Below are positions 1-64,000 of a stretch of DNA of 64,000 bases, in pieces; within the stretch, counting starts at the first letter, position 1; every line of letters begins with the position of its first letter. Position numbers and translations under genes: made by a program. Source of the stretch: Epithemia pelagica. Its lineage: Eukaryota; Protista; Bacillariophyta. The stretch is taken from the NCBI GenBank assembly GCA_946965045.2, contig OX337239.1, positions 1,302,001-1,366,000 of the forward strand, given 5' to 3'. Under the pieces are notes generated by a model that made no database searches, was not told the origin of the DNA, and saw only the letters and a program-made list of their open reading frames with translations.

Positions 1-2175
1 TTGTGTTTTCTCTTCTACCATTGGTTGTTGCTCTTCGTGAACCACTGGAACGACGGAAGATCCCCGAGCCGACGACGATAAGATTTGTTGGACCAAATGC
101 GGTTTTTGTTGGACAATTTGAGCAATGTGGGGTGGCATGTTGGCCACAAAATCGGGTGGCAACGACCACATGCTACTGGTTTCGGGCACGGAGGCAGCTG
201 GAGAAGGAGATTTGGCTTCTGTACCTCGATGCTGGATTCGAACATAGTGTGGTTCTTGTTGTCGTCCTTTGGATTGCTGCCATGACGGTGTGGCGCTGGC
301 GTGCATCATTCCCGGAACGTGTGATTGTGGACCAGTTTGCTGCATTGTACTCGTGGCAATCGCCGGCTGGCCATTGTTCAGGCTGTTTGTGTTGGTCGCG
401 AACGTTGGTAATTCCATCCCAAATCGATCATTCATCCGTTGATTGATTTGATTGTAGTAAGAACGATGATGAGAGCCAAATGTTTCTGGTGATTGACCCG
501 ATGATGTCCTTGTTGAGCCAGCAGCAGTTGCGAGAGGATGCTCCGTCGCTGTGTCGACGAAATTTGAGCCGGCATTGATTCCGTGGGGTTCTGGGAACGA
601 GGATACATCCATAGGCGTCAGAGCTGGAGTCGTGGTAGAAGTCGCAGCAGCAGGGGTGGTGGCGACTCCGTTGTCATCCTTGTGTGATGTACTTCCCTCA
701 TGACTGGTCGATGGATACCGTTGTTCCAAATGCTTATGAATCCATTCTTGTACTAGCAATACTTGCCCATAGGGCAAGCACGTGGCTTGTCGAATTTCGG
801 CCGCTGATGCTCGATTGAGTTGCCAACATGTGACTTCTTCCGGTCCCAAATACGACACGAGTTGGTCGGCCATGTGCTTTTGATCTTCTATGCGCGCCAT
901 TTGGTACAACCAGTCCATGGACTCGGCTGGTGACCACTGCCGCCACCGAGACAAGAATACTGGATCCTGCCACCACACCACTGCACCAGCCGAGGTGGAG
1001 CTAGGATAGAAGTTGCCCATTGCATCTCTTGTGGCTGCGTCGTTCTCTTCTTGTCGTAGCGGTTCGAGTTCGTGTGATTCATTGTAGGAGCAATAGGAGT
1101 CTGTCAATGATGCATTGTAGGAATAAGAAGACGAAGATCCACGCAGTCCCAACCAGGCCCACCACGACCTCCTCGTGCTACCACCACCAACACCACGAAC
1201 CTGTTGGGCTGTGGCACTGGTGCCAATTTCGTCGCCTCTGCTGCTACTGCTAGGAGTATGTTGCCACACACTGTACACCAAATTCGTACATTGACGTGTG
1301 TGGCTACTGTGAATCACGGGTGACGAAGCGTCCTCGGCCGGGTTCTGATGGGAATGGAAACCCCAATTGTTCCATCCCCGTGTTGTGGTCTCGTTCCAGG
1401 CCAGGTAGGTAAAGGTTGTACAGGCCACCAAGACTGATGTTGTCGTCGAAACGAGGATCCACCAGGCGCCGGCGTGAGTCGCCGATGGAGACGATGAGCC
1501 AGTCCATATCAACAAACAGGCCAATAAAAGTTCCTGTACTAGCATCCCCACAAAACAACTAGGCACGGCCAAATCCAACGGCCCCAACAAAATGGTTCCC
1601 ACCATCCATGCCCTTTGGGATTGTCGACTATTAGTATCAGAAGGCTTTGCTTTTGCATCGGAGACTGGTCCCAAATTGTTCGTTCGTGCAAGTCTTCCTC
1701 CTGTTCTGAACAATGCTCCATGACCATCATCATCGTCCTGGTTTCCTTGTTGCTGTTGAGTGCTTAGTTGAGTGACAAAATAATGAGCCGTTACGGTGTA
1801 GGCCAAGGACGCCAAAAAGAGTGCGTGCGCAAACAACAAGGAAACATGGCTAGCGTTGACAAACGACACGTCCGCCAATATCGTTGAAGTGGTACTTGCG
1901 GTCGATTGCGAAAGACTCAACGAAGACGATGGAAGGGACATGGTCAACCAGAGTAAAGCAATCCATTGCATCCGCTCTTGTGGAGTGGTTGTTGCAATGG
2001 TTCGTATAGTTCTTCTAGGGCCTCCGGAAGTTGGTGTAGCAAAGGCCCGTGTTGTGGTTGGTGCTGCCTCTTCTTTCCATCCACAATGCAACAAACATGC
2101 CGCCGATGTCACACATACCATGGGAATGCGCATCCCCATCCACCATCCGAAACTTTCCCAGACTGATGTGGCCAT
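1..2175 (-). CDS. Uncharacterised protein (>=725 aa, 3' end outside window) with hydrophobic N-terminal segments and a SAM-domain-like central motif
   Basis: Manual translation gives an uninterrupted minus-strand frame from ATG at 2175 to position 1. It is absent from the ORF track because there is no stop in the window. It contains hydrophobic stretches (MQWIALLWLTM, HVSLLFAHALFLASLAYTVTAHYF, LLACLLIWTG) and WSPAESMDWL...LVSYLGPEEVTCWQLNRASAAEIRQATCLPYGQVLLVQEWI, which resembles a SAM domain (inference). Confidence 0.55.
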   Translation of the reverse strand, partial: MATSVWESFGWWMGMRIPMVCVTSAACLLHCGWKEEAAPTTTRAFATPTSGGPRRTIRTIATTTPQERMQWIALLWLTMSLPSSSLSLSQSTASTTSTILADVSFVNASHVSLLFAHALFLASLAYTVTAHYFVTQLSTQQQQGNQDDDDGHGALFRTGGRLARTNNLGPVSDAKAKPSDTNSRQSQRAWMVGTILLGPLDLAVPSCFVGMLVQELLLACLLIWTGSSSPSATHAGAWWILVSTTTSVLVACTTFTYLAWNETTTRGWNNWGFHSHQNPAEDASSPVIHSSHTRQCTNLVYSVWQHTPSSSSRGDEIGTSATAQQVRGVGGGSTRRSWWAWLGLRGSSSSYSYNASLTDSYCSYNESHELEPLRQEENDAATRDAMGNFYPSSTSAGAVVWWQDPVFLSRWRQWSPAESMDWLYQMARIEDQKHMADQLVSYLGPEEVTCWQLNRASAAEIRQATCLPYGQVLLVQEWIHKHLEQRYPSTSHEGSTSHKDDNGVATTPAAATSTTTPALTPMDVSSFPEPHGINAGSNFVDTATEHPLATAAGSTRTSSGQSPETFGSHHRSYYNQINQRMNDRFGMELPTFATNTNSLNNGQPAIATSTMQQTGPQSHVPGMMHASATPSWQQSKGRQQEPHYVRIQHRGTEAKSPSPAASVPETSSMWSLPPDFVANMPPHIAQIVQQKPHLVQQILSSSARGSSVVPVVHEEQQPMVEEKTQ

Positions 2176-2985
2176 GTTTATAGTTTCTTGTGTTGTGAGT
2201 TGGACTGGGAGATTGCCAAATCAATCCAACCAACAACGATTCCAAGCGACCTGTTGTGGGGATTCGATTCTTCTTGGTCTCGTGTCTCTCTCAACGTATG
2301 CTTGTACACTGGCGGTTTGATTTCCTTGTGTTTTCTCTGGCCTTTTCTCGCAGCGACCGTGGTTCTTCGTTCAGTGTCCTTTACGCCAGGGAGAAGTTTT
2401 GCAGGAATGTGCTCCTGCGACCCAAACTTTTATAGCTGTCGTCGTGGTAATGGCGGCAACCGACGAAGGGTGAGAGAAAACCAAGCAGCAACAAACGTCC
2501 TTCTTGGATTGATCAAGACCCTTAGTCTTAGTTGTCTCTTCCGTGTTTGCGTTTTCTGGAAAGGAAGAGAGAAAGATCTCGCAGTATGGGTCCACTATAT
2601 TCTACAAAAATGACAGCTAAATATATATTGTCTCATCGTTCCATTCGTGCTCGGTTCACCACAGACGACGCAAAGAGAATCTTTTCGACGGTGAGTCGCT
2701 CCTAATTCGCGAATATTTGGGCATCCGAAGACGGCACAACTGCCTTCGCCGAAGACCGAATAAGATCCACGGTCTCATTCATTCATTCATTCACCTCGAT
2801 AGCGGTTGAAATGGAAGATACAACGTCCTGGTCCCAAACCTAGTAGCGTCTGTTTCTTCTTGGGATTGTGATGGTTGCTCATTGACGTGCTCCTACGATT
2901 TGAGAGACGGGACACGAAGTACAGCACTCGGTTGTCCACTGCTTTCAGAAGCTTCGGACGAGGGAGAATGGACCACATGACCCGC

Positions 2986-3351
2986 TTATTGTTGCCAGGT
3001 CGGACGTCCCGGAATCAATTTGGATGGAGCCTCGTTGTTGTTGTTGTTGGTGGTGGTGGAAGCCATGGCGCAAGTGGTTTCCTGGAACGGATATCGTCGT
3101 ACGGCGGAGTTCCAGCCGTCACGGTCGTAGTAAGAATAGGGGCCTGCGGTGCTTATACTTGTTCTCGGCGTCGTACTAGGACGAATCGAAAAGGCACTGG
3201 TGGTGGTTGTCGTGGAAGCAAGGGCTGCCGTCGTTGCGGCAATCACCAATGAACGACGAATGGATCGCTTGGGTGTTGTGGACGATGGAGTCCAACGAGG
3301 ATGTTGATGATGATGACGACGACGAGCCACTCCTCCGACCAGGCTCACCAT
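2986..3351 (-). pseudogene. Possible 5' relic of a plastid-targeted glyoxalase I-like gene
   Basis: The ORF has a Thr/Ser-rich presequence with 'SAF' and ends LIPGRPTWQQ*, which resembles the start of the glyoxalase I 'QQTMLR' motif. No continuation was found in any frame. Confidence 0.22.
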
Positions 3352-3846
3352 CTATTTATAGAGAGGAAACAAGAGAAAGATTCGACAGCGGCAACCACAA
3401 ACGCAAGAGCAAAGAGGAACGAGTCTTCTTCTTCTTTGGATGAGTGGGATAGAGGTGGTGTCGTCATCGCAAAGAAAAGATACGGACGATCTTTGAGTTT
3501 GGATGCTTTGTACTTTGGATCCTATAGTCCTACTCTGGAAGGCCGATGCGCGACTTCACGGCGAGCGAACTCTATTAAGGCTATAACATCACCACAGCAG
3601 CCGGAAAACACATCCAAATCACCTAAACATCCAGTTATGGAATACAATATACCTACTAGGGATTTCGTCCGGCCACATACCAACCCTTTAACCTCTGTGG
3701 TGCACTGTGGTGGTGTATGGCAGAGGAATGATGACTAACTATCTGCTCTATACTGATGCAAGGATCTATTTTAGTGTAGGTGAGTGAGTGCCGAAGAAAC
3801 ATCCACATTCCACATTGCGCACAGGGACAGTGGTACATTCCTTGAT

Positions 3847-5083
3847 TTACCCGTTTGAATGCCAAGTATTGCGGCATGTATTGGTCTTTGCTTTCTTCCG
3901 AGCTGGCGTCGAAGAGTCACCGGATGTACCAATACCATTGACATTTTGGATAGCTTTCATTGCTACCAGCTGACGAGACCATCCCATTGGTTGCTCACAG
4001 AGTCGACGAAAGCACCATGAATTCTCGTCCATCAACCCTAATGTCCCACATGCATCATGACCATCTTCATCTCCACCAATCACAGCAATTTGATTGGTGG
4101 CAAGAGCCACTAAAGTGAATCCATCACGAGGCCCTAGGAAGGATGGAAGAATCGACACACGGTTGCGGTGCGTATTCAAAACTTCCACGTTTCCCCTCGC
4201 ATCCGCCACAACAATACAGGATCCCACAACAACCGCTGAACGGCAAGTGGAATGGAAAGTCTCAAATCAAAATGAGTCGTCCAAGTGGACGTGGGTGAAA
4301 TGACTGGTGGAGAGGCAGTCTCCTCCGTTGTCTTGGCCATCTCACCAGGCTTGGCAAAATCCCAGTACTCCACGTGTGGAGCGCCTCCAACGACGGATGC
4401 GGTGGCTCATGACTGCACCGAAACACATTAATCGAGGAAAGGCCATGGATGGTCCCTCCATGACTGTATGGTTACTGGTATCTAGAATTTCAACTGAGGA
4501 CAAACTCGACAGCGAGTCTTGTTGTTGTTGTTCTCGCTTCCATCCACCCGCAACGACAATGTAACGATCATGAACCGCAACCGCACAACATGCCATTCGT
4601 GCCGTCGCGAGTTCACAGTCCAATGCCTCACATGTATGCTGCTGCTGGTGCGTGTTGTCAAGGATGATGACCACTGCAGTAAATCACTGGCATCCATTCG
4701 TTCGATACAGTTGAAATAACGACCATTGCGTCCTCCCAGTACTTACACCGATCCATTGCACAGAACAGCGACATGTCCCCGACGCCTCTGATTCAGGGGT
4801 GGCCCTTCTCGCCACTGCAGGTTATGGAGATTCAATAAGAGTACGGAATTCGTGACGCCTTGGTCTTGTTGAAATCCCCCATAAGGACGACCGTTTGGGT
4901 CTTGTCGTCGTTGCCATGGTTGTAGTTGTTGTTGTCCGGATCGATATGATTGAGTACGACCGAAGCATGCTGGATACGACATCCTCCCAGGAGAGGAGCC
5001 CGGTTGCTTGTATTCCATTGTGGGTCTTGGTCCAAAAGGACAAGGTCCGACTGCCATGCTTGCTCTTGCGGTGTCATTGTCAT
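3847..5083 (-). pseudogene. Kelch-repeat protein pseudogene
   Basis: Kelch blades are split across frames: RIQHASVVL..VVLMG|GFQQDQGVTNSV..WREGPPLNQRRRGHVAVLCNGSV*VLGG, then ARMACCAVAVHDRYIVVAGG..VMEGPSMAFPR, then RDGFTLVALATNQIAVIGG. There is an in-frame TAA at 4743-4745 and several frameshifts. Confidence 0.75.
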
Positions 5084-5293
5084 GTGGTTCCTGAAAGCCT
5101 TTCCGACTTCGCTTTCCGTCGGTGTTCAAATTCTGCTTGCTTGCATAGATCGCAATTACTTCCATCTCACTGCAACTCCATGAAATGGATCAAGCACACG
5201 TCATGACTGTTCGGTAGCGAGATATTTTCTCAAACAATACCAGCACTGTATAGAGTGCAAGTACATAGACCATTCTCTCTACTATTCCACATG

Positions 5294-5495
5294 CGACACT
5301 ATTGTTGCTTTGACATTCGTATCCATGTCCAAACTGCAATCCTCCCATTTCAACAATGCCATGAAGAGCCACTATTCGCATTGCCTTTTGTTCGACTCAA
5401 AGGGCGGACAAACGCAGCTATGGAGAAAGAAGAAAACAGTCACGTTTGACACGCACAAGAGATCTTCTTTCTTTCGGGACGATCATCGCCATGAG
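5294..5495. repeat. Diverged direct repeat, copy 1 (copy 2 at 7086-7229)
   Basis: Shared blocks CGACACTATTGTTG(C/T)TTTGACATTCGTATCCATGTCCAAAC and AGAAGAAAACAGTCACGTTTGACACGCA..TCTTCTTTCTTTCGGGACG. Copy 1 has about 58 extra internal bases. Confidence 0.85.
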
Positions 5496-6616
5496 CACTT
5501 CGACGGCGGCCAATCGTTCCGGAACATTTTGTCCAATCGTCGTCGTAGGAGAATGAATGGTGGTGGTGGCGACACGTGATGGTGTGGATTGTGGATGGTC
5601 GTGTGGCGGTGGTGGTATAGAGGTTAAAATTGTTTGCTGCTAGCTTCAGCAAGGGGGCATAGCCACAGCATGTTGGAGATCGGGCGATCTGTCTCATTCT
5701 CGTTTTCACTTGCGTACTGCTTCTGTTCTGAAACTTGCTCTCGTCCATGTTCTGGAAAAGGAGAGGCAACGTCTCGAGTTGCCGATCCAAGATCATTCGT
5801 TCCAGGGTCGGTTGTGTGTGTGGTCATCGTCGTCTTCGTGGATTGTTGCTTTCGTCAAGCGCCGACTCGCCGCACCTCCATTGCCGTGCCGACGGCCAAC
5901 ACACGCGAACCGGCATCATCTACTCTACTTTTTTGTTGTCGTAGGTCGTAGGCGAAAGTGTCCTCCGAGTGCTCGAACGCTCAAAACAAAAAACCTGTTG
6001 TTGAAAACCCTGTTGTTGCACTCGTGTCCAGATGGTGGGGACGAGTTACGAGTTTGGGGGCTCCTCTGATTAGCCTCTGGGGTGTGCCATAGTGCCTGAT
6101 AGGCGTCCAGTGACGTCCTGTCGCCTCACCCGTTCATTGTACAGCCGCGTTGACGTCGCGAGCGGGCTTTCCACCAAGAGCTGTACGCACTAGGCTATGT
6201 TCTAGGTTCTAGTTCCGAGTTGTCGTGGTGGCTTGGGGTTAGACTTCTTCTATTGTCCACCGTTTAAACCTATTACGACCCATGTTACCAAGTTGATCTG
6301 GTTGATCTGTGGATATCAACATTGGAAAACTAGATACGATACAATGTTGGTCTAAGATGCGAAGCAACCGAGCAACAACATGCCAAGTGTAATCGAGCAA
6401 GGAGGGTGTCATGATGATATCGAAAGGTTTTAACAAGACTTCAAGTCTTTTGCTCCTGGGTTCCAATCCAGAAACCTCCAAGGCACAAAAGACAAAGAAA
6501 CCAATGCGCCAGTACCACCAACCGACGGGAGAGCACTCTAGCGATTCACACACGTGTGGCAAGAACGGGAAACCCAATCGATTGCACGCGGCCCTTGTCG
6601 ATTCCTAGGTAGAGAA

Positions 6617-6680
6617 ATGGCGTTACCTGTCTCGATTCTATTTTTGGGATGGCGTTACCTGTCTCGATTCTATTTTTGGG
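6617..6680. repeat. Perfect 32-bp tandem duplication
   Basis: ATGGCGTTACCTGTCTCGATTCTATTTTTGGG x2 (6617-6648, 6649-6680). Confidence 0.95.
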
Positions 6681-7085
6681 GTCCTCCTCTCGTTTGTTCC
6701 AGGAACTTTCGCGCAATCTCATCCACTCCAGTAGGAGGATTCATTGGGGCCGTGTGATGGAGAGAGAAAATGTCTCTCGAATCATCGCTCCAGAGTTCCC
6801 ATCCAAACGCAAAAAAAAGGCAAATTCGAGAGAGGATTGGCTGCCCACGAGCCTCACACACAAGTTGGCAGAACGCACGGCCACAAGGGATCGATCCAAG
6901 GAGGGATTGGCACCAGGAGCGTCACGGAACGAGTGGTGTACCGGTCTCTATACCGTGTTGCCGTGTATATTGATGGACGACCGTGTGGTGGCCTGTTCCC
7001 GTGTGTCTTGTGTACGATTCGAGTGCCGTGCGAGAATCGCCAGGCGATCCTTTCGTGTGGGAGTGGTGGTTGTTCTTGTCATTTT

Positions 7086-7229
7086 CGACACTATTGTTGT
7101 TTTGACATTCGTATCCATGTCCAAACCGCAACCCTCCCACAATACCATGAAGAGCAGAGACAGAAGAAAACAGTCACGTTTGACACGCAAAAGACATCTT
7201 CTTTCTTTCGGGACGGTCATGGCCATGAG
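7086..7229. repeat. Diverged direct repeat, copy 2 (copy 1 at 5294-5495)
   Basis: Same shared blocks as copy 1. Confidence 0.85.
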
Positions 7230-7375
7230 AAGAGTGCATTGCAGTCGATCTATTAGGACTTGTGTATGTGAACACACCTCAAAACTTTTTATACAGCGAA
7301 GGAGGGTAGAGGACGGAGACACGTATTACAGTGTGATGAGTGGTTGGGTCGATCGGTACTTGTCCACACAAAGTA

Positions 7376-7830
7376 TTAGCAATCCAACACTCCAGCAAAG
7401 GCACGATGAATGGCCGCCAGAGGCGACGACGACAAAGAATGAGAATGACTCATGCCTCCCGTATGAGGTGGTAGTACTAGTGATTGGTCCTGGTCATGAT
7501 GGTCGTCCGTCGGGTTCTCGTCGGACAGGACATTGGGTGTTTGCGCGGCCAGTTTCCAATCGTCAGTGTCCATGCGTCGCAACCGTGCCACAATACGGCT
7601 CAATCGTTCCATGGCAATGTCCAACACATCAGGTGATACCCATGCATAGCAAATGCGAAACATGCCGGGTTCGAAGCTGCGTTGACTGGCACCGGGCGTC
7701 AAGACAACGCGGGCATGATGAAACAAAATGGTGGCAAAGATTTCTTCCCATTCAAACGTCTTTTGCGGCAATAACGGCATACCGAACCCACTAGCTTGCT
7801 CTCACGTCGTTTGCTTGTATAGCTATACAT
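7376..7830 (-). pseudogene. C-terminal relic of a class I/II PLP aminotransferase (ACC-synthase-like)
   Basis: PLLPQKTFEWEEIF..ARVVLTPGASQRSFEPGMFRICYAWVSPDVLDIAMERL matches the ACC-synthase-family C-terminus (SPG..EPGWFR.CFA..L..A..R). An in-frame TGA lies just upstream and the N-terminal PLP-lysine region is absent. Confidence 0.6.
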
Positions 7831-7926
7831 GTTGCAAACGGAGCATTTGGTGAATCGTTCGAGCCGGCAAGGTAGCGACATCTCCAGCATGTGCTACTGG
7901 CAATGTCTCAGTACATCGTGTCAAGT

Positions 7927-10267
7927 TCAAGTCTCAGTGCTCTCGGTATCCAATTGTTCCAAGTCCTTCATTAAATCTCGAATTTGCACCGAGGATCGTC
8001 GATCAGCTGAAAAGACAGTGGATCGAAGGACGCGCCAATAATTCTTGTTGCGTTTGGAGCTATCGCGTTTCTCAATGAAGTACGTTTCCATTTCTCCAAT
8101 CCCCTTCACATGGACCTTTCCACGTCGTTGAAACGAAAATTCCAGACCCAAGGACAAGGAGTCTACGACGGCCTTGGTGACATGAACCTTGCCGGGTACA
8201 CCTGTCGATTCCATGCGACTGGCGACATTTACAGTATCCCCCCATACATCGTACAGCAATCGCTTTGTTCCAACTACACCAGCAACGACGGGTCCTGTAT
8301 TGACACCAATGCGCATATTCAACAACACGGGTGGTGAAGTTCCTTCTTCTCCTTGTTGTCGGTGTTGTTGCTGTAGCTGTTGTTGTTCTTGATTGTAGTC
8401 CTGGATACATTGAATCATATCCATAGCGAAATGACAGACAGCGGCGCACTTGTAGGTGGGAGAGTGGTCCGATCCTCCTGGAATACATGTGACCATGTAG
8501 CAATCCCCAATGGTTTTGATCTTGTTGAGTCTATAGCGGTCCAGGTACTCATCAAAACGAGAAAAAATGTCATTGAGCATTGTCACAACTTGTTGCGGTG
8601 ACAGAGCGTTGCTAAGTTTGGTAAAGCCGACAATATCAGCAAACAGTACAGTAGCTTGGGTGTAATGATCGGCAATATGCTGTTGAGAAATGGGTTTGTT
8701 TTGGAGGCGTTGAGCAATTTCGGCAGGGAGGATGTTCCACAGAAGATCTTGCGCCGCTTGTTTTTCTACTGCCAACTGCAATGCCTGTTCTTCCACCGAC
8801 GTATCTTGAATAAAACCAATCAACCAATCGCAGTGTGGTAATTTGCGGACCCCCACTCGACAAGGAAATTCGGTACCATCCTTGCGAGGACCAATCACGT
8901 GGCGTTTCCGGCCCTGGTATGAATCAAGAATAGAAAACAACAAGAAGCAACCACAAACGATGGAAAAATATGTAACGGAATGTCAGAATGAGACTCGGGT
9001 GTACACGATGGATTTGTTTTGGTTCGTTCACGACAGTATTTATTAGCGAACGAGACTCGGGTGTACACAATAGATTTGTTGTGGTTCGTTCACGACAGTA
9101 TATATTAGCGAACGCGTGACGAGCAGGCCGAAGTGTCTCTTGTAGCTCAACTCTCTGTTGCACAGTCATACGTACCACGACAGGTGAAATGCCTCCTCGC
9201 GCGTGAAACTTTTTCATGTACTGGATGTGCCGGTCTCCGGTATGTTGAGATCCACCGACCAATTGAGCAACATTGATCCCCACTGCTGCTTCAGGAGAGT
9301 CAAATTGAAATATTTGGCACATGGCTGGATTCGCCATGAGGATTTCACCCAATCCATCCGTGACCAAAATGGCATCAAAGCTAGCCTCCATAATGGAATG
9401 ATACAACAACGCCAACTCGTTATTGTCATTGGCGTTTTGGTGCTGTGCCTGTTGTGATGGCTGCAATGGAGGTTGATCCGTTTGGCACTGTGAGGTTTGC
9501 TGTTGTTGGAGTGGCTCTTGGCTTCCACAAGGCGCCCTTGTTGCAGTGGTGGTGGATGGCATTTGCGAGTTGGTCTCTTCCACACGAAAGACAAGGATAT
9601 GGTAATCGGAGAGCAACGATTTTGTCGTGTTGCTCTTTTGATGATCCTTTGCAGGACATGACATGGGTTGAATGCGGTATGTCAAAGTCAGGTGACGACC
9701 GTCTCTTGTTCGGCCATGTACCGGCACCATTGGTATGGTAGATGATGACGAGTCCATTACTGATTGCTGTTTGAAAAGCAGACGTTGAAGCAACGACGTT
9801 TGCGGTGGTGGCGGACAGTCATCTTCTGGTAAGGCGAGAAAAGATGACAGAGTGTGGCCCTTTAAACTTGTTTCTTTTTTAGGAGTACTAGGCTCCATCT
9901 TCTTTTCCTCGTGCTCTTCTTGTAGAATGTTATTTGTGTTCGTAGCGACACTGATATCTGGTAAAGGTTCCAGTGGCACCACTGCATCCTGACCAGCGAT
10001 ATCGCCATGATTATCAATAGAATATCTAAACAAGATATGGGCAGTTTGATTTACCAAGACGACTTGTTCGTTGGATGTTTGGACCAAGATCATGGCATCC
10101 AGACTAGCGTCCAAAATAGATGCGGCACACTGAACGAAAAGCATCGGGGACGACGATGAGATGGGCTCCTCATTAGGGGCTTGACCGTTATTGGCGGATC
10201 CACTCGACTCGATCAAGGAGGAAGAAGATGGCACTGTCATGGTGGCTCTGGTATCATCGAAAGACAA
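7927..10267 (-). CDS. Soluble PAS-PAS class III adenylate cyclase, apparently intact (about 692 aa, 2 exons: 10267-9176, 8913-7927)
   Basis: PAS motifs ILDASLDAMILV and IMEASFDAILVTD..RKDGTEFPC. Cyclase motifs LFADIVGFT, KIKTIGDCYMV and YDVWGDTVNVASRMES; the Lys and Asp specificity residues indicate ATP rather than GTP. A GT-AG phase-0 intron at 9175-8914 joins ISPVV|GRKRHV. Confidence 0.9.
8990..9113. repeat. 62-bp tandem duplication inside the cyclase intron
   Basis: GAGACTCGGGTGTACAC..GGTTCGTTCACGACAGTAT.TATTAGCGAAC at 8990 and 9052, with a few mismatches. Confidence 0.9.
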
Positions 10268-10451
10268 AGGGACTTAGAGAGGATCCATGAGCATGAGGAA
10301 GATTCATCGTGCACCGTTGGCTTGAATAAAAAAATCCGAATCCTTCCTACAGATGCGACTGGGAAAAACGCTGTACTTATGCGACCCACCAAACCTCATC
10401 GGACATTAGTCGCTCTATGTTATGCACGATTTTTAAGAAGTCCTCTAGCTA

Positions 10452-10937
10452 CCGTAAATGTTGGGTCTATTGCACCATTACTTTATTGCACCAAACGCAT
10501 GATTTAACTGCTAAAGGAGCCTGTCTGCCAGAAATTCGCCCGCCCTTCCCTCCAACAGAGCCCCACTTGCTCTAAGAGGTATATAAAGAAGAAATCATAG
10601 TTGTAGTGGAGAGCGTGGGGGGAGAGACCATGCCAAAAAATCCTTATCTTTCACGAACTGACTGCATACATTTCGACCTTATAAAACATTAGAAGGGTAG
10701 GTCCGATCTTAATGAAACGCAGTGATTCGGAAAGCGCGTGACGAGCTCTTTAAAATGATGGTCTCACCATCGGTCAATTCAATAGTGTTCTTGAGTTATT
10801 CTTTCAAGCAATTTCTGGAATTATTCTATTATAGATTCAAAAAATTAACCACCAATCCGTTGAGGCCTACTACTTGGGCCTATAGTAAAAAGCATCCGGT
10901 CAATCAACGGATGGTGCAATAGACCCAACATTTACGG
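10452..10937. mobile_element. MITE (Tc1/mariner-type, 486 bp, TA target duplication)
   Basis: Perfect 27-bp TIR CCGTAAATGTTGGGTCTATTGCACCAT (10452-10478 and its reverse complement at 10911-10937). TA on both sides (10450-51, 10938-39). Non-coding interior. Confidence 0.85.
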
Positions 10938-11217
10938 TAGGAGTACCACTCTATAATCTCTATCCGTGGAGATTGGTTACATTAAAAGATACTCCTAATT
11001 TGCTCTTTGGCACAAGCATATAACATGAAATTTGAACTACTGATAAAAAGAAACGTGAGGGTTCAATTTCGCTGCAAAGAAGAACCACTTGTCATCACGG
11101 GGTTGTCAACCTAAATAGTCTACAGCCCTTGAGACCTTGATGGAGTCAACCCACCCAATGCCTCACGGTGAAACCATCCACGCATAACCCATATCGTATG
11201 CCGCAATGTAAACGTTG

Positions 11218-14200
11218 TTATCCGCGCATGACATCTCGATATCCAGTCCATCTTCGATTGCCATTTGTGAGGCTATGACCACCTCCACCTACGACGGCTC
11301 CACACTCAATACATTGCGATGTTTCCATAGCACCTCCACAATCTCCAATGAAGTAGGGATGTCCATTTGGGCATTCGTACCAGTGGTCACTGGCTGTGCC
11401 ACCGTAGTCATATCCACGAACTACGTTCATTGCTCGGACCACCTCTTTAACATCAGCACCATTGAGAGATGCCTCCAATTCCGTGGCTTCTTGTATAATA
11501 TCATCGGCATGTCTGTTTTTCATGTTCTGTACCACCCATGTTAGATGTTCTAAAAGTTTGGATTTTAAATCAGGCTTGGTTCTCGTCCAGTACCCGAGCG
11601 ATCGAACCATGCAGATCCGCACTGTGGCAGAAGAACGATGACTTTGGCTGCCATCAGCCACCTCAATGGCTTCTTCATAAGATTCCAATGATTCCTCCAA
11701 TAGTTTGGACTCATCAGAGTCCCCGCGTTTAATTTTTGCGCCATACGACTGACCCAGCAGACGTAGACATTCGATAAGCGGCATTGCCGGAGGCGTCGGA
11801 GCTTCATTGTTTCGGTTACCACAAGCATCGAATACCTTTTTCATAGGACCTTCACAAATTGAGCGCTTAATCTTCAACAGTCCTCTGGTGTTGCGCCTCT
11901 TCGGTTCTATTTGAGAGAATTTATCCAGAGCTTGTTTTACATCCATCAAATGCTTTCGCTCCAAACTACGGAGAACGGCCAAGTTGATTATTCGGCCGTA
12001 TCGTCGAATAGAGTGAATAGGCGCTCGACAATCAGGACACTGCTTTCCCTTTTCATTCACATCGCTATCCGATAAGGGAAGACATGACGTGAACTGGTTA
12101 CCATCACGTTGGTAAGCACTGTCAATACCAATCAGTCCATCAAGAGTCGACACACTGAAGAAATGCTTGCACGGCAAAACAATAATTGGGTCACAATCCA
12201 CATCATGATCCTCATATTTCTCAAAGGTGATCATGTCAACCACCCGTTCTTTCGACTTAGGATTACTACACTCCTTGCAGAATGAGATATCAGGGCATAT
12301 CTCACCACAAAGGGATGGGCATTGATGCCCACACTCAAGTTTCTTATCGCATCTCTGCAGAGAATAAGATACTTTCGAACTAGTGATATCAGGGATCGAG
12401 GATAACAAACAATAGACGTACCTCATTGCAAGGAAGGCGGCTACAGGGGGCACCACACACAAGCGGACAAATTCCTTGATGCTCACATTCCCAATCACAT
12501 TGTTCCACACATGAGGCACACTGTGTTAAGCAATGTGTTAGCACAGCCTTACAAAAAAGTGAAAATCCCAAAGAAAACTTCAAAACCTCACTTACGGTAT
12601 CACTGCAACTCTTCGGACATTGTGAGTGCGAGCAACGAACTTCGCATATTGCAACTGCACATGGAGGACACCCTCCAGAATGGCACTCTTGTACGCAGGA
12701 GTGCCTACAAAATAGATTCCGTTCGCATTTTTCGTTGCATTTATGTCCGTCCTCACAGGATCCGCAGCTGTGTATAGCAGCAACGGGTTAGGGAACCTAA
12801 TGAAAAGTAACAAAAATTGAAACCGCATGTATGATCGTACCGCTTCTGACAGAGATGCCCACACTCCAAACGACTGGAACAAAGCTCTGGGCACTCTGGA
12901 GATTTTTGCCTGGAGTTTCCACACCAGGTTGTAATTTCGTGTCCACAGCCTTCAAAACGATGAGTGACCTGTTCTTTGCAGTGATTGGCAAAATTGTTGA
13001 GTGACTCTTTGTTTCGCGCGTTATGGCATCGAATGCTTTGAGCGATATGACCACATGTAAGCTCTACTGGGCCAACATTTACGAGACAAGCACCGCACTT
13101 GTCTTTGCATCGTTTCGTACATGGATGGCCATGGGGACATTCTTCTGGTACCCGGGCGCAGGGTTCCATGCAAACTGTATGCTTATGGTTTCTATCCATT
13201 GGGTGACAGAACTGAACTCAAGAACAAACATTGAAGAGTTGAGATGAGGAAACAACATGATGTCACAAGTCGAACACCACTCAATCTTTAATCTTACATT
13301 GGGACAGACATGTCCACATTCGAGACGGTACATGCATTTCCGGCCACAACCTCCATTTGGCCGCCGTGCTCTGAATTCCTCTCTTGAAGACAGCACAAGT
13401 GGTGGATCGGAATGGTGGATTTGACAAACCGTGGGCAACCCTCTAAAAATCCGACCCTCTATCAGGGACAGAATCGGACTCCACGTCGCTTTTCCTTCAC
13501 CTCCAACCAACGTTTTGATGTTGCCAACAAGGATCATACCGTGACGGGCACGAGACAGAAGCACGTTAACTCTCTGGGGCTCCTTGAGGAATCCCACAGA
13601 TCGTTTAGAGTTGGACCGAACAAGCGAAATCACCACAATATCACTTTCTTCACCCTGATAGTTATCAACCGAAGAACATCGCACGCTACCTCCACGCTCT
13701 TTCGAACGCTCGTTTTCTAGTTCGTCATATTCCTCTCCTTCAAACTTGTCGAGATCTTGGTCGCTCACGTATGCTTCAACATCCTTCAAGTGATGCTTCA
13801 TTTCTCCGATTATTTTGAATAGCTGACCCAGGTAAGGTGTCAACACGACGATACTATCCTTGGTATACCCTTGCAACAGAAGAAATCTTACAATTTCGAC
13901 GCACATCATGGCCTCATATTTATTCGACTTCGTTGTTGTAGAGCGACCATGGTCATCTGAATCTTGTTCACCGTCTTCTTTGTGGTCATGGTCGATGAAG
14001 AGGAGATTATGGCTTATCCCTCGCACATTCGGGTATTGATGAACTGAATCATGGTCAATCAAATTTGGGTATGTCTGTTCCCGAATGATCCTTGATATTG
14101 ATGGCCTCATACGATGCTGAACAGCGAGGGTGGCGGATGGAAGCCCCCCAAGTACAAGGCGTTCGAACAAAGAAACATCTAAGTTGTATCCGTTACCGGA

Positions 14201-17027
14201 GACTGCTGAAAGCATGTGAGTTTCTACTTTTGGGCGGAGCTGCTTGTGGTCACCGATGAGCACAAGATGCTTTGTTTCAGGTGAAAGTGAAGCCAAAATG
14301 TGTGCTTCCAGTACCTCTCCGGCTTCCTCGACCACAACGATAGACGGCGCAATTTCTGTAAGCATTTCGCGGTAACGAGCGGCACCTGAAGTCGTGGCAC
14401 CAATAATCCTTGCATCCCGGAGAATCTTCAATGATTTGTCTTGACCTAAAGCTTTTCGCTCGTACTGCAACTTCATGAATTCATCCACGATTCCACGTAG
14501 AGCTGTTCGCGTAGGTGCAAGGACTTCCTCCTCCACTTGAGATACAAACTCGGACCTTCTCTCCTGAGGCCGTTTCCAAAACTCCTCCATCTCTGGGGGA
14601 AAGTCGTCCATCAATGCCAAAACGAATTGAGGTATTTCTTTCCCATTCTTCCATTCGTTCCACAGAAAACCAGAGTTGAGAGGCCTGCCGTTGGGCCCTA
14701 CATGCTGGAATCCATCCTCTTCGTCATTAAAACCAGGTAGCCGAAGATATTCGAACTCAACAGGATGAAAATCCTCGAGAACCCGCTTCACTCCACCACT
14801 GGGAGTATTCCACGAAACAGGCTTTTCCAAATCCTCCAGTGATCGACCAATTTGCTCACGCGCACCATGCATTTGTGCATCTACCTGCCTGATTCGGCTG
14901 GTTGTTCTATCATGACGTTGTGCTTTCTTGGCGGCTAGACTCCCAATTTGAAAGCTGGCAATTCGCTCGGACTTCGACCTCCCACCTAACCGTACAATCC
15001 GTTTCTCACCAAAGTCAAGCATGTGCTCGAGAAATTGATCGAGCGCATGATTGGTGAAGCAAACACAAAGAATCGTTTCATCGGAATTAAGCCTAATAAG
15101 TTGAGCCAAAAGTCCACCAATAAAGGTTTTCCCTGCACGTGGAAACACAAATGAAAAATTATAAGCTTGCCACTTTCAAAAACGAAGCCCGCTCATTGGC
15201 AAAAGCACGGGCAGCAGCGACATGACACGCACCTGTTCCAGGAGGCCCTTGAATCAATGCCACACGCCGTGTCAAGGCATGTACCACAGCCAGGGCTTGT
15301 GATTCATCGAGTGAAGTGTGGTCACTGATATCGGTCGATGATAAATTGAGTAAATCACACGTGTGTCCACGAAAATTGTCATCCTGAGGGAATCGTATGT
15401 GGCGCTGCATGTAGTTTACCTCTCGATGTCTGGTTTCCGTGTCGTCGTCATCCATATTGTTACCAATATCATCCTTTGCTGGAACAACACGATGAGGTTG
15501 CCAACATGTTGTGAGCAACTCCTCAGAAAATGGAATTTGATCCATTTGCTGGAGCGCCTTGAGAATAGATTTGTACGAGAAAAATGATTTGGATATTTCC
15601 ACCAATTCATAAGTGGTCATTCGATCACGCAACCGAGCCGCTTTGCGATGGTTTCCTGTGGACAAGGCAGTTGCATATTCGTCCGCAAAGGCGTGGTTTC
15701 GAGACATTTCGCGAATGGACTCTTGAAAAGCATCTTGGTCGTCAAACTCTACACCTATACAGGGTCCCTGTTTGTTGCGCAACCATTCTTCCTTTCGAAT
15801 AGAAATGGTACCAGTCCGAACTAGCCGGTGGTTGTTCTTCGTGTCCAGAAACGCGACGACAGATCCCTGCAACAACAGCTTGGCGCGACTCCAGTCCGAC
15901 ACAGCGCGATTCGGAGGATCAACTTGAATTCTAAAACTGAGGGAGTGTGCCTCCTTGAGATCCACATCGATGATGCGAGCATTATGCCAGGGAGACTTCC
16001 GTTCGGTTATGCCTTGACGCATGGAACTTACGGAATCTTCTCGCAACAATCGAAAGCTGGAATCGAGTAACCGAGCCACAGGGCCAGCTCGAATGAACGT
16101 ATTTTCACCACTAGCCAATGGAAGATAGGGTGAAACTTGACATTGCAATTCAGGGGCCGTGGGAACAATGGCAATGTCACGGTAGTTGGTAGAATCATTA
16201 TCATGGCGACCGCCCGGAGGACGACTGTCGGTATACCAACAAACACCTTGAAGTTGTTTCTTTGTTTCTCTCGTTGCAGCAGATACCTCTTTCTGGTTGA
16301 GTCTTGGTCGTTTTGTGGAAGTAACACTGTTCCTGTCGCCCTCTTCTTCTTCTTCTTCTTCTTCGGACGGTGGGATCATCAAAACAATACAAAGCAATTG
16401 GACCGGGCCATTGTGGTTGTCGCCGGTACCGCTACCATGATCACGCAATGTCTCAGCCAAATCTCGAACTGGCTGGGAATGACGAGCTTCTCCGACCGAT
16501 TTGGCCACGTGCAACAAAAAGCAGGCAATCAACTGATTCGCCGCTTGGTCAAGGCTCGCCACCACATTAGGTCCATTCAAAAAGGTCAAAACATGGGGGA
16601 TTCCATAAATCAAGTGAAGATAGCGATCTCGCAAGGGTCGGTACAAGGGTCTAGACATGATTTCTTGCAATGCATGTTGCAGAAGGGGGATTACAAGTTC
16701 GGTAACGTCCTCTGGGGTATCAAGAAAGCCGACGATCTGCTCTAAGCAAGAACGACCTTGATTTCGTTCATCCACCATCATCGACAAGAGCACTGGTTTG
16801 GAGTCGAAAGAATCCATGCCTTGCAAAAATCGCATCGCTTGAGGCTTACTCCTGAGGGGCGCTGCTGAAGGATCCTTCATGAGTCGGTGAAAAAGGCTGG
16901 CACGACTATCTCCTTCTCCAAACCGGCCTCTGCCTCCCCCACCTCGTCCATGATTACCACGGCCTTTCCTCCCTCCACCTCCTCTGAAATTTCCTCCACC
17001 ACGGCGGACTCTGGATGCACGGTCCAT
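11218..17027 (-). CDS. ZNFX1: ZNFX1-like SF1 (UPF1-like) helicase with NF-X1 zinc fingers, a RING-like region and a C-terminal RZ finger; 6 exons
   Basis: Walker A GPPGTG|KT is split by an intron at 15232-15133. Also VVVEEAGE, IGDHKQLRP, QHRM, VDNYQGEESD and NVLLSRARHG, followed by CGH.C repeats across three further exons, PCKHFF..CPDCR, and the RZ motif HWYECPNGHPYFIGDCGGAMETSQCIECG. RGG-rich N-terminus from ATG 17027. Confidence 0.85.
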
Positions 17028-17296
17028 GGTTTCGGTTCTCTCTTTTGACTTTGCAGAGTCCAAGTGCAGTTTCTCAAGAATCCAAGTGCAGTTCCTCAAG
17101 AAACACACTCTTCACCGTAAAACACCAACATTTTCACCGCAAAACCTAAAGGAGATACACCATATCTAACACACTACCGTACACACTCTGCACCAATGAA
17201 ATTACACCTCAAATTTTCGCCAAAAGAAACAACCACCCTCTTTTTTTCACCTCTTTTCTCATCCAGTTGAAAAACATTCCAATTGAGTTTCTAGTG

Positions 17297-19587
17297 TTAC
17301 TTTCCTTCATCATCCCCAGGCAACGAATCTTCTTCTCTGGAAAGAGATCCTTTCATGTGTAGTACTGTGTTGTCCTGTTCGGATGCCTCTTCTTTTATAG
17401 ACTCCTGCTGCATTTCCTCATCCTCTTCCATATCCCCCACACTGAAACTGGCGCTTCGGTCCAGTTGCTTGACATTTTGCAAGAGTTCCATGATATCTTG
17501 TGACTTTCGTGCATCTTCCGCGGCCACACTGTACCGTAATGTTTTCCAAAAGCTTGTCGCCCGTGTCTTGTCTCGTTCTTCAATGAAAAAGGTTTCCATT
17601 TCACCAATACCCTTCACATGGACTTTTCCTCGCTTCTCAAAGCTAAAGTCATTGGCGGCACTTTGCGAGACATTGTCAATTACTGATTTTGTCACTTGTA
17701 CGCGACCCGGTTGTCCAGTGGATTCCATGCGACTTGCGACGTTGACGGCATCGCCCCAGACATCATACAAGAACCGTTTGGTTCCCACTACACCGGCTAC
17801 CACCGGGCCTGTATTGATCCCGATCCGCATATTCAAGGGATTTTCCGTATGTTCCTTGTTGTATTCTCTCAGCACGTGAATCATATCCATGGCAAAATGA
17901 CAGACAGCGGCACACGCCTTGGGAGGATCACGACTCGATGGTATGGACGTCCTGTAAAGTGTGAGAACATATCGTCAGGATAAGCCATACGACGAAGACC
18001 AAACAAGAAGGTGCAAGTGAGTGCGTACAAGATTTCTAGACACATCGATTCCGTTCTTTTCTTACACCATGTAGCAATCCCCGATGGTCTTGACCTTATT
18101 TAGACTTTACATTTCCAACTTTTCATCAAATTGGGTAAAGATTTCATTCAGAAATTGGACAATTTCCACAGGCTGTAACGAACTGCTCATTTTCGTAAAG
18201 TCGACAATGTCTCCAAACAAAATGGTGGCCTCATAAAAATGATCGGCCAAATGTCCTGGATCATTCTTGAGTCGATGGGCAATTTCGGGAGGGAGCATAT
18301 TGTACAACAATTCTTCCGCAGCGCGTTTCTCGACCGCCAATTCCATGTGTTTGCGTTCGTCCGTTACATCATGAATAAAGCCAACCAGCAGATCCGCATC
18401 CGGTACCTTTCGAACGCCTATCCGACATGGGAATTCCGTTCCGTCGAGACGGCGCGCCACCACCTCTCTCTGAGAACCCTGTCATTGCAAGAAAAGACAA
18501 ATATAGAGCATGAGATGCATTCGAAAGGTAGCCTTTGTGTATCGCACATGCAAAGACTTCAATGCTGGATAAACCATCACCATAACCTTTCATCGTCAGT
18601 AGTACACATACCAAAATGGTCGACTGACCACCACGTTGTCGAAATCGTTCCATATATTCCTTGTGATGTGCGGCATGAAAGGGATTTCCTCCAACCAAGG
18701 TACTAATGTTTTGGTCGACAATATCCTTACTGGATTCGATACCAAAGGTTGTCAACAGGGAGGCATTGACCTTGACAATAGTTCCATCATGAGTGACCAC
18801 GACAATGGATTCAAACGAGGAATCCAAAATAGAATCATTCAATTGTCGTTCATGATCCACTTGTCGCTCGGCCGTCACATCGTGAATAAAACCACACAAC
18901 CATTCCGAATGAGGGACGCGTTGCACACCAATACGACAAGGAAATTCGGAACCATCATAGCGTTTTGCCACCAATTGACGTTGAGTACCCTATTGTGATA
19001 CAACAAACATAAAACGGAAAAGATACGCCCAATCACATGAGCTTATAAGCTCTTTTCAAGGGTATTCATTCTTTCATTCACAGCGTTACCAAAACCTATG
19101 TACGTACCAAGATGGTGGAGGTTCCTCCTCGATTCCAAAAGTTTTGCATGTATTGCACGTGCTGCTGAGAATGGACCTCAGAGCCACCGACGAGCTGAGC
19201 AATGTTTTGACCAATCAACGTATTGTCGTCGTATCCAAAGATTCTGAGTGTTGCTGGATTGACGCGAACTATAGTGCCTCGTGGATCGGTCTCAACAATG
19301 GATTCAAAGGCGGCATTGAAAACGGATTGAATCTAGTCATGGTCGTGATCCTCCTCTTTTTCGTCCTTCTGGGTTCCGTCGTTCTTTGGCTGTTGTGTCA
19401 AGGCCATGTCATTGTGTTTTGTTGATGAATCAAGGTGTGGTTCGAGGGCTTTGTAGACGTCAGAGGCACCATATCGTTGAACCAAGTCCTGCACCGAATC
19501 TTCGACAGTTGCTTCTGTCGGTCCATTCGACTTTGCGTCCCCATTTCGGCGTTGTTGTGCTCCGCGATGCCTACCAAACCAACTCAT
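17297..19587 (-). pseudogene. PAS-PAS adenylate cyclase with two in-frame stops (4 exons)
   Basis: Exons 19587-19108, 18989-18612, 18478 to about 18066, and about 17951-17297, with GT-AG introns. TAG at 19333-19335 precedes PAS-A (DHD*IQSVFNAAFESIV) and TAA at 18107-18109 lies in EKLEM*SLNKVKTIGDCYM. Cyclase motifs are otherwise intact. Confidence 0.85.
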
Positions 19588-19798
19588 GGGGAGAACTCAC
19601 AATTGGACGTTTGGAAAATGGCAGTAGTCTACAGAGGTAGGTCGCCTGAAAGACTGTGTTCTGGTTCGTCTTCTTCTTGTGAGCAAGTCGACGATTATTC
19701 AAACACAGAATACGACATGGACGCCATCAAAGAGATTCACCATTGATCATGATCGACTTTTTTTTTGTACTATTTTACGGTCTATAACAATTGGACTC

Positions 19799-22700
19799 CT
19801 AAGCGGTGGGTACGCAAAGGAGGGGTGTTTCGTCCGTGATACTAAGGAACTGTGCCAGAGGTGCGGGGGAGTAGATGGGAGTGACCGGAGCAAAACATGG
19901 TGTAGCCAGATTTTGCAACTGAGTGGTTCTTGTTTTTCGTGTTGCTTGGTGTTGTCGTATTGCGGCGATGTTGTTATTGGCATGGGTTGCCAGTGCCGAA
20001 ACGATTGCGTGGCCAAGGGAGGCTTTTGCATAGTGCCCGATTGAGTAGATATGTGCTTCTGGGTAGGAGAATTTTTTTGTTTTGCTGTTGGCGGCGGTAA
20101 GGAGGTTGCTTGGTGCGTCTGACGCTTCTTGAAAGAGCCTGTATGCCGCAGGATGTGCTTTGCTTCTTTTTTCGTCTTTTCCGAAGAAGGCGTTGGTCCA
20201 AGGGGGTGGTTGTGTCGTTGAGAACAGATGTGGTTGATAAATTGATGGAAAAAGGAGACGGTCGGCGAATGAACCAAGCGCTCCGAGATGGTCTACCGTA
20301 AAAGGTAGAAGGTATATGCCATTGTGGAGAAGGTGTCTTGATGTCTCGGGGTCTCGACAAAACTTGGCCCTTGCCGCTTCTTGATGCGTCCTAGATGCCA
20401 AAGTGGCGAGTGTGTTGTGGTCGGACGGGTCAAGAATGGTTTGGGGTTGTTGGGGAGGTGGGATAGTAATGTCAATCGCGACGTATTGAAACGGTGAGTT
20501 TTTGTGCGGCTTGGACAGGAGCATACCGACGTCTGCTGGTCTAATGTTTCTTTGGTGTTGTGGTGTCAAACCTGGGGGTTCGATGTGGACATCATGGGGA
20601 GTGTCGACGGCTTCGGCTGCTGGAGCGATTTGGCGGAGAATGTCGTAGAGTGTGTCTCTGATGGCATTGGATAGAGGTGTTTTGGAAGCAGAGGTGCATG
20701 AGTACAGATGGTCACCCATTGGGTCGATCGCTTTTGTGGCTGAGCAGCGACATCGTTGGGGCCAGGATTGTGTGGGGTCTCGGACGAACAAAGGTAATCT
20801 CAATTTCCGTTTGATAGCGGTTCGGAAGACACTGTTTTGGAAACGGAATTTGGTTGCGGTTAGTGGAAGAGAGAGAGCCATACTCGTGAGGGGCGAAAGT
20901 AAGCCGGGCAAAAAGATTCGCTGCTTTGGGTTGGTTTCTGTGAATAGTTTTGGGATTGTGTGCTCTTGCACAGTGTGGTTCAAAAGGCAATTGTGTGTTG
21001 TGTGATCATACCTCTTTGGTACGTATAAGCTCTCTTCTGCGTATTCGTTTGCAAAAAGTGACAGAGTCTTACGGAAGGTTGTCATATATTCGTCGGTACT
21101 ATCTTTCCAGTTCGACAGTTCTCGTTGGTGAACGAGTGGGATTGGAGTGTCGGTTGATGTTGCCAGAGCTATCGCCCGGGCTGTTTGTGTCAGCAGACGA
21201 GGATAGGCCGCCACCGCTGCCTGTTGGTATCCGAGTCCCCCCAGTCGTTGTGGAATCGTGGCGATGAGTGCTGAGGACGTGGAGATTTCATTTTCTGGTA
21301 GGGAGGTGAGTTTTGCCAGGAAATTTGTTATCAGTTGTTCTGTCTGTGTTGTTGTTGGACTGGACCAGAGGGTCGTTCTTGGGTTGGTCTGCTTGTATGC
21401 TAAGTTGATATCGGTCGGTAGCAGGTGCAGGATTGCTGAGACCATCGTAAATTTAAAGAGATTGTGCTGTGTTTGGAGGTCGTCGAGTTGGAGAAGGCAA
21501 TTCATTTTGTGTTGCATGCCTTGTAATTTTTTGTTGATGTACTGTCGTGCAAAGGCAGTGGATCCGATTGGTTGACCAAGGAATCTCACACTGCTTGTTA
21601 TTTCTGCTTTTGAGGGGTCATCGGGCGACAGAAACGATAGTGCTTGATTGAGGCTGTGTGTTTGTTTTTCGTCCAGGTTGGACGGGGAGTGTCCTTCGGT
21701 GGAGGTGAGGATGGTCGTTTTTGATTTGTTTAAAACAATTCCTAGGGGTTTGCCAAGCTCTTCGAAGCGGTGAAGAAACCATGGTATGTCACAGTGTGGC
21801 AGGCATACCGATGTATCATCCATGATGGATGCGGTGTGGCCGATGCCGCCCATTCCGTCGTCGTTGGGGTCGTTGTTGCGCAGTCTGAGTTGTGCTCTTT
21901 TTGCTTGCTCGTTGTTGAGTTTGTTCGTCAGTGCTAGTAATACCAGGCATGAGAAGAGAGGGCTGAGTGGGCAGCCTTGTGGAAACCCTTCAGTTTGTGT
22001 GAGGTAGTTGGCCGCTTTGTTGTCATCAAAGTACCATTGGTTACAGGTATGTTTGGTTAGTAGGTCGAAAAGGGGGACCAATTGTGTTGTCGCTTCGTTC
22101 TCTAACAAAATCTTTCTTGCTTCGGTTCGGCTGACATTGTTGAACATGTTTACCAGGTCTAGCATGACGAGAGCCCGGCTTGGAGGTGTTGTTGGCTGGT
22201 TGTTTTCGGTTGTGTTGTTTTCTGTTGTGTTGTTTTCCAGATCATGAGTCTTGTCAATGTATTGTTTAACCGCCATTGCGGTTGTTTGGGCCACAAAATC
22301 AACCCCCCCGGGTACTTGTATCCCGTATTGGCCTCCTTTCAAGAGGAGGGGGCGAATGTTGTCTGTGAGATGCACCAGAGCGGCTTTAGCCGCTACTCTT
22401 TGTATGGCTGTGCCGATGCCGATCGGTCGCAGCCGTTCCAGGTTTGCCATGTCCTTGTGTAGGGCAAGGAAATAATTGCTTGCGAGGATTTGTTGTACAG
22501 TGGTTGGTATTTGTCCTGTCACCACGAGTTGGATCAGAGCTTTTATGTTGTGAAAGTATGGCCGTGTTGCGTCGGGTGCGCTTGTGGTTTTGTATAATGC
22601 CATGGACACAAGGGTGTCTGTGCATGTGGCGAACGGTCCTGAGGCCGTGCCTGGTTTCATTTGTCGGAGTGCTGACTCAAACAGTTTATCTTGTAGTTTC

Positions 22701-23821
22701 AGGTATTGTGCTGCCGGTGGAGGCATATTTGTGTGACCGTGAGCTCTTGTCGCCGGCGGTGGCTGTCGTCTTTCAGGGAAGAGTTGTTTTTGGCATCTGT
22801 CGATTCGTGCCGTTGTCAAGGTTGCAGGTGGTGTGTTGGTTGTAAGTCTTTTCACTGCTGCTCGGTAGTTGCCTAAGTCTGCCAGTTGTTGTGCGGAGGC
22901 TAGCCGCCATGAAGGCAATGGGTCAGTTGGCTGATGTTGTTGTTTGTTTTTTTGGTTTTGCCGCTTCTTTTTGTTGTTTGTTGTCCTTGTGTTTGGCAAC
23001 GGTGTTGGGTTCCATATCATGTTATGGAGTTGCTCAATCCTGCCTGATTTCAGCAGCAAAAGTCTTGCTCGGAACGCGTTCGAATGGGTGAGGTGCACTG
23101 TGCCCTGTATTGGTGCAAGGAGCAACGGCTCTAGGAGGATGAGCAGTTTCCAGAATGGGGTGGCATCGACGTCATAGGCGGGTGGCCGTTCGTCTTTCAG
23201 AATGGTTGGCGCCAGCGGTGATGTGGCTTCAAGTATCCAATTGGTCATGTTGTTGTAGGTGGCATAAAATTCGGCCCTGAGCGGTGGCTTGAGCTTGTGC
23301 CAGAGGCTCCGACGGAAGGGCGGTGGGGATATTTGTAGTTTGTGGATATAAGCTAGGCTGTTTTTCCAGTTTGCAGTTGTTTCTGGTGTAGAATGTCGGT
23401 AGGTATGTAGGACTAAGTCGATGTTCGTCTTTGACCTACTATGTTTTTTTGTTACGTGTTTTCTAAGGTGGCCTTCAGTGGCGAAGATGGCAGTGGGAGT
23501 GTCGCATGTCGGACATGGATGGAGTCCGTATTGGGTGCATAGGGTTGGGGTGAGGTAATCTGATGGATGGGTTTCATTGTGTTCGGTGATGAGGTGTTGT
23601 TTGAGTGATGCTTGGGGGTTGGTTGTCAATGGGGGCACTTTCCACGGGCAATCTGGCACGGGACAGTGTTTGGGTGGTTTTGTGGTTGGATTACTCATGT
23701 GGCCCTTTGGCCCTATCTTCATGCGGGACCACATGGCCGGTGCGCGAGTCGGCGATGTTGGGGTTGCCAGACTGTACCAAAGTCTGCGCAAACCTCCAAG
23801 CATCTTGCGCGTCTGTGTCAT
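19799..23821 (-). CDS. Non-LTR ORF2: C2H2 zinc fingers, reverse transcriptase, CCHC knuckle, restriction-like endonuclease
   Basis: CPVPDC..HLITEH and CPTC..HVTKKH. RT motifs LRPIGIG, GQYGI, LDLVNMFN, GFPQGCPLSP and SIMDD. CRCS..DPMGDHLYSC. RPADV..AIDITI. Confidence 0.9.
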   Translation of the reverse strand: MTQTRKMLGGLRRLWYSLATPTSPTRAPAMWSRMKIGPKGHMSNPTTKPPKHCPVPDCPWKVPPLTTNPQASLKQHLITEHNETHPSDYLTPTLCTQYGLHPCPTCDTPTAIFATEGHLRKHVTKKHSRSKTNIDLVLHTYRHSTPETTANWKNSLAYIHKLQISPPPFRRSLWHKLKPPLRAEFYATYNNMTNWILEATSPLAPTILKDERPPAYDVDATPFWKLLILLEPLLLAPIQGTVHLTHSNAFRARLLLLKSGRIEQLHNMIWNPTPLPNTRTTNNKKKRQNQKNKQQHQPTDPLPSWRLASAQQLADLGNYRAAVKRLTTNTPPATLTTARIDRCQKQLFPERRQPPPATRAHGHTNMPPPAAQYLKLQDKLFESALRQMKPGTASGPFATCTDTLVSMALYKTTSAPDATRPYFHNIKALIQLVVTGQIPTTVQQILASNYFLALHKDMANLERLRPIGIGTAIQRVAAKAALVHLTDNIRPLLLKGGQYGIQVPGGVDFVAQTTAMAVKQYIDKTHDLENNTTENNTTENNQPTTPPSRALVMLDLVNMFNNVSRTEARKILLENEATTQLVPLFDLLTKHTCNQWYFDDNKAANYLTQTEGFPQGCPLSPLFSCLVLLALTNKLNNEQAKRAQLRLRNNDPNDDGMGGIGHTASIMDDTSVCLPHCDIPWFLHRFEELGKPLGIVLNKSKTTILTSTEGHSPSNLDEKQTHSLNQALSFLSPDDPSKAEITSSVRFLGQPIGSTAFARQYINKKLQGMQHKMNCLLQLDDLQTQHNLFKFTMVSAILHLLPTDINLAYKQTNPRTTLWSSPTTTQTEQLITNFLAKLTSLPENEISTSSALIATIPQRLGGLGYQQAAVAAYPRLLTQTARAIALATSTDTPIPLVHQRELSNWKDSTDEYMTTFRKTLSLFANEYAEESLYVPKRYDHTTHNCLLNHTVQEHTIPKLFTETNPKQRIFLPGLLSPLTSMALSLPLTATKFRFQNSVFRTAIKRKLRLPLFVRDPTQSWPQRCRCSATKAIDPMGDHLYSCTSASKTPLSNAIRDTLYDILRQIAPAAEAVDTPHDVHIEPPGLTPQHQRNIRPADVGMLLSKPHKNSPFQYVAIDITIPPPQQPQTILDPSDHNTLATLASRTHQEAARAKFCRDPETSRHLLHNGIYLLPFTVDHLGALGSFADRLLFPSIYQPHLFSTTQPPPWTNAFFGKDEKRSKAHPAAYRLFQEASDAPSNLLTAANSKTKKFSYPEAHIYSIGHYAKASLGHAIVSALATHANNNIAAIRQHQATRKTRTTQLQNLATPCFAPVTPIYSPAPLAQFLSITDETPLLCVPTA

Positions 23822-24632
23822 TCGTAAATGACTTTGTTCTTTCTAAAAATTGTCGCATTTCCTCGATGCGGGAAGGGTTGTTGTGTGCAACGTACTTGAA
23901 AATGAGTTCGATTTCTTGCATGGTCGTTGCAGAGAATTCGTTGTCGCCCTCTCCTGGGTCTAGGTTGTCGTCGCTACCAATGAGTGCCCGCGAGTGGTCG
24001 TCTGATTCTTCAGTGTCCATCAGGTCGTCATTGTTTTGTTCGTCTTCGGTTTGTTCCGCTAGTGCGGCGAATTGGTTCCGTTTGGCCGGAGGTTTCGAGT
24101 CTTCGTTTTCAGAGGTTTGGTCCGCGAAGTGGTTTTGGTTTGTTTGGGCTGCCACTGTTGTCCAATCTGTTCCGTCGTCGTAGGGGTCGCTTGCTTCTTC
24201 GTCTGTTGGTTGCATAGCGGAGGCGCTACGTTTGTTGGTCGGTGGGCTATTGGGATCCTTTGGTTTGGTTGTTGGTGTTGTGAGAACGTCGGCGTCAGTC
24301 TCATCCGTGTTGTCTTCCAAGTTGTTGTGTTTTCGGCGTAGCAGCCGGTTCGTGAAGGCCAGGAGTTTGTTTGTGTGACTTGATGAGGAAGGAGTTGTCG
24401 GGTCTTGGTTGGTGGTTTGTTGTCTCGGAGGTGTCGCTGCTACTGCTGCCAGGGTGGGGAGCAGGATGTTTTCCGGGAAGTCTGGGTGTTGTCTAATCGT
24501 GTTGGTGGTGAGCAAATGAGTATCCGGCGTCTTCCGCAAATATAGCGTGTAATACTGCGTGTCTGGGTCCTCATTGTAAGTCTCGGCAGCATTCCGCATG
24601 TCTGTCTGACAGTCCGACATCCCAGCCCCCAA
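23691..24632 (-). CDS. Non-LTR ORF1 (acidic, low-complexity, uncharacterised)
   Basis: 313-aa ORF between the 5' TSD and ORF2, on the same strand, overlapping the ORF2 start. Confidence 0.6.
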   Translation of the reverse strand: MGAGMSDCQTDMRNAAETYNEDPDTQYYTLYLRKTPDTHLLTTNTIRQHPDFPENILLPTLAAVAATPPRQQTTNQDPTTPSSSSHTNKLLAFTNRLLRRKHNNLEDNTDETDADVLTTPTTKPKDPNSPPTNKRSASAMQPTDEEASDPYDDGTDWTTVAAQTNQNHFADQTSENEDSKPPAKRNQFAALAEQTEDEQNNDDLMDTEESDDHSRALIGSDDNLDPGEGDNEFSATTMQEIELIFKYVAHNNPSRIEEMRQFLERTKSFTNDTDAQDAWRFAQTLVQSGNPNIADSRTGHVVPHEDRAKGPHE

Positions 24633-25402
24633 GCCCCAATTCTCGGCGCGCGGGCGCGGGGCTACAATAGAATCTACAATATAGTGTTCGTGTTCTGGGT
24701 TCTGGGGATTTTCACATCCATTCGCGATCCATTAGCGACTTGTTCACCATTCATTCTCATGGTCGCATCTTAGTCGTTGAAGGATGATCGACCCAACGGA
24801 TTTCCTGCGGAATTTTACAATACAATTATTATTTTCACTCCCCACTCCCCACCAATTTCCAATTTCCGATTTCGCTCTCTGAGTACGAAGTACGAACATT
24901 CTTTGGGCGCACCAAAACCGAACACAAACACAACCCTTCAGACAATTTTTTCTTCTTATCCTTGTTGATCCGACGTCCTCTTTATCAAGACAATCAAAAG
25001 GTTCAAGGAGTCGGCGACAAGGAAAATCGAAATAGTGCTGCTGGAAAAGGGTGCGTCTTCGACTGCATCCCAAGACTGGCCAGGACGATCTGCCAGAGGA
25101 CGGACGCATCGCAATGGAAAACCTTTCTTGTCTCCGCCTAATGCACCTAAAACAAGCAATAGAGTTTCTCATTTTTCTTTTCTAAAATATATCATAGTTT
25201 GACCATAGGCATGCAATCGTTTTATCGACACGACTAAGGACACAAACAAACTGCAAGAGCAACATGACAAGCATTCTTCATGTACATCTCCTGACGTTGT
25301 TTCCGACCCGTATCCATGGAAAAAATGATGGAGCATGTTACTTCTCCCAAAGTTGCTTTTTATATACTCATACACACCAAGACAATAACACGCCCCCTAT
25401 GT

Positions 25403-26035
25403 TTAGGCAGCAACGGGGTTACTTGACACTTGCTCCAAAGAATCCCTTCCCTTGGCGCCACCACTTTTAAGAACAGTCACCATCAAATCTTCAGAAATGG
25501 CGCTAAAGACAATCTTCCATGCATTGCGAATGTCGTCAGTGAAATCGTCACCGAACATTTCCTCCATCATGTTAGTCAAGGCCTTGCCCATGATTGGGAA
25601 CATTTCCGCTTGGACGCCGTAATTGACATGCTTTTCTCCCAACCCCTTGATTTTCTCCGTCAAGAGGACTCCATCCGGACCCAACATGTTGAAGGCTGTG
25701 TCAAACATGGTGATCAACTGCTTCGAATGAGCAATAAACTTGGGGTCGGATGTGAGGTCGTCCACTTCGGCGTAAAGGTCGTACCCAAACATTGGCTTGG
25801 CCTTTGGGCATTTGTTAAAAAGACTGGAAAGGTGAAATGAATGAAAGTCGAAAGTAGCACGGACAACAACAACATGAGGAACCATGTGGCTTCTTCTGAC
25901 GATAAACCCATTTGTCAAAACTTACAATTTCATCACCTTTTGTCCAGCTACATTCTCATAATCCTCCTTTTCCTTAAGCTTGCCCCAAGTATCGAGCGCA
26001 AGTTTCAAAGTATCAGGATCGACTGACTTGACCAT
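25403..26035 (-). CDS. Single-domain 3/3 globin (neuroglobin/myoglobin-like, about 176 aa, exons 26035-25926 and 25823-25403)
   Basis: W(A12) in DTWGKL, P(C2) and F(CD1) in KCPKAKPMF, distal His(E7) in KFIAHSK, proximal His(F8) in LGEKHVNYGV, and H-helix AWKIVF. GTAAG..CAG intron at 25925-25824. Confidence 0.9.
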
Positions 26036-26459
26036 GGTTGTTTGTTTGTTTGCTTGCTTGTCGTAGAGAGATGTAAACTTGATCGTAAGATGAAACTCGA
26101 CCTCGAATTATGAGAGCCATCGTTGCGATGATCATGTGATATCAAAGATATCAATTCTGGATCTGCGGCATCTGGTAAGGTTGGGCCTACCGAATGTCTC
26201 TGGCATTGATGACTGTGTCTGTCAACGATCAGAAAATCGAATGACCCAAATAATTTGTCTGTTGCAGCTGGGACACCCGCTATTTTTGTAACCATAGTGC
26301 TTATGGACCTTGAACAGAATATACCAAAAAGGGCGAAGGACGGACAAGCTTATTTTCTTTTTGGTACATAATAATAGAACAAAATACTTATCGACATTGA
26401 TATTTCTGTATATTAGAATACATAGAGAGGAAAATACACGAATCGGAACATTTGGCGAG

Positions 26460-26645
26460 GGTCGATACAACCCGATACAAACCATACAACTGGTCGAAAC
26501 AACATCCGATACAACCGATACAAATTCCGATACAACCCGATACAACCCGATACAACCGATACAACCCCGATACAAACGATACACGGGGGTCGATACAACC
26601 GATACAAATCGACGAAACCCCGATACACACACCCGATACAACAAC
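26460..26645 (+). repeat. Left subterminal array of (C)CGATACA motifs
   Basis: More than 10 copies of CGATACA, e.g. CCGATACAACCCGATACAACCCGATACAACCGATACAACCCCGATACA. Confidence 0.9.
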
Positions 26646-26684
26646 AAGAATGAGTCTTCACAACAAAAATGAGCTTCACAAAAC

Positions 26685-27407
26685 GTGATCGCAAAACACG
26701 TCGAAGTTATCGACAACGATCGACGAAATGGAACACGACACAACAACCAACCTTTTTTGTCGCCAGGTAGTGGACAAAGAAAGAGGATGAGCAAGCAGGT
26801 CTCTGTATCGAAGAAGGAGAAGGAGAAGGAGAAGGAGAAGTTTGTTGATTGGAGGAAATGCGAGGGGCGGGCGATCCTCATCGAGGATTTGGAGCCAGGT
26901 GGTCTGCTCTACAACATGAACATGGTGCCGGCAGACCACCTTTTCAAGTTTTACAAGCGGCTCCCGGAGTTCAAAGGTGTCCCCTTCCAACAATTCAAGG
27001 CACGGCTGCAGGATCATCGACGCCAAGCAGACTACGCGAATGAAAGGGCAAGAAGTGACGAAAGGGCCCTTATTCATGACAGAAGGTTATATCCAAGACA
27101 ACAACACAACAACAAAGGTGAACTTGTCTTTGACCTTCACCCTGCAAAGCTGCTTCTTCGGCAGGATGTGAAGAATGGTGTGCACCTACGCTTGAAGCCA
27201 TCCGAGCTTCAAAGGACACGTCCTGCCTACAGGGACTTTAAGCCAGCAATCTTCAAGCACCGCATTTACCAGGAAGCACGCCGCCAACGTTTTTTCAACT
27301 ATCTGGCACTGAAACGCGAGGAGGAGCAAGGACGAGGACCTGTTGTCCCCTGTGATGAGCTGCGACGACGACATGATTTGGCAAATCATATACAAGACTA
27401 TACGTAA
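26685..27407 (+). CDS. Transposon ORF-A, uncharacterised basic protein with two similar halves
   Basis: 240-aa ORF inside the TIRs. The halves DWRKCEGRAILIEDL..PEFKGVPFQQFKARL and FDLHPAKLLLRQDV..PAYRDFKPAIFKHRI look like an internal repeat. Confidence 0.7.
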   Translation: MIAKHVEVIDNDRRNGTRHNNQPFLSPGSGQRKRMSKQVSVSKKEKEKEKEKFVDWRKCEGRAILIEDLEPGGLLYNMNMVPADHLFKFYKRLPEFKGVPFQQFKARLQDHRRQADYANERARSDERALIHDRRLYPRQQHNNKGELVFDLHPAKLLLRQDVKNGVHLRLKPSELQRTRPAYRDFKPAIFKHRIYQEARRQRFFNYLALKREEEQGRGPVVPCDELRRRHDLANHIQDYT

Positions 27408-27452
27408 ACAAATAGAAAACACAAACAAACTTTTCTCTACTTTAGACATTCA

Positions 27453-28442
27453 TTAGGGTTGAAAGAGATGAGAGCTGCCATTGTTCATGGCATATTGCAA
27501 CGTAACAGCGACAGCTCGAAAGGCAAGTCCATGATTCGTGTCGCTGTGCCTCCAAGTTTGGTGCATGGAGGCAAAGGTAGACATTTTTCCGTTGAACGAT
27601 TCGTGTCGCAGGCGGATGCGACTCTTAATATTGTTCGCCATCCTTGAATCGTGTTGTGGGTTGGGCCAAGCAACCTTGTCGCGGAAAGCATTCTTGATGT
27701 AACCGCGATCAGCCACAACCTTTTTTCCATCCGCGAGGTGCTCCAGCACACCAGACCTCTCGAGCATCTCCTTGTCACCCATGCCTCCGCGCACTGGTCC
27801 AAAGATATCCACGACTTGCTGGCGATATGCACATAGAGTGATTTGATATTTCACTCCACCGTGCGCATGCTTCTGTGAGAAATTTCGTCGATCAAACGGA
27901 AGCAGTTCAGTCTTGTGCTTTCGTTCCCACGTTTTCTTATCAACACCATCCACAGATAGCGCGAAAATCTCCGAGTCAGGATTGTTCAGGTCGTGAGGCC
28001 AGAAAATTACCTTCTCCTCAAGCGCTGCGATCTTCCGAATCCATTTCCAGAGATTCTTGCCTCGGACGTTGCACGCACAAATTCGGAACCTGTCACCAAG
28101 CTGTACGCTGCTTCGAGGATAGCTGTAGATAAAGAAATGCGCAACCATGAACATGCGAAAGCCTTTTTGTTTATCCTTAGTACTTAGCTTTGCCTCTTCA
28201 ATTGTCGTATGGCACAAGTCATACCACATGGTTGCAATTGTAAGAGGCACCGATCCATAGTGTTGTTGGAACTTGTTGATGCGTTGCTCCCTCGTCAGAC
28301 GGCCATCCACGTCCAAGGAGAGATAAGCTAAGCCTCGCGTGAGAACCTCGTCTGGCTCGACCAGTGGCACCATCTTCTCTTTATGTTGAACAGTAGGAAG
28401 ATTCCGATGCGACCAACTTGGGGGAAGGAAGACAGCCTTCAT
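27453..28442 (-). CDS. DDE transposase (DDE_Tnp_4 / Harbinger-like)
   Basis: ALSVDGVD, FSQKH..GGVKYQI, GPVRGGMGD, VVADRGY, RLRHESFNGKM. Confidence 0.85.
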   Translation of the reverse strand: MKAVFLPPSWSHRNLPTVQHKEKMVPLVEPDEVLTRGLAYLSLDVDGRLTREQRINKFQQHYGSVPLTIATMWYDLCHTTIEEAKLSTKDKQKGFRMFMVAHFFIYSYPRSSVQLGDRFRICACNVRGKNLWKWIRKIAALEEKVIFWPHDLNNPDSEIFALSVDGVDKKTWERKHKTELLPFDRRNFSQKHAHGGVKYQITLCAYRQQVVDIFGPVRGGMGDKEMLERSGVLEHLADGKKVVADRGYIKNAFRDKVAWPNPQHDSRMANNIKSRIRLRHESFNGKMSTFASMHQTWRHSDTNHGLAFRAVAVTLQYAMNNGSSHLFQP

Positions 28443-28710
28443 GGCTCATTCCCTAGTAGTGTCACAAATTGGCGGAAAGGTGCTTCATCCCGAACACGAG
28501 TAGAAAGATCCGTGGGTCCACACACACCAATCTGCCCTAAGTAAACTTAAATACTGCTTATGATCAAGCAATCAAACACATTCCTATGATATTAGTAGCT
28601 GTAGACAAACCAACGACACAAGAGGAGCATGTTGGATCAAGAGGGAATGGCTTGCGCTTCGCAAACCTGTCTACTTCTCTCGTTGATTGTTGGATCATTG
28701 ATTTTCTATC

Positions 28711-30168
28711 ATGACAGAGCAACAACATGATCATAAATTGGACGAAAAGAAGAAACCACCGCCAAAGAGGCCAGCCAAGTTCCCCGCTCCAGGTGGATTG
28801 CCGTTTGACCAAACAAGAAAATTAATCAAGGCCATCGAAAAACAAGGCCAGTCGAGACACTCCTTTGATCTCCTTTCGTTTTGCAGTAATAATCCCACCG
28901 ACTGGGGATTTGAAGGCTCGTTGAAGCGACGACAAGTACAACTTCGCTGGGGCAAGTGCAAGTCCCGGTCCATCCAAGCCTACGTCAACTACCTCCATCG
29001 ACTGGGAGTTGATCCAAACGAGAAGACTCTCAAAGAACTTGAAAACAAAGAGTCAGGAACCATGGTGAAGAGCAACAAGATTTCCGACAATGACACTTAC
29101 ACCACTGATGTTGCCAACGACGTCAGCCCCGAAGAGGAGCAGATGTACAAGGACGCTTATGGGCGCTTGTATGGTGATCAAGATTATGCTGCTGGCATGG
29201 CTGAGCAAGACGACGACAGGAAGCCAGCTCCCCGCAATCTCAACCGCACACCTGTGAAGGGAGGAGAATCACCGGCGGTGTTTCTTGGCAACGATGCCCA
29301 CGATGCCCACGATCAGCAGATGGGACAGGTAAACGCCTCCAACTTCTTCGCAAGTCCCAGCCCAGTACGCCACAACGTTGCCGCCGCTTATGCTGTCCCT
29401 GGTGTTGACCTCAATGGAGGTGATCCACCGCAACATGTCTTCGGGAGGGTGTCTCCACTTCTTTCTCGTATCCCTCCTCGTCCCCCACAACTGCCTAACG
29501 ACGTGTTGCACCCATTTGTTCCGACAAGTTGGTTGGTGAATCAAAATGGGACGGTCAAGCACCCTTGGATAATCGCCGTCAACCATTTATGTGCCGAACG
29601 TAACAGAGATTTCGACATTCAATACGTTGAAGGGATCGACCAGGACGAACTTTTCACTCGCAACGGCTTCCACTTACGCCGTTCAGTCCCTTGCCAGGAC
29701 CATCATTTATGGGATGCGAGCATTCCCGACGATGTTTTCGGAGAAAGCTGGCGTGGTCGTTTAATCTCGATGAGGGGGCCGGCGCAGGACTTCTGGATCC
29801 GCGATCCCGAGCGGTACCACAAGGACGAGAAGTTGTCCAAGATCAAGTGTGCCGCTACAAAGAAGGCCCATAGTGCTACTATGGTGGCTATTGAGGATTC
29901 TGACGATGGCAGCTACTGGGCCCACTATAGGTTTGCCTTTCACCCGTCTATCAAACTCGACAACCAGATTTTCTCCAAGGATGAGACTGTCATCCCTACG
30001 GAGTACAACCCCATCAAAATGAAATCAAATGACTCGGAGAATGATTTCGGCCGTGATCTCCTTGGTATGACTATCTTTTGGCGCATTGCATGCAAGGGTG
30101 GCACCAAGATTGCCACCAAAGGCAAGAAGAATGCGGAGGCTGCCAAGAACATGTTTGGTGACTTGTAA
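28711..30168 (+). CDS. Transposon ORF-C, uncharacterised 485-aa protein (N-terminus possibly the Myb/SANT-like partner)
   Basis: Long ORF inside the TIRs, with a helical N-terminal segment (LIKAIEKQG..RRQVQLRWGKCK) and a globular C-terminal half. The Myb-like call is inference from Harbinger biology. Confidence 0.65.
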   Translation: MTEQQHDHKLDEKKKPPPKRPAKFPAPGGLPFDQTRKLIKAIEKQGQSRHSFDLLSFCSNNPTDWGFEGSLKRRQVQLRWGKCKSRSIQAYVNYLHRLGVDPNEKTLKELENKESGTMVKSNKISDNDTYTTDVANDVSPEEEQMYKDAYGRLYGDQDYAAGMAEQDDDRKPAPRNLNRTPVKGGESPAVFLGNDAHDAHDQQMGQVNASNFFASPSPVRHNVAAAYAVPGVDLNGGDPPQHVFGRVSPLLSRIPPRPPQLPNDVLHPFVPTSWLVNQNGTVKHPWIIAVNHLCAERNRDFDIQYVEGIDQDELFTRNGFHLRRSVPCQDHHLWDASIPDDVFGESWRGRLISMRGPAQDFWIRDPERYHKDEKLSKIKCAATKKAHSATMVAIEDSDDGSYWAHYRFAFHPSIKLDNQIFSKDETVIPTEYNPIKMKSNDSENDFGRDLLGMTIFWRIACKGGTKIATKGKKNAEAAKNMFGDL

Positions 30169-30310
30169 GCCACCAATTCCTACGAGTGTTTACATGATGA
30201 GTTTTTACATGATGAGTTTTTACATGATGAGAGTTTCTACATTGACGAGTAGTTAGTAATCTTCCTTTATCCTATATTAGTTGAGAATTTGCATTAACCA
30301 TGATGTTGCA

Positions 30311-30757
30311 TTAACCGTGACCATAGCGCACACGACGCCAACGAGCCTTGTCCACACGTAGGTTACTTTGACGTTGCACAGCAACCGTCAAATAATTTAG
30401 GAACAAGTTCCCAATCCGATGGCCAGCTTCTCCTTCGGAGGAGATGCCCTCACACTGGGACAGCCTCCTCGTAAGGTCGCGTAGCAGCTCTTCAATGTCA
30501 CAGTGCTGCTGGAGAACAGCCTCTTCATAGCTTGCCGGTGGTGCTTCCTCTCCGACTCGGATCGATTCGTGATGAAGCCGTGTTGCAATCTCCTCCTCGT
30601 TCGGCTTGATGATGATAATGACGTAGGTAAAGAACTCTGTCCTGCCCTTCTTCTTGTCGAGGAAGCCCCTCTTTCCACGGTACGTCCCACCAACAATCCG
30701 GATCTTGGCTCCCTTCCGGTCGGCGGGGTAAACCTTCGGTTTCTTCTTCTCGGCCAT
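30311..30757 (-). CDS. Transposon ORF-D, KOW-motif protein
   Basis: MAEKKKPKVYPADRKGAKIRIVGGTYRGKRGFL matches the KOW pattern G..V.I..G.Y.G..G. Helical C-terminus. Confidence 0.6.
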   Translation of the reverse strand: MAEKKKPKVYPADRKGAKIRIVGGTYRGKRGFLDKKKGRTEFFTYVIIIIKPNEEEIATRLHHESIRVGEEAPPASYEEAVLQQHCDIEELLRDLTRRLSQCEGISSEGEAGHRIGNLFLNYLTVAVQRQSNLRVDKARWRRVRYGHG

Positions 30758-30979
30758 GATTGCGACTTCTTCTTCTTGCTTTCGTCTTGAAAAATGAGTC
30801 TGATTGTTGTGTTGCTGTTGTCGCAAGCAATTTCATTGGCGAGTTTGGCAGGAACCAATTCTTCGATTGCTTAATCCATCGCTTTATCATTGTATCGCTC
30901 TCATTTCAAAAGTCGCCTGTTTATTCCATCTTGTATCGCTCTCATTTCAAAAGTCGCCTGTTTATTCCATGGTGACCGT

Positions 30980-31175
30980 CAACCCGATACATCAGGCCGA
31001 TACAAATCGCAACAAATTCGGAAGACCCGATACAGAGGACTCGAGTCCCCCGATACAAATACGGTTACAAATCCGTTGTATCGATACAGTACCTAAGCCC
31101 CCCGATACAACTAGATACAACCCCGATACACGACTGGATACAGTTGTATGTGCATCGATATAGAATCCGATACAT
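30980..31175 (+). repeat. Right subterminal array of (C)CGATACA motifs
   Basis: About 8 copies of CGATACA/GATACA in the same orientation as the left array. A 41-bp tandem duplication lies just upstream at 30890-30970. Confidence 0.85.
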
Positions 31176-31864
31176 TTGGCGAGCTCAGCGCAAGGCTTCC
31201 CGAAGTTCAATAATTGGTACATTTAAGTAATTTTTTAGACACGTGCCGGTTCCTCTTTTGATAGTGTACAAAAATCGGGTACAGTCATCTCAACCAATCA
31301 GAAATAAGCCCAGTGGGGTCATGGTTACAAATATAGCGGGTGTCCCTGCCATTGGTCTTCAGGCTTCTGGTCTACTCGTACGGTTCTTGGTCCTCACTTA
31401 TCAGATCCTAGTCGCATAACTTCTACTACTCTTATAGTTACATATACCAATACTCTGGGGGGGCGAGCCCCACACCCATCCTTTCCCAAGGAGGGCGGGA
31501 CTGTGTTTCGCTCCAGAATTGACGGGACTCGGATCCCGTGACAACTTCTGTCCATTGCGTGCGAGTGTGCATCCAACCGCGTAGCCATCCCAATCACAGA
31601 CCCCGATACGGAGCCAAGATACCCTGAAATATCATCACAAGTATCTTGCCGAAATATTCTGGTTGCCAAACCATCATAAATCGTCTGCAGGATAAGCCGT
31701 TGCAGCATCATGCAGGCAAGCTGGCAATAGCAAGCGAGCTGGACTTGTACTCTTTTCAGAGTACAATCGAGCCAATTCCCCATCTCGGTATAGTGGAACT
31801 TGTATCCTTCTTGCATCGCCGCTGATATTGCCATCTCTCAAATCTCCTCTTCTCTTGACTCGTA

Positions 31865-33439
31865 TTACAGGCCCTCTGAAAATTGAATCAGCGCTTCGAC
31901 CGATGCCTTTGCATCGGTGTACCTTTCCATCATCGTCATCCCGGGAAGAATACCCCTACTTCGCAAGTGCTTGCGCCAGCGGTTGTTCATCTCGATTACG
32001 TGCGGGTCGAGTTTTCGATTCTGCGCTGTAGTGGTGGCTCCTCGTCTGAAAGATCGCCGAGCGCTAAATTCCTCCTCCACCTTGACAGTCTCGGGCAAGA
32101 TGTCAGGGCGCTGATGTTTGATCCGCTTCCAAAGCCCGTGAAATAGGTTATCCAGGTCTCCGATAAGTGCTCTCTGAATCTTCCCGTTTTTGGACACCCT
32201 CCGGAATAATGGTCCTTGTGTGATCTTGCGAACGTTCAGTTCTCTAATCGCTCTCTCAATCCATTTGCGGATTTCTATCCCAGAGCTTGACTTGTCTGCC
32301 AAGGGTTGGATGTACAATCGGAACGTTCCATCGGTCTGTTTGAATCTTCCTGCTAACGCCAACGGAACATGAGACACCGTTGAGCAGTAAAGTCCTTCCT
32401 CCCAGTATTTTCGCAACAATCCAACGTCTACTTGAGGGATTTCTTCTCCTCGGAGAGCGGCGCAGAAACCGATAACGACAAGAGCCCCCGTGAGAGCGAT
32501 CTCCAACTTCCTTTGTCCTTGGGGGAACCCCAACCATTCTTTCTCAAGGATACTCAATCCACACAGTACTTCTTCAAGCGTAACCGCCCTGTCTGGAATC
32601 CAGACGTCCCCCATGCGTCGATCGCAGCCGGCCATAAACCTTTTAAACCAAAAACTATTGGTTGGGCTGGAGGTAAACATGATGGACGATCGGTCACCAG
32701 ATCCCATGGTCGACAACCCTGTTCCTCCAGGTAGAGTATGTACAAAGTTTGAGACCACTGATTGGACTTTCCTTGCCGTCTCGAATTGAATATGTTTTGC
32801 ATTGCGACCTTCTTGTAAACTCTTCATGAGCAAGATACAAGCAATCGCCATTCCGAACGAGTCGCCAATTGCGAACGGGCCACGATGAGGCAACGGTTTG
32901 CTCAGACCAATCAAGTCCGCCGTCTTCTGTAGATTTCGCATTTCTCTCCAATTTTTCTCTACAGTCGAACGCTCTCTCGCCCAAAAGGCATCGAGGATCG
33001 CTCGTCGCACACAAGTCGCCAACAACTCGTCCTCCTTTGAACCGTCTCTCTGATATCGCCCCTTCATGTTGTAAAACATACAATCATCACATTGGAAGGG
33101 ACACATGAAATGGTCACCTTCCCTGGCCTCTCGAAAACGCTTAGTGTCATCTTCAAACTCATCGAGTCCATTTGGATCCACCAGCGCGTCATCAAGGTCT
33201 CCGGCTTCAAGAACAGGAAACCGATCCTCCTCTGCCTGTGTATAACAGGTGGAATGCCACGCTCCAGTGCATCGTTTGCTAGTGCCCCGTGTACATCCAA
33301 AATTTGCGCATACAACTCCCGTCAAAGGGAGAACTGGATGACCACACTTGCGACAAGCCGTTGTGGACCGCATCCAGTACGTGTCTTGCTCTTGAGACTT
33401 GCCATGGCCTGTGAAAAAGGTGGGAGTGAACGAACGCAA
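31865..33439 (-). CDS. Tyrosine recombinase with a Cys/His-rich N-terminus
   Basis: ALRGEE (first catalytic Arg), RSFRRGATT (HxxR-equivalent, His absent), NRW and MERYTD (catalytic Tyr). N-terminal CRKC..CANFGC..C..WHSTC..CPFQCDDC. Confidence 0.85.
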   Translation of the reverse strand: MRSFTPTFFTGHGKSQEQDTYWMRSTTACRKCGHPVLPLTGVVCANFGCTRGTSKRCTGAWHSTCYTQAEEDRFPVLEAGDLDDALVDPNGLDEFEDDTKRFREAREGDHFMCPFQCDDCMFYNMKGRYQRDGSKEDELLATCVRRAILDAFWARERSTVEKNWREMRNLQKTADLIGLSKPLPHRGPFAIGDSFGMAIACILLMKSLQEGRNAKHIQFETARKVQSVVSNFVHTLPGGTGLSTMGSGDRSSIMFTSSPTNSFWFKRFMAGCDRRMGDVWIPDRAVTLEEVLCGLSILEKEWLGFPQGQRKLEIALTGALVVIGFCAALRGEEIPQVDVGLLRKYWEEGLYCSTVSHVPLALAGRFKQTDGTFRLYIQPLADKSSSGIEIRKWIERAIRELNVRKITQGPLFRRVSKNGKIQRALIGDLDNLFHGLWKRIKHQRPDILPETVKVEEEFSARRSFRRGATTTAQNRKLDPHVIEMNNRWRKHLRSRGILPGMTMMERYTDAKASVEALIQFSEGL

Positions 33440-36400
33440 CTATGAGAGGTTCATGTTGGCCTTTCGACCACAAATAACAATCAACGGGAATTGTGAACAC
33501 GATATCCGCGATTTTCCCGAGTTTTTTGCGCCATCGATTTGACATGAGAGCAGGACAAACAAAGATATGGGAGTTATCGGGACGGATGTGATGTGAGTCA
33601 CACATCAAATCTACAGCAACGTCAGCTATCGCTGGTGGAGGATTCCAAACGTAACATCCTCGTTCGAAAGCCTCGTCATACCACATGTGCGGCTTCAACT
33701 TCGTCCACTGCAACCCGGCCGTGTATTGTAGCAGCCAATCAATGGCCCCTGGAAATCGATCTTCCGAGCTCAAATGAAGAGGAACGTGGAACAGCATTGA
33801 GTCACCTGCCATCACTCCAGTGAGCAAGTCTCCTCTAGACAGACCATCGGTGCCTTGGTCAATCATCCGAGTACCCGCTACCCACACTACTCTCAGGAAG
33901 ACGTTTCCGTTCATTTCTAACTTGCGTGCGCGAAGAACAAGTTCAAACAGCAAACGCGACGATGATGTCCCTCGATAGAACGCCGCTTCCGAAGTCGCGT
34001 TGTCGGTGAAGAGAAAAACTTCTGTCCCCACCTTCAATCTACCGCTAGTCACCAAAGATTCCAAACGGAGTATCAGATTATACAGTTCGCGAAAATTTGA
34101 AGATCTTGCACCATACTCGCGTGTCCACAAACCATGTTCTGTGTCCACGTCGTTGCTGCCATACAGCCACATCGACGATCCAAACCCTTCACCTGAGGCA
34201 TCTCCAAAAATGATGACTACTTGCGAGTGCTTGCGGGGACGAGCCAGGAGTCGAGGTGGTGAATCACCTGCTGTCAGGTGTGCCAACGCCTGAACATCGT
34301 CGTTGAATCGTCTTGCTTTCTTTACTCGCGCTGGGGCAGGTCCTTGAGAGACTGCCTTCAGAGTCTCATCTGTAAATAATGCATCACGTTCCTTTGGAGA
34401 CAACCGCCAGCCCTCCTCATTTCGGTCTGGCCGCCAAGACTCAAGCGTCAGATGAATGCCCTTGAGGTAAGGTACCATGCTCTGAAAAGTCAAGGAGACA
34501 TAAACCAGAAATCCTCGGATTTTTTCTAACTCCTTGCGATCAATTTCTTCGTCTGAAGCAGCCCACTCCTCCAGTCGTTGAATGTGGCCCTTCGTTTTGT
34601 TCCATCTTTCTTCGGAGACTGTCTTGAATACCGCATCTCCTGTTGTTTCGACTACTGCACCGGCCCATGCACCCGGGGTTTGACTTGGGGGACGCCGTTT
34701 TCGTGCTGCGTCTTGAAGGCCAAAGTACGATGCCCCCTTGGCCATTGCACTTGAAGCCAGCCACGCTTCCTCGCGTGTGGGTGCGGTTCCACGCAGGTCA
34801 TCCACATAGGTGTGAATATCCGCGGCTATTGAACCATCTTCCCTAACCTTGCATATCCACGGTTTGGAAGGATCGTACTCAACACTCCCAGGTAAGTTTA
34901 ACTCTACGCGAGCCCACCTGAAAATGTTTTTCTTGTCGAGTCTGCAACCAAAGATTACTCTTTTGACTCGTTGGGAGCATTGGGTAGTTTGATATGGCGA
35001 TACTGTTATCCCCATGGCGCATCTGACCCAAGCCTCCCACTTTCGTTTCTTCCCAGACCCGACGTCACTTTCTTCTAGAAACAATGCTGTGAGATCCACC
35101 CCCGTGTACTTCCTAATTTCTGGATGAATCCAGAAATTTAGGAACATCTCACCAAAGTCATTATCTGCGGACCAGGTTGTCACGTCGACTGATCTCAACA
35201 TCGAATCCACCGTGGCTAGACTGAACCAGGGGGCATGGAGAGAAGCGTTGAGTCCGCTTTTCGTTCCATCATACACCATCCGTATGTCGGTAGGACCCTT
35301 GGGGACTGAGAAGAAACTGGTAAGCGAGAGGATGCCAACTTGTGGGGCAATGTACCCTCTTTTTCTGACCTTGCTGATTTTCTTTTTCTCCAACTCCCGG
35401 CTTTTCTCGTCTGGATTGTTCCGCTGTGGGATTCTGTATCTCGGTGGAGGTCCTATCCACATGAGTTTTACCCCGCCCCGCATTTCGACATGCCACACTC
35501 GATCTGACATGCGCCAGAAGAACGGCGAGGAACCAGAGTCCCAATCCCACCAGGACGCCTTCGAGACATGATGCATAGCGCTCAGTCCTGCCTCAATTGA
35601 GGCCTTCTTTTCCCTATCATCCAACCCTTTTCTATGGAGTCTCCACCATGACCAAAAGTCGCTGGCAATATTCCTCTTCCAATATCTCAACGCGCCTTTC
35701 CGAATACTGTCGAGCGCTTTGATCATTTCTTGCACATCAGAAAACGCCTGAGGTTTGAACTTTGAAAGGATCCGATCATTCCATAGATGATACGGGATTT
35801 CCGCGTCATCGGATTTCGTGGCCTTCAAATTTCGGTCCTCCTCTTTAGTTTCAACGGCCAACTCAACAATCAAAGAAGGGTCCATGTCGTCTAGAGTGGA
35901 CGGTTCCTCCCACTCTGTCATTCCTGAGTTCTCCTTCTTGATTATAGTCGCTGGTCGTTTTTCATTTCTTGGAGGTTCTGCATCATTCTTCAGTGGTTGA
36001 CTCAAAAACCGTCGAATCAAATGGATCACTTGCATTCTTGATTTGAAAGGGGGGCCCACTTTATTGACCCAACGATTCAGGTCTTCTTCCGATGCTTGTT
36101 TGCTTATGATTGCTGGAAAGTCGAGAGCGAGGGAAAGTTCTCAGGCGCCCAACCGTCTCGAGACAAAACCCGTTGGCGAGAATACACTGGGCAAGACATG
36201 GAATGCATTCTTGTCTTCCTTCCACTTCAATTTTCGATTTAACATTGACGTCGCGTCGCCCTCCGTCGCTTTGACTCTGCCATGGAGCGTGTGATCAATG
36301 ATGCCGCGCACGCTCGTGAATTGCAAACCTGCCTCAATGGCCCCATCCCACCAATTCTCGAATGTTGTTTCCTCCGGTCCTTCAGTCGGTGTCCTTGAGC

Positions 36401-36899
36401 TGATATAGAACCAATCAATCCGCGTGGTCACACCGCCCAGAATGCCATGGTCCATTTGCCATCGGGTGGTGCACCAACCCATGTCCAAAGGCGGTCCTGC
36501 ATTGGGTCGACTCTTCCACCACACTACAATTTGTAAGTTCGGTGTTTTCCAAACTGGGTGTTGAGGTCCAGGTGCCATTTCGTCGAACAACACAATGCGT
36601 GTAGCCGGATAGCGAAACAAATCGTCGTTGACGTTCATGGTTGAATCGCTATTATTCACCATGTATTCGCTTCCCCTCTTTTTTCTTCCCCACGTCTTCT
36701 CCCTTGGTTTTGCCAACTTGAGTAAAACCCAATCTCGATGTATTGGATCCTCGCCCTTTGGCGGGTCTGAGATACTATCAATCCAATTTACCGATCCAAG
36801 CGAGGCCGTGGTCCAGAACCAAAATGGAATCTCTCTACATATCAGACCGAGGGAGCATCCACTTGTTCCTACTGGCAAACGCGAGTGTTTGCTTTCCAT
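33279..36899 (-). CDS. pol: RT, RNase H and Dam-like MT domain, interrupted by one TGA at 36141-36143
   Basis: RMVYDGTKSGLN, DNDFGEMFLNF, MGITVSPY, YVDD. RNase H FGDAS, NFRELYNL, FTDN, GTDGLSRG. MT motif VWNPPP..FVCP..RW. ORFs 36141-36899 and 33279-36059 share a frame (offset 840 nt) and read through RRLGA*ELSLALDFP. Confidence 0.85.
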
Positions 36900-37055
36900 A
36901 ACGCCATCGCTTTCAAGAGGCGATTCGGAGCAACGTCTCTTCGCTAGCTTAACATCGCTAACCGCTAGCGTTGATACCTTGTCCGTTTTTTCCTGATTGT
37001 TTTCGTCTTCATAAAATTTGCGTTTAGTACTGTGAGCGGGATCTCTTGCGTTTTG

Positions 37056-39056
37056 TCATTTCTTGGCCTCACCACTCGTTCCCGCCTTGCTTCCTCCTCC
37101 CGACCTCTTTTTGTTAACGGACGCAACTGCTTGATTCACCGATCGGGTTATCTTGTCAAGCTTTTCGTCGAACGAGTTGCGTAATTCGTCGAACTTCGAT
37201 CGTGGAGTGGAAAAGCGAATGAGATTTTCATGGAGAATTAACGCAATGCGAGGGTGCCCGCTGAAATCATGAGAATGATATTCTCGCATGGTTTCATGAG
37301 CCTTCAAGGTGCCCCAGAGCATGCCACCCGGCGTATTGGAAGCTCTGCCTGGGGCTCGGGCGTCCCGCAAGCTTTTAAACACAGCACGAACGCAGTGAGA
37401 TATGAGTATCCATACCTCATGCTCCGTCGCGTCACTTTCCTCTTTGATTTCTCGGTGGTAGCGAACCATCCAGTGACACAGCTCGTCCCAGAACGTTTTG
37501 CTGAGAAGCAAAAGTTCACGAGCCACACTGGATGGTTCCGACCCGAATGAGAACAAATCCCCGATAGCTTGCTCTAAGGTCTTGCGTCCGTCCTTTGCAT
37601 AGTCGAGCACTCGCTGGTGTATGCCCTCGCGACCAGAAGGGGGGTGAAAGTCGACAAATTTTGGGACTCCCGCCAAGGCGCGAGAGTTAGTTGTCATTGA
37701 CGAGTCACTGCCCTTTCCCAAGAGAGGGGGCACCTCGAGAATGAAAGATGCAATATAAGCGGTGTGGTAAGGAGTCTTGTCCTTGACTCTTGCCGTGGTT
37801 GCGCGTTGATTCGCCGCCTGACCTTCATCCGTGCTTGCGTCGGAAGTAGCAAGAGACAGTAAAGAAATGGCGTCTATAAACACGTGAGGATCGCCAACCG
37901 CCGAATGCAGAGTGAGCCAGGTGTCGCAAAACTTCCGTGAAGCGAACACAATCGAGCCGACAACGATGGCGTCCGATTCGGATTGATCTTGCAAATCCTT
38001 GACATCCGCCTTGAGCTTCTCAATTTCTTCTTTCAAGGCCGTGATAACGGATCCTCCATTTGTTGTTGACGCGGTTGCATTTGGTGGGGAGAGTGGAGTA
38101 GCCGACACTCCGGTCGTTCCCCAAGCAAACATCAATGTCGCTGTGGGTTGGCCCAAAGGAGCCACTGCCGTTCCTCTTGATTCCAACATATCGATCCGCC
38201 GCTTCAAGTCGCGTAACTCACCATCCCATTTTCCTCCAGGGTTAGACGTGGTCAAGGAAGACCGAGTGAGAAGTCGCATCGTGGGCTCTACAAATCGAAG
38301 CCGAAAATCTCCGGTAGTCATAAACCGTTCGATCTGTTCCGAGACAATCTTCTCCACGTTTGTCTTCAGGTTGGCCAGATGTCCTTCCATGGTTGAAATT
38401 CGTCCCAGTACTTCAGCTGAGGGAGTGGAACTCGCGGCCTTCTTTGAATCTTCCAACATGGAGGCCAAAGTATGAGTTGAGGAAGTCAGTTGGTCTATCA
38501 ATCCGAACGCAGACAACGTTCCAAACAAGGTGGGCCGCTCCCCTAGGAGTTCGTGAAGTACCGACAGTTTCATATGGACAGTGTCCAACTGTTCATCATG
38601 TTTCCCCCGGAAGCTTCGACGCAGCACCTTTTCCTCCTCAACAGCCGACTTGAGCGCCGATACATTGGACAGCAAGTCTCGCCACGCGCCTTGCGAAAGA
38701 GTTCGAAACGCGGGCGTGGGTTGATTCCCCAAATCCTCTGGAACATCGATGAATGCCACAGATGCTGCGGCTCTTTCCATCTTCACGGCTGCGAGAGTAT
38801 CCGCCACCATTGAATCCTCCCCTGACCTTGACGCAACATCGGGAATTAGAGTGTCATCAGAAGGTGTTGGGAGACGCACTTTCTTTCGGGCAGGGGTGTA
38901 TACGAAATTGATCCCCGTCTTGGTGTCTTCAAGGACATGAGCCACCACCTTGCTGTCCACCGTGTCACTTCCTGACGCCATGGCCGACTCCTTCAGAGCT
39001 GAAAAGGTTGCCTGCCAAGAGTGGACTCGTAGGAGGACTTTGGGGAGTTGTTGCAT
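37056..39056 (-). CDS. gag-like ORF1 of the DIRS-like element
   Basis: 666-aa ORF directly upstream of pol, with coiled-coil segments and a globular C-terminus (LWGTLKAHETMREY..HPRIALIL). Confidence 0.7.
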   Translation of the reverse strand: MQQLPKVLLRVHSWQATFSALKESAMASGSDTVDSKVVAHVLEDTKTGINFVYTPARKKVRLPTPSDDTLIPDVASRSGEDSMVADTLAAVKMERAAASVAFIDVPEDLGNQPTPAFRTLSQGAWRDLLSNVSALKSAVEEEKVLRRSFRGKHDEQLDTVHMKLSVLHELLGERPTLFGTLSAFGLIDQLTSSTHTLASMLEDSKKAASSTPSAEVLGRISTMEGHLANLKTNVEKIVSEQIERFMTTGDFRLRFVEPTMRLLTRSSLTTSNPGGKWDGELRDLKRRIDMLESRGTAVAPLGQPTATLMFAWGTTGVSATPLSPPNATASTTNGGSVITALKEEIEKLKADVKDLQDQSESDAIVVGSIVFASRKFCDTWLTLHSAVGDPHVFIDAISLLSLATSDASTDEGQAANQRATTARVKDKTPYHTAYIASFILEVPPLLGKGSDSSMTTNSRALAGVPKFVDFHPPSGREGIHQRVLDYAKDGRKTLEQAIGDLFSFGSEPSSVARELLLLSKTFWDELCHWMVRYHREIKEESDATEHEVWILISHCVRAVFKSLRDARAPGRASNTPGGMLWGTLKAHETMREYHSHDFSGHPRIALILHENLIRFSTPRSKFDELRNSFDEKLDKITRSVNQAVASVNKKRSGGGSKAGTSGEAKK

Positions 39057-39863
39057 GTTGCATCCATGTTGCTTGTTGTTGTTCGGAACTCGGTTGTTGT
39101 TTTGTTGTTGATTGCGATCCGTGTGATTGCCGTGTTTGCTGTAAACACTCTTTCATGCATTGCTGATCTATGCCAAAGGATTCCAGCCATCGGACTCCAT
39201 TTCAATTTACATTCTGTCAAGCATAGTCATCTTGTATTGTTGCTTCCTTGTTTGCTGTTGTCGCGATTGTTGTTGTTGCCTCGGAGCGTTTGGACCAACC
39301 CGACGAGGCTTTCATTTGCTGTGTTTGGACCACCGTGATTGAATGCACCCCTGCTTGGGGGGAATAATAACTCACAGGCTGTTACTACAGATCCGTAAAG
39401 ATAAACATTTGAGAAAAGACAATGACCTATGCCACTCCGAGTAAACGAAACATAGGAAAAGGATACACCATGGTACGAATAAGTTGAGAGCGTAGCTGAA
39501 ATAACTTTTCTAGCGGGGCAAAGAGGTGGCGTTCGTCTGGCCACGAAGCGGTGCCAAAAAGACATACACAGAAAACAATGACTACGAGGTCGGGAAGACT
39601 TGGCTAAAATGCTTTGTCTCAAATGAAAAAAAAATGTCTCCTGAACACTGCACACAATCCACTGAAGAATCGCTTGTCATGCGTAATCCTTGGCTAAAGG
39701 AAGTCTCGTCGCAACATGGTTGGAATGAATTGACATAAACGCCAGAAACTTGCGTGGCATGTACGTATTAGCAGTGCCCCGACCGCAATCTTCCATGGAA
39801 ATCAATCCAACAGAAGTTGCTGGTTCAGTCAGACCGATTCACTCGTGCGAGTGACAAGATGTA

Positions 39864-41940
39864 TCATCCCTCCACGGAGTCAATCGAAATGGTGCTGACA
39901 CTCTCGGTTCTCGCAGTGTCTTCCCCAACACCACCTCCACCTTCTTGTTGTTGTTGTTGTTGTTTTGTCCTGCCTCTGCTAGTGGTATTAGTAGTAATAG
40001 CACGCGAGCCATTGAGTTCTTCCAATTGTTTCAAGACTTTAAGAATTTGAAAGGTTTGCCGTTGTTGCCGTTCGTGTTGTCTCTTTGCCCCAAGTACAGA
40101 CGAGCGCAAGAGGCCCCAATGATAATTGACCTGTTTAGATCCATCTCGTTCTTGAATAAAGTAGGTTTCCATCTCTCCAATTCCCTTGACCGGGACCATG
40201 CCCCGGCGCTCAAAGACAAATTCGTTGTTCGATTGTCGTCGGTGTTGTTGTTGATCGTGTTGAAGAATCGAGTCTACTACTGCCTTGGTGACTTGTACTT
40301 TTCCCGGAACGCCTGTCGATTCCATGCGACTCGCCACATTCACCGCATCCCCCCATACATCGTATAAGAATCGTTTCGTGCCCACCACACCAGCCACGAC
40401 AGGACCCGTGTTGATGCCAATACGCATGGTCAATGGAGTCCACGCTTCATGTTCTTGAGAGGAAGAGAACTGCTTCTCTTCGTCTTGATTGTAGTCTTTT
40501 ATGCATTTGAGCATGTCCATGGCAAAATGACAGACAGCAGCGCATCTCTTGTGCGGATTCGTTGAAGAACCGTGTTCGTCGGAGGGAATGGTGGTAACCA
40601 TGTAGCAATCACCAATGGTTTTGACCTTGTTGAGTCCATACTTGTCCAATTGCTGATCAAAGCGAGAAAAAATGGAATTGAGCATGGTTACTACTTGCAC
40701 TGGACTTGCATGTGTGCTCCTTTGAGTGAATGTCGGCAAACAAAATAGTAGCTTGACCAAAATGATCGGCAATGTGGGGAGCACTATCGTTGCCATTCTG
40801 GGGATCCTTGTCAATTAATCGCTGGGCAATTTCCTGAGGCAACATATTGAACAAGAGTTGTTGTGCAGCCGTTTGTTCCACAGCCAAGCAAAGGGCTTCT
40901 TGTTCTTTGGTAGAATCTTGAATGACACACGAATAAAGGTCCTTGTCCAGTGTTGTGACACGGACACGACATGGAAATTCGGTACCATCCAATCGTCGAG
41001 CCATGAGATGATAAGAATGGGAGGGTTGTTGATGCGGATGATTCATTAGAGATTGCTGTAAAAAGAAGGGCGTCTGTGGGTTTGCTCCTTCGGCGTTGTT
41101 GTCGTTTTGGCCATCGATCCATTCGGATATCGATTGTCCGACGACGGCAAGTGATGGTGACAATGGTTCATTCTTTTGGGCGATGTCCTTCTGAGTTTCT
41201 CCCAGGAACAGGTCTACCCAGGCGGTATTGACAGAAACAATGAGACCCTCACCATCAGTCACCACTGTCGCATCCAATGTATCCAAACACTGGGAGGACG
41301 ACCACGACGACGTCGAGTAACAAGCCGAGGAGGAGCGACGCGGTGGGCTCTTGTTGTTGTTGTTGTCGTTCGTATTGTTGTTGGTTGGGGTACTATGGCC
41401 GTCGTGCTTGTTCTTCTTAGTATTATTGTTCGTAGCTTGCAATGACTGCGATGTCGGTTGCGTCGGATTTTGTTCATCGCCGGTGGTCGCCTCGGCCTCT
41501 CGACACACAATCAGAAATGCCTCCTTGTCGGCCACGTTTTTGAATCTTAACCAATAGGGGAACCTCGGTCGGAGCGCTTTCATGTTGGCTCTGGTTTTTT
41601 CGTTTTCCCCAGAGTTCCATTTTGTTGTTGTTCGAGTTGGAACGACGACGCCACTCCGATTGGTGCTGCAAAAGACTTTGGGGAGTCATTACCGAATCGT
41701 CCTTCTCAGGACTAGTATGCTGATCATTCGTTTGAACGACCGTTGGGAAAGAAAGAAACAGGACAGGTGTTGTCCTTCCATTTTCCACTCATCCTTTGTG
41801 TTCTGGTCACCCCCAAAACAGGTACGGGCGGCCTCATTTACCAAAACAACACGCCCCTGTTCGTCGGCGACCAAGATGGCATCCCAGCTGGCCTCAAGTA
41901 TATCCAAGGACGAGACAACGGGGGACGAACAAGACGACAT
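39864..41940 (-). pseudogene. PAS-PAS adenylate cyclase pseudogene (frameshifted)
   Basis: PAS (ILEASWDAILVADEQG) and a second PAS (RRLDGTEFPC) are in different frames. A small deletion near 40735 breaks the ADIVGFT motif (ADI|FTQRSTHASP). The C-terminal cyclase half KVKTIGDCYMV..YDVWGDAVNVASRMES is intact. Confidence 0.8.
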
Positions 41941-42422
41941 AGTTGTGTTCTTTCCAAAGAGAAGTCAAAAGTCAAATCTCTTTGCGATGTGGCTACTGTT
42001 CTTGGTGTCTCTATTGTCTAGACTTGAGACTTCTTTCTCGCTTTGTCGTAGCTGCCAATTATTGTCTCTTGGGGCTTTGGGCATGGAGCATGGATCACTT
42101 CTCTCACTGTCCGTCGCAATTCGCCATTTCACAGGTCGCTCTGCTTTTTTACGTGTTATCGTGGTGACGATGCCGAGTGACGAGAGCGAATTTTGTTCTC
42201 TTTTTGATTTTTTCTGACTCGTGACTCATGATGTAGTACACATCAAGGATATAGTTATCATTTTGCGGGATACAACCTATTGAGAATATTCGAAGGGACT
42301 AAGGAAAGATAGTACTGTCTGTTTCCTGAATGATGAATGACCCTATTCGTAAAAAAAGGAACCCCTCTATCCTATTGTTGTCTAATGATCTTAAATCTGA
42401 ACACCAATGCACGCCTAGCTAG

Positions 42423-42826
42423 GTAGGAGTAGGTAGGAGTACTCCCATTGAACCACTTAGATAGAAAGGGCACTGCTCTACTCCTCAAAGAGAAAAACGA
42501 GATTACTTCTCTAGGACTAGGAGAACTCTTACTCCTCCTACCCCTAGCGAGGATCCCGCTGCAAGATATCCAATCTCAAGTCAATCCCCAATCCCCAACT
42601 CCAACTGCAACTCTAGACACTGGACCCTCATCGTCGTGATCTGGAATTAATAGGAGTAGCAAGGGTCATTCATGTGTTCGAATCGCGAATAGGCACGCAG
42701 TTCCCTCTATTTATTCATCAGTCCGTCTGCCTGACGGTCCGGCACGAGCGTGTCGAATGTCGAATGCACCGGTCTTTCTAACCAAAACAACTACCCCTAC
42801 CTACTCACCCTCCTACCTACTCCTAC
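42423..42826. repeat. 17-bp inverted repeat pair (GTAGGAGTAGGTAGGAG) bounding a 404-bp non-coding segment
   Basis: 42423-42439 and its reverse complement at 42810-42826. Low complexity, no clear TSD. Confidence 0.5.
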
Positions 42827-43437
42827 TCCTAGTACTCCTATTCGCATTGTGTGCTTGTTCGACTCGTCCTTGATGTGAATGATTATGATTTATGATGTGT
42901 ATGGGTTGCCGATTGCCGATAGTCGAGACTGTCGCTTCATCTCAAAGTTCCTTGCTTCCCTTTCTTACAAAGGACTGCTTCTCTCTGATTAGTCTCTTGA
43001 TGTGGTGCGTGCTGAGGCAAATGGCACGGGCCCCTTGGCACGTGGAACAATCATCTCGCGTGGCGTCCAATCTTCGGCTCGGAATTCCGCGAACATGCAC
43101 ATTTTCTAATCACCAGGAAACCCTGAACAATCTATTGCGAATATTTGGGATGACATTGTTCGTCCATTCAAGGAAACGTGAAATAAAAGTCGTAGTATGT
43201 GATTGGAGCAGTAGAGACAAGTACTATGAACGTTCGAACATTATGATAACCTTTTAAACCCCAAGACCAAAGTACATCCCCTTGTGTACAAAACTTCAAC
43301 CACTGCCACTTTCTTTATCTATTATAATATGATGTGGTATGACATGTTGCCTTGTCGTGCCTGTGTATCCGATCATAGATACGACAAGTTATGAACAACG
43401 AAAAAATAGAACACCTATTCGGAACCCCTGACGAGTC

Positions 43438-45324
43438 TCAATCGGACCGGGCCCTCTTGCGGCGCTCTACTCCCCCTTGATCCTGCGGCGACACCAACGA
43501 TGATTGTCGTCCCTGATATTCGTCATCGTCATCTTCTCCACCAGGATGATGACTAGGACTTCGCTTCTTGGAGCTCTCATCCGATACTCGGGGAACAGCG
43601 GATGGTTGATCACTATCGACACTAATTGCCGCCAACTCTTGCGAGGCCAAACGACGTCGAATCTCTGGCGCGTTTTCCCGTAGCGCCTGGCATGCCTTTT
43701 CATACGCACGTTGGTCCCCCACATCTTCCCAAGCAAAATGCCCTGAGGGCCCCAAACCTGGACGCTTGGTGCGTTTCAGAAACCGACCACCTCGTTCTCG
43801 TACAATTCTAAACAAAGAGAAAAGCAGACGAGTTGTTGTGAGTCAAGTGTTGGGATCATCCAGGAGTACATGACTGAGCTCGTCATACCAAAGAGAACAG
43901 TAGGCGACGAACAAAGCAGCAATCATGATAACTTACTTGACAATTTGGGCAGCAATTTGTGGCTTGTCACTCCGGCGACTGGCAATGTAGGTGGGCTGAT
44001 ACTTGGCCACGAGCTCCTTGAAAAAATGATTGCCGGCATGATAAGTTGTGGGTGCCCCCCGTCCACAAAGAACATCAGCCTCGTGGAGTTCCAGAATCAA
44101 GTCGTCAGGTTGTTGTTGTTGCTGCTGCTGTTGTTCCTCTGTTGCACCGTGCTCTTCACCAGTAAGGTAGACATATTCGGGTGGTACGTGTCCGTGGGGT
44201 GGTCCTCCGCCCACTCCTACCGGTGCTGGTGGATGTGGAGGAGCACCGTGGTAGTGAGGATGTACCTCCTCGCGAGGAGCACCGTGGTAGTGAGGATGTA
44301 CCTCCTCGCCCACTGCCCTGGTTGCCATTTCGGGAGGAGACGGCGTACTGGTATCGTACGAGACTCGCTGCTGGGGAGGATCGTAGTGGTGGTGAGGGTG
44401 AGGTGGTGTAAAGGCGGCATCCTGAGTCGAGGTCCTGTAAATGCCTCCGACTGAAGACGGTGCATGGGACGGTGTAGGATAGTGGTACGGCGGTAGTGGC
44501 TGCATTGAATCATGTCCGTGTGCTGATGGAGTAGGATGGTGATGAGGATGGTGAGGATAAGGACCATGTGGTGGATGACCAGGAGTAGAGGCCCCATAAA
44601 AACCTTGACTTGTGGGAGCAGCCGGGTGAGGATGTTGTCCTCGTGGATGCTGTTGTGCATGTTGACCATGACCCTGTCCATAGGAAAAGGAAGGATCGGA
44701 GGGCGAATATGAATGAGGGTATGAATACTGTCGGTTGATCGATGACTGTGTCTCGGTCGGTCCTCCTCCTTGAGACTGTGCGGTCCGGAGAGGAGAGTAT
44801 GATCGAGGATGGTGGGGAATGGGAGAGTAGGACAGCTGCGCATGACCTTGACGTTGCGGATGCAGTTGATGTTGTGAAGTATGAGCAGCTGTAGTAGAAG
44901 AAGATGGCTGAGTATGAGTGGCGGCAAATTGCCCAACGGTAGGCATCGGATAGGGCTGTTGTCCTGGATACGAAGTGGAGGGATGAGGAGGCGGTGGTCC
45001 CCATTGCGGCGGTTGGAACTGCTGCGCCGAAGAATGAGGGTGGGCAGGAAAAGACTGAAAGGATGGACGGCGTCGGTGTGTATGTTGCCGTTGAGATGAC
45101 TCTTGGGTTGATGGCTCCCGTGGCTGTCCAGGATGGATTCGACGATGATGACGAGGATGTGTTTGTGGGTCTCCTTCTCCTCCTGCTGCTTCTCCTTGAG
45201 GAAAGTCGGATCGGGATCGAAACACGGTGGTTCGAATGGGAGTCGCTGATAACAAGCGCCTTCGGTCTCGGTCCTCTTCCCCTGGATGAGGTGCATTCGC
45301 GTGTCGTTCCCACTCGTCGCCCAT
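43438..45324 (-). CDS. DUF6824-domain protein with a His/Pro/Gln-rich N-terminus (exons 45324-43937, 43807-43438)
   Basis: DVLCGRG..HAGNHFFKELV..DKPQIAAQIVK|IVRERGGRFL..WEDVGDQRAYEKACQALRE. GTAAG..TAG intron. In-frame EEVHPHYHGAP duplication. Confidence 0.85.
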
Positions 45325-47874
45325 GTGAAGAGTCCTGTCGTCCGGTAATTCCAGATACGTTGCTTGCGGGTACTATTCCAGATCACTGAAATATTATGAT
45401 GATAATGAGACAAACACGAAAACGAGAGGATAGATGAAGGAGCATCCACCATGGATCCGTTGCCTCGGGTTGCAGTCTTGACAAAGCTCGTGCTCTTCGC
45501 AAAACATGACCAGCACCACTATCCCACGGGAGGCCAAAAACCGGAGAAGCCTCGCTGGATGTGATTGCCAAAACTGAAAAGTGATTGTCGTTTGGTTGTG
45601 GGTTGCTGCCAAACCAGAATGAGAAAGAACGACCCCTGGGTCAACACAACAATGTATAACAGTAGCGCCTCAACGAGAAAAGGGGAACTGCACGCAACGA
45701 CATGTTTTCTGGCTGGACCGTTCTCGAAGTGGCCGATTCACGAATCTCCACTTAGACAGAGGGCCGTTATCTGGGGGTTGAACGATGTAATGTAGACACC
45801 AAGCAATCTCCCCCAAGTCATAGACATTCTTAAGATGCGCACCTGCCGAGACTTGACAGTCGCCGGCCATCTATGCTACTCTAAACATTTGTATAGGCTA
45901 TACAAGAATTAAACCCTATGAAATATTCAGAAATTTCCATGGTTCAATTAAACCCGATTGGTCCCGAATTTACACTCTCCAGCATACCTGTCACATCTAA
46001 TATTAATAGATCTTCATTATTGTAAAATCATGAAAAATCTGGGGAGTCCCAAATTAGGCCGTCACCCCGAGACATTGCACGTGACAACTTTATAAGTAAC
46101 GGTAATTTTTGATAGGCCCTGTCACGCTCTCCCCCAGAGTAGACAGTTTCAAAATTATTTACAAATTTACAACCTTATAGGGCTCGTTGGGTTATATTTG
46201 TCCTCGTGCCATCTGCTTTTATCGATTGGGACGGATGGACGTTGGGCCCTCCGACCTCGGTTGGTGAGTCATGCTTGGATAGATAAGGATCCCATATCAT
46301 TCATTCATCGCCACATCTTTCGTGATTGTCGAAGGGAGAGGTGGAACGGCCGGGTTTGGTATTCACGCTTCATTCTTTCTGGATCGAGAGCAGCTCAATG
46401 GATTCCGCGGGAGACAGAATGTAGTGAGGTGGGACGATCAATCATGGCAATGAATCAGTGGGGGTGCTCCTTTCCTATTTGGACTACTCTAAAGGGGCCA
46501 TGTGAGTAGATCTCTAGACCTTTTGATTCGTTTGACGTGGATGTTACCATAACGGGTCACCATTACACCTAGCTGCGTCCATCCTCAAACAGGAATCAAT
46601 GGCCTTCGCTCCCCGCGGCGCCGATCGACAAAAATTAAGCGTTCACTCCAGTCTACTACCAAACTGCAAATATCGACTCGGTATCAACAATCTTCACCGC
46701 CATGGTTGTAGTTTCTTGTTTATTCATATCATTCATCCATGGTCGACTTCTACAACGCACGATTACCGTATTGAAAAGCCGCGTACATAGTGTCCTGATC
46801 CACGAACCAATCAACACAAAGTTTCGCGGGTTCTGGTAGTTGAGGTTCATGGTGGCACGTTGACTGATAGATGACAAACGTTTCCCCACGGAATCAACTT
46901 CGTGGGAAAAGAGGACAGTGATGTGGGATAACTTCACGCGGCTCTCATGTATTAGTCCTCTTTCATGGACCCATGAGACGTATTTTCAGACAAATGAAGT
47001 GAAGAGGGATGGGTAACCACCAACCACTGCGAAAACAAGGCGCGTGGATGAAGTCGATGTTTTGGAAAACATTGCGTTTTCTGTTTTGTGCGATGACTGG
47101 TTGATGCACCGTCCCTTCTTGGGACTTTTCCATGAAATTTTGGTACGGGCCCAGAACATTTGCGCGCACCATTTCTGAAGTGCTAGATTCGTAGCGTTGA
47201 GCAAAAATTATGCGACATGCAGATGAAGAAAATAGCATAATCAATTCTTAGCTTGTGGTTGACGACGACATTTCGAAAGACAAATCGAACGACCACAGAT
47301 TGATACACCAAATACCAAACAGCCAGTAGGAAGTAGGAGTATACTTTTCAAGAAGTTTTCAATACATTTTAACCTCCTAGAGGAGTCGTCCTAGTCAATG
47401 CAATACAAGATACAAGATCCCAAACTTGAAAACGACGAGAGCTCTCGACTCCAACAGGTGGGTTTCGAAAGCATCCAACCAATCGATTTTATAATGAACG
47501 AGTTAGGAGTTCTAGGTAGTTTGACGAGTGCCTGTTGTTCGAACTCGGGCGGACATACTAGGTAGCACGCAGCTACTCCTACAAGTTACAAGCTCCACAG
47601 AATCTGGCTAAGATGAATAACTTCGACCAATTCAGAGATCCGCGGGCAACATGAAAGAAGGGTTCTAACGATTTGTGGTGAGAACAAATTCACAGATTCT
47701 GAGAACTGAGCAGTCTTTCAAACCTTTTCTTCATCAATGCTGTAGTCCTTATACGAACATCGAAAGCAACCAAATTCTAGTTGTCCATCACCGTGGTTGG
47801 ATAGTCTCCCACTGCTTCTGTTTGAGAGTTGCGACAAAAAGTGGATAGCAAGATACGAAGGTTATTTTTCCACA

Positions 47875-50295
47875 TCAAACCTTCCTACTCTTCTTTTTCT
47901 TCTCGTGTTGTAGTGCAGAGGGTAACTCTGGGAGCTCCCGCATGCCAACACTATCGGCCCATTCTTGAGCGGCATCCAAAATCGTTTGTCGTGAGTATGC
48001 CTGTCCGATATAATAGGCTACAAACGCCTTGTAGGCTCCTTCTGCGAGTTCAACATGATGCGCGTTTTTCAAATACACAAGGTCTTGTTGTTGCTGTACT
48101 GACGGCGGAGATATCTTCCATTCGGTCATTCCCAAGTTCCATGTTTGCTTGCGGCGATGGTGGTGAGTTTTGCTTGTCTGTGTATCCGACTGCCGATGCG
48201 GTACTTCCCAGGGCAAGGCGACCAACAAGCCCTTTCCAAATTGTCCGGCACGAGCGGTACGTCCCAATCTATGCAAATATGAATCTCGATTGGGAGGCAA
48301 GCCATATTGAATGACCAGAGTCACATTCGGATAATCCATTCCTCGAGCCGATACATCCGATGTGAACAAGACATGATGATCCCTGGCCCGAGGATTTGGA
48401 TGTAACGTGCGTGACGCACCTTCTCGGAAACCCAGACTTGCGCGTTGTCGCTTCCCTTGAGACATGCGAGAATGGATGGTATGAATGACAAAGCAACTAT
48501 GAGGGTGAGGTTGCTCTTCCTCCACATGTCGATTTACAAGATGTGCCATGCAGTCCACAAGTTTGGCGGCCGGGAAAAATACCACAATTTTGGCTATTTG
48601 TTGTTCCTGTTCTTGTTGACATATTTCTTGTTTGAGCAAAGAGACTAGTGCCGAGACGTAGTCCTTCATACCTGGAAGCACATAACAAAATTCGTCGACA
48701 TTCTGATTGACAAGTGACGACTTGGTGTTGCGGTTGACTTGAGAGGTAGTTTTGCTATTCTTGATCGAACTTCTGGCCTTGTCAATACAATCCAAAGTTT
48801 CCATTCCGACAATTGGCTCCCCCACAATTTGCGACAAGCTTAATCCATCAAAGGGGCCCACACGATGAGGCCCCACACGCTTCGACTCTATGTGGTCCAC
48901 TCTTGATGTTTTTGCTGTCTTTTTATGTTCGTCATCACGTTCGTTTCCTGCTGCGGTATTGTTGTTTGGGAGTTGAGTGGCACATGTGCATACAGTTTGC
49001 CGTTTTCGTGGCATGGCTTGCAGGATACGCTCCAGTTGCGGACCCAAGGAAGAGTTGCACAACACGTCAACTTCATCTAACCACAACATGACCGACGAAG
49101 AAGAAAAGAGTCGCGGTCGCCAATGTCGTTGTTTCTGTTGTGTCTGGGGTCCATACAACAAATCTACCAAGCGACCCGGGGTGGCAATCCAAATGCGAGG
49201 CATTTGATAATTGTTGTTTTGGCTTGCTTGATGATGCGGTGATTGATTGAAGTGCCGCATGACCGAACGGGGCAAGGTACTTCCACCGTGAAGAGCTTGA
49301 ACCGACGAAGACAGTAACGAAGCACTTCGATGAAAGGTAAGTAAGTCTTGAGCTGTAGTTTCAATTTGCTGGACCAATTCTCTTGTGGGCGCTAGAACAA
49401 TCAAGGTACTCTGAGGATCCCCCAGTAGTCGTTCTATCAAGGGCACCAAAACAGCCAAGGTTTTGCCAGTACCCGTCTTGGATCGAATCCATAAGGACCA
49501 TCCTTGGCGAGCCCCTCCAAATGTAGAAGATTGGACCCAGGTCATTTGATTCACTCCACAAACGTCATTCAAGGCACTTAAAGTGGCCGGAGACAATGTC
49601 CCTACACCAATATTGTGCGACGACTTCTCTTGCTCATTTCGCTCCTCCTTTTTGACAACCGAGTCTATGGACATGTCATCGTGGTCAACAAGGGCCAAAT
49701 CGGAGTACGAAGAGTGGGCCATTAGAGTTGGATCTTGGCCAGGGGGTATCCAATTTGCAGGCTTTGAGGCAACACTCTGGGACACATCTTGCGAGGAATG
49801 GGGTGCAGCAGTAGAGCCAAATCGAAGTGGACGCCGCCGCCGACGACCACCAACCACTGGCTTGGGTGCATCGACCTCTGTCGTCATGTCAGGTTCCTCC
49901 TTTTGATCTTTCGGTCTGGTGTGAGAAGTCGCTCCAGCACACAGAGGTGGAAGCGGATCTTTCCTATTGCTCCACAGTCCATGCAACAGCACTCGTTGTT
50001 GGGAAGGGATCCTACTACTTCTACTGGGAGTGGCTGTCGGAGTGGTAGTAACAAAGGCAAGAACGTCTCGTCTATGCAGCATGTGACAAGGACCGGTGAC
50101 GGCCACCATACTTGTTCTTGCTGTTTTGGATACCAAATGTCCTCGGTCCCATCTACCACAGACGCCATCACTAGGAATGCTCCTCGCCACGAACAGTAGA
50201 TCAAGGTGCAGTACCAGTACTAACCACAGTGATGTCGCAGTCATCTTGCAACCAGGCGAGTTTTGCCCAGATGCAATTTTCCTCTGCATAAACAA
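47875..50295 (-). CDS. DEAD-box RNA helicase (MSS116/DDX18-like), probably organelle-targeted
   Basis: SKTGTGKT, APTRELV, ATPGRL, DEVD, HSRMSQ, SDVSARGMD, HRLGRTARAG. Hydrophobic N-terminus. Confidence 0.88.
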   Translation of the reverse strand: MFMQRKIASGQNSPGCKMTATSLWLVLVLHLDLLFVARSIPSDGVCGRWDRGHLVSKTARTSMVAVTGPCHMLHRRDVLAFVTTTPTATPSRSSRIPSQQRVLLHGLWSNRKDPLPPLCAGATSHTRPKDQKEEPDMTTEVDAPKPVVGGRRRRRPLRFGSTAAPHSSQDVSQSVASKPANWIPPGQDPTLMAHSSYSDLALVDHDDMSIDSVVKKEERNEQEKSSHNIGVGTLSPATLSALNDVCGVNQMTWVQSSTFGGARQGWSLWIRSKTGTGKTLAVLVPLIERLLGDPQSTLIVLAPTRELVQQIETTAQDLLTFHRSASLLSSSVQALHGGSTLPRSVMRHFNQSPHHQASQNNNYQMPRIWIATPGRLVDLLYGPQTQQKQRHWRPRLFSSSSVMLWLDEVDVLCNSSLGPQLERILQAMPRKRQTVCTCATQLPNNNTAAGNERDDEHKKTAKTSRVDHIESKRVGPHRVGPFDGLSLSQIVGEPIVGMETLDCIDKARSSIKNSKTTSQVNRNTKSSLVNQNVDEFCYVLPGMKDYVSALVSLLKQEICQQEQEQQIAKIVVFFPAAKLVDCMAHLVNRHVEEEQPHPHSCFVIHTIHSRMSQGKRQRASLGFREGASRTLHPNPRARDHHVLFTSDVSARGMDYPNVTLVIQYGLPPNRDSYLHRLGRTARAGQFGKGLLVALPWEVPHRQSDTQTSKTHHHRRKQTWNLGMTEWKISPPSVQQQQDLVYLKNAHHVELAEGAYKAFVAYYIGQAYSRQTILDAAQEWADSVGMRELPELPSALQHEKKKKSRKV

Positions 50296-51232
50296 ACAGG
50301 AAGAACGAAATCATAAAACGGTGAGAAGAGGACGATTGTGACAATACAAGTAGCTTGCATTTCGCACGCAACACCATCATACAAATGCCTCGTTCTTAAT
50401 CGTCATGTATTGACAAGCAACTGTGTGAATGAAACACGGTCCCTTTCAGACTCGTCATCTAACGTATGGAATCCTGTGGCGCGACGGATTGGTGCTGCCC
50501 ATCTGATTTTCTTACCGATTCAAGGGTCCTTTCCATCTACAAGGATCCAAAGAAGGGCTTCCGCTATTTGTTCTTGTTTGGTGCAAATCCAGAGCTCATT
50601 CGCGAGAACTAGGAACTCTGCCTGCAATCGCCTCCTTTCAATACTCCTGCAAGATTCCCATCCTTTGGGTTGCTTTTATTCTTCTAGGAGCCAGTCGAGC
50701 CTACCCTCGGACTTCCTCTCTGGGTTGATCGATCTGGCAGAATTGCCATGGCCATCCAAAGACTGTGGATGTGGACGGAAGGAGAGATGGGCGGACGGCG
50801 GACTGACGAAGGTTGCTACTCCTCTAGAATCTATGATGGCATATGGCATATGGCATAGGAGTAGTTTTACTATCTCCTCCCCTACTCTTTGTTGGTGTAG
50901 AAAGAAGACGGAAACTGACTCTCCTAAAGGTTCTAAAAGATCGATCGAAACCTGGAGATGGTTTTCTATCCTCTGTTCACGGCTCCATGCAAAAAGCACC
51001 GGTTGGCCCTTCCGTTTCGTCGGTTCTTGTTGCGATTCAACGTGATCGTGTTCTCGTACCAGTCCGTAGACTTAGGATGCTAATGTACAGCCATTGACGA
51101 AGGATGCATGCCTAAAAGCAACGTGGAAATTGCTTCTACTCAGCTGCTCGGGATTGGTATGAGACGCTAATTGATATGGTTCCTGCTATACTATATGTTT
51201 CAAACCTAGTTTGCGTGAATGTTCTTGTACCT

Positions 51233-52972
51233 TCAAAGATCAACATCATCGGCATCGTCCAAGTCTTCGACGCCGGACCAAAACGTCGACGGCTCTTGTG
51301 CCTGAACGGCAAAGGCGGGAGGATTCTCCTCTGGTTGTTGTGTTGGTACCGTGGATTCGTCCGTTTGTTCCTCGTTGCCCACTACCTGACGACTGCCTCG
51401 ACTGGCTGCCGCTGTTGTTTCTTGAACCTTGTGCCATACGGTACCGGCTACGGAAGCCGCTCGTTGTTTCAACACTTGTACACCAGCTTGAAGACGTTGT
51501 TTCGACGGCGAATGGGGTTGTGCTTCTTGTAGTTGTGCGCGACTGGCGTCAAGTGCTGAATCGCTGGTGGCAGTGGTCGGATCCATGGAATCGGGAGTGG
51601 ATTCTGCTTCCTGCTCTTGCTGTCTCTGTAGTGCTTGTGCTTCTTGTTCTTGTTTATATTTCAGAGTGTTGCGTTTGTGAATCTGTCGTAGTTCTTCCAC
51701 AGTGGTGGGACCGGCCATGAAATAATCGTATTCCATCCGTTCTTCGACAATTTCCATGACATAAGCAAAGTCAAAGACGGTGACTTGACGTTTTTGTGAC
51801 AATTCCACTACCACAATGGCCACCAAATCCATTGCCACTTCGTGACAGACGAGTAGGGCATGGGGATTGGCGAACATGCGCCAAAAGGGCTTTTGCGACA
51901 AGAGGGCATCCATCCGATCCACAGTTTTACTGAGCATGAGAAATTTAGCCATCATGTCCGTTATATTGATACAAGTCAAGGCCAGAGGCAACACACTGGC
52001 CTCACCTCCTGGAACAAAGCGAGCCACCGTCACTGGACAGGATTCCACCAAGTGCACCAGGAGTGCCAAACTCAAGATACCACCGGATCGGAAATCCGTC
52101 ACTGGATCATCCTGTTGAAAACCCAATCGAGTCACCCAATACGAATGGGGTACGGGTGCACGAAAGGGCTGTGGTCCTGAGGGTTGTGACTGAGACTGTG
52201 CCGCCTCGGTTTCATCCACATCCTTTTTCTCTTCATGAGGAGTGTCTCTAGGATGACCGGGTTGCCCTTGTTTGAGCGCAGCCGTACTATCCAGATCCGT
52301 GGCATCCTGTGCAGTGCTTGTAGTTGTACTGCCACCTTCAAATGCTGGTGCGTGTTTCGTCGTTTGTGATTCATGGTTGGGAGAATTGGGACCATTGTCC
52401 ATTAATAAATCAACAGTTTCTCCATAGGGTTTCAGAGCACCAGAGATCCACAATCGAGCCAACAAATTTTGATAACTAATTACCATTTTGCCCGTTTCTA
52501 CAATTTGATGGCGGTTGGTCCACCAGGGCATATCCAAAACGGCTTGTTGCGCTGGTGTTCCTTGATAGGGCCGACTCAGTGTCAATCCAGGACGACACGC
52601 CGTATGTAGCAATTGCCGATACATCAACACTTGACTGGCCACATGCTTGTCCGGCAAGGTATATTTGCGAACCGTCCATGATTGCACCGTTTGTTTCGTC
52701 GATTGCAACAAGGATCCTGCCCATTGGGAAGCAGCGCGTGAAATTTGTTGCGTAGATTTGGCATTGGTCTGATCCTCCGATTCAGCAAGTCCATTGCTGT
52801 TTGGTGGCGCCAAGCTATTGCTCGAACTTCGCCGCCAGGACGACGAAGACTGTCGTTTCATCGCAGCGGTGGTCGAGGATGCTAGACACAAGCTGCTGCT
52901 ATTGCTGCTTGCGGTGGTATCAACCAGGCCCGAACACTGCGTGACAGCTTGTTCCCAGACACTGGACAACAA
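51233..52972 (-). CDS. ELMO/CED-12 domain protein (true start uncertain)
   Basis: YWVTRLGFQQDDPVTDFRSGGILSL..LPLALTCINIT. The frame stays open upstream to a TAA at 53126-53128. Confidence 0.8.
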   Translation of the reverse strand: MLSSVWEQAVTQCSGLVDTTASSNSSSLCLASSTTAAMKRQSSSSWRRSSSNSLAPPNSNGLAESEDQTNAKSTQQISRAASQWAGSLLQSTKQTVQSWTVRKYTLPDKHVASQVLMYRQLLHTACRPGLTLSRPYQGTPAQQAVLDMPWWTNRHQIVETGKMVISYQNLLARLWISGALKPYGETVDLLMDNGPNSPNHESQTTKHAPAFEGGSTTTSTAQDATDLDSTAALKQGQPGHPRDTPHEEKKDVDETEAAQSQSQPSGPQPFRAPVPHSYWVTRLGFQQDDPVTDFRSGGILSLALLVHLVESCPVTVARFVPGGEASVLPLALTCINITDMMAKFLMLSKTVDRMDALLSQKPFWRMFANPHALLVCHEVAMDLVAIVVVELSQKRQVTVFDFAYVMEIVEERMEYDYFMAGPTTVEELRQIHKRNTLKYKQEQEAQALQRQQEQEAESTPDSMDPTTATSDSALDASRAQLQEAQPHSPSKQRLQAGVQVLKQRAASVAGTVWHKVQETTAAASRGSRQVVGNEEQTDESTVPTQQPEENPPAFAVQAQEPSTFWSGVEDLDDADDVDL

Positions 52973-53756
52973 CGAAGAGGAAGAAGAGGACGACGGGGGC
53001 GACGACGATACAACGGTGGTGGTGGAGGACGGAATTTTGGTTGTGGTTGTCGAAGTAGAAAGAACGGATGTTACAGTGTCGGTAGGATAAGATTTTCCTT
53101 CGACGCAGATAGCACTGATGGTATCTTAGAGCATTCTTTTGACAATATCGTCGATCGTCGTCCTTGTTCGACTCTTTGGAGTGTTCTTGATGCTTTCCAA
53201 CTTTTCCAACACAACTTGTCCGCTTGTTGGCAATTCGCGAAATGACACTTCGTTGCTGGTTTCTGGCCTGCTGGCTCGGCGCCTGCAATTCCTGCTTGCA
53301 GATGTAGCAAGCATGCCAGTCCCTGGCGAGCCATAATGCGCCAGCGTGTGCCATGTCCAACGCGCAGCGACTTAAGTCCGTAAAATCTATTGGTAGAGCC
53401 ATAGCTACCTAATGGTCTCCACCTCAAGCTCTCTATCTCTGTTGCCTTATCAACTTGGGACGAGAACGAGGGTCTCTAGAGGACCAGTTCCTTTCTTTTG
53501 TGCATATCGACCATTTGAGGTGCTTCTAGAGGTACAGTTTGTCAATGAAGGATCTGTTGGCAGTGGCCCTTTCTAGGAGTACGAAGATACGACCCAACAG
53601 CCAACAGCATCCCAGTTATGCGAGGCAATTTCGCGTCAAGAAGTTCCTTGCAACACTCTTCGGGTATAATTATCTTTTCTCTCTGCAATCACATGCGATC
53701 AAAACCTTGTGAGCGAGAAGAAACGTGAATATGATTTGGCTTTCAGTCATAGATCC

Positions 53757-56378
53757 TCAAAAGGGAACATTTTCATAATCTTGTGGTTTGGGAACCGTTG
53801 CCTTGGGACGACGACGATGATAGCTAGACTTTTTGGTCGTTGGAGTGAAGTCCGTGTTTTCCTGGATTGAATCGTCCTGGACTGACTCAAGTTTGGACAA
53901 GAGATCTTGAAAGGTTTGTTGAATTTGTCGAAATCCTAATTCTTGATAAAAGGCCAGAATGCGATTTGCATTGACGGGTTGCATGCGAAGGTCATTGACC
54001 GATTGCTCAAACGTTTGCGACAGTGCCTGGGCCAAGTTGTTGTCGTCTACCGTATCACTCTCAGTGCCTCCATGATTTGTCGGCAGCGTGACTTTTAATT
54101 TTTGCCAGGGAATGTGACATTTCAAGTCCACGAGATGACGGGACAAGCGTGCGTCTGCAACATGGGCTTCCAGGTTTGCTCGTCGCTTTGGTTGGGGAAT
54201 CATGTGCAAATTCTCCAACAAACCTTCGAGGGAACCAAATTCGTTCAGCAATTGTGCGGCAATCTTAGGACCAATACCAGGTACACCAGGAACATTATCC
54301 GAAGCATCGCCCGCCAAGGCCAAGAGATTTCCCAGTTGAGTGGGAGCCACGCCCCATTTTTCCTGTACCTCCTTGTGTGTCGTACGGGCCATGGTCATGG
54401 GATCCATCATGTGAATGCAACCACCGTGTTGCTGGTCTTGTTCTTGTTCGTGTGTCGTGACAAGTTGCATCAAGTCCTTATCGGCGGACAACAAATAGGT
54501 ATCCGTACCGGCTTCGTAGCACCAGGTGGCCAAGGTTGCCATGACATCGTCCGCTTCGTATCCTGGAGCTTCGATTTGGACCAATCCATAGGCTCGACAA
54601 GCTTGGCGGACCAAATCAAACTGAGGCTCCAAATCAATGGGCAACTCTGGACGATTGGCCTTGTAGTCGGGATACATTTCTCGACGAAAGGTGGGAGCGT
54701 CTTTGGAATCAAATACCATGACTATTCGGGGACATACAAAAGAAGAAGAAGGAGACGATGGATCATTGGAGTTGGCTGTTGTCCTTGCCAGAGAGGGCGA
54801 GAACAACAATCGATTCAAGGTATTGCAAACACCTAAGACGGCCCCAGTTGGCATGCCGTCGGGAGCTCTATGTAGAGCGGGCATGCCATGATAGTTACGA
54901 AAAATCAGGGCCGAGGCATCCACCAACAAGAGCGGATCTGTGGGGACCATGGTGGTGGTGGCTGATGATGATGGTGCTGTAACTGGTCCTTCGTCCCCTA
55001 GAGTCTCAGTGGCGGTTTCCTGGTCTTGTCCAGTCACTTGTGGTTTGGTAAAGAGGGACGAAACGTGACGGCCTTCTTCTACAATCTTTTCTTGCGTCTT
55101 TCGTTTGCGCAGTTGGTACTTGATGCTTCGATACTCCAGAATCAGTTCCGCCATGCGATGATGGCCTGTCGATGCCATGGCTTGTAAGGTTGCCTTGTCC
55201 GTAGGGCCTGCTTTGCCTTCGTACAAAACTTTAGCCACTTGTTGAGGCGAATTGATATTGAATTCCACGTTCTTGTGTTGTTGGAAAATATCGGCCTGGC
55301 ATTGTTCCAAGTCCTTTTCCAACTCCTCCTGTGAGCGCAAGTGTACGGGCAATTTTTCATCTGGCGTGTTGTTCTCCGACCAGGAAGACGGCTTTGGTCG
55401 TGAATTGGTACTGGGGGAAATCGCATTCAAAACGGCAGGAGACGGTTTCATTTCTTCCTTTTCGAGTTCTTCATGTTCAAACGAGGGCCCTCGTGGCTCA
55501 CCCACCATGGACGAAGTAGAGGCTCGATTGCTGGACACGTCATCTTCATAGTTAAAACCATGTGTTTCTTGGTCCACCAAGTTCCAATAGGCTAGTTCTG
55601 CTTCTTCCTCTTCTTGTGTTTGTTGTGGCGGCTGCTGCTTTTCGTGAATGGTACTTGGAGAAACCAGTTTGGTCTCATCCATCAAAATGGAGGGAGGCAA
55701 GGGTCGCTCGTTGCGTGCTTCCGTAGACAGGCCTTTGCTGTTGTTGTCACCATTTCGCTGTCGTGGTGCTACTAAATCATTCACACTGTAACACTCGTGT
55801 CGGGGTCGTTGGTTCGCCCAAACGTTTCGATACGAAAACGATCGGCCCGCATTCCTGTTGTTGTTACCACTGGACGATGTATATCTTCGTTGGGGCGAAG
55901 AAGACCACAACCGGGTTATGGAAATGTCTGCAGTCCGTGTTATTCGAGGAGAAATATCGTTTTTGCCATGAAAGATGCTTTGTCTTTGCCGTTGGATCGT
56001 CCTTGTGGCTGTCGTCGTCGTAAATGCCAACGCTCCTCTTGGTATCAGCAGTCCTCCTCCATGTTTGGTTCCTCGCATCGTTCCAGCACCAAACAAGGAA
56101 GAAAAAGAAGACGAGACCCAGAACAGCGCCGCCGTCACGGTGCCGGCCATTCGTTTTCTTTTACTGCGGTTCCTCTTCTTCTTTGGATGGATCTTTTGTA
56201 CTACTGGAGAATAATTCTTGATGAATAAAGAAGAATCCAAAAACTTTGTCCTTCGTTTTGGGGCCTTGTTCTGTGTAATGAGACCTTGCCAAAGAGCAGC
56301 AAAACAAGGATGGAGCAGCAACAACCACTGGGGAACTGCCATGGGCAGCAATGGCATTGCATCGGTATCTGTTTTCAT
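53757..56378 (-). CDS. DNA polymerase I-type 5'-3' exonuclease with an upstream PolA thumb-like segment; no polymerase catalytic domain
   Basis: LLLVDASALIFR, VFDSK, FRREMYPDYKANR, GYEADDV, SADKDLMQL, GDASDNVPGVPGIGPKIA (HhH). Upstream EFNINSPQQVAKVL..LILEYR. Confidence 0.88.
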   Translation of the reverse strand: MKTDTDAMPLLPMAVPQWLLLLHPCFAALWQGLITQNKAPKRRTKFLDSSLFIKNYSPVVQKIHPKKKRNRSKRKRMAGTVTAALFWVSSSFSSLFGAGTMRGTKHGGGLLIPRGALAFTTTTATRTIQRQRQSIFHGKNDISPRITRTADISITRLWSSSPQRRYTSSSGNNNRNAGRSFSYRNVWANQRPRHECYSVNDLVAPRQRNGDNNSKGLSTEARNERPLPPSILMDETKLVSPSTIHEKQQPPQQTQEEEEAELAYWNLVDQETHGFNYEDDVSSNRASTSSMVGEPRGPSFEHEELEKEEMKPSPAVLNAISPSTNSRPKPSSWSENNTPDEKLPVHLRSQEELEKDLEQCQADIFQQHKNVEFNINSPQQVAKVLYEGKAGPTDKATLQAMASTGHHRMAELILEYRSIKYQLRKRKTQEKIVEEGRHVSSLFTKPQVTGQDQETATETLGDEGPVTAPSSSATTTMVPTDPLLLVDASALIFRNYHGMPALHRAPDGMPTGAVLGVCNTLNRLLFSPSLARTTANSNDPSSPSSSFVCPRIVMVFDSKDAPTFRREMYPDYKANRPELPIDLEPQFDLVRQACRAYGLVQIEAPGYEADDVMATLATWCYEAGTDTYLLSADKDLMQLVTTHEQEQDQQHGGCIHMMDPMTMARTTHKEVQEKWGVAPTQLGNLLALAGDASDNVPGVPGIGPKIAAQLLNEFGSLEGLLENLHMIPQPKRRANLEAHVADARLSRHLVDLKCHIPWQKLKVTLPTNHGGTESDTVDDNNLAQALSQTFEQSVNDLRMQPVNANRILAFYQELGFRQIQQTFQDLLSKLESVQDDSIQENTDFTPTTKKSSYHRRRPKATVPKPQDYENVPF

Positions 56379-56824
56379 GCTTTGAGGGGAACTCCATTGG
56401 AATTGGAATCGGAGCGGAGTACTTTCAGGTAGTTTATGAGACTATCTGGAACTATTACGGCAATATAGGCAGAGTCTGACACTTTCTGCTCTGACTTTCC
56501 ATATTCGAGTGGTCGCGCTTACAGAGCGCGTCGCTACCCCACAGTACCGTGCAACTGGAGTATAATGTATGAGCCCCGTAATATTATGAAATGGGGGGGT
56601 GTTGCCCCAAAATGTGATATATGTATGTTCAGTCGCCAATTGGTCGACCGTGCTTTCCCTCCCATCAGACGATGACATCAGTCTCGCAAAGTCAGGATTG
56701 TGCACACAGCAAATGCAAATGTTGTGTTCACCACCACCTCCAACCTCCAACTTGGTCCATCAACAATCAATCTCAACACAAAACGAGATCCACACGAGAC
56801 AACCCAAAATTGATCATTGTGACC

Positions 56825-57385
56825 ATGGTTTCACGGCATTGTTATCAGTTGTTGCAGCTTTTGGTTTTGTTGGGACTGATCACGGCCGTGATGGCCTTTG
56901 CTCCCCAACCCATGTCGTCCACTCTCGCGAGACGAAACTCGTTGACTCGGTTTGGAGCTGCCTCCTTTGATGACGAAGAAGACGAAGCCAGTGAGGAAGC
57001 AAGTGATGAGACTCCTCGCAATCCCGATCGTCCCGAATTGCCCGAATTAAAGGGTGATTTTGATTGGGATGCCAAATTTGCCAGTGATGAAGATTGGATT
57101 GTGGACAGTGTTCCGGGCAAGATTGTCTTGAATGAATTGGAATTGGCGGAACAGGTCACGGCCTTGACCAAATTAGAAGAAACCTGGCGAAAGCAAACCT
57201 TGGTGGAAGAATACGAAGCATCGCAACAAGTGGGATTTGTAGAAGGGGCCGAATTGGCCAATGGACGATTCGCCATGTTCTTTATTGTCACTGGACTCTT
57301 GACGGAATATTGGACGGGATATTCGCTTCCACAACAAGTGGAAGAAATGTTGCGCGTTCTGGGCTTTATCGGCTTTGAGACCTAA
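56825..57385 (+). CDS. Plastid-targeted one-helix LHC-like protein (OHP2/HLIP-like)
   Basis: Signal peptide ending VMA^FAP (diatom ASAFAP motif). Chlorophyll-binding motif AELANGRFAM followed by one TM helix. Confidence 0.8.
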   Translation: MVSRHCYQLLQLLVLLGLITAVMAFAPQPMSSTLARRNSLTRFGAASFDDEEDEASEEASDETPRNPDRPELPELKGDFDWDAKFASDEDWIVDSVPGKIVLNELELAEQVTALTKLEETWRKQTLVEEYEASQQVGFVEGAELANGRFAMFFIVTGLLTEYWTGYSLPQQVEEMLRVLGFIGFET

Positions 57386-58056
57386 ACTGTTGGAAAGCAA
57401 CTGGAACGTGGTCGGGGGGTTGGGTTGGTAATGGACATGGTGTTTGTACAACAGGACTGTGCAAAAACTCCCAAATAACCAAACAGCAAAGGAGAAGCAA
57501 GATAAAGAAGTATACCATGACAAGGAAAACAAGAAACAGAACAAGCGACAATAAATTTGAAAGAAAGAAAAACAGGGAAGTCATCTGATGATACTATACA
57601 AACGGACACGGTCGTCCGGAATGGAATAAAATGCATAGGAACCCTTACAAGGTAACCCTTGTAGGAGTTACCACACTCTACATTAGATTCAATCCTCAAT
57701 TTTCCTATATCTTTATGTGCTACGGCATTCTGCTTGGGTTTGTCGGAATCGTTCGTCTTCAACAAACGGGCAATGGCCTATCGGGAGAAAAACTATTTGC
57801 TGGCTGCTGGAACAATAGATGTACTGGCAAGCAATGATAAGCAGTACCACGTTCATTCTTCGTCCTTCTACGCAAAAGAGCACGAGAAACAGTATCTTTT
57901 CTACTGGGATTCGGAAAAAATGACCAATGAGAAATGAGAAATAAAAAAATCCTTATGAACTTAAAATCAAGTGGTTCATCCCCACGCACCTCTAGAACCC
58001 CAATACAGTTTTCATCTGATATGATACAAAAAGTTTATGGAATTTCCATCTCTCCC

Positions 58057-60612
58057 TCACACTTCTTGTTCCTCTTGTTGAATAAACAAGTCGTCCATGG
58101 TATTACTGAGATCCGTAATATCTGACATGATGGACAAATGAGATTGATTGGACACGGATCGTCCCGGTGTTCGGCGCGGAGGAGACCGATGAGAGGAATG
58201 ATGATGAGCAATATGATGATGATGATGATGATGGTTGTGATGATGATAGGGATGGAGGTGATACATGCCATTGTGGTTGTTATTGTTGTTGTTGTCATTG
58301 GAGAGGCCGACCAATTCGTGCTCATCGGCATCGTCATCATCCAGTGCATCATCCAGTGGTGTCAGGTTGGAAAATACACTGTAGGACGTGGAATGCAAGG
58401 AGGTTGATCCTTGCAAGGACGTTGCACCATGTATGGAGGACATGGTCGTTTCAGCGTCCAAACTCATCAAACTCGCATCCATACCACTTCGATGACGTTC
58501 CACACCGCGTTGTGGTTGTTGATGCGACAATGATTGTTGTTGTTGTTGTTGATGATGATGATGATGATGTTGCTGTTGTTGGGGATGACTCATTCGTCCC
58601 CACGAAGTGGCCGAAAAGGTTCGTTTGGGACTCTTGCGGAACGGAGGGTGAGGCTGGTGGTAAGGAGTATACTGAGGCGACTGTAGTTTCTTCAAGCATG
58701 GAGCTGCGTCTCCCTCTCCTCCTCTCTTGATGGCTGTTTTATCCCGCTCCTGTTCCCAATCATCCTCCAAGTCCGAGTCCTCTTGTGCCATGTCGCCCTG
58801 CCCTCCTCCTTCGGGATGCCGGGCATGGCTCGTATCGTGTCGTACCCCTTCTTGTTGTCGTAGTTTTTGTCGTCTCGGACCCACTGGGGTAGGACTTTGA
58901 AGGAAATGGTCCGCATTGGAAAAGACGTCTGGAGCATAGTGACTCTTTTTGGTGTGAAAACTGTGGTCATCCTCGTCTTGTACAATCGTGTCTTCGTCGT
59001 CTTCTTCATTGTGGTCCATGCGGAGGTGGTGTTCCGCGTCGGGGGATGGTGACGGAGAGGGTTCGTACATGTGTGTGGCAATATACTCTTCCAATCGTTG
59101 TTGGTAATCCTCCAAGAGCGTATCTTTGGTGCTGCTGCTTCGTTCCAGTTCCTGTTGGGAGTGGTTCCTGTGGTGGTCTCCTCGAGTATGATTATTATCA
59201 TGATGATTACGACGAGGTGACGGGACACGTCCCAGAGAAGGAGTCGCCGCCGCCCAATGGCGTGCCGTAGAAGCGCTCGAGTAGTGGGCCCGTGGTTCGA
59301 CCGTTCCTGGTTTGGGTGGGGGAACGGGGGCTCGGTCTTGTTTGGTACTACTCGGTTTCGTTGTTGGAGTAGTAGTACCACTGCGGTTGGGTGGCATGGC
59401 AGGAGATGCACCCGTCGTCGTCCGGGTGGTGGTGGTGGTGGTTGTGGTTCGTGTTGTGGCAGGGGTGCCTGGAGGTTTGGGAGAGGGTTTGGATGGGACA
59501 ACACTATGATTTTGTGAAGGAGGAGACGACAAACTGCACTGATACAAAACCCCTTTTTCCGGGCTGTGGATTCGAGTACCAAGAGAGGTTTCCATGTCTG
59601 TTTCTTCGTGTTGTTGTTGTTCGTCGTCGTCCGACATTTGCACGGCGACCGAAGCAGGGGACACGGCAGCCACTTGGGAGGCGGAGGAAGATGACAACAA
59701 GGGACGGCGAGAAGACATGGTGGTGGTGGTAGGAGAAGCGGTACTACGGGGACCATATCGAGCATGGTGTTGTTGTTGGTGTTGATGGTGTTGCGAATCC
59801 GTGTATGGGTCATGCTCCTGTGTTGGTTTCGTTTGGTCTTGGTGAACCGACGCAGCCGTTTGGACTGACGAGGAGGAAGGAAGGGTTGGTGTTGTTGGTG
59901 TTGTCGTCGTTGTCGTTGTCGTTGTCGTTGTTGTGGATGTGGACGTGACGGGAGTGCAACTTCTCGTGGGCTGGTTCTTCGGTTCCATTGAGTGGTGATT
60001 GTCGCTGGTGCGGCGGCTGCGGCTGTTTGTGTCAAGGGCAGAGGAGGAGGAGGACGACGACATGTGTGGAACAAAGGGTGGCTGTCCATGCTGTGGTGGT
60101 GGTGACGGTGGACCTCGAGGATGGGTCGTGGTGTGCGACGAACCATGGTGTGAGGAGGGCTCATGGTACGTGTGAGAGTGAGAGGACGCATGTGGTGGTG
60201 GCGGATACCAAACGGCAGGAGGGTAATAGGGCGAATAATACGCATGAGGGGAGGGTGCGACCGGCATGGAATACGAAGGTGGGTATGGCTGGTGGTGTGG
60301 TGCATGCGGATCGGCTGGAGCTGGGTGGTGATGATGAGGAGGATGCTGATGAGGATGATGATACAACTGCGAAGGAGGAGGAGGAGGATACGAAGAGGGC
60401 GAAGTCCTGTTGCTTCCTCGATATACGGCCCCCTGTGGTCCTCCTCCAAAGTGGGGTGGATAGGAAGCATACGAATGGTGATATGCTGCGTCGGCAGTGT
60501 CCTCGAGATGTTGTCGTTCTGGCTGTTGTTCTTTGGTGTCGGTACCTCCACTTTGCGGTTCGGCTGGTTGCCATGAGTGTGGCAAACGTGATTGTCGTGC
60601 TTCGTGTGATCG

Positions 60613-60692
<80 letters not shown>

Positions 60693-61341
60693 GCTGTTGT
60701 TGTTGGGTGTGTGCCAGTCGCTCCGTTTGTTGTTCTCGTTGTTCTTGTTCCAGTTCGAGTTGTTGTTGTTGTTGCTGTTGCTGTTGTCGAATCAGCTTCA
60801 TGCCCTGTTGTGTGGTTTGATCTTGTTCGTGTCGCAATTGTTGCAAATAGGGCAGTACATCAGGTGTTCGTTCCCGCAAACATTGCGATGCCTTGGCTTG
60901 TGCCTTGGTATTACCGACATCGTACCAGAGAATTTGGCGAGTCGTTGTGGTGGTGGTTGTGGTTGTAGTTGTAGTTGTCGTCTTGTGGTTTGGAGGAGTG
61001 TGGTCGTCGTTCGATTCCTTGCGGGCCAAGAATCGTCCACCATGTTGGACCCGCCAAATGCGTACGACTTGTTTGGCCACCTTGGGTTTGTCCACCTTGG
61101 ATGCCGCCAAGTATTGTTTCTTGTGTTGTTGGACCAATTGGCGAAACTGAATGTTCCCCACGTGGTTGTTGCTCGCACCTCCTCGTCCCAACAAGACATC
61201 GGTTTCACGCAAGGTGGTAATACAATCCCATGGTTCTTCTTCTTCTTCATTGTCGTTGTTGTTGTCCTTGTCGTTGTCTTTTTGGTGGTGTTTGCCTTGT
61301 GGGTCGGTGCGACGAGACGTGTCATTGTTGAGATGCTTCAT
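58057..61341 (-). CDS. DUF6824-domain protein with polyQ and a long low-complexity tail
   Basis: DVLLGRGGASNNHVGNIQFRQLV..DKPKVAKQVV..GGRFL..WYDVGNTKAQAKASQCLRE. Single long ORF. Confidence 0.85.
60613..60705. repeat. (CAA)n microsatellite encoding 31 Gln
   Basis: Near-perfect GTT run on the + strand, with one GCT interruption. Confidence 0.95.
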
Positions 61342-62006
61342 TTTTTCGTTCGAGTTCTTCAATAAGACCAATCAATCAATCAATCAATTCGAAAGATTCG
61401 ACAGATACCCGATCGAGAGGCAACCAAGAAAGTTTGGGACACCCAAAGAGAGATTGATGATCAAGCTGCACTCTACTCTTACACCAATCAATCCTTCAGA
61501 TTCAGGACACTGGATTGCCCCACAGTTTGAACAGAAAAGATGCTTCCCCTCTCTCCCCTACGAGTAGAGCATGTTGTCTGCGAAAAAGGAACTGCAAACT
61601 GTTAAGCGCCACACGGGACACAGAGACAAGACCTACCGATGGAACTTGAAGCAAAGTTGGTTGGTTGCATTGTTTCTTAGAGAGAACGCGTTGCGATTTT
61701 CCCGTGGTCGTTCCTGTTCTGCAAAGGTTCACTTTTTATTTCTTATTGGAGTAGGATTTCGCCTCCCTAACTCTATACCTAGCTATGCAGGTAGTTCGTC
61801 TCACATTTTTATTTTACAGTAGAATTTTATTGTAGAGCCGGGAAGTAGTAATCGTGCGATTCGCGCGACATCATGGGTGAACCGTGTAAGGAAAATTATG
61901 TCGTTGCGACATCCCAACTCGTAATAAAACCGGGCGGTAGTCACTACCTACACATCTCTAGATATAAAGTAAGCAGATTACTCCCCTGTGTTTTCTCACT
62001 CCTTCC

Positions 62007-62128
62007 TCGTCGGGCGCCCGGCTTGTCGGGAGAATGACTCGACGGGCATATGTCTTGTCGGGCATGCGCCCTCCTCGAACATATGCCCTCATCGTCATTC
62101 TACCCTCCGCGCCGGGCGACCCTCCTCT
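62007..62128 (-). other. Modular nested hairpin (candidate structured RNA or DNA element)
   Basis: Four T(T/C)G(T/A)CGGG units at 16-nt period face four CCCTC(C/A)(T/G)C units at 17-nt period. The intervening variable 8-mers are complementary in nested order. Strand assignment is inference. Confidence 0.75.
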
Positions 62129-62563
62129 AAAGGACTGAAACACCGTGAAGTAGTCTTACTACCGGCCCGGCTTGCGCCGTCCCCCAATTCAAAATGTGGA
62201 TGGGGACGGGGGATGCATACTTGGTATTATTGTAGGGGGCGAATCATGGAACGTCTACCGACTCCTCTCTTTGTAAGTAAAAGGTACCGACATCCCTTTA
62301 CCGACACTTCCTCTCCTGTAGGTACAAGATCCATCACAATGACGTTTGTTCGCGTCGAATCTGTGATGTTTCTGACGCATTTACTACCATGATCCATGAT
62401 AGCAGAAAAGTTGCTCATTCGTCTCTTTTTTTGCTGGTCTGGTTTGTGCTGGTTGGTGAGTCATTCGAGATCTGTTGTGTCGATTGTCTCCCTCTCTCTC
62501 CAGAGACACACGCCACCACGTGCCTTGGAGATTGCACAAAAAATCTACATTGCACTGGAAACC

Positions 62564-63628
62564 ATGAAGGTCGTACAAGTTCGCTTCCCCACCATTGTCT
62601 TGGTGGTTGCCATTGCCTTTTGCTTGTCCTTGTCGGGTGAAGCATTTGCTCCTCCCTCTCCATCGTCGTCGTCCTCGTCGACCCTCAAGATTGCCAGTCT
62701 GTCTCGTCGCTACCACCATCATGAGTCACAACCACAGCCATTGGAAAATGACCTCCCGGAGCAGCCGTCCAATAAGAACAAGAATCACCTGGCCACCACA
62801 ACCGCCATTTGGACCACGGTGGCCACCACCCTCTGGACGACCGCACCCGGCATGGCCTGGGCCAATGACAGTCCCGATTGGGGATTGTTTGAAGGCCGCA
62901 CGGGTAGTTTGATTCATCCCGTCGTCATGGGAGGTCTCTTTTTGTATTCTGCCTATACCGCCTTTTTGGGCTTTCAATGGCGTCGTCAACGAACCATGGG
63001 CGATGAAATTACCCAAGTCAAGGCCGACTTGGCCGCCGTCACACCGGCTGCTGCCGCCGCAGAGGGAGAAGCACCTCCCGTCAAGACGGCCGCCCAAGTT
63101 GAATTGGAAACCTCTCTGGAAACCTTGCAACAAGAACGCAAAGATTTGGCGGCGGCCAAACCTCGGGACAAGCATTTTTCGCAAGGCTCTTTTTTGGCCT
63201 TTTTGGGGACCGCCATTGCCATTGAGGTACGTTTGTGTGTCGCTGGCTCGTGAATCGTTGTGGTCGCTTGTACTCCAGTGGTGGAAACTTGCTCATGGGG
63301 ATGTACTGACCGAATCAATCTCTCTTTTTTTCGGTTATTCTTTGCATGGGTCTCTCTTGTTGTTGTGCTTTACGTGTTATAGGGTTGTTTGAATACCTTT
63401 AGTCGAGCCGGAAAATTGTTTCCCGGACCTCATTTGTACGGTGGTGCCGCCTTGGTGGTCTTGTGGGGCTTGGCCGTGGCCACGGTACCCGCCATGCAAA
63501 AGGGCAATGATACGGCCCGTACGGTACACATTGCGGCCAATTTGGCCAGTTTGGCCTTTTTTGCCTGGCAAGTGTCCTCCGGGATTCCCATTATGCTCAA
63601 GGTCGTTGACTTGACCTCGTGGCCGTAA
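62564..63628 (+). CDS. DUF4079 family plastid membrane protein (exons 62564-63226, 63383-63628)
   Basis: Signal peptide GEA^FAP. LIHPVVMGGLF..LGFQWRRQR, RDKHF, GKLFPGPHLYGG, ARTVHI..FAWQV. GT-AG intron. Confidence 0.85.
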
Positions 63629-64000
63629 TGCGCAAGATCCAGACGGACCAGTACTGCACACAGCGACGATCCTCGGCTGCTGCTGCTGCTACTGCAGGAC
63701 CGTCCAACAAGCAGCTACCAACATTGGCCCTCCACACTCCAAAACGCGATCCACACCCTTGACTGCAATGGTAAATGAATCTATTCTAATTGTCAACTGT
63801 TACAGACACTCTCAGCTTTTCGTACAAACCATGTCCATGTGTCGATAGGAGCACGGTCTCCTCTGCGATTAGAATCTACTTTAGAATTGTCTAGCGAACA
63901 TACCATGCAACTTTGCTTGAGTGATTGAACCTCTAGCCGATAGTTTTACCAGCGGGTGGTACGTTCACATCCTCCCCATTGTTGATGGGTGATGCTTTTT

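Follow-up and report, generated by a model that had tools for sequence, protein, structure and literature searches.

The window, i.e. the entire stretch of 64,000 nucleotides of Epithemia pelagica DNA analysed here, contains a globin gene and three paralogous PAS-cyclase genes (genes 1 to 3), all on one strand and within 35 kb (Table 1). One of the three cyclase copies, gene 1, is intact. The initial annotation had described genes 1 and 2 and the globin but missed gene 3; it also lacked two features that lie between the genes, i.e. a ZNFX1-type helicase gene, to which the ORFs at 11218-17108 between genes 1 and 2 belong, and an RT-encoding LINE-like element, which fills 5.1 kb of the ~6 kb gap between gene 2 and the globin gene. 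The element has an RT ORF at 19799-23821 (1340 aa), an upstream ORF at 23691-24632 and an A9 tail at 19758-19766, which is located 170 nt upstream of the gene 2 ATG. Many transposons are present across the region.

Table 1. Positions of the genes, domains and other features in the window
Feature	Start	End	Strand	Basis or remarks
Block of 21,249 bp	3632	24880	.	LINE, gene 2, ZNFX1-like helicase, gene 1, 4.3 kb more
Gene 1, PAS-A (degenerate)-PAS-B (FixL-like)-CHD adenylate cyclase, 683 aa	7927	10240	-	ORFs, splice sites, Pfam
Gene 1 class III cyclase catalytic domain	8065	8667	-	Pfam E 7e-62, adenylate cyclase 9 alignment
Gene 1 PAS-B, residues 279-397, intron-split	8788	9406	-	Family HMM alignment, mapped via P0001 to BjFixL
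Gene 2, PAS-A-PAS-B-CHD pseudogene	17297	19587	-	Transcribed, spliced (X4 contig)
Gene 2 in-frame TAA, cyclase domain	18107	18109	-	Replaces invariant Tyr of xYxLNK(I/V)KTIGDCY; X1, X3, spliced X4 contig
Gene 2 in-frame TAG	19333	19335	-	Leu here in relatives; X1 and X3 record 10, 0 differences
LINE-like retroelement	19758	24880	-	Pfam RVT_1 and sequence; 5' limit is the junction with the sister assembly
Globin gene, stand-alone, neuroglobin-like, 176 aa	25403	26035	-	Pfam Globin 5e-18
Gene 3, third PAS-CHD paralogue, degenerate	39864	41940	-	Missed by the initial annotation

Gene 1 has an uninterrupted reading frame and a complete class III cyclase domain

Gene 1 consists of exon 1 (9176-10240), a GT..AG intron (8914-9175) and exon 2 (7930-8913), followed by the stop codon (7927-7929). 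The spliced gene has 683 codons and no internal stop, and its canonical intron is at a position that is conserved in the family. The motifs initially quoted for gene 1 are present in this minus-strand gene, which has Pfam matches to PAS and Guanylate_cyc (E 7e-62).

The catalytic domain (CHD) of gene 1 contains the metal-binding Asp448 and Asp492, the substrate-specifying Lys488 and Asp577, and the transition-state residues Asn584 and Arg588, i.e. the six residues that an ATP-specific cyclase needs for catalysis are all present in one chain, as in homodimeric class III cyclases, and they align with both the C1 and the C2 domain of adenylate cyclase 9. The CHD of gene 2 similarly retains the two metal-binding Asp residues, the Asn and the Arg, as well as the ATP-type Lys and Asp that had been assigned to both cyclases. 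Between PAS-B and the CHD, gene 1 has a D-x-T/coiled-coil linker that contains a cyclase-transducer-like motif (LLWNILPAEIAQRL). As had also been noted, neither gene 1 nor gene 2 has a transmembrane-like stretch, the maximum 19-residue hydropathy being 1.64, inside PAS-A.

The PAS domains resemble the haem domains of FixL and DosP

Since the PAS domains in the window are split by introns, they were assessed as exon pieces, by the family HMM, or via relatives. In gene 1 PAS-B, His338 (codon 9227-9229) occupies the position of the proximal His200 in the F helix of FixL, Lys344 (codon 9209-9211) that of Arg206, and Arg359 (codon 8902-8904) that of Arg220, a G-strand residue in contact with propionate 7 or bound O2; FixL Tyr203 is also retained. 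The two PAS motifs initially quoted for gene 2, HSQQHVQYMQNF and HAAHHKEYMERF..RRLDGTEFPC, were both recovered, and its PAS domains have the proximal His and the Arg220 equivalent as His143/Arg164 (19329-18861) and His269/Arg290 (18845-18350). At the position of Arg206, a contact of propionate 6, gene 1 has Lys, gene 2 has Asn in PAS-A and Arg in PAS-B, and Arg is found in only 35% of the family. The distal positions Ile215, Leu236 and Ile238, which were mapped by hand through the alignment of P0001 with BjFixL, are Val, Ile or Leu in all three of these PAS domains. The haem helix is wholly lost from gene 1 PAS-A and from gene 3 PAS-B.

In a search of the PDB with PAS-B of the intact relative P0001, haem-PAS structures ranked first (FixL 1d06, E 2e-14); seven FixL entries were followed by DosP/EcDOS, with the His and both Arg residues aligned. 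The first PAS half of gene 1, an exon piece, gave a weak direct match to FixL (E 0.48). Both the relatives and exon 2 of gene 2 had FixL as their best specific NCBIfam model, with DosP next. Moreover, the fold comparison with FixL that the initial annotation had proposed was run on the AlphaFold model of the Epithemia orthologue of gene 2 PAS-B (pLDDT 80.8), and the 12 best Foldseek matches were all FixL haem domains; in this model, the confidence in the F-helix region is low (54-68). In total, the domains match Pfam PAS, their nearest solved relatives are FixL and DosP, and we conclude that the PAS domains in the window are of the FixL/DosP type as judged by sequence, profile and predicted fold. 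An assignment to the flavin-binding LOV domains was rejected: the GXNCRFLQ motif with the photoactive Cys is absent, and in its place gene 1 reads GINVAQLVGG, and gene 2 either GQNIAQLVGG or DQNISTLVGG.

Genes 2 and 3 are degenerate paralogues

The initial annotation of genes 1 and 2 as FixL-like haem-PAS cyclases stands with respect to the type of PAS domain and to gene 1, which is intact, but not with respect to gene 2. Gene 2 comprises four exons (19108-19587, 18612-18989, 18066-18478 and 17300-17951) and three introns, all of which are cut exactly, and with zero sequence differences, in a 7902-nt contig from run X4; its frame is interrupted by a TAG and a TAA codon, both of which recur unchanged in the DNA runs X1 and X3 and in the spliced X4 contig. 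We conclude that gene 2 is an old paralogue that is now a transcribed pseudogene. Gene 3 is also transcribed (X4 record 13). In this assembly its frame is shifted by an 8-bp deletion at 40730/40731 inside FADIVGFT, while the copy in the sister assembly bears other lesions; gene 3 is, thus, a decaying paralogue without the haem helix.

In the 99%-identical sister assembly (ERZ21939226 ctg1358l), position 24881 is joined to position 3631 (blastn, L007 against the window), i.e. this site lacks the 21,249-bp block that carries genes 1 and 2. The globin gene is present in the sister assembly. No gene 1 protein was found from the sister assembly. Because its block is missing there, gene 1 is dispensable in at least one haplotype or strain. 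Also, no gene 1 transcript was detected among those contigs of the RNA-like run that were aligned to gene 2; as the stretch compared was that of gene 2 rather than gene 1 itself, this observation carries little weight. The lesions in genes 2 and 3, the transposon-rich surroundings, the sister assembly and a branch that is longer for gene 1 (0.43) than for its Epithemia orthologue P0067 (0.25) would all fit a scenario in which the local cyclase cluster is decaying, with gene 1 non-functional or redundant as well and the function residing in family members elsewhere in the genome. However, gene 1 has kept its entire frame, its canonical intron and every catalytic and haem-pocket residue tested, and we consider it rather improbable that gene 1 shares the fate of its neighbours.

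Gene 1 belongs to a large family of diatom PAS-PAS-cyclases

Gene 1 is a member of a large and uncharacterised PAS-PAS-cyclase family that is spread across diatoms and was found in Epithemia, Cyclotella, Conticribra, Skeletonema, Thalassiosira, Stephanodiscus, Attheya and Chaetoceros. Its members are named 'hypothetical protein' or 'adenylate cyclase', and neither these protein names nor the literature searched gave a description of a haem-PAS/adenylate cyclase pairing. The PAS consensus of the family is NvKmLMP..A..HDgYL.rY..TGvK.VIg..R.v.A.RKDG..FP. The top 150 relatives gave 982 domains of this type, of which 92% have His at the position of His200, 86% Tyr or Phe at that of Tyr203 and 74% Arg at that of Arg220; in the cyclase-proximal domains, the His is present in 79 of 108. 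In a tree of PAS-B plus CHD, genes 1 and 2 each pair with their own Epithemia orthologue, and nearly all eukaryotic members have the His+Arg state. In P0067, the closest gene 1 orthologue, the His is replaced by Pro; a diatom subclade of 12 members has Leu, Gln, Phe or Ile instead and retains the cyclase. Thus, haem is not obligatory in the PAS-cyclase family.

These exceptions, together with the loss of the haem helix from gene 1 PAS-A and gene 3 PAS-B and the low confidence in the modelled F helix, raise the question of whether the PAS domains descend from haem-PAS ancestors but no longer bind haem, and instead serve in dimerisation, as a scaffold or in binding another small ligand, leaving the cyclase without gas control. 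The frequency at which the proximal His is kept, in combination with Arg220, Tyr203 and hydrophobic distal positions, would be hard to account for without a cofactor, however, and gene 1 itself retains the His, Tyr and Arg. We therefore regard a loss of haem binding as unlikely.

The globin gene is probably only a neighbour of the cyclase genes

The globin gene with His E7 and His F8 that had been annotated near gene 2 was confirmed. This 3/3-type globin gene has an ATG at 26035, exon 1 (25926-26035), an intron (25824-25925) at a position common to its orthologues, exon 2 (25406-25823) and a stop codon starting at 25403; it matches neuroglobin with an E value of 5.5e-12, and His E7 and F8 align with His64 and His96. 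A globin-coupled sensor of the HemAC type was rejected, as the globin has its own ATG and stop codon and is separated from gene 2 by 5.8 kb and a retroelement. Rather, the globin is a separate gene and probably no more than a neighbour of the cyclases, and this neuroglobin-like gene would be transcribed independently of them.

The initial annotation had proposed the cyclases and the globin as a candidate system and a comparison of their synteny in related diatoms. No globin gene was found within 10 kb at five related cyclase loci, and no cyclase gene within 10 kb at three loci of globin orthologues. In Epithemia clementina, the globin gene (ACA910_018912) and the orthologue of gene 1 (ACA910_018911) are annotated as successive genes, 73 kb apart, and their order and orientation match those in the window; among the eight related loci examined, this is the only trace of a conserved globin-cyclase linkage. 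The arrangement of the globin and three cyclase paralogues on one strand and the conserved order in E. clementina would be consistent with a unit for O2/NO handling and sensing that is held together by selection. By contrast, the 73-kb distance, the lack of short-range linkage at all eight loci, the globin without the 21.2-kb block in the sister assembly, the broken frames of two of the three nearby cyclases and the globin's own ATG, intron and stop codon all argue against such a unit, and an order common to two related diatoms may simply have been inherited. We conclude that a selected unit is very improbable, and the proposed system was not supported. What these sequences make credible is a haem-PAS adenylate cyclase family across diatoms and not a globin-cyclase system. 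This corrects the picture of the locus, i.e. a partnership of the nearby globin with the cyclases should not be taken for granted.

Discussion

Because gene 1 combines a FixL/DosP-type PAS domain with a complete homodimeric CHD, a haem-based gas-sensing adenylate cyclase is the best reading of this gene. We estimate the probability at roughly 60% that gene 1 is a soluble homodimeric class III adenylate cyclase, the activity of which is set by the FixL-type haem-PAS domain adjoining it upstream. In this mechanism, haem b would sit in PAS-B, ligated by His338. When the ferrous haem binds O2 (or NO or CO), the region of Arg359 and the FG loop would shift, and the dimer's linker helices would relay this shift to the cyclase domains and so change cAMP synthesis. 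The gas may turn the cyclase on or off, as the sequence gives no direction.

FixL, the oxygen sensor of Bradyrhizobium and Sinorhizobium, is the top match in sequence, profile and fold. Gene 1 shares with it the PAS fold, the equivalents of His200 in the F helix, Tyr203 and Arg220 in the G strand, Val/Ile/Leu at the positions of Ile215, Leu236 and Ile238, and the RKDG..FP motif. FixL differs in that its output is a histidine kinase rather than a class III adenylate cyclase, in that LMPE precedes the F helix instead of LVGG, and in Arg206, for which gene 1 has Lys and PAS-A of gene 2 has Asn; moreover, the host here is eukaryotic, the gene has an intron, and haem binding is predicted. In E. coli DosP (EcDOS), the second-best match in sequence and structure, a haem-PAS is likewise joined directly to a cyclic-nucleotide enzyme; however, its EAL domain degrades c-di-GMP, whereas synthesis of cAMP is predicted here, and no equivalent of the distal Met ligand of DosP was identified.

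HemAC-Lm of Leishmania is a globin-coupled O2-sensing adenylate cyclase (Sen Santara et al. 2013, cited in PMC11259077). It resembles our proposal for gene 1 in being a soluble eukaryotic adenylate cyclase with a proposed O2 regulation via a haem sensor domain, but its sensor is a fused globin domain, whereas the sensor proposed here would be a PAS domain, with the globin encoded on its own at least 5.8 kb away. The cyanobacterial PAS/GAF-class III cyclases (CyaB1-type) and LOV-cyclases have the same PAS-linker-CHD layout, and outside the diatoms the closest relatives are the CHDs from cyanobacteria (~47% identity); by contrast, the FixL His/Arg signature is absent from their PAS domains according to the tree labels. 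The FixL-like (FXL) haem-PAS proteins of Chlamydomonas are also eukaryotic algal proteins with a FixL-like PAS and reportedly bind haem and O2; they are from a green alga and are not known to be coupled to a class III cyclase.

Diatoms experience O2 supersaturation during the day as well as hypoxia in sediments, biofilms and blooms, and in model diatoms cAMP ties CO2 to gene expression. A haem-PAS wired to an adenylate cyclase would be a simple O2/NO sensor. Given how widely the family occurs in diatoms, biochemical results for one member would extend to others. More tentatively, and at somewhat less than even odds, the family could represent lineage-wide one-protein transducers of O2 (or NO) to cAMP, and the first class III cyclases gated by a FixL-type haem-PAS; diatoms would thereby have a direct molecular route from O2 status to cAMP signalling. 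The family would then be part of a much larger, undescribed expansion of algal FixL-like haem-PAS domains, which includes proteins of >3000 aa with 12-14 such domains.

Gene 1 encodes an uninterrupted PAS-PAS-cyclase

Three PAS-PAS-class III cyclase paralogues, genes 1 to 3, lie in the window together with a globin gene and a helicase gene. Relatives of the window genes indicate a raphid pennate diatom that is near Epithemia, yet distinct from it. The large open reading frames at 13079-17108 were considered as gene 2 and rejected, since their translation and Pfam matches identify a ZNFX1-type helicase gene, in which NFX1-like Cys-rich repeats accompany the ZNFX1 domain, the helicase core and the RZ-type zinc finger.

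Features of the locus, in the direction of transcription
Feature	Position in window	Strand	Remarks
Gene 3, cyclase paralogue	41940 to 39864	minus	First of the series; followed by transposon-rich DNA
Globin	26035 to 25403	minus	Two exons; 176 aa
LINE-like retroelement	24880 to ~19758	minus	Reverse transcriptase
Gene 2	19587 to 17297	minus	Four exons: 19108-19587, 18612-18989, 18066-18478, 17300-17951
ZNFX1-type helicase gene	17108 to 11218	minus	Between gene 2 and gene 1; Pfam AAA_11/AAA_12, ZNFX1, RZ finger
Gene 1	10240 to 7927	minus	Last of the series; exon 1 9176-10240, exon 2 7930-8913

Splicing of the 262-nt GT..AG intron of gene 1 yields a product of 683 aa with no interruption. Its N-terminal PAS domain is degenerate, lacking the F-helix motif and containing a long low-complexity insert, and is followed by a second PAS domain (PAS-B, residues 279-397), a linker that ends in LLWNILPAEIAQRL, and, at residues 438-638, a class III cyclase domain (Pfam E 7e-62). 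In Pfam, the equivalent linker of gene 2 gives a match, below the cut-off, to the terminal part of the HNOBA model. The cyclase domain of gene 1 can be aligned to each half of mammalian adenylate cyclase 9 and contains the C1-type metal aspartates Asp448 and Asp492 as well as the C2-type residues Lys488, Asp577, Asn584 and Arg588, the first two of which confirm the ATP-type Lys/Asp pair claimed in the initial annotation. Because both sets are present in one chain, gene 1 has what a homodimeric, ATP-specific cyclase requires. Nothing transmembrane-like was found in gene 1, again as claimed.

The PAS domains are related to FixL haem domains

An intron cuts each FixL-like PAS domain of the window at one common point, after the F helix and before the G strand; therefore, the domains were tested as pieces and via intact relatives, with the orthologues P0001 and P0162 serving as proxies in whole-domain structure and PDB comparisons. 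P0001, a PAS-PAS-cyclase fragment, was the only relative obtained by word search with the first exon of gene 1; P0162, an intact protein with two PAS domains, is the Epithemia orthologue of gene 2. Among PDB entries, P0001 PAS-B matched FixL haem domains first (best E 2e-14), DosP/EcDOS second, and LOV and other PAS domains later. In its alignment with BjFixL, the motif His, Tyr, Arg and Arg land on His200, Tyr203, Arg206 and Arg220. For relatives and for exon 2 of gene 2, the best specific NCBIfam model was the FixL model.

A comparison of AlphaFold models with FixL haem-PAS domains, suggested in the initial annotation, was run on PAS-B of the gene 2 orthologue from Epithemia. The model has a mean pLDDT of 80.8, with lower values in the F helix, as would be expected of a model that lacks the cofactor, and its twelve best Foldseek matches were all FixL haem domains. 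The FixL-like His signature previously read in the cyclase-proximal PAS domain of gene 1 and in both PAS domains of gene 2 was recovered in the family alignment. A LOV or flavin PAS was ruled out for the window domains, since the LOV Cys motif is absent. It is close to certain that these PAS domains are homologous to FixL-type haem domains.

Residues of the window PAS domains at FixL positions in the family alignment
Domain	His200	Arg206	Arg220	Ile215/Leu236/Ile238
Gene 1 PAS-B	His338	Lys344	Arg359	All Val/Ile/Leu
Gene 2 PAS-A	His143	Asn	Arg164	All Val/Ile/Leu
Gene 2 PAS-B	His269	Arg	Arg290	All Val/Ile/Leu

Haem binding by gene 1 is likely. For the whole statement, i.e. that PAS-B of gene 1 binds haem and that a ligand thereby controls cAMP synthesis, we estimate a probability of about 0.6, the control part being placed somewhat lower than haem binding. 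By analogy with FixL, the ligand would bind the ferrous haem of PAS-B, the Arg220 equivalent and the FG loop would then shift, and the dimeric catalytic domains would receive the signal via the D-x-T/coiled-coil linker and the transducer element. Candidate physiological signals are O2, NO, CO or redox state, and the effect of O2 could be on or off.

A widespread diatom family

Haem-PAS domains are known in coupling to kinases and c-di-GMP enzymes; in the diatom, algal and haem-PAS full-text literature searched, we found neither this diatom family nor any haem-PAS adenylate cyclase described. According to PMC11259077 (citing Sen Santara 2013), Leishmania HemAC is a known O2-sensing adenylate cyclase with a fused globin as sensor; by contrast, the window cyclases have a putative PAS sensor and the globin is a separate gene.

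An exhaustive profile search was needed to reveal the family, and with P0001 it gave 343 cluster representatives with E below 1e-30. Among 982 FixL-like PAS domains counted in the top 150 representatives and the window genes, 92% have His at the His200 position, 70% have Tyr and 16% Phe at the Tyr203 position, and Arg occupies the Arg220 and Arg206 positions in 74% and 35%, respectively. The consensus, NvKmLMP..A..HDgYL.rY..TGvK.VIg..R.v.A.RKDG..FP, is strikingly near rhizobial FixL. PAS-PAS-cyclase proteins were found in Epithemia, Cyclotella, Conticribra, Skeletonema, Thalassiosira, Stephanodiscus, Attheya and Chaetoceros, under no database names other than "hypothetical protein", "PAS domain S-box protein" or "adenylate cyclase". 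This diatom PAS-PAS-cyclase family is widespread and uncharacterised.

In a maximum-likelihood tree of PAS-B and cyclase domains, gene 1 and its Epithemia orthologue P0067, and gene 2 and P0162, form well-supported pairs; thus, genes 1 and 2, which are 52% identical, are old paralogues. The His+Arg state prevails in this tree. The proximal His was lost in one 12-member diatom subclade and in a few single proteins, and P0067, the closest orthologue of gene 1, has Pro at this position. These losses, including that in P0067, are the main caution against assuming haem in all family members.

In many cyclase-type domains the proximal His is preceded by a second His four residues, or one helical turn, earlier (HAxxH, e.g. 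HAAHH, HAEKH and HSQQH), and the Epithemia protein without the proximal His retains the earlier one (HADQP). The profile search with P0001 also returned P0009, P0014, P0002 and ~60 other proteins of 1800 to >5000 aa with 8-14 FixL-like PAS domains in tandem, most of which have the His; Pfam detected no catalytic output domain in the three of these giant proteins that were scanned. A further gene with repeated FixL-like PAS domains lies ~9 kb downstream of the gene 2 orthologue in Epithemia clementina (JBGMNV010000073, L002:21115-22683).

Gene 2 and gene 3 carry disabling lesions

Gene 2 had been proposed as a second haem-PAS cyclase. It does encode the full architecture with two FixL-like PAS domains, but it is a pseudogene with two in-frame stops: a TAG (19333-19335) just before PAS-A, where relatives have Leu, and a TAA (18107-18109) in the cyclase domain, at an invariant Tyr. 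Each stop is one substitution away from the residue of the relatives. Public sequencing runs were compared over 17200-19750. DNA-type contigs of the same organism in runs X1 and X3 showed 0 differences over both stop codons, and a 7902-nt contig in the RNA-like run X4 lacked exactly the three predicted introns (minus-strand GT..AG ends) with 0 differences. Thus, gene 2 is transcribed and correctly spliced, yet a full protein is impossible. Assembly errors or removal by splicing were rejected as explanations of the stops, since both stops recur in independent DNA runs and in the spliced contig. In X6, a metatranscriptome relative (95-99% identical), the third splice is shared and the contig ends near codon 18107. 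The X4 contig continues from gene 2 into the ZNFX1-type gene.

Gene 3 has the layout of gene 1; its PAS-B fits the family profile at the two ends only, and the haem-helix segment is replaced. Compared with the copy in a sister assembly of 99% identity (ENA ERZ21939226, ctg1358l), 8 bp are missing inside FADIVGFT at 40730/40731, causing a frameshift; these 8 bp are present in the sister copy, which however contains a TGA in PAS-A and a Trp to Leu change in YDVWGD. The disabling lesions therefore differ between the two assemblies. A gene 3 transcript contig is present in X4.

The globin gene is loosely linked to the cyclases

The solved structure nearest to the globin is neuroglobin (E 5.5e-12), and the alignment pairs histidines E7 and F8. 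The globin gene has the orientation of gene 2 and is situated 5.8 kb upstream of it, so that the distance and histidines given in the initial annotation stand; however, ~5.1 kb of the gap is the reverse-transcriptase-bearing element, the A-rich 3' end of which is 170 nt from the gene 2 ATG. The idea that gene 2 was once a globin-coupled cyclase, with the globin as its N-terminal exon, was rejected, since the globin has its own ATG, a conserved intron and a stop. Its orthologues are stand-alone genes of 130-175 aa.

The proposed conserved linkage did not hold at short range. A globin or ZNFX1 gene was found within 10 kb at none of five related cyclase loci (both Epithemia orthologues, gene 3 of the sister assembly and two diatom contigs from metagenomes), and a cyclase within 10 kb at none of three loci of globin orthologues (71%, 80% and ~64% identical), the third having only ~0.8 kb of contig on one side. 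One trace was detected in Epithemia clementina: the annotation places no gene between the globin (ACA910_018912) and the orthologue of gene 1 (ACA910_018911), which share a strand and the order of the window but are separated by 73 kb. This order is most simply explained as synteny inherited between related diatoms.

Structural differences between assemblies

In the sister assembly, window positions 24881 and 3631 are directly adjacent. The 21,249 bp that separate them in the window (3632-24880), comprising the LINE-like element, gene 2, the ZNFX1-like helicase, gene 1 and a further 4.3 kb, are absent from the site. This may be a deletion, an insertion or a haplotype difference. A search of the protein collection gave no gene 1 protein of the sister assembly. 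Contig depth in X1, which is not copy number, was 62-68 for the gene 1/gene 2 block and 130 for gene 3, a hint that the block may be hemizygous. The apparent 5' end of the retroelement falls at one edge of the 21,249-bp block. The sister assembly lacks the Harbinger-like transposon (26271-31345), described in the initial annotation, at precisely that place; the transposon is thus a polymorphic insertion. Finally, the sister assembly contains a 1.55-kb insertion at window position 39016/39017.

Follow-up and report, generated by a model that had tools for sequence, protein, structure and literature searches.

A modular hairpin with G.A-zipped loops in the diatom Epithemia pelagica belongs to a small non-coding element that is very probably mobile and may depend on a tyrosine recombinase

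We analysed a stretch of 64,000 nucleotides from the diatom Epithemia pelagica (contig OX337239.1, positions 1,302,001 to 1,366,000; hereafter the window), in which a modular nested hairpin is found in the region upstream of two divergent genes. With high confidence, the segment that bears the hairpin is a mobile element, present at this site in one assembly and absent from it in a sister assembly. Taking the whole interpretation together, we lean slightly towards the hairpin being the core of one of two fold domains (rod B) of a 389-bp non-coding, non-autonomous element with DIRS/Crypton-type recombinase mobility; the recombinase mechanism considered by itself is about evenly balanced. The parts of the element referred to below are the following, in coordinates of the window.

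61767–61769 (no strand): left flanking CTA, common to the target, the empty site in locus L130 having a single CTA
61770–62158 (no strand): body of the 389-bp non-coding element, present in the window and absent at the L130 site, with homologues at loci L133, L134 and, diverged, L135
61770–61782 (no strand): left terminus, pairing with 61958–61970
61783–61957 (no strand): interior of domain A, a branched fold, whose left part (to about 61870) is conserved in L135 and whose middle is not
61958–61982 (no strand): internal segment complementary to both termini (ICR-like splint), with continuous pairing across the joint in the joined form and a single one-base bulge
61983–62006 (no strand): outer left arm of rod B, with a compensatory change at 61991 (partner 62140) and a double change at 61999 (partner 62135)
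62007–62062 (+ strand): left arm of the core, four boxes TYGWCGGG with 8-nt spacers
62063–62068 (no strand): apex CATGCG, a loop closed by a GGGC/GCCC stem
62069–62127 (+ strand): right arm of the core, four boxes CCCTCMKC with spacers of 9 nt (left-spacer complement with an added A)
62128–62148 (no strand): outer right arm of rod B
62149–62158 (no strand): right terminus, pairing with 61975–61982; on the minus strand 62157–62158 also pair with 61974–61975
62159–62161 (no strand): right flanking CTA

The core is built on two sets of regularly spaced boxes on the + strand, the left ones starting at 62007, 62023, 62039 and 62055 (period of 16 nt) and the right ones at 62069, 62086, 62103 and 62120 (period of 17 nt), with the apex between the two arms. 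The three 8-nt spacers are all different, and each is complementary to its own nested partner only. Each stem features a GGG/CCC clamp and one additional A in the right arm, and the internal loops are 5x5. An earlier note, made from the letters of the window, had described this architecture of four left boxes, four right boxes and three complementary spacers, and we found it as described; the span of 62007–62128 given there starts correctly and ends one base too far, the last box stopping at 62127. Searches with a left and a right two-box pattern each returned three matches within the hairpin at 0 mismatches. With up to two mismatches, 4 matches were obtained in the window against 0.3–0.6 expected, a count that none of 100 shuffles equalled.

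Folded as RNA, the + strand of the hairpin reached –74.7 kcal/mol with a z of –8.0 and the minus strand –92.2 kcal/mol with a z of –10.2; none of 200 shuffles was as good for either strand. With DNA parameters, the z values of the two strands were –5.6 and –6.3, both beating all shuffles. The paired structure reaches outward beyond the boxes, to about 61968–62160. A search of Rfam 15 over 61000–63000 at E up to 10 returned chance-level matches only and no family; the best match overlapping the hairpin, to SNORD109A, had 16 bits (E 8.5), the gathering score being 35. The earlier view of a non-coding segment outside the known RNA families is in line with this lack of any match at gathering score. 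No tRNA was found in the hairpin region. Two known folds were considered and rejected: a kink-turn, which has a three-base bulge followed by tandem G.A pairs, because the 5x5 loops are symmetric and have no bulge beside the G.A pairs; and a G-quadruplex, because the four GGG runs of each strand would have to be joined by loops of 13–14 nt and the spacers are complementary.

The loops follow a single rule. On the + strand, the left loops read TCGTC, TTGTC, TCGAC and TTGTC and the right loops TCCTC, TCATC, TCCGC and TCCTC, such that both sides represent one pentamer, TCSTC, in direct orientation on both arms, an identity that the earlier note had not recognised. Being direct and not inverted copies, the TCSTC boxes are unable to pair, and the central G of the left loop opposite the central C of the right loop forms an isolated pair. 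On the minus strand, GASGA faces GASGA, which gives two tandem 5'-GA-3'/5'-GA-3' mismatches flanking a G-C pair and bears out the earlier proposal that these loops fit tandem G.A pairs. The tandem 5'-GA-3'/5'-GA-3' arrangement is known to stack as sheared G.A pairs. In the folding model, a nearly gap-free rod is predicted for the minus strand only, and that strand is about 17 kcal/mol more stable because the tandem G.A loops lie on it.

Simple duplication does not yield such boxes, as had been argued before. Among the metagenome loci listed, the two best matches of a covariance model built from the four available cores (L054 and L064) are ordinary inverted arrays, and their boxes are complementary. 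Nested insertion, an excision footprint and point mutation were likewise rejected as origins of the boxes, which, in each of the four modules, depart from the complement at four of five positions. A metagenome scan with a three-box left-arm pattern gave tandem arrays of 8- and 16-mers, none with right-arm boxes among the matches listed, and scans of viral contigs with left-arm and right-arm patterns returned no family member.

The evidence for mobility comes from an empty site and from further copies. An ENA assembly contains a counterpart of the DUF4079 ORF with 99% identity (P0001), and the corresponding locus of this sister assembly (L130, ENA ERZ21939226) is 97.5–99.5% identical to the window on both sides of the insert. 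It lacks 392 bp (61770–62161): the window reads CTA, 389 bp, CTA, and L130 has one CTA. Further copies were recovered from the same assembly through protein queries, the queries being spurious ORFs that cross the element. Three were obtained (L133, L134 and L135), making four with the window copy. Over the full 389 bp, L133 and L134 are 93–96% identical to the window copy; their flanks are unrelated, and homology begins and ends exactly at CTA on both sides, so that CTA is the flanking trinucleotide in 3/3 copies (window, L133 and L134). L135 is a divergent copy, with 68% identity overall and 89% in the core. Together, the empty site in L130 and the copies at unrelated loci identify the segment as a non-coding mobile element with an insertion polymorphism here. 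Pfam assigns the flanking genes to DUF6824 (minus strand) and DUF4079 (plus strand), which confirms the divergent arrangement proposed previously; the accompanying notion of a locus-specific element tied to DUF6824 has to be abandoned for a multi-copy insertion that is absent from the same site in the sister assembly.

The family was seen only in this diatom. By DUF4079 protein, the nearest named relative is Epithemia clementina, with 66% identity; the orthologous loci of this species (L131) and of another diatom (L132) have no hairpin and are too diverged to serve as outgroups. Exact look-ups of the spurious ORFs of the insert found none on record, and a protein search with the domain A ORF gave no candidates. 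A second indel separates the two alleles close to the element: near 61600 the window lacks about 630 bp found in L130 (8976–9604), among them tandem GACATCAAA-like units.

The element starts with ACTYTATACC at its left end and its right end is GTAGTCTTA. No terminal inverted or direct repeats were detected beyond chance, the best local alignment of the left end with the reversed right end scoring 12 against a shuffled mean of 13.3. The sequence folds into two end-closed domains, namely domain A (61770–61782 with 61958–61970) and rod B (61972–61982 with 62149–62160), and because each closes at an end of the element, the two termini come to lie on adjacent bases of one internal segment. When the 392-nt unit is folded as a circle, the joined ends pair continuously with 61944–61997, apart from one bulged base at the joint (62161) and a few mismatches further out; the minimum free energy is –165 kcal/mol (z –10 against shuffles) and one long fold runs across the joint. 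At the centre of the internal segment, C62159 and T62160 of the CTA pair with G61973 and A61972, and A62161 is unpaired. This splint geometry arises automatically from two adjacent end-closed hairpins and is therefore weaker evidence than it appears. A deletion in the L134 copy (4990–5000) has removed 10 nt (AGCAGATTAC) from the internal segment, where it pairs with the right terminus; this copy would be expected not to move if the splint is important.

The divergent copy gives a view of which parts of the element are held. Identity between L135 and the window is 89% in the rod B core, 79% in the left part of domain A, 66% in the outer left arm of rod B, 33% in the middle of domain A and 23% in the outer right arm of rod B. 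L135 has kept the left boxes, and it carries CCCTCCTC exactly in three right boxes. In the outer stem, the comparison of copies brought out one cleanly compensatory substitution, T-A to A-T at 61991/62140, and one double change, C.C to T-A at 61999/62135. In L135, the left terminus still forms its stem with the internal segment by way of a T-A to C-G change, and the third spacer has gone from CATATG to CAATTG in the left arm and CTATTG in the right arm, a change that is compensatory by eye and depends on the alignment. By formal count, both partners changed in 0 core pairs across the four copies, and 7 cells were broken.

Decay is visible in the L133 copy: three stem changes are uncompensated, and 9 nt are duplicated in tandem in the third spacer. 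In its core (L133:4938–5070), one right box reads CCCGTCAA instead of CCCTCMTC, almost the reverse complement of the left box opposite, which closes the internal loop; this looks like templated arm-to-arm correction of a quasi-palindrome. Judged from these alignments, the core is the best-conserved block between diverged copies, which fits constraint. Individual copies decay neutrally, and any selection acts on the active lineage. The earlier inference of selection on structure is therefore retained in part: the core is best conserved among diverged copies, but the four copies provide no formal covariation and contain several uncompensated pair breaks. The strongest case for a required structure lies in the design itself together with the conservation of the core.

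The same loop design recurs elsewhere in this genome. The covariance model matched a second, unrelated rod of about 210 nt at L133:2800–3010, oriented like the L133 copy of the element, which lies 1.9 kb away. All its internal loops (5x5, 6x6 and 8x8) are made of TCS/GAS triplets, as (TCS)n / (GAS)n, with TCCTCGTC and its relatives on both arms, and its z values are –15.1 for the purine strand and –11.7 for the other strand. Since the TCS/GAS loops are found in an unrelated rod, the loop design is a family trait of the hairpin elements of this genome and not an accident of one sequence.

Several observations concern the surroundings of this second rod and its repeats. Its ends resemble the termini of the window element (ACTTTAATA... 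and ...AAGTAGATTTAC). Two ORFs of 204 and 186 aa lie at L133:1611–2792 (+ strand) in one frame, with a single stop between them, and end exactly at the foot of the rod; they had no match in Pfam or the PDB and may be the remnant of a mobile-element gene. In the window as a whole, the octamer TCCTCGTC is found 10 times, where about 2 would be expected, and mostly within long ORFs.

Four other explanations were weighed against recombinase-mediated mobility. A DDE transposase that makes 3-bp duplications, as those of PIF/Harbinger, CACTA, Zator and Academ do, would account for the 3-bp direct repeat at both ends (CTA twice, and once in the empty site) and for the small, non-coding size; the element would then be of the miniature inverted-repeat type and its hairpin an incidental fold-back, perhaps a source of small RNAs. 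Harbinger-type elements are indeed present in the window, but comparison of the termini showed no relation to the Harbinger found there, terminal inverted repeats are lacking, the duplicated trinucleotide is CTA in 3/3 copies, and the direct-orientation boxes and the splint would be left without an explanation, all of which makes a DDE origin rather improbable. We consider it unlikelier still that the element is an HUH-class single-strand transposon (IS200/IS605-like or Replitron-like), which would not duplicate the fixed short target beside which it inserts, and whose subterminal hairpins would serve for its recognition. Such a transposon agrees with the hairpins at both ends, the lack of inverted terminal repeats, the fixed flanking triplet and a fold that one strand only makes well, and hairpins occur generally among Rep transposons (PMC10288648). 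Against it, no Replitrons were detected among diatoms (PMC10288648), an HUH gene was not seen, no placement of the boundaries fits Helitron ends (5'-TC, CTRR-3', A/T insertion), and the empty site offers neither AT nor TT as a target.

The two remaining explanations start from RNA, and we give very little credence to either. The strong fold, the regular loops and the intergenic position would suit a locus-specific structured non-coding RNA whose four protein-binding loops act on the neighbouring DUF6824 or DUF4079 gene; L130, however, has no such segment at the orthologous site, unrelated loci beside unrelated genes do have it, and the presence/absence polymorphism contradicts a function of this kind. 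If the segment were instead the DNA copy of a circular RNA (viroid-like or retrozyme-like, about 390 nt, with a rod fold), the single long structure that the joined 392-nt molecule forms across its joint would be consistent with this, as would a size in the viroid range. This origin is every bit as remote as the preceding one: no Rfam ribozyme family was matched, a dimer has no hammerhead core on either strand, domain A is branched, and the precise CTA flanks favour site-specific DNA recombination.

Under the recombinase reading, the element would move in a DIRS/Crypton-type manner with a tyrosine recombinase provided by an autonomous relative. The CTA of a circular form would recombine with a target CTA, the internal segment would act as a splint uniting the ends of a single strand, and the G.A-zipped rod would be a folded single-strand feature needed or recognised by the machinery. 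No recombinase, reverse transcriptase or transposase domain was found adjoining any copy, and the ORFs near the second rod matched none in Pfam.

Two further regions carry possible traces of mobile-element genes. In the window, a run of long ORFs at 31865–39056 (minus strand) includes one of 926 aa with a YVDD motif (RT-like); Pfam gave no match to any of these ORFs up to E 10, and terminal repeats were not found. At L163:12825–13178 (minus strand), a short ORF with ...KIFGPDIGSLKGKTVRSKP... looks like an N-terminal fragment of a transposase, and the many short same-strand ORFs in the surrounding 5 kb suggest a mobile-element graveyard.

Overall, we interpret the element as an undescribed, structure-defined small mobile element, most likely dependent on a tyrosine recombinase and a folded single strand. 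Non-autonomous partners of tyrosine-recombinase elements are, to our knowledge, hardly described. We also put forward, tentatively and with less conviction, a new class of structure-defined miniature elements of about 390 nt, whose single-stranded form would close on an internal splint and whose periodic G.A-zipped, one-strand rod would be recognised by a tyrosine recombinase; if this holds true, they would be to recombinase elements what miniature elements are to DDE transposons. The element offers three separately mutable handles on end recognition, namely the fixed trinucleotide, the internal splint and the strand-specific G.A-zipped rod. It also indicates that constant loops combined with variable complementary stems can characterise a mobile element family and not a host RNA gene, which matters for screens of genomes for structured RNAs. 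As the polymorphic insertion lies in an upstream region common to two genes, it may constitute a natural expression variant.

One of the closest known systems is that of the DIRS elements. DIRS integration proceeds via a 3-bp junction that is identical to the target, which places this trinucleotide on both flanks of the element; the ends are restored by means of an internal complementary region, and the process involves single-stranded cDNA intermediates (PMC3266345, PMC7192593). The element described here shares with DIRS1-like elements one fixed trinucleotide flank that is present once in the empty target, and an internal region complementary to the joined termini, with single-stranded intermediates being plausible; unlike them, it measures 389 bp and has no genes. 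The left and right inverted terminal repeats of DIRS pair mutually, whereas here each half folds on itself, and no inverted similarity that would allow mutual pairing was found between the two ends. The trinucleotide is CTA instead of the usual NTT and is only partly matched in the internal segment, and a periodic G.A-zipped rod is not a described feature of DIRS.

Cryptons lack terminal inverted repeats, have short terminal direct repeats and occur in diatoms (PMC3212892). The present element resembles them in the lack of terminal inverted repeats and in the short direct repeats at both ends, which are the presumed recombination substrates, and the host group fits, CryptonS being found in oomycetes and a diatom (PMC3212892). 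The repeats of Cryptons are however of 4–6 bp (often TATGG in CryptonS), against 3 bp here; Cryptons encode their own recombinase, and neither an internal complementary region nor a long rod has been described for them.

Fold-back and miniature inverted-repeat elements are likewise small, non-coding, multi-copy and hairpin-forming, with arms made of short periodic units. Their arm units are complementary, whereas the constant units here are direct and unpaired, and the element as a whole has no terminal inverted repeats. Purine-rich centromeric satellite fold-backs exemplify tandem sheared G.A mismatch motifs, and the likeness resides in 5'-GA-3' facing 5'-GA-3' within a helix and in a stable fold made by one strand and impossible for the complementary one; here, in contrast, the motifs recur every 16–17 nt between unique Watson-Crick stems, and they do so in a mobile element, not in a satellite.
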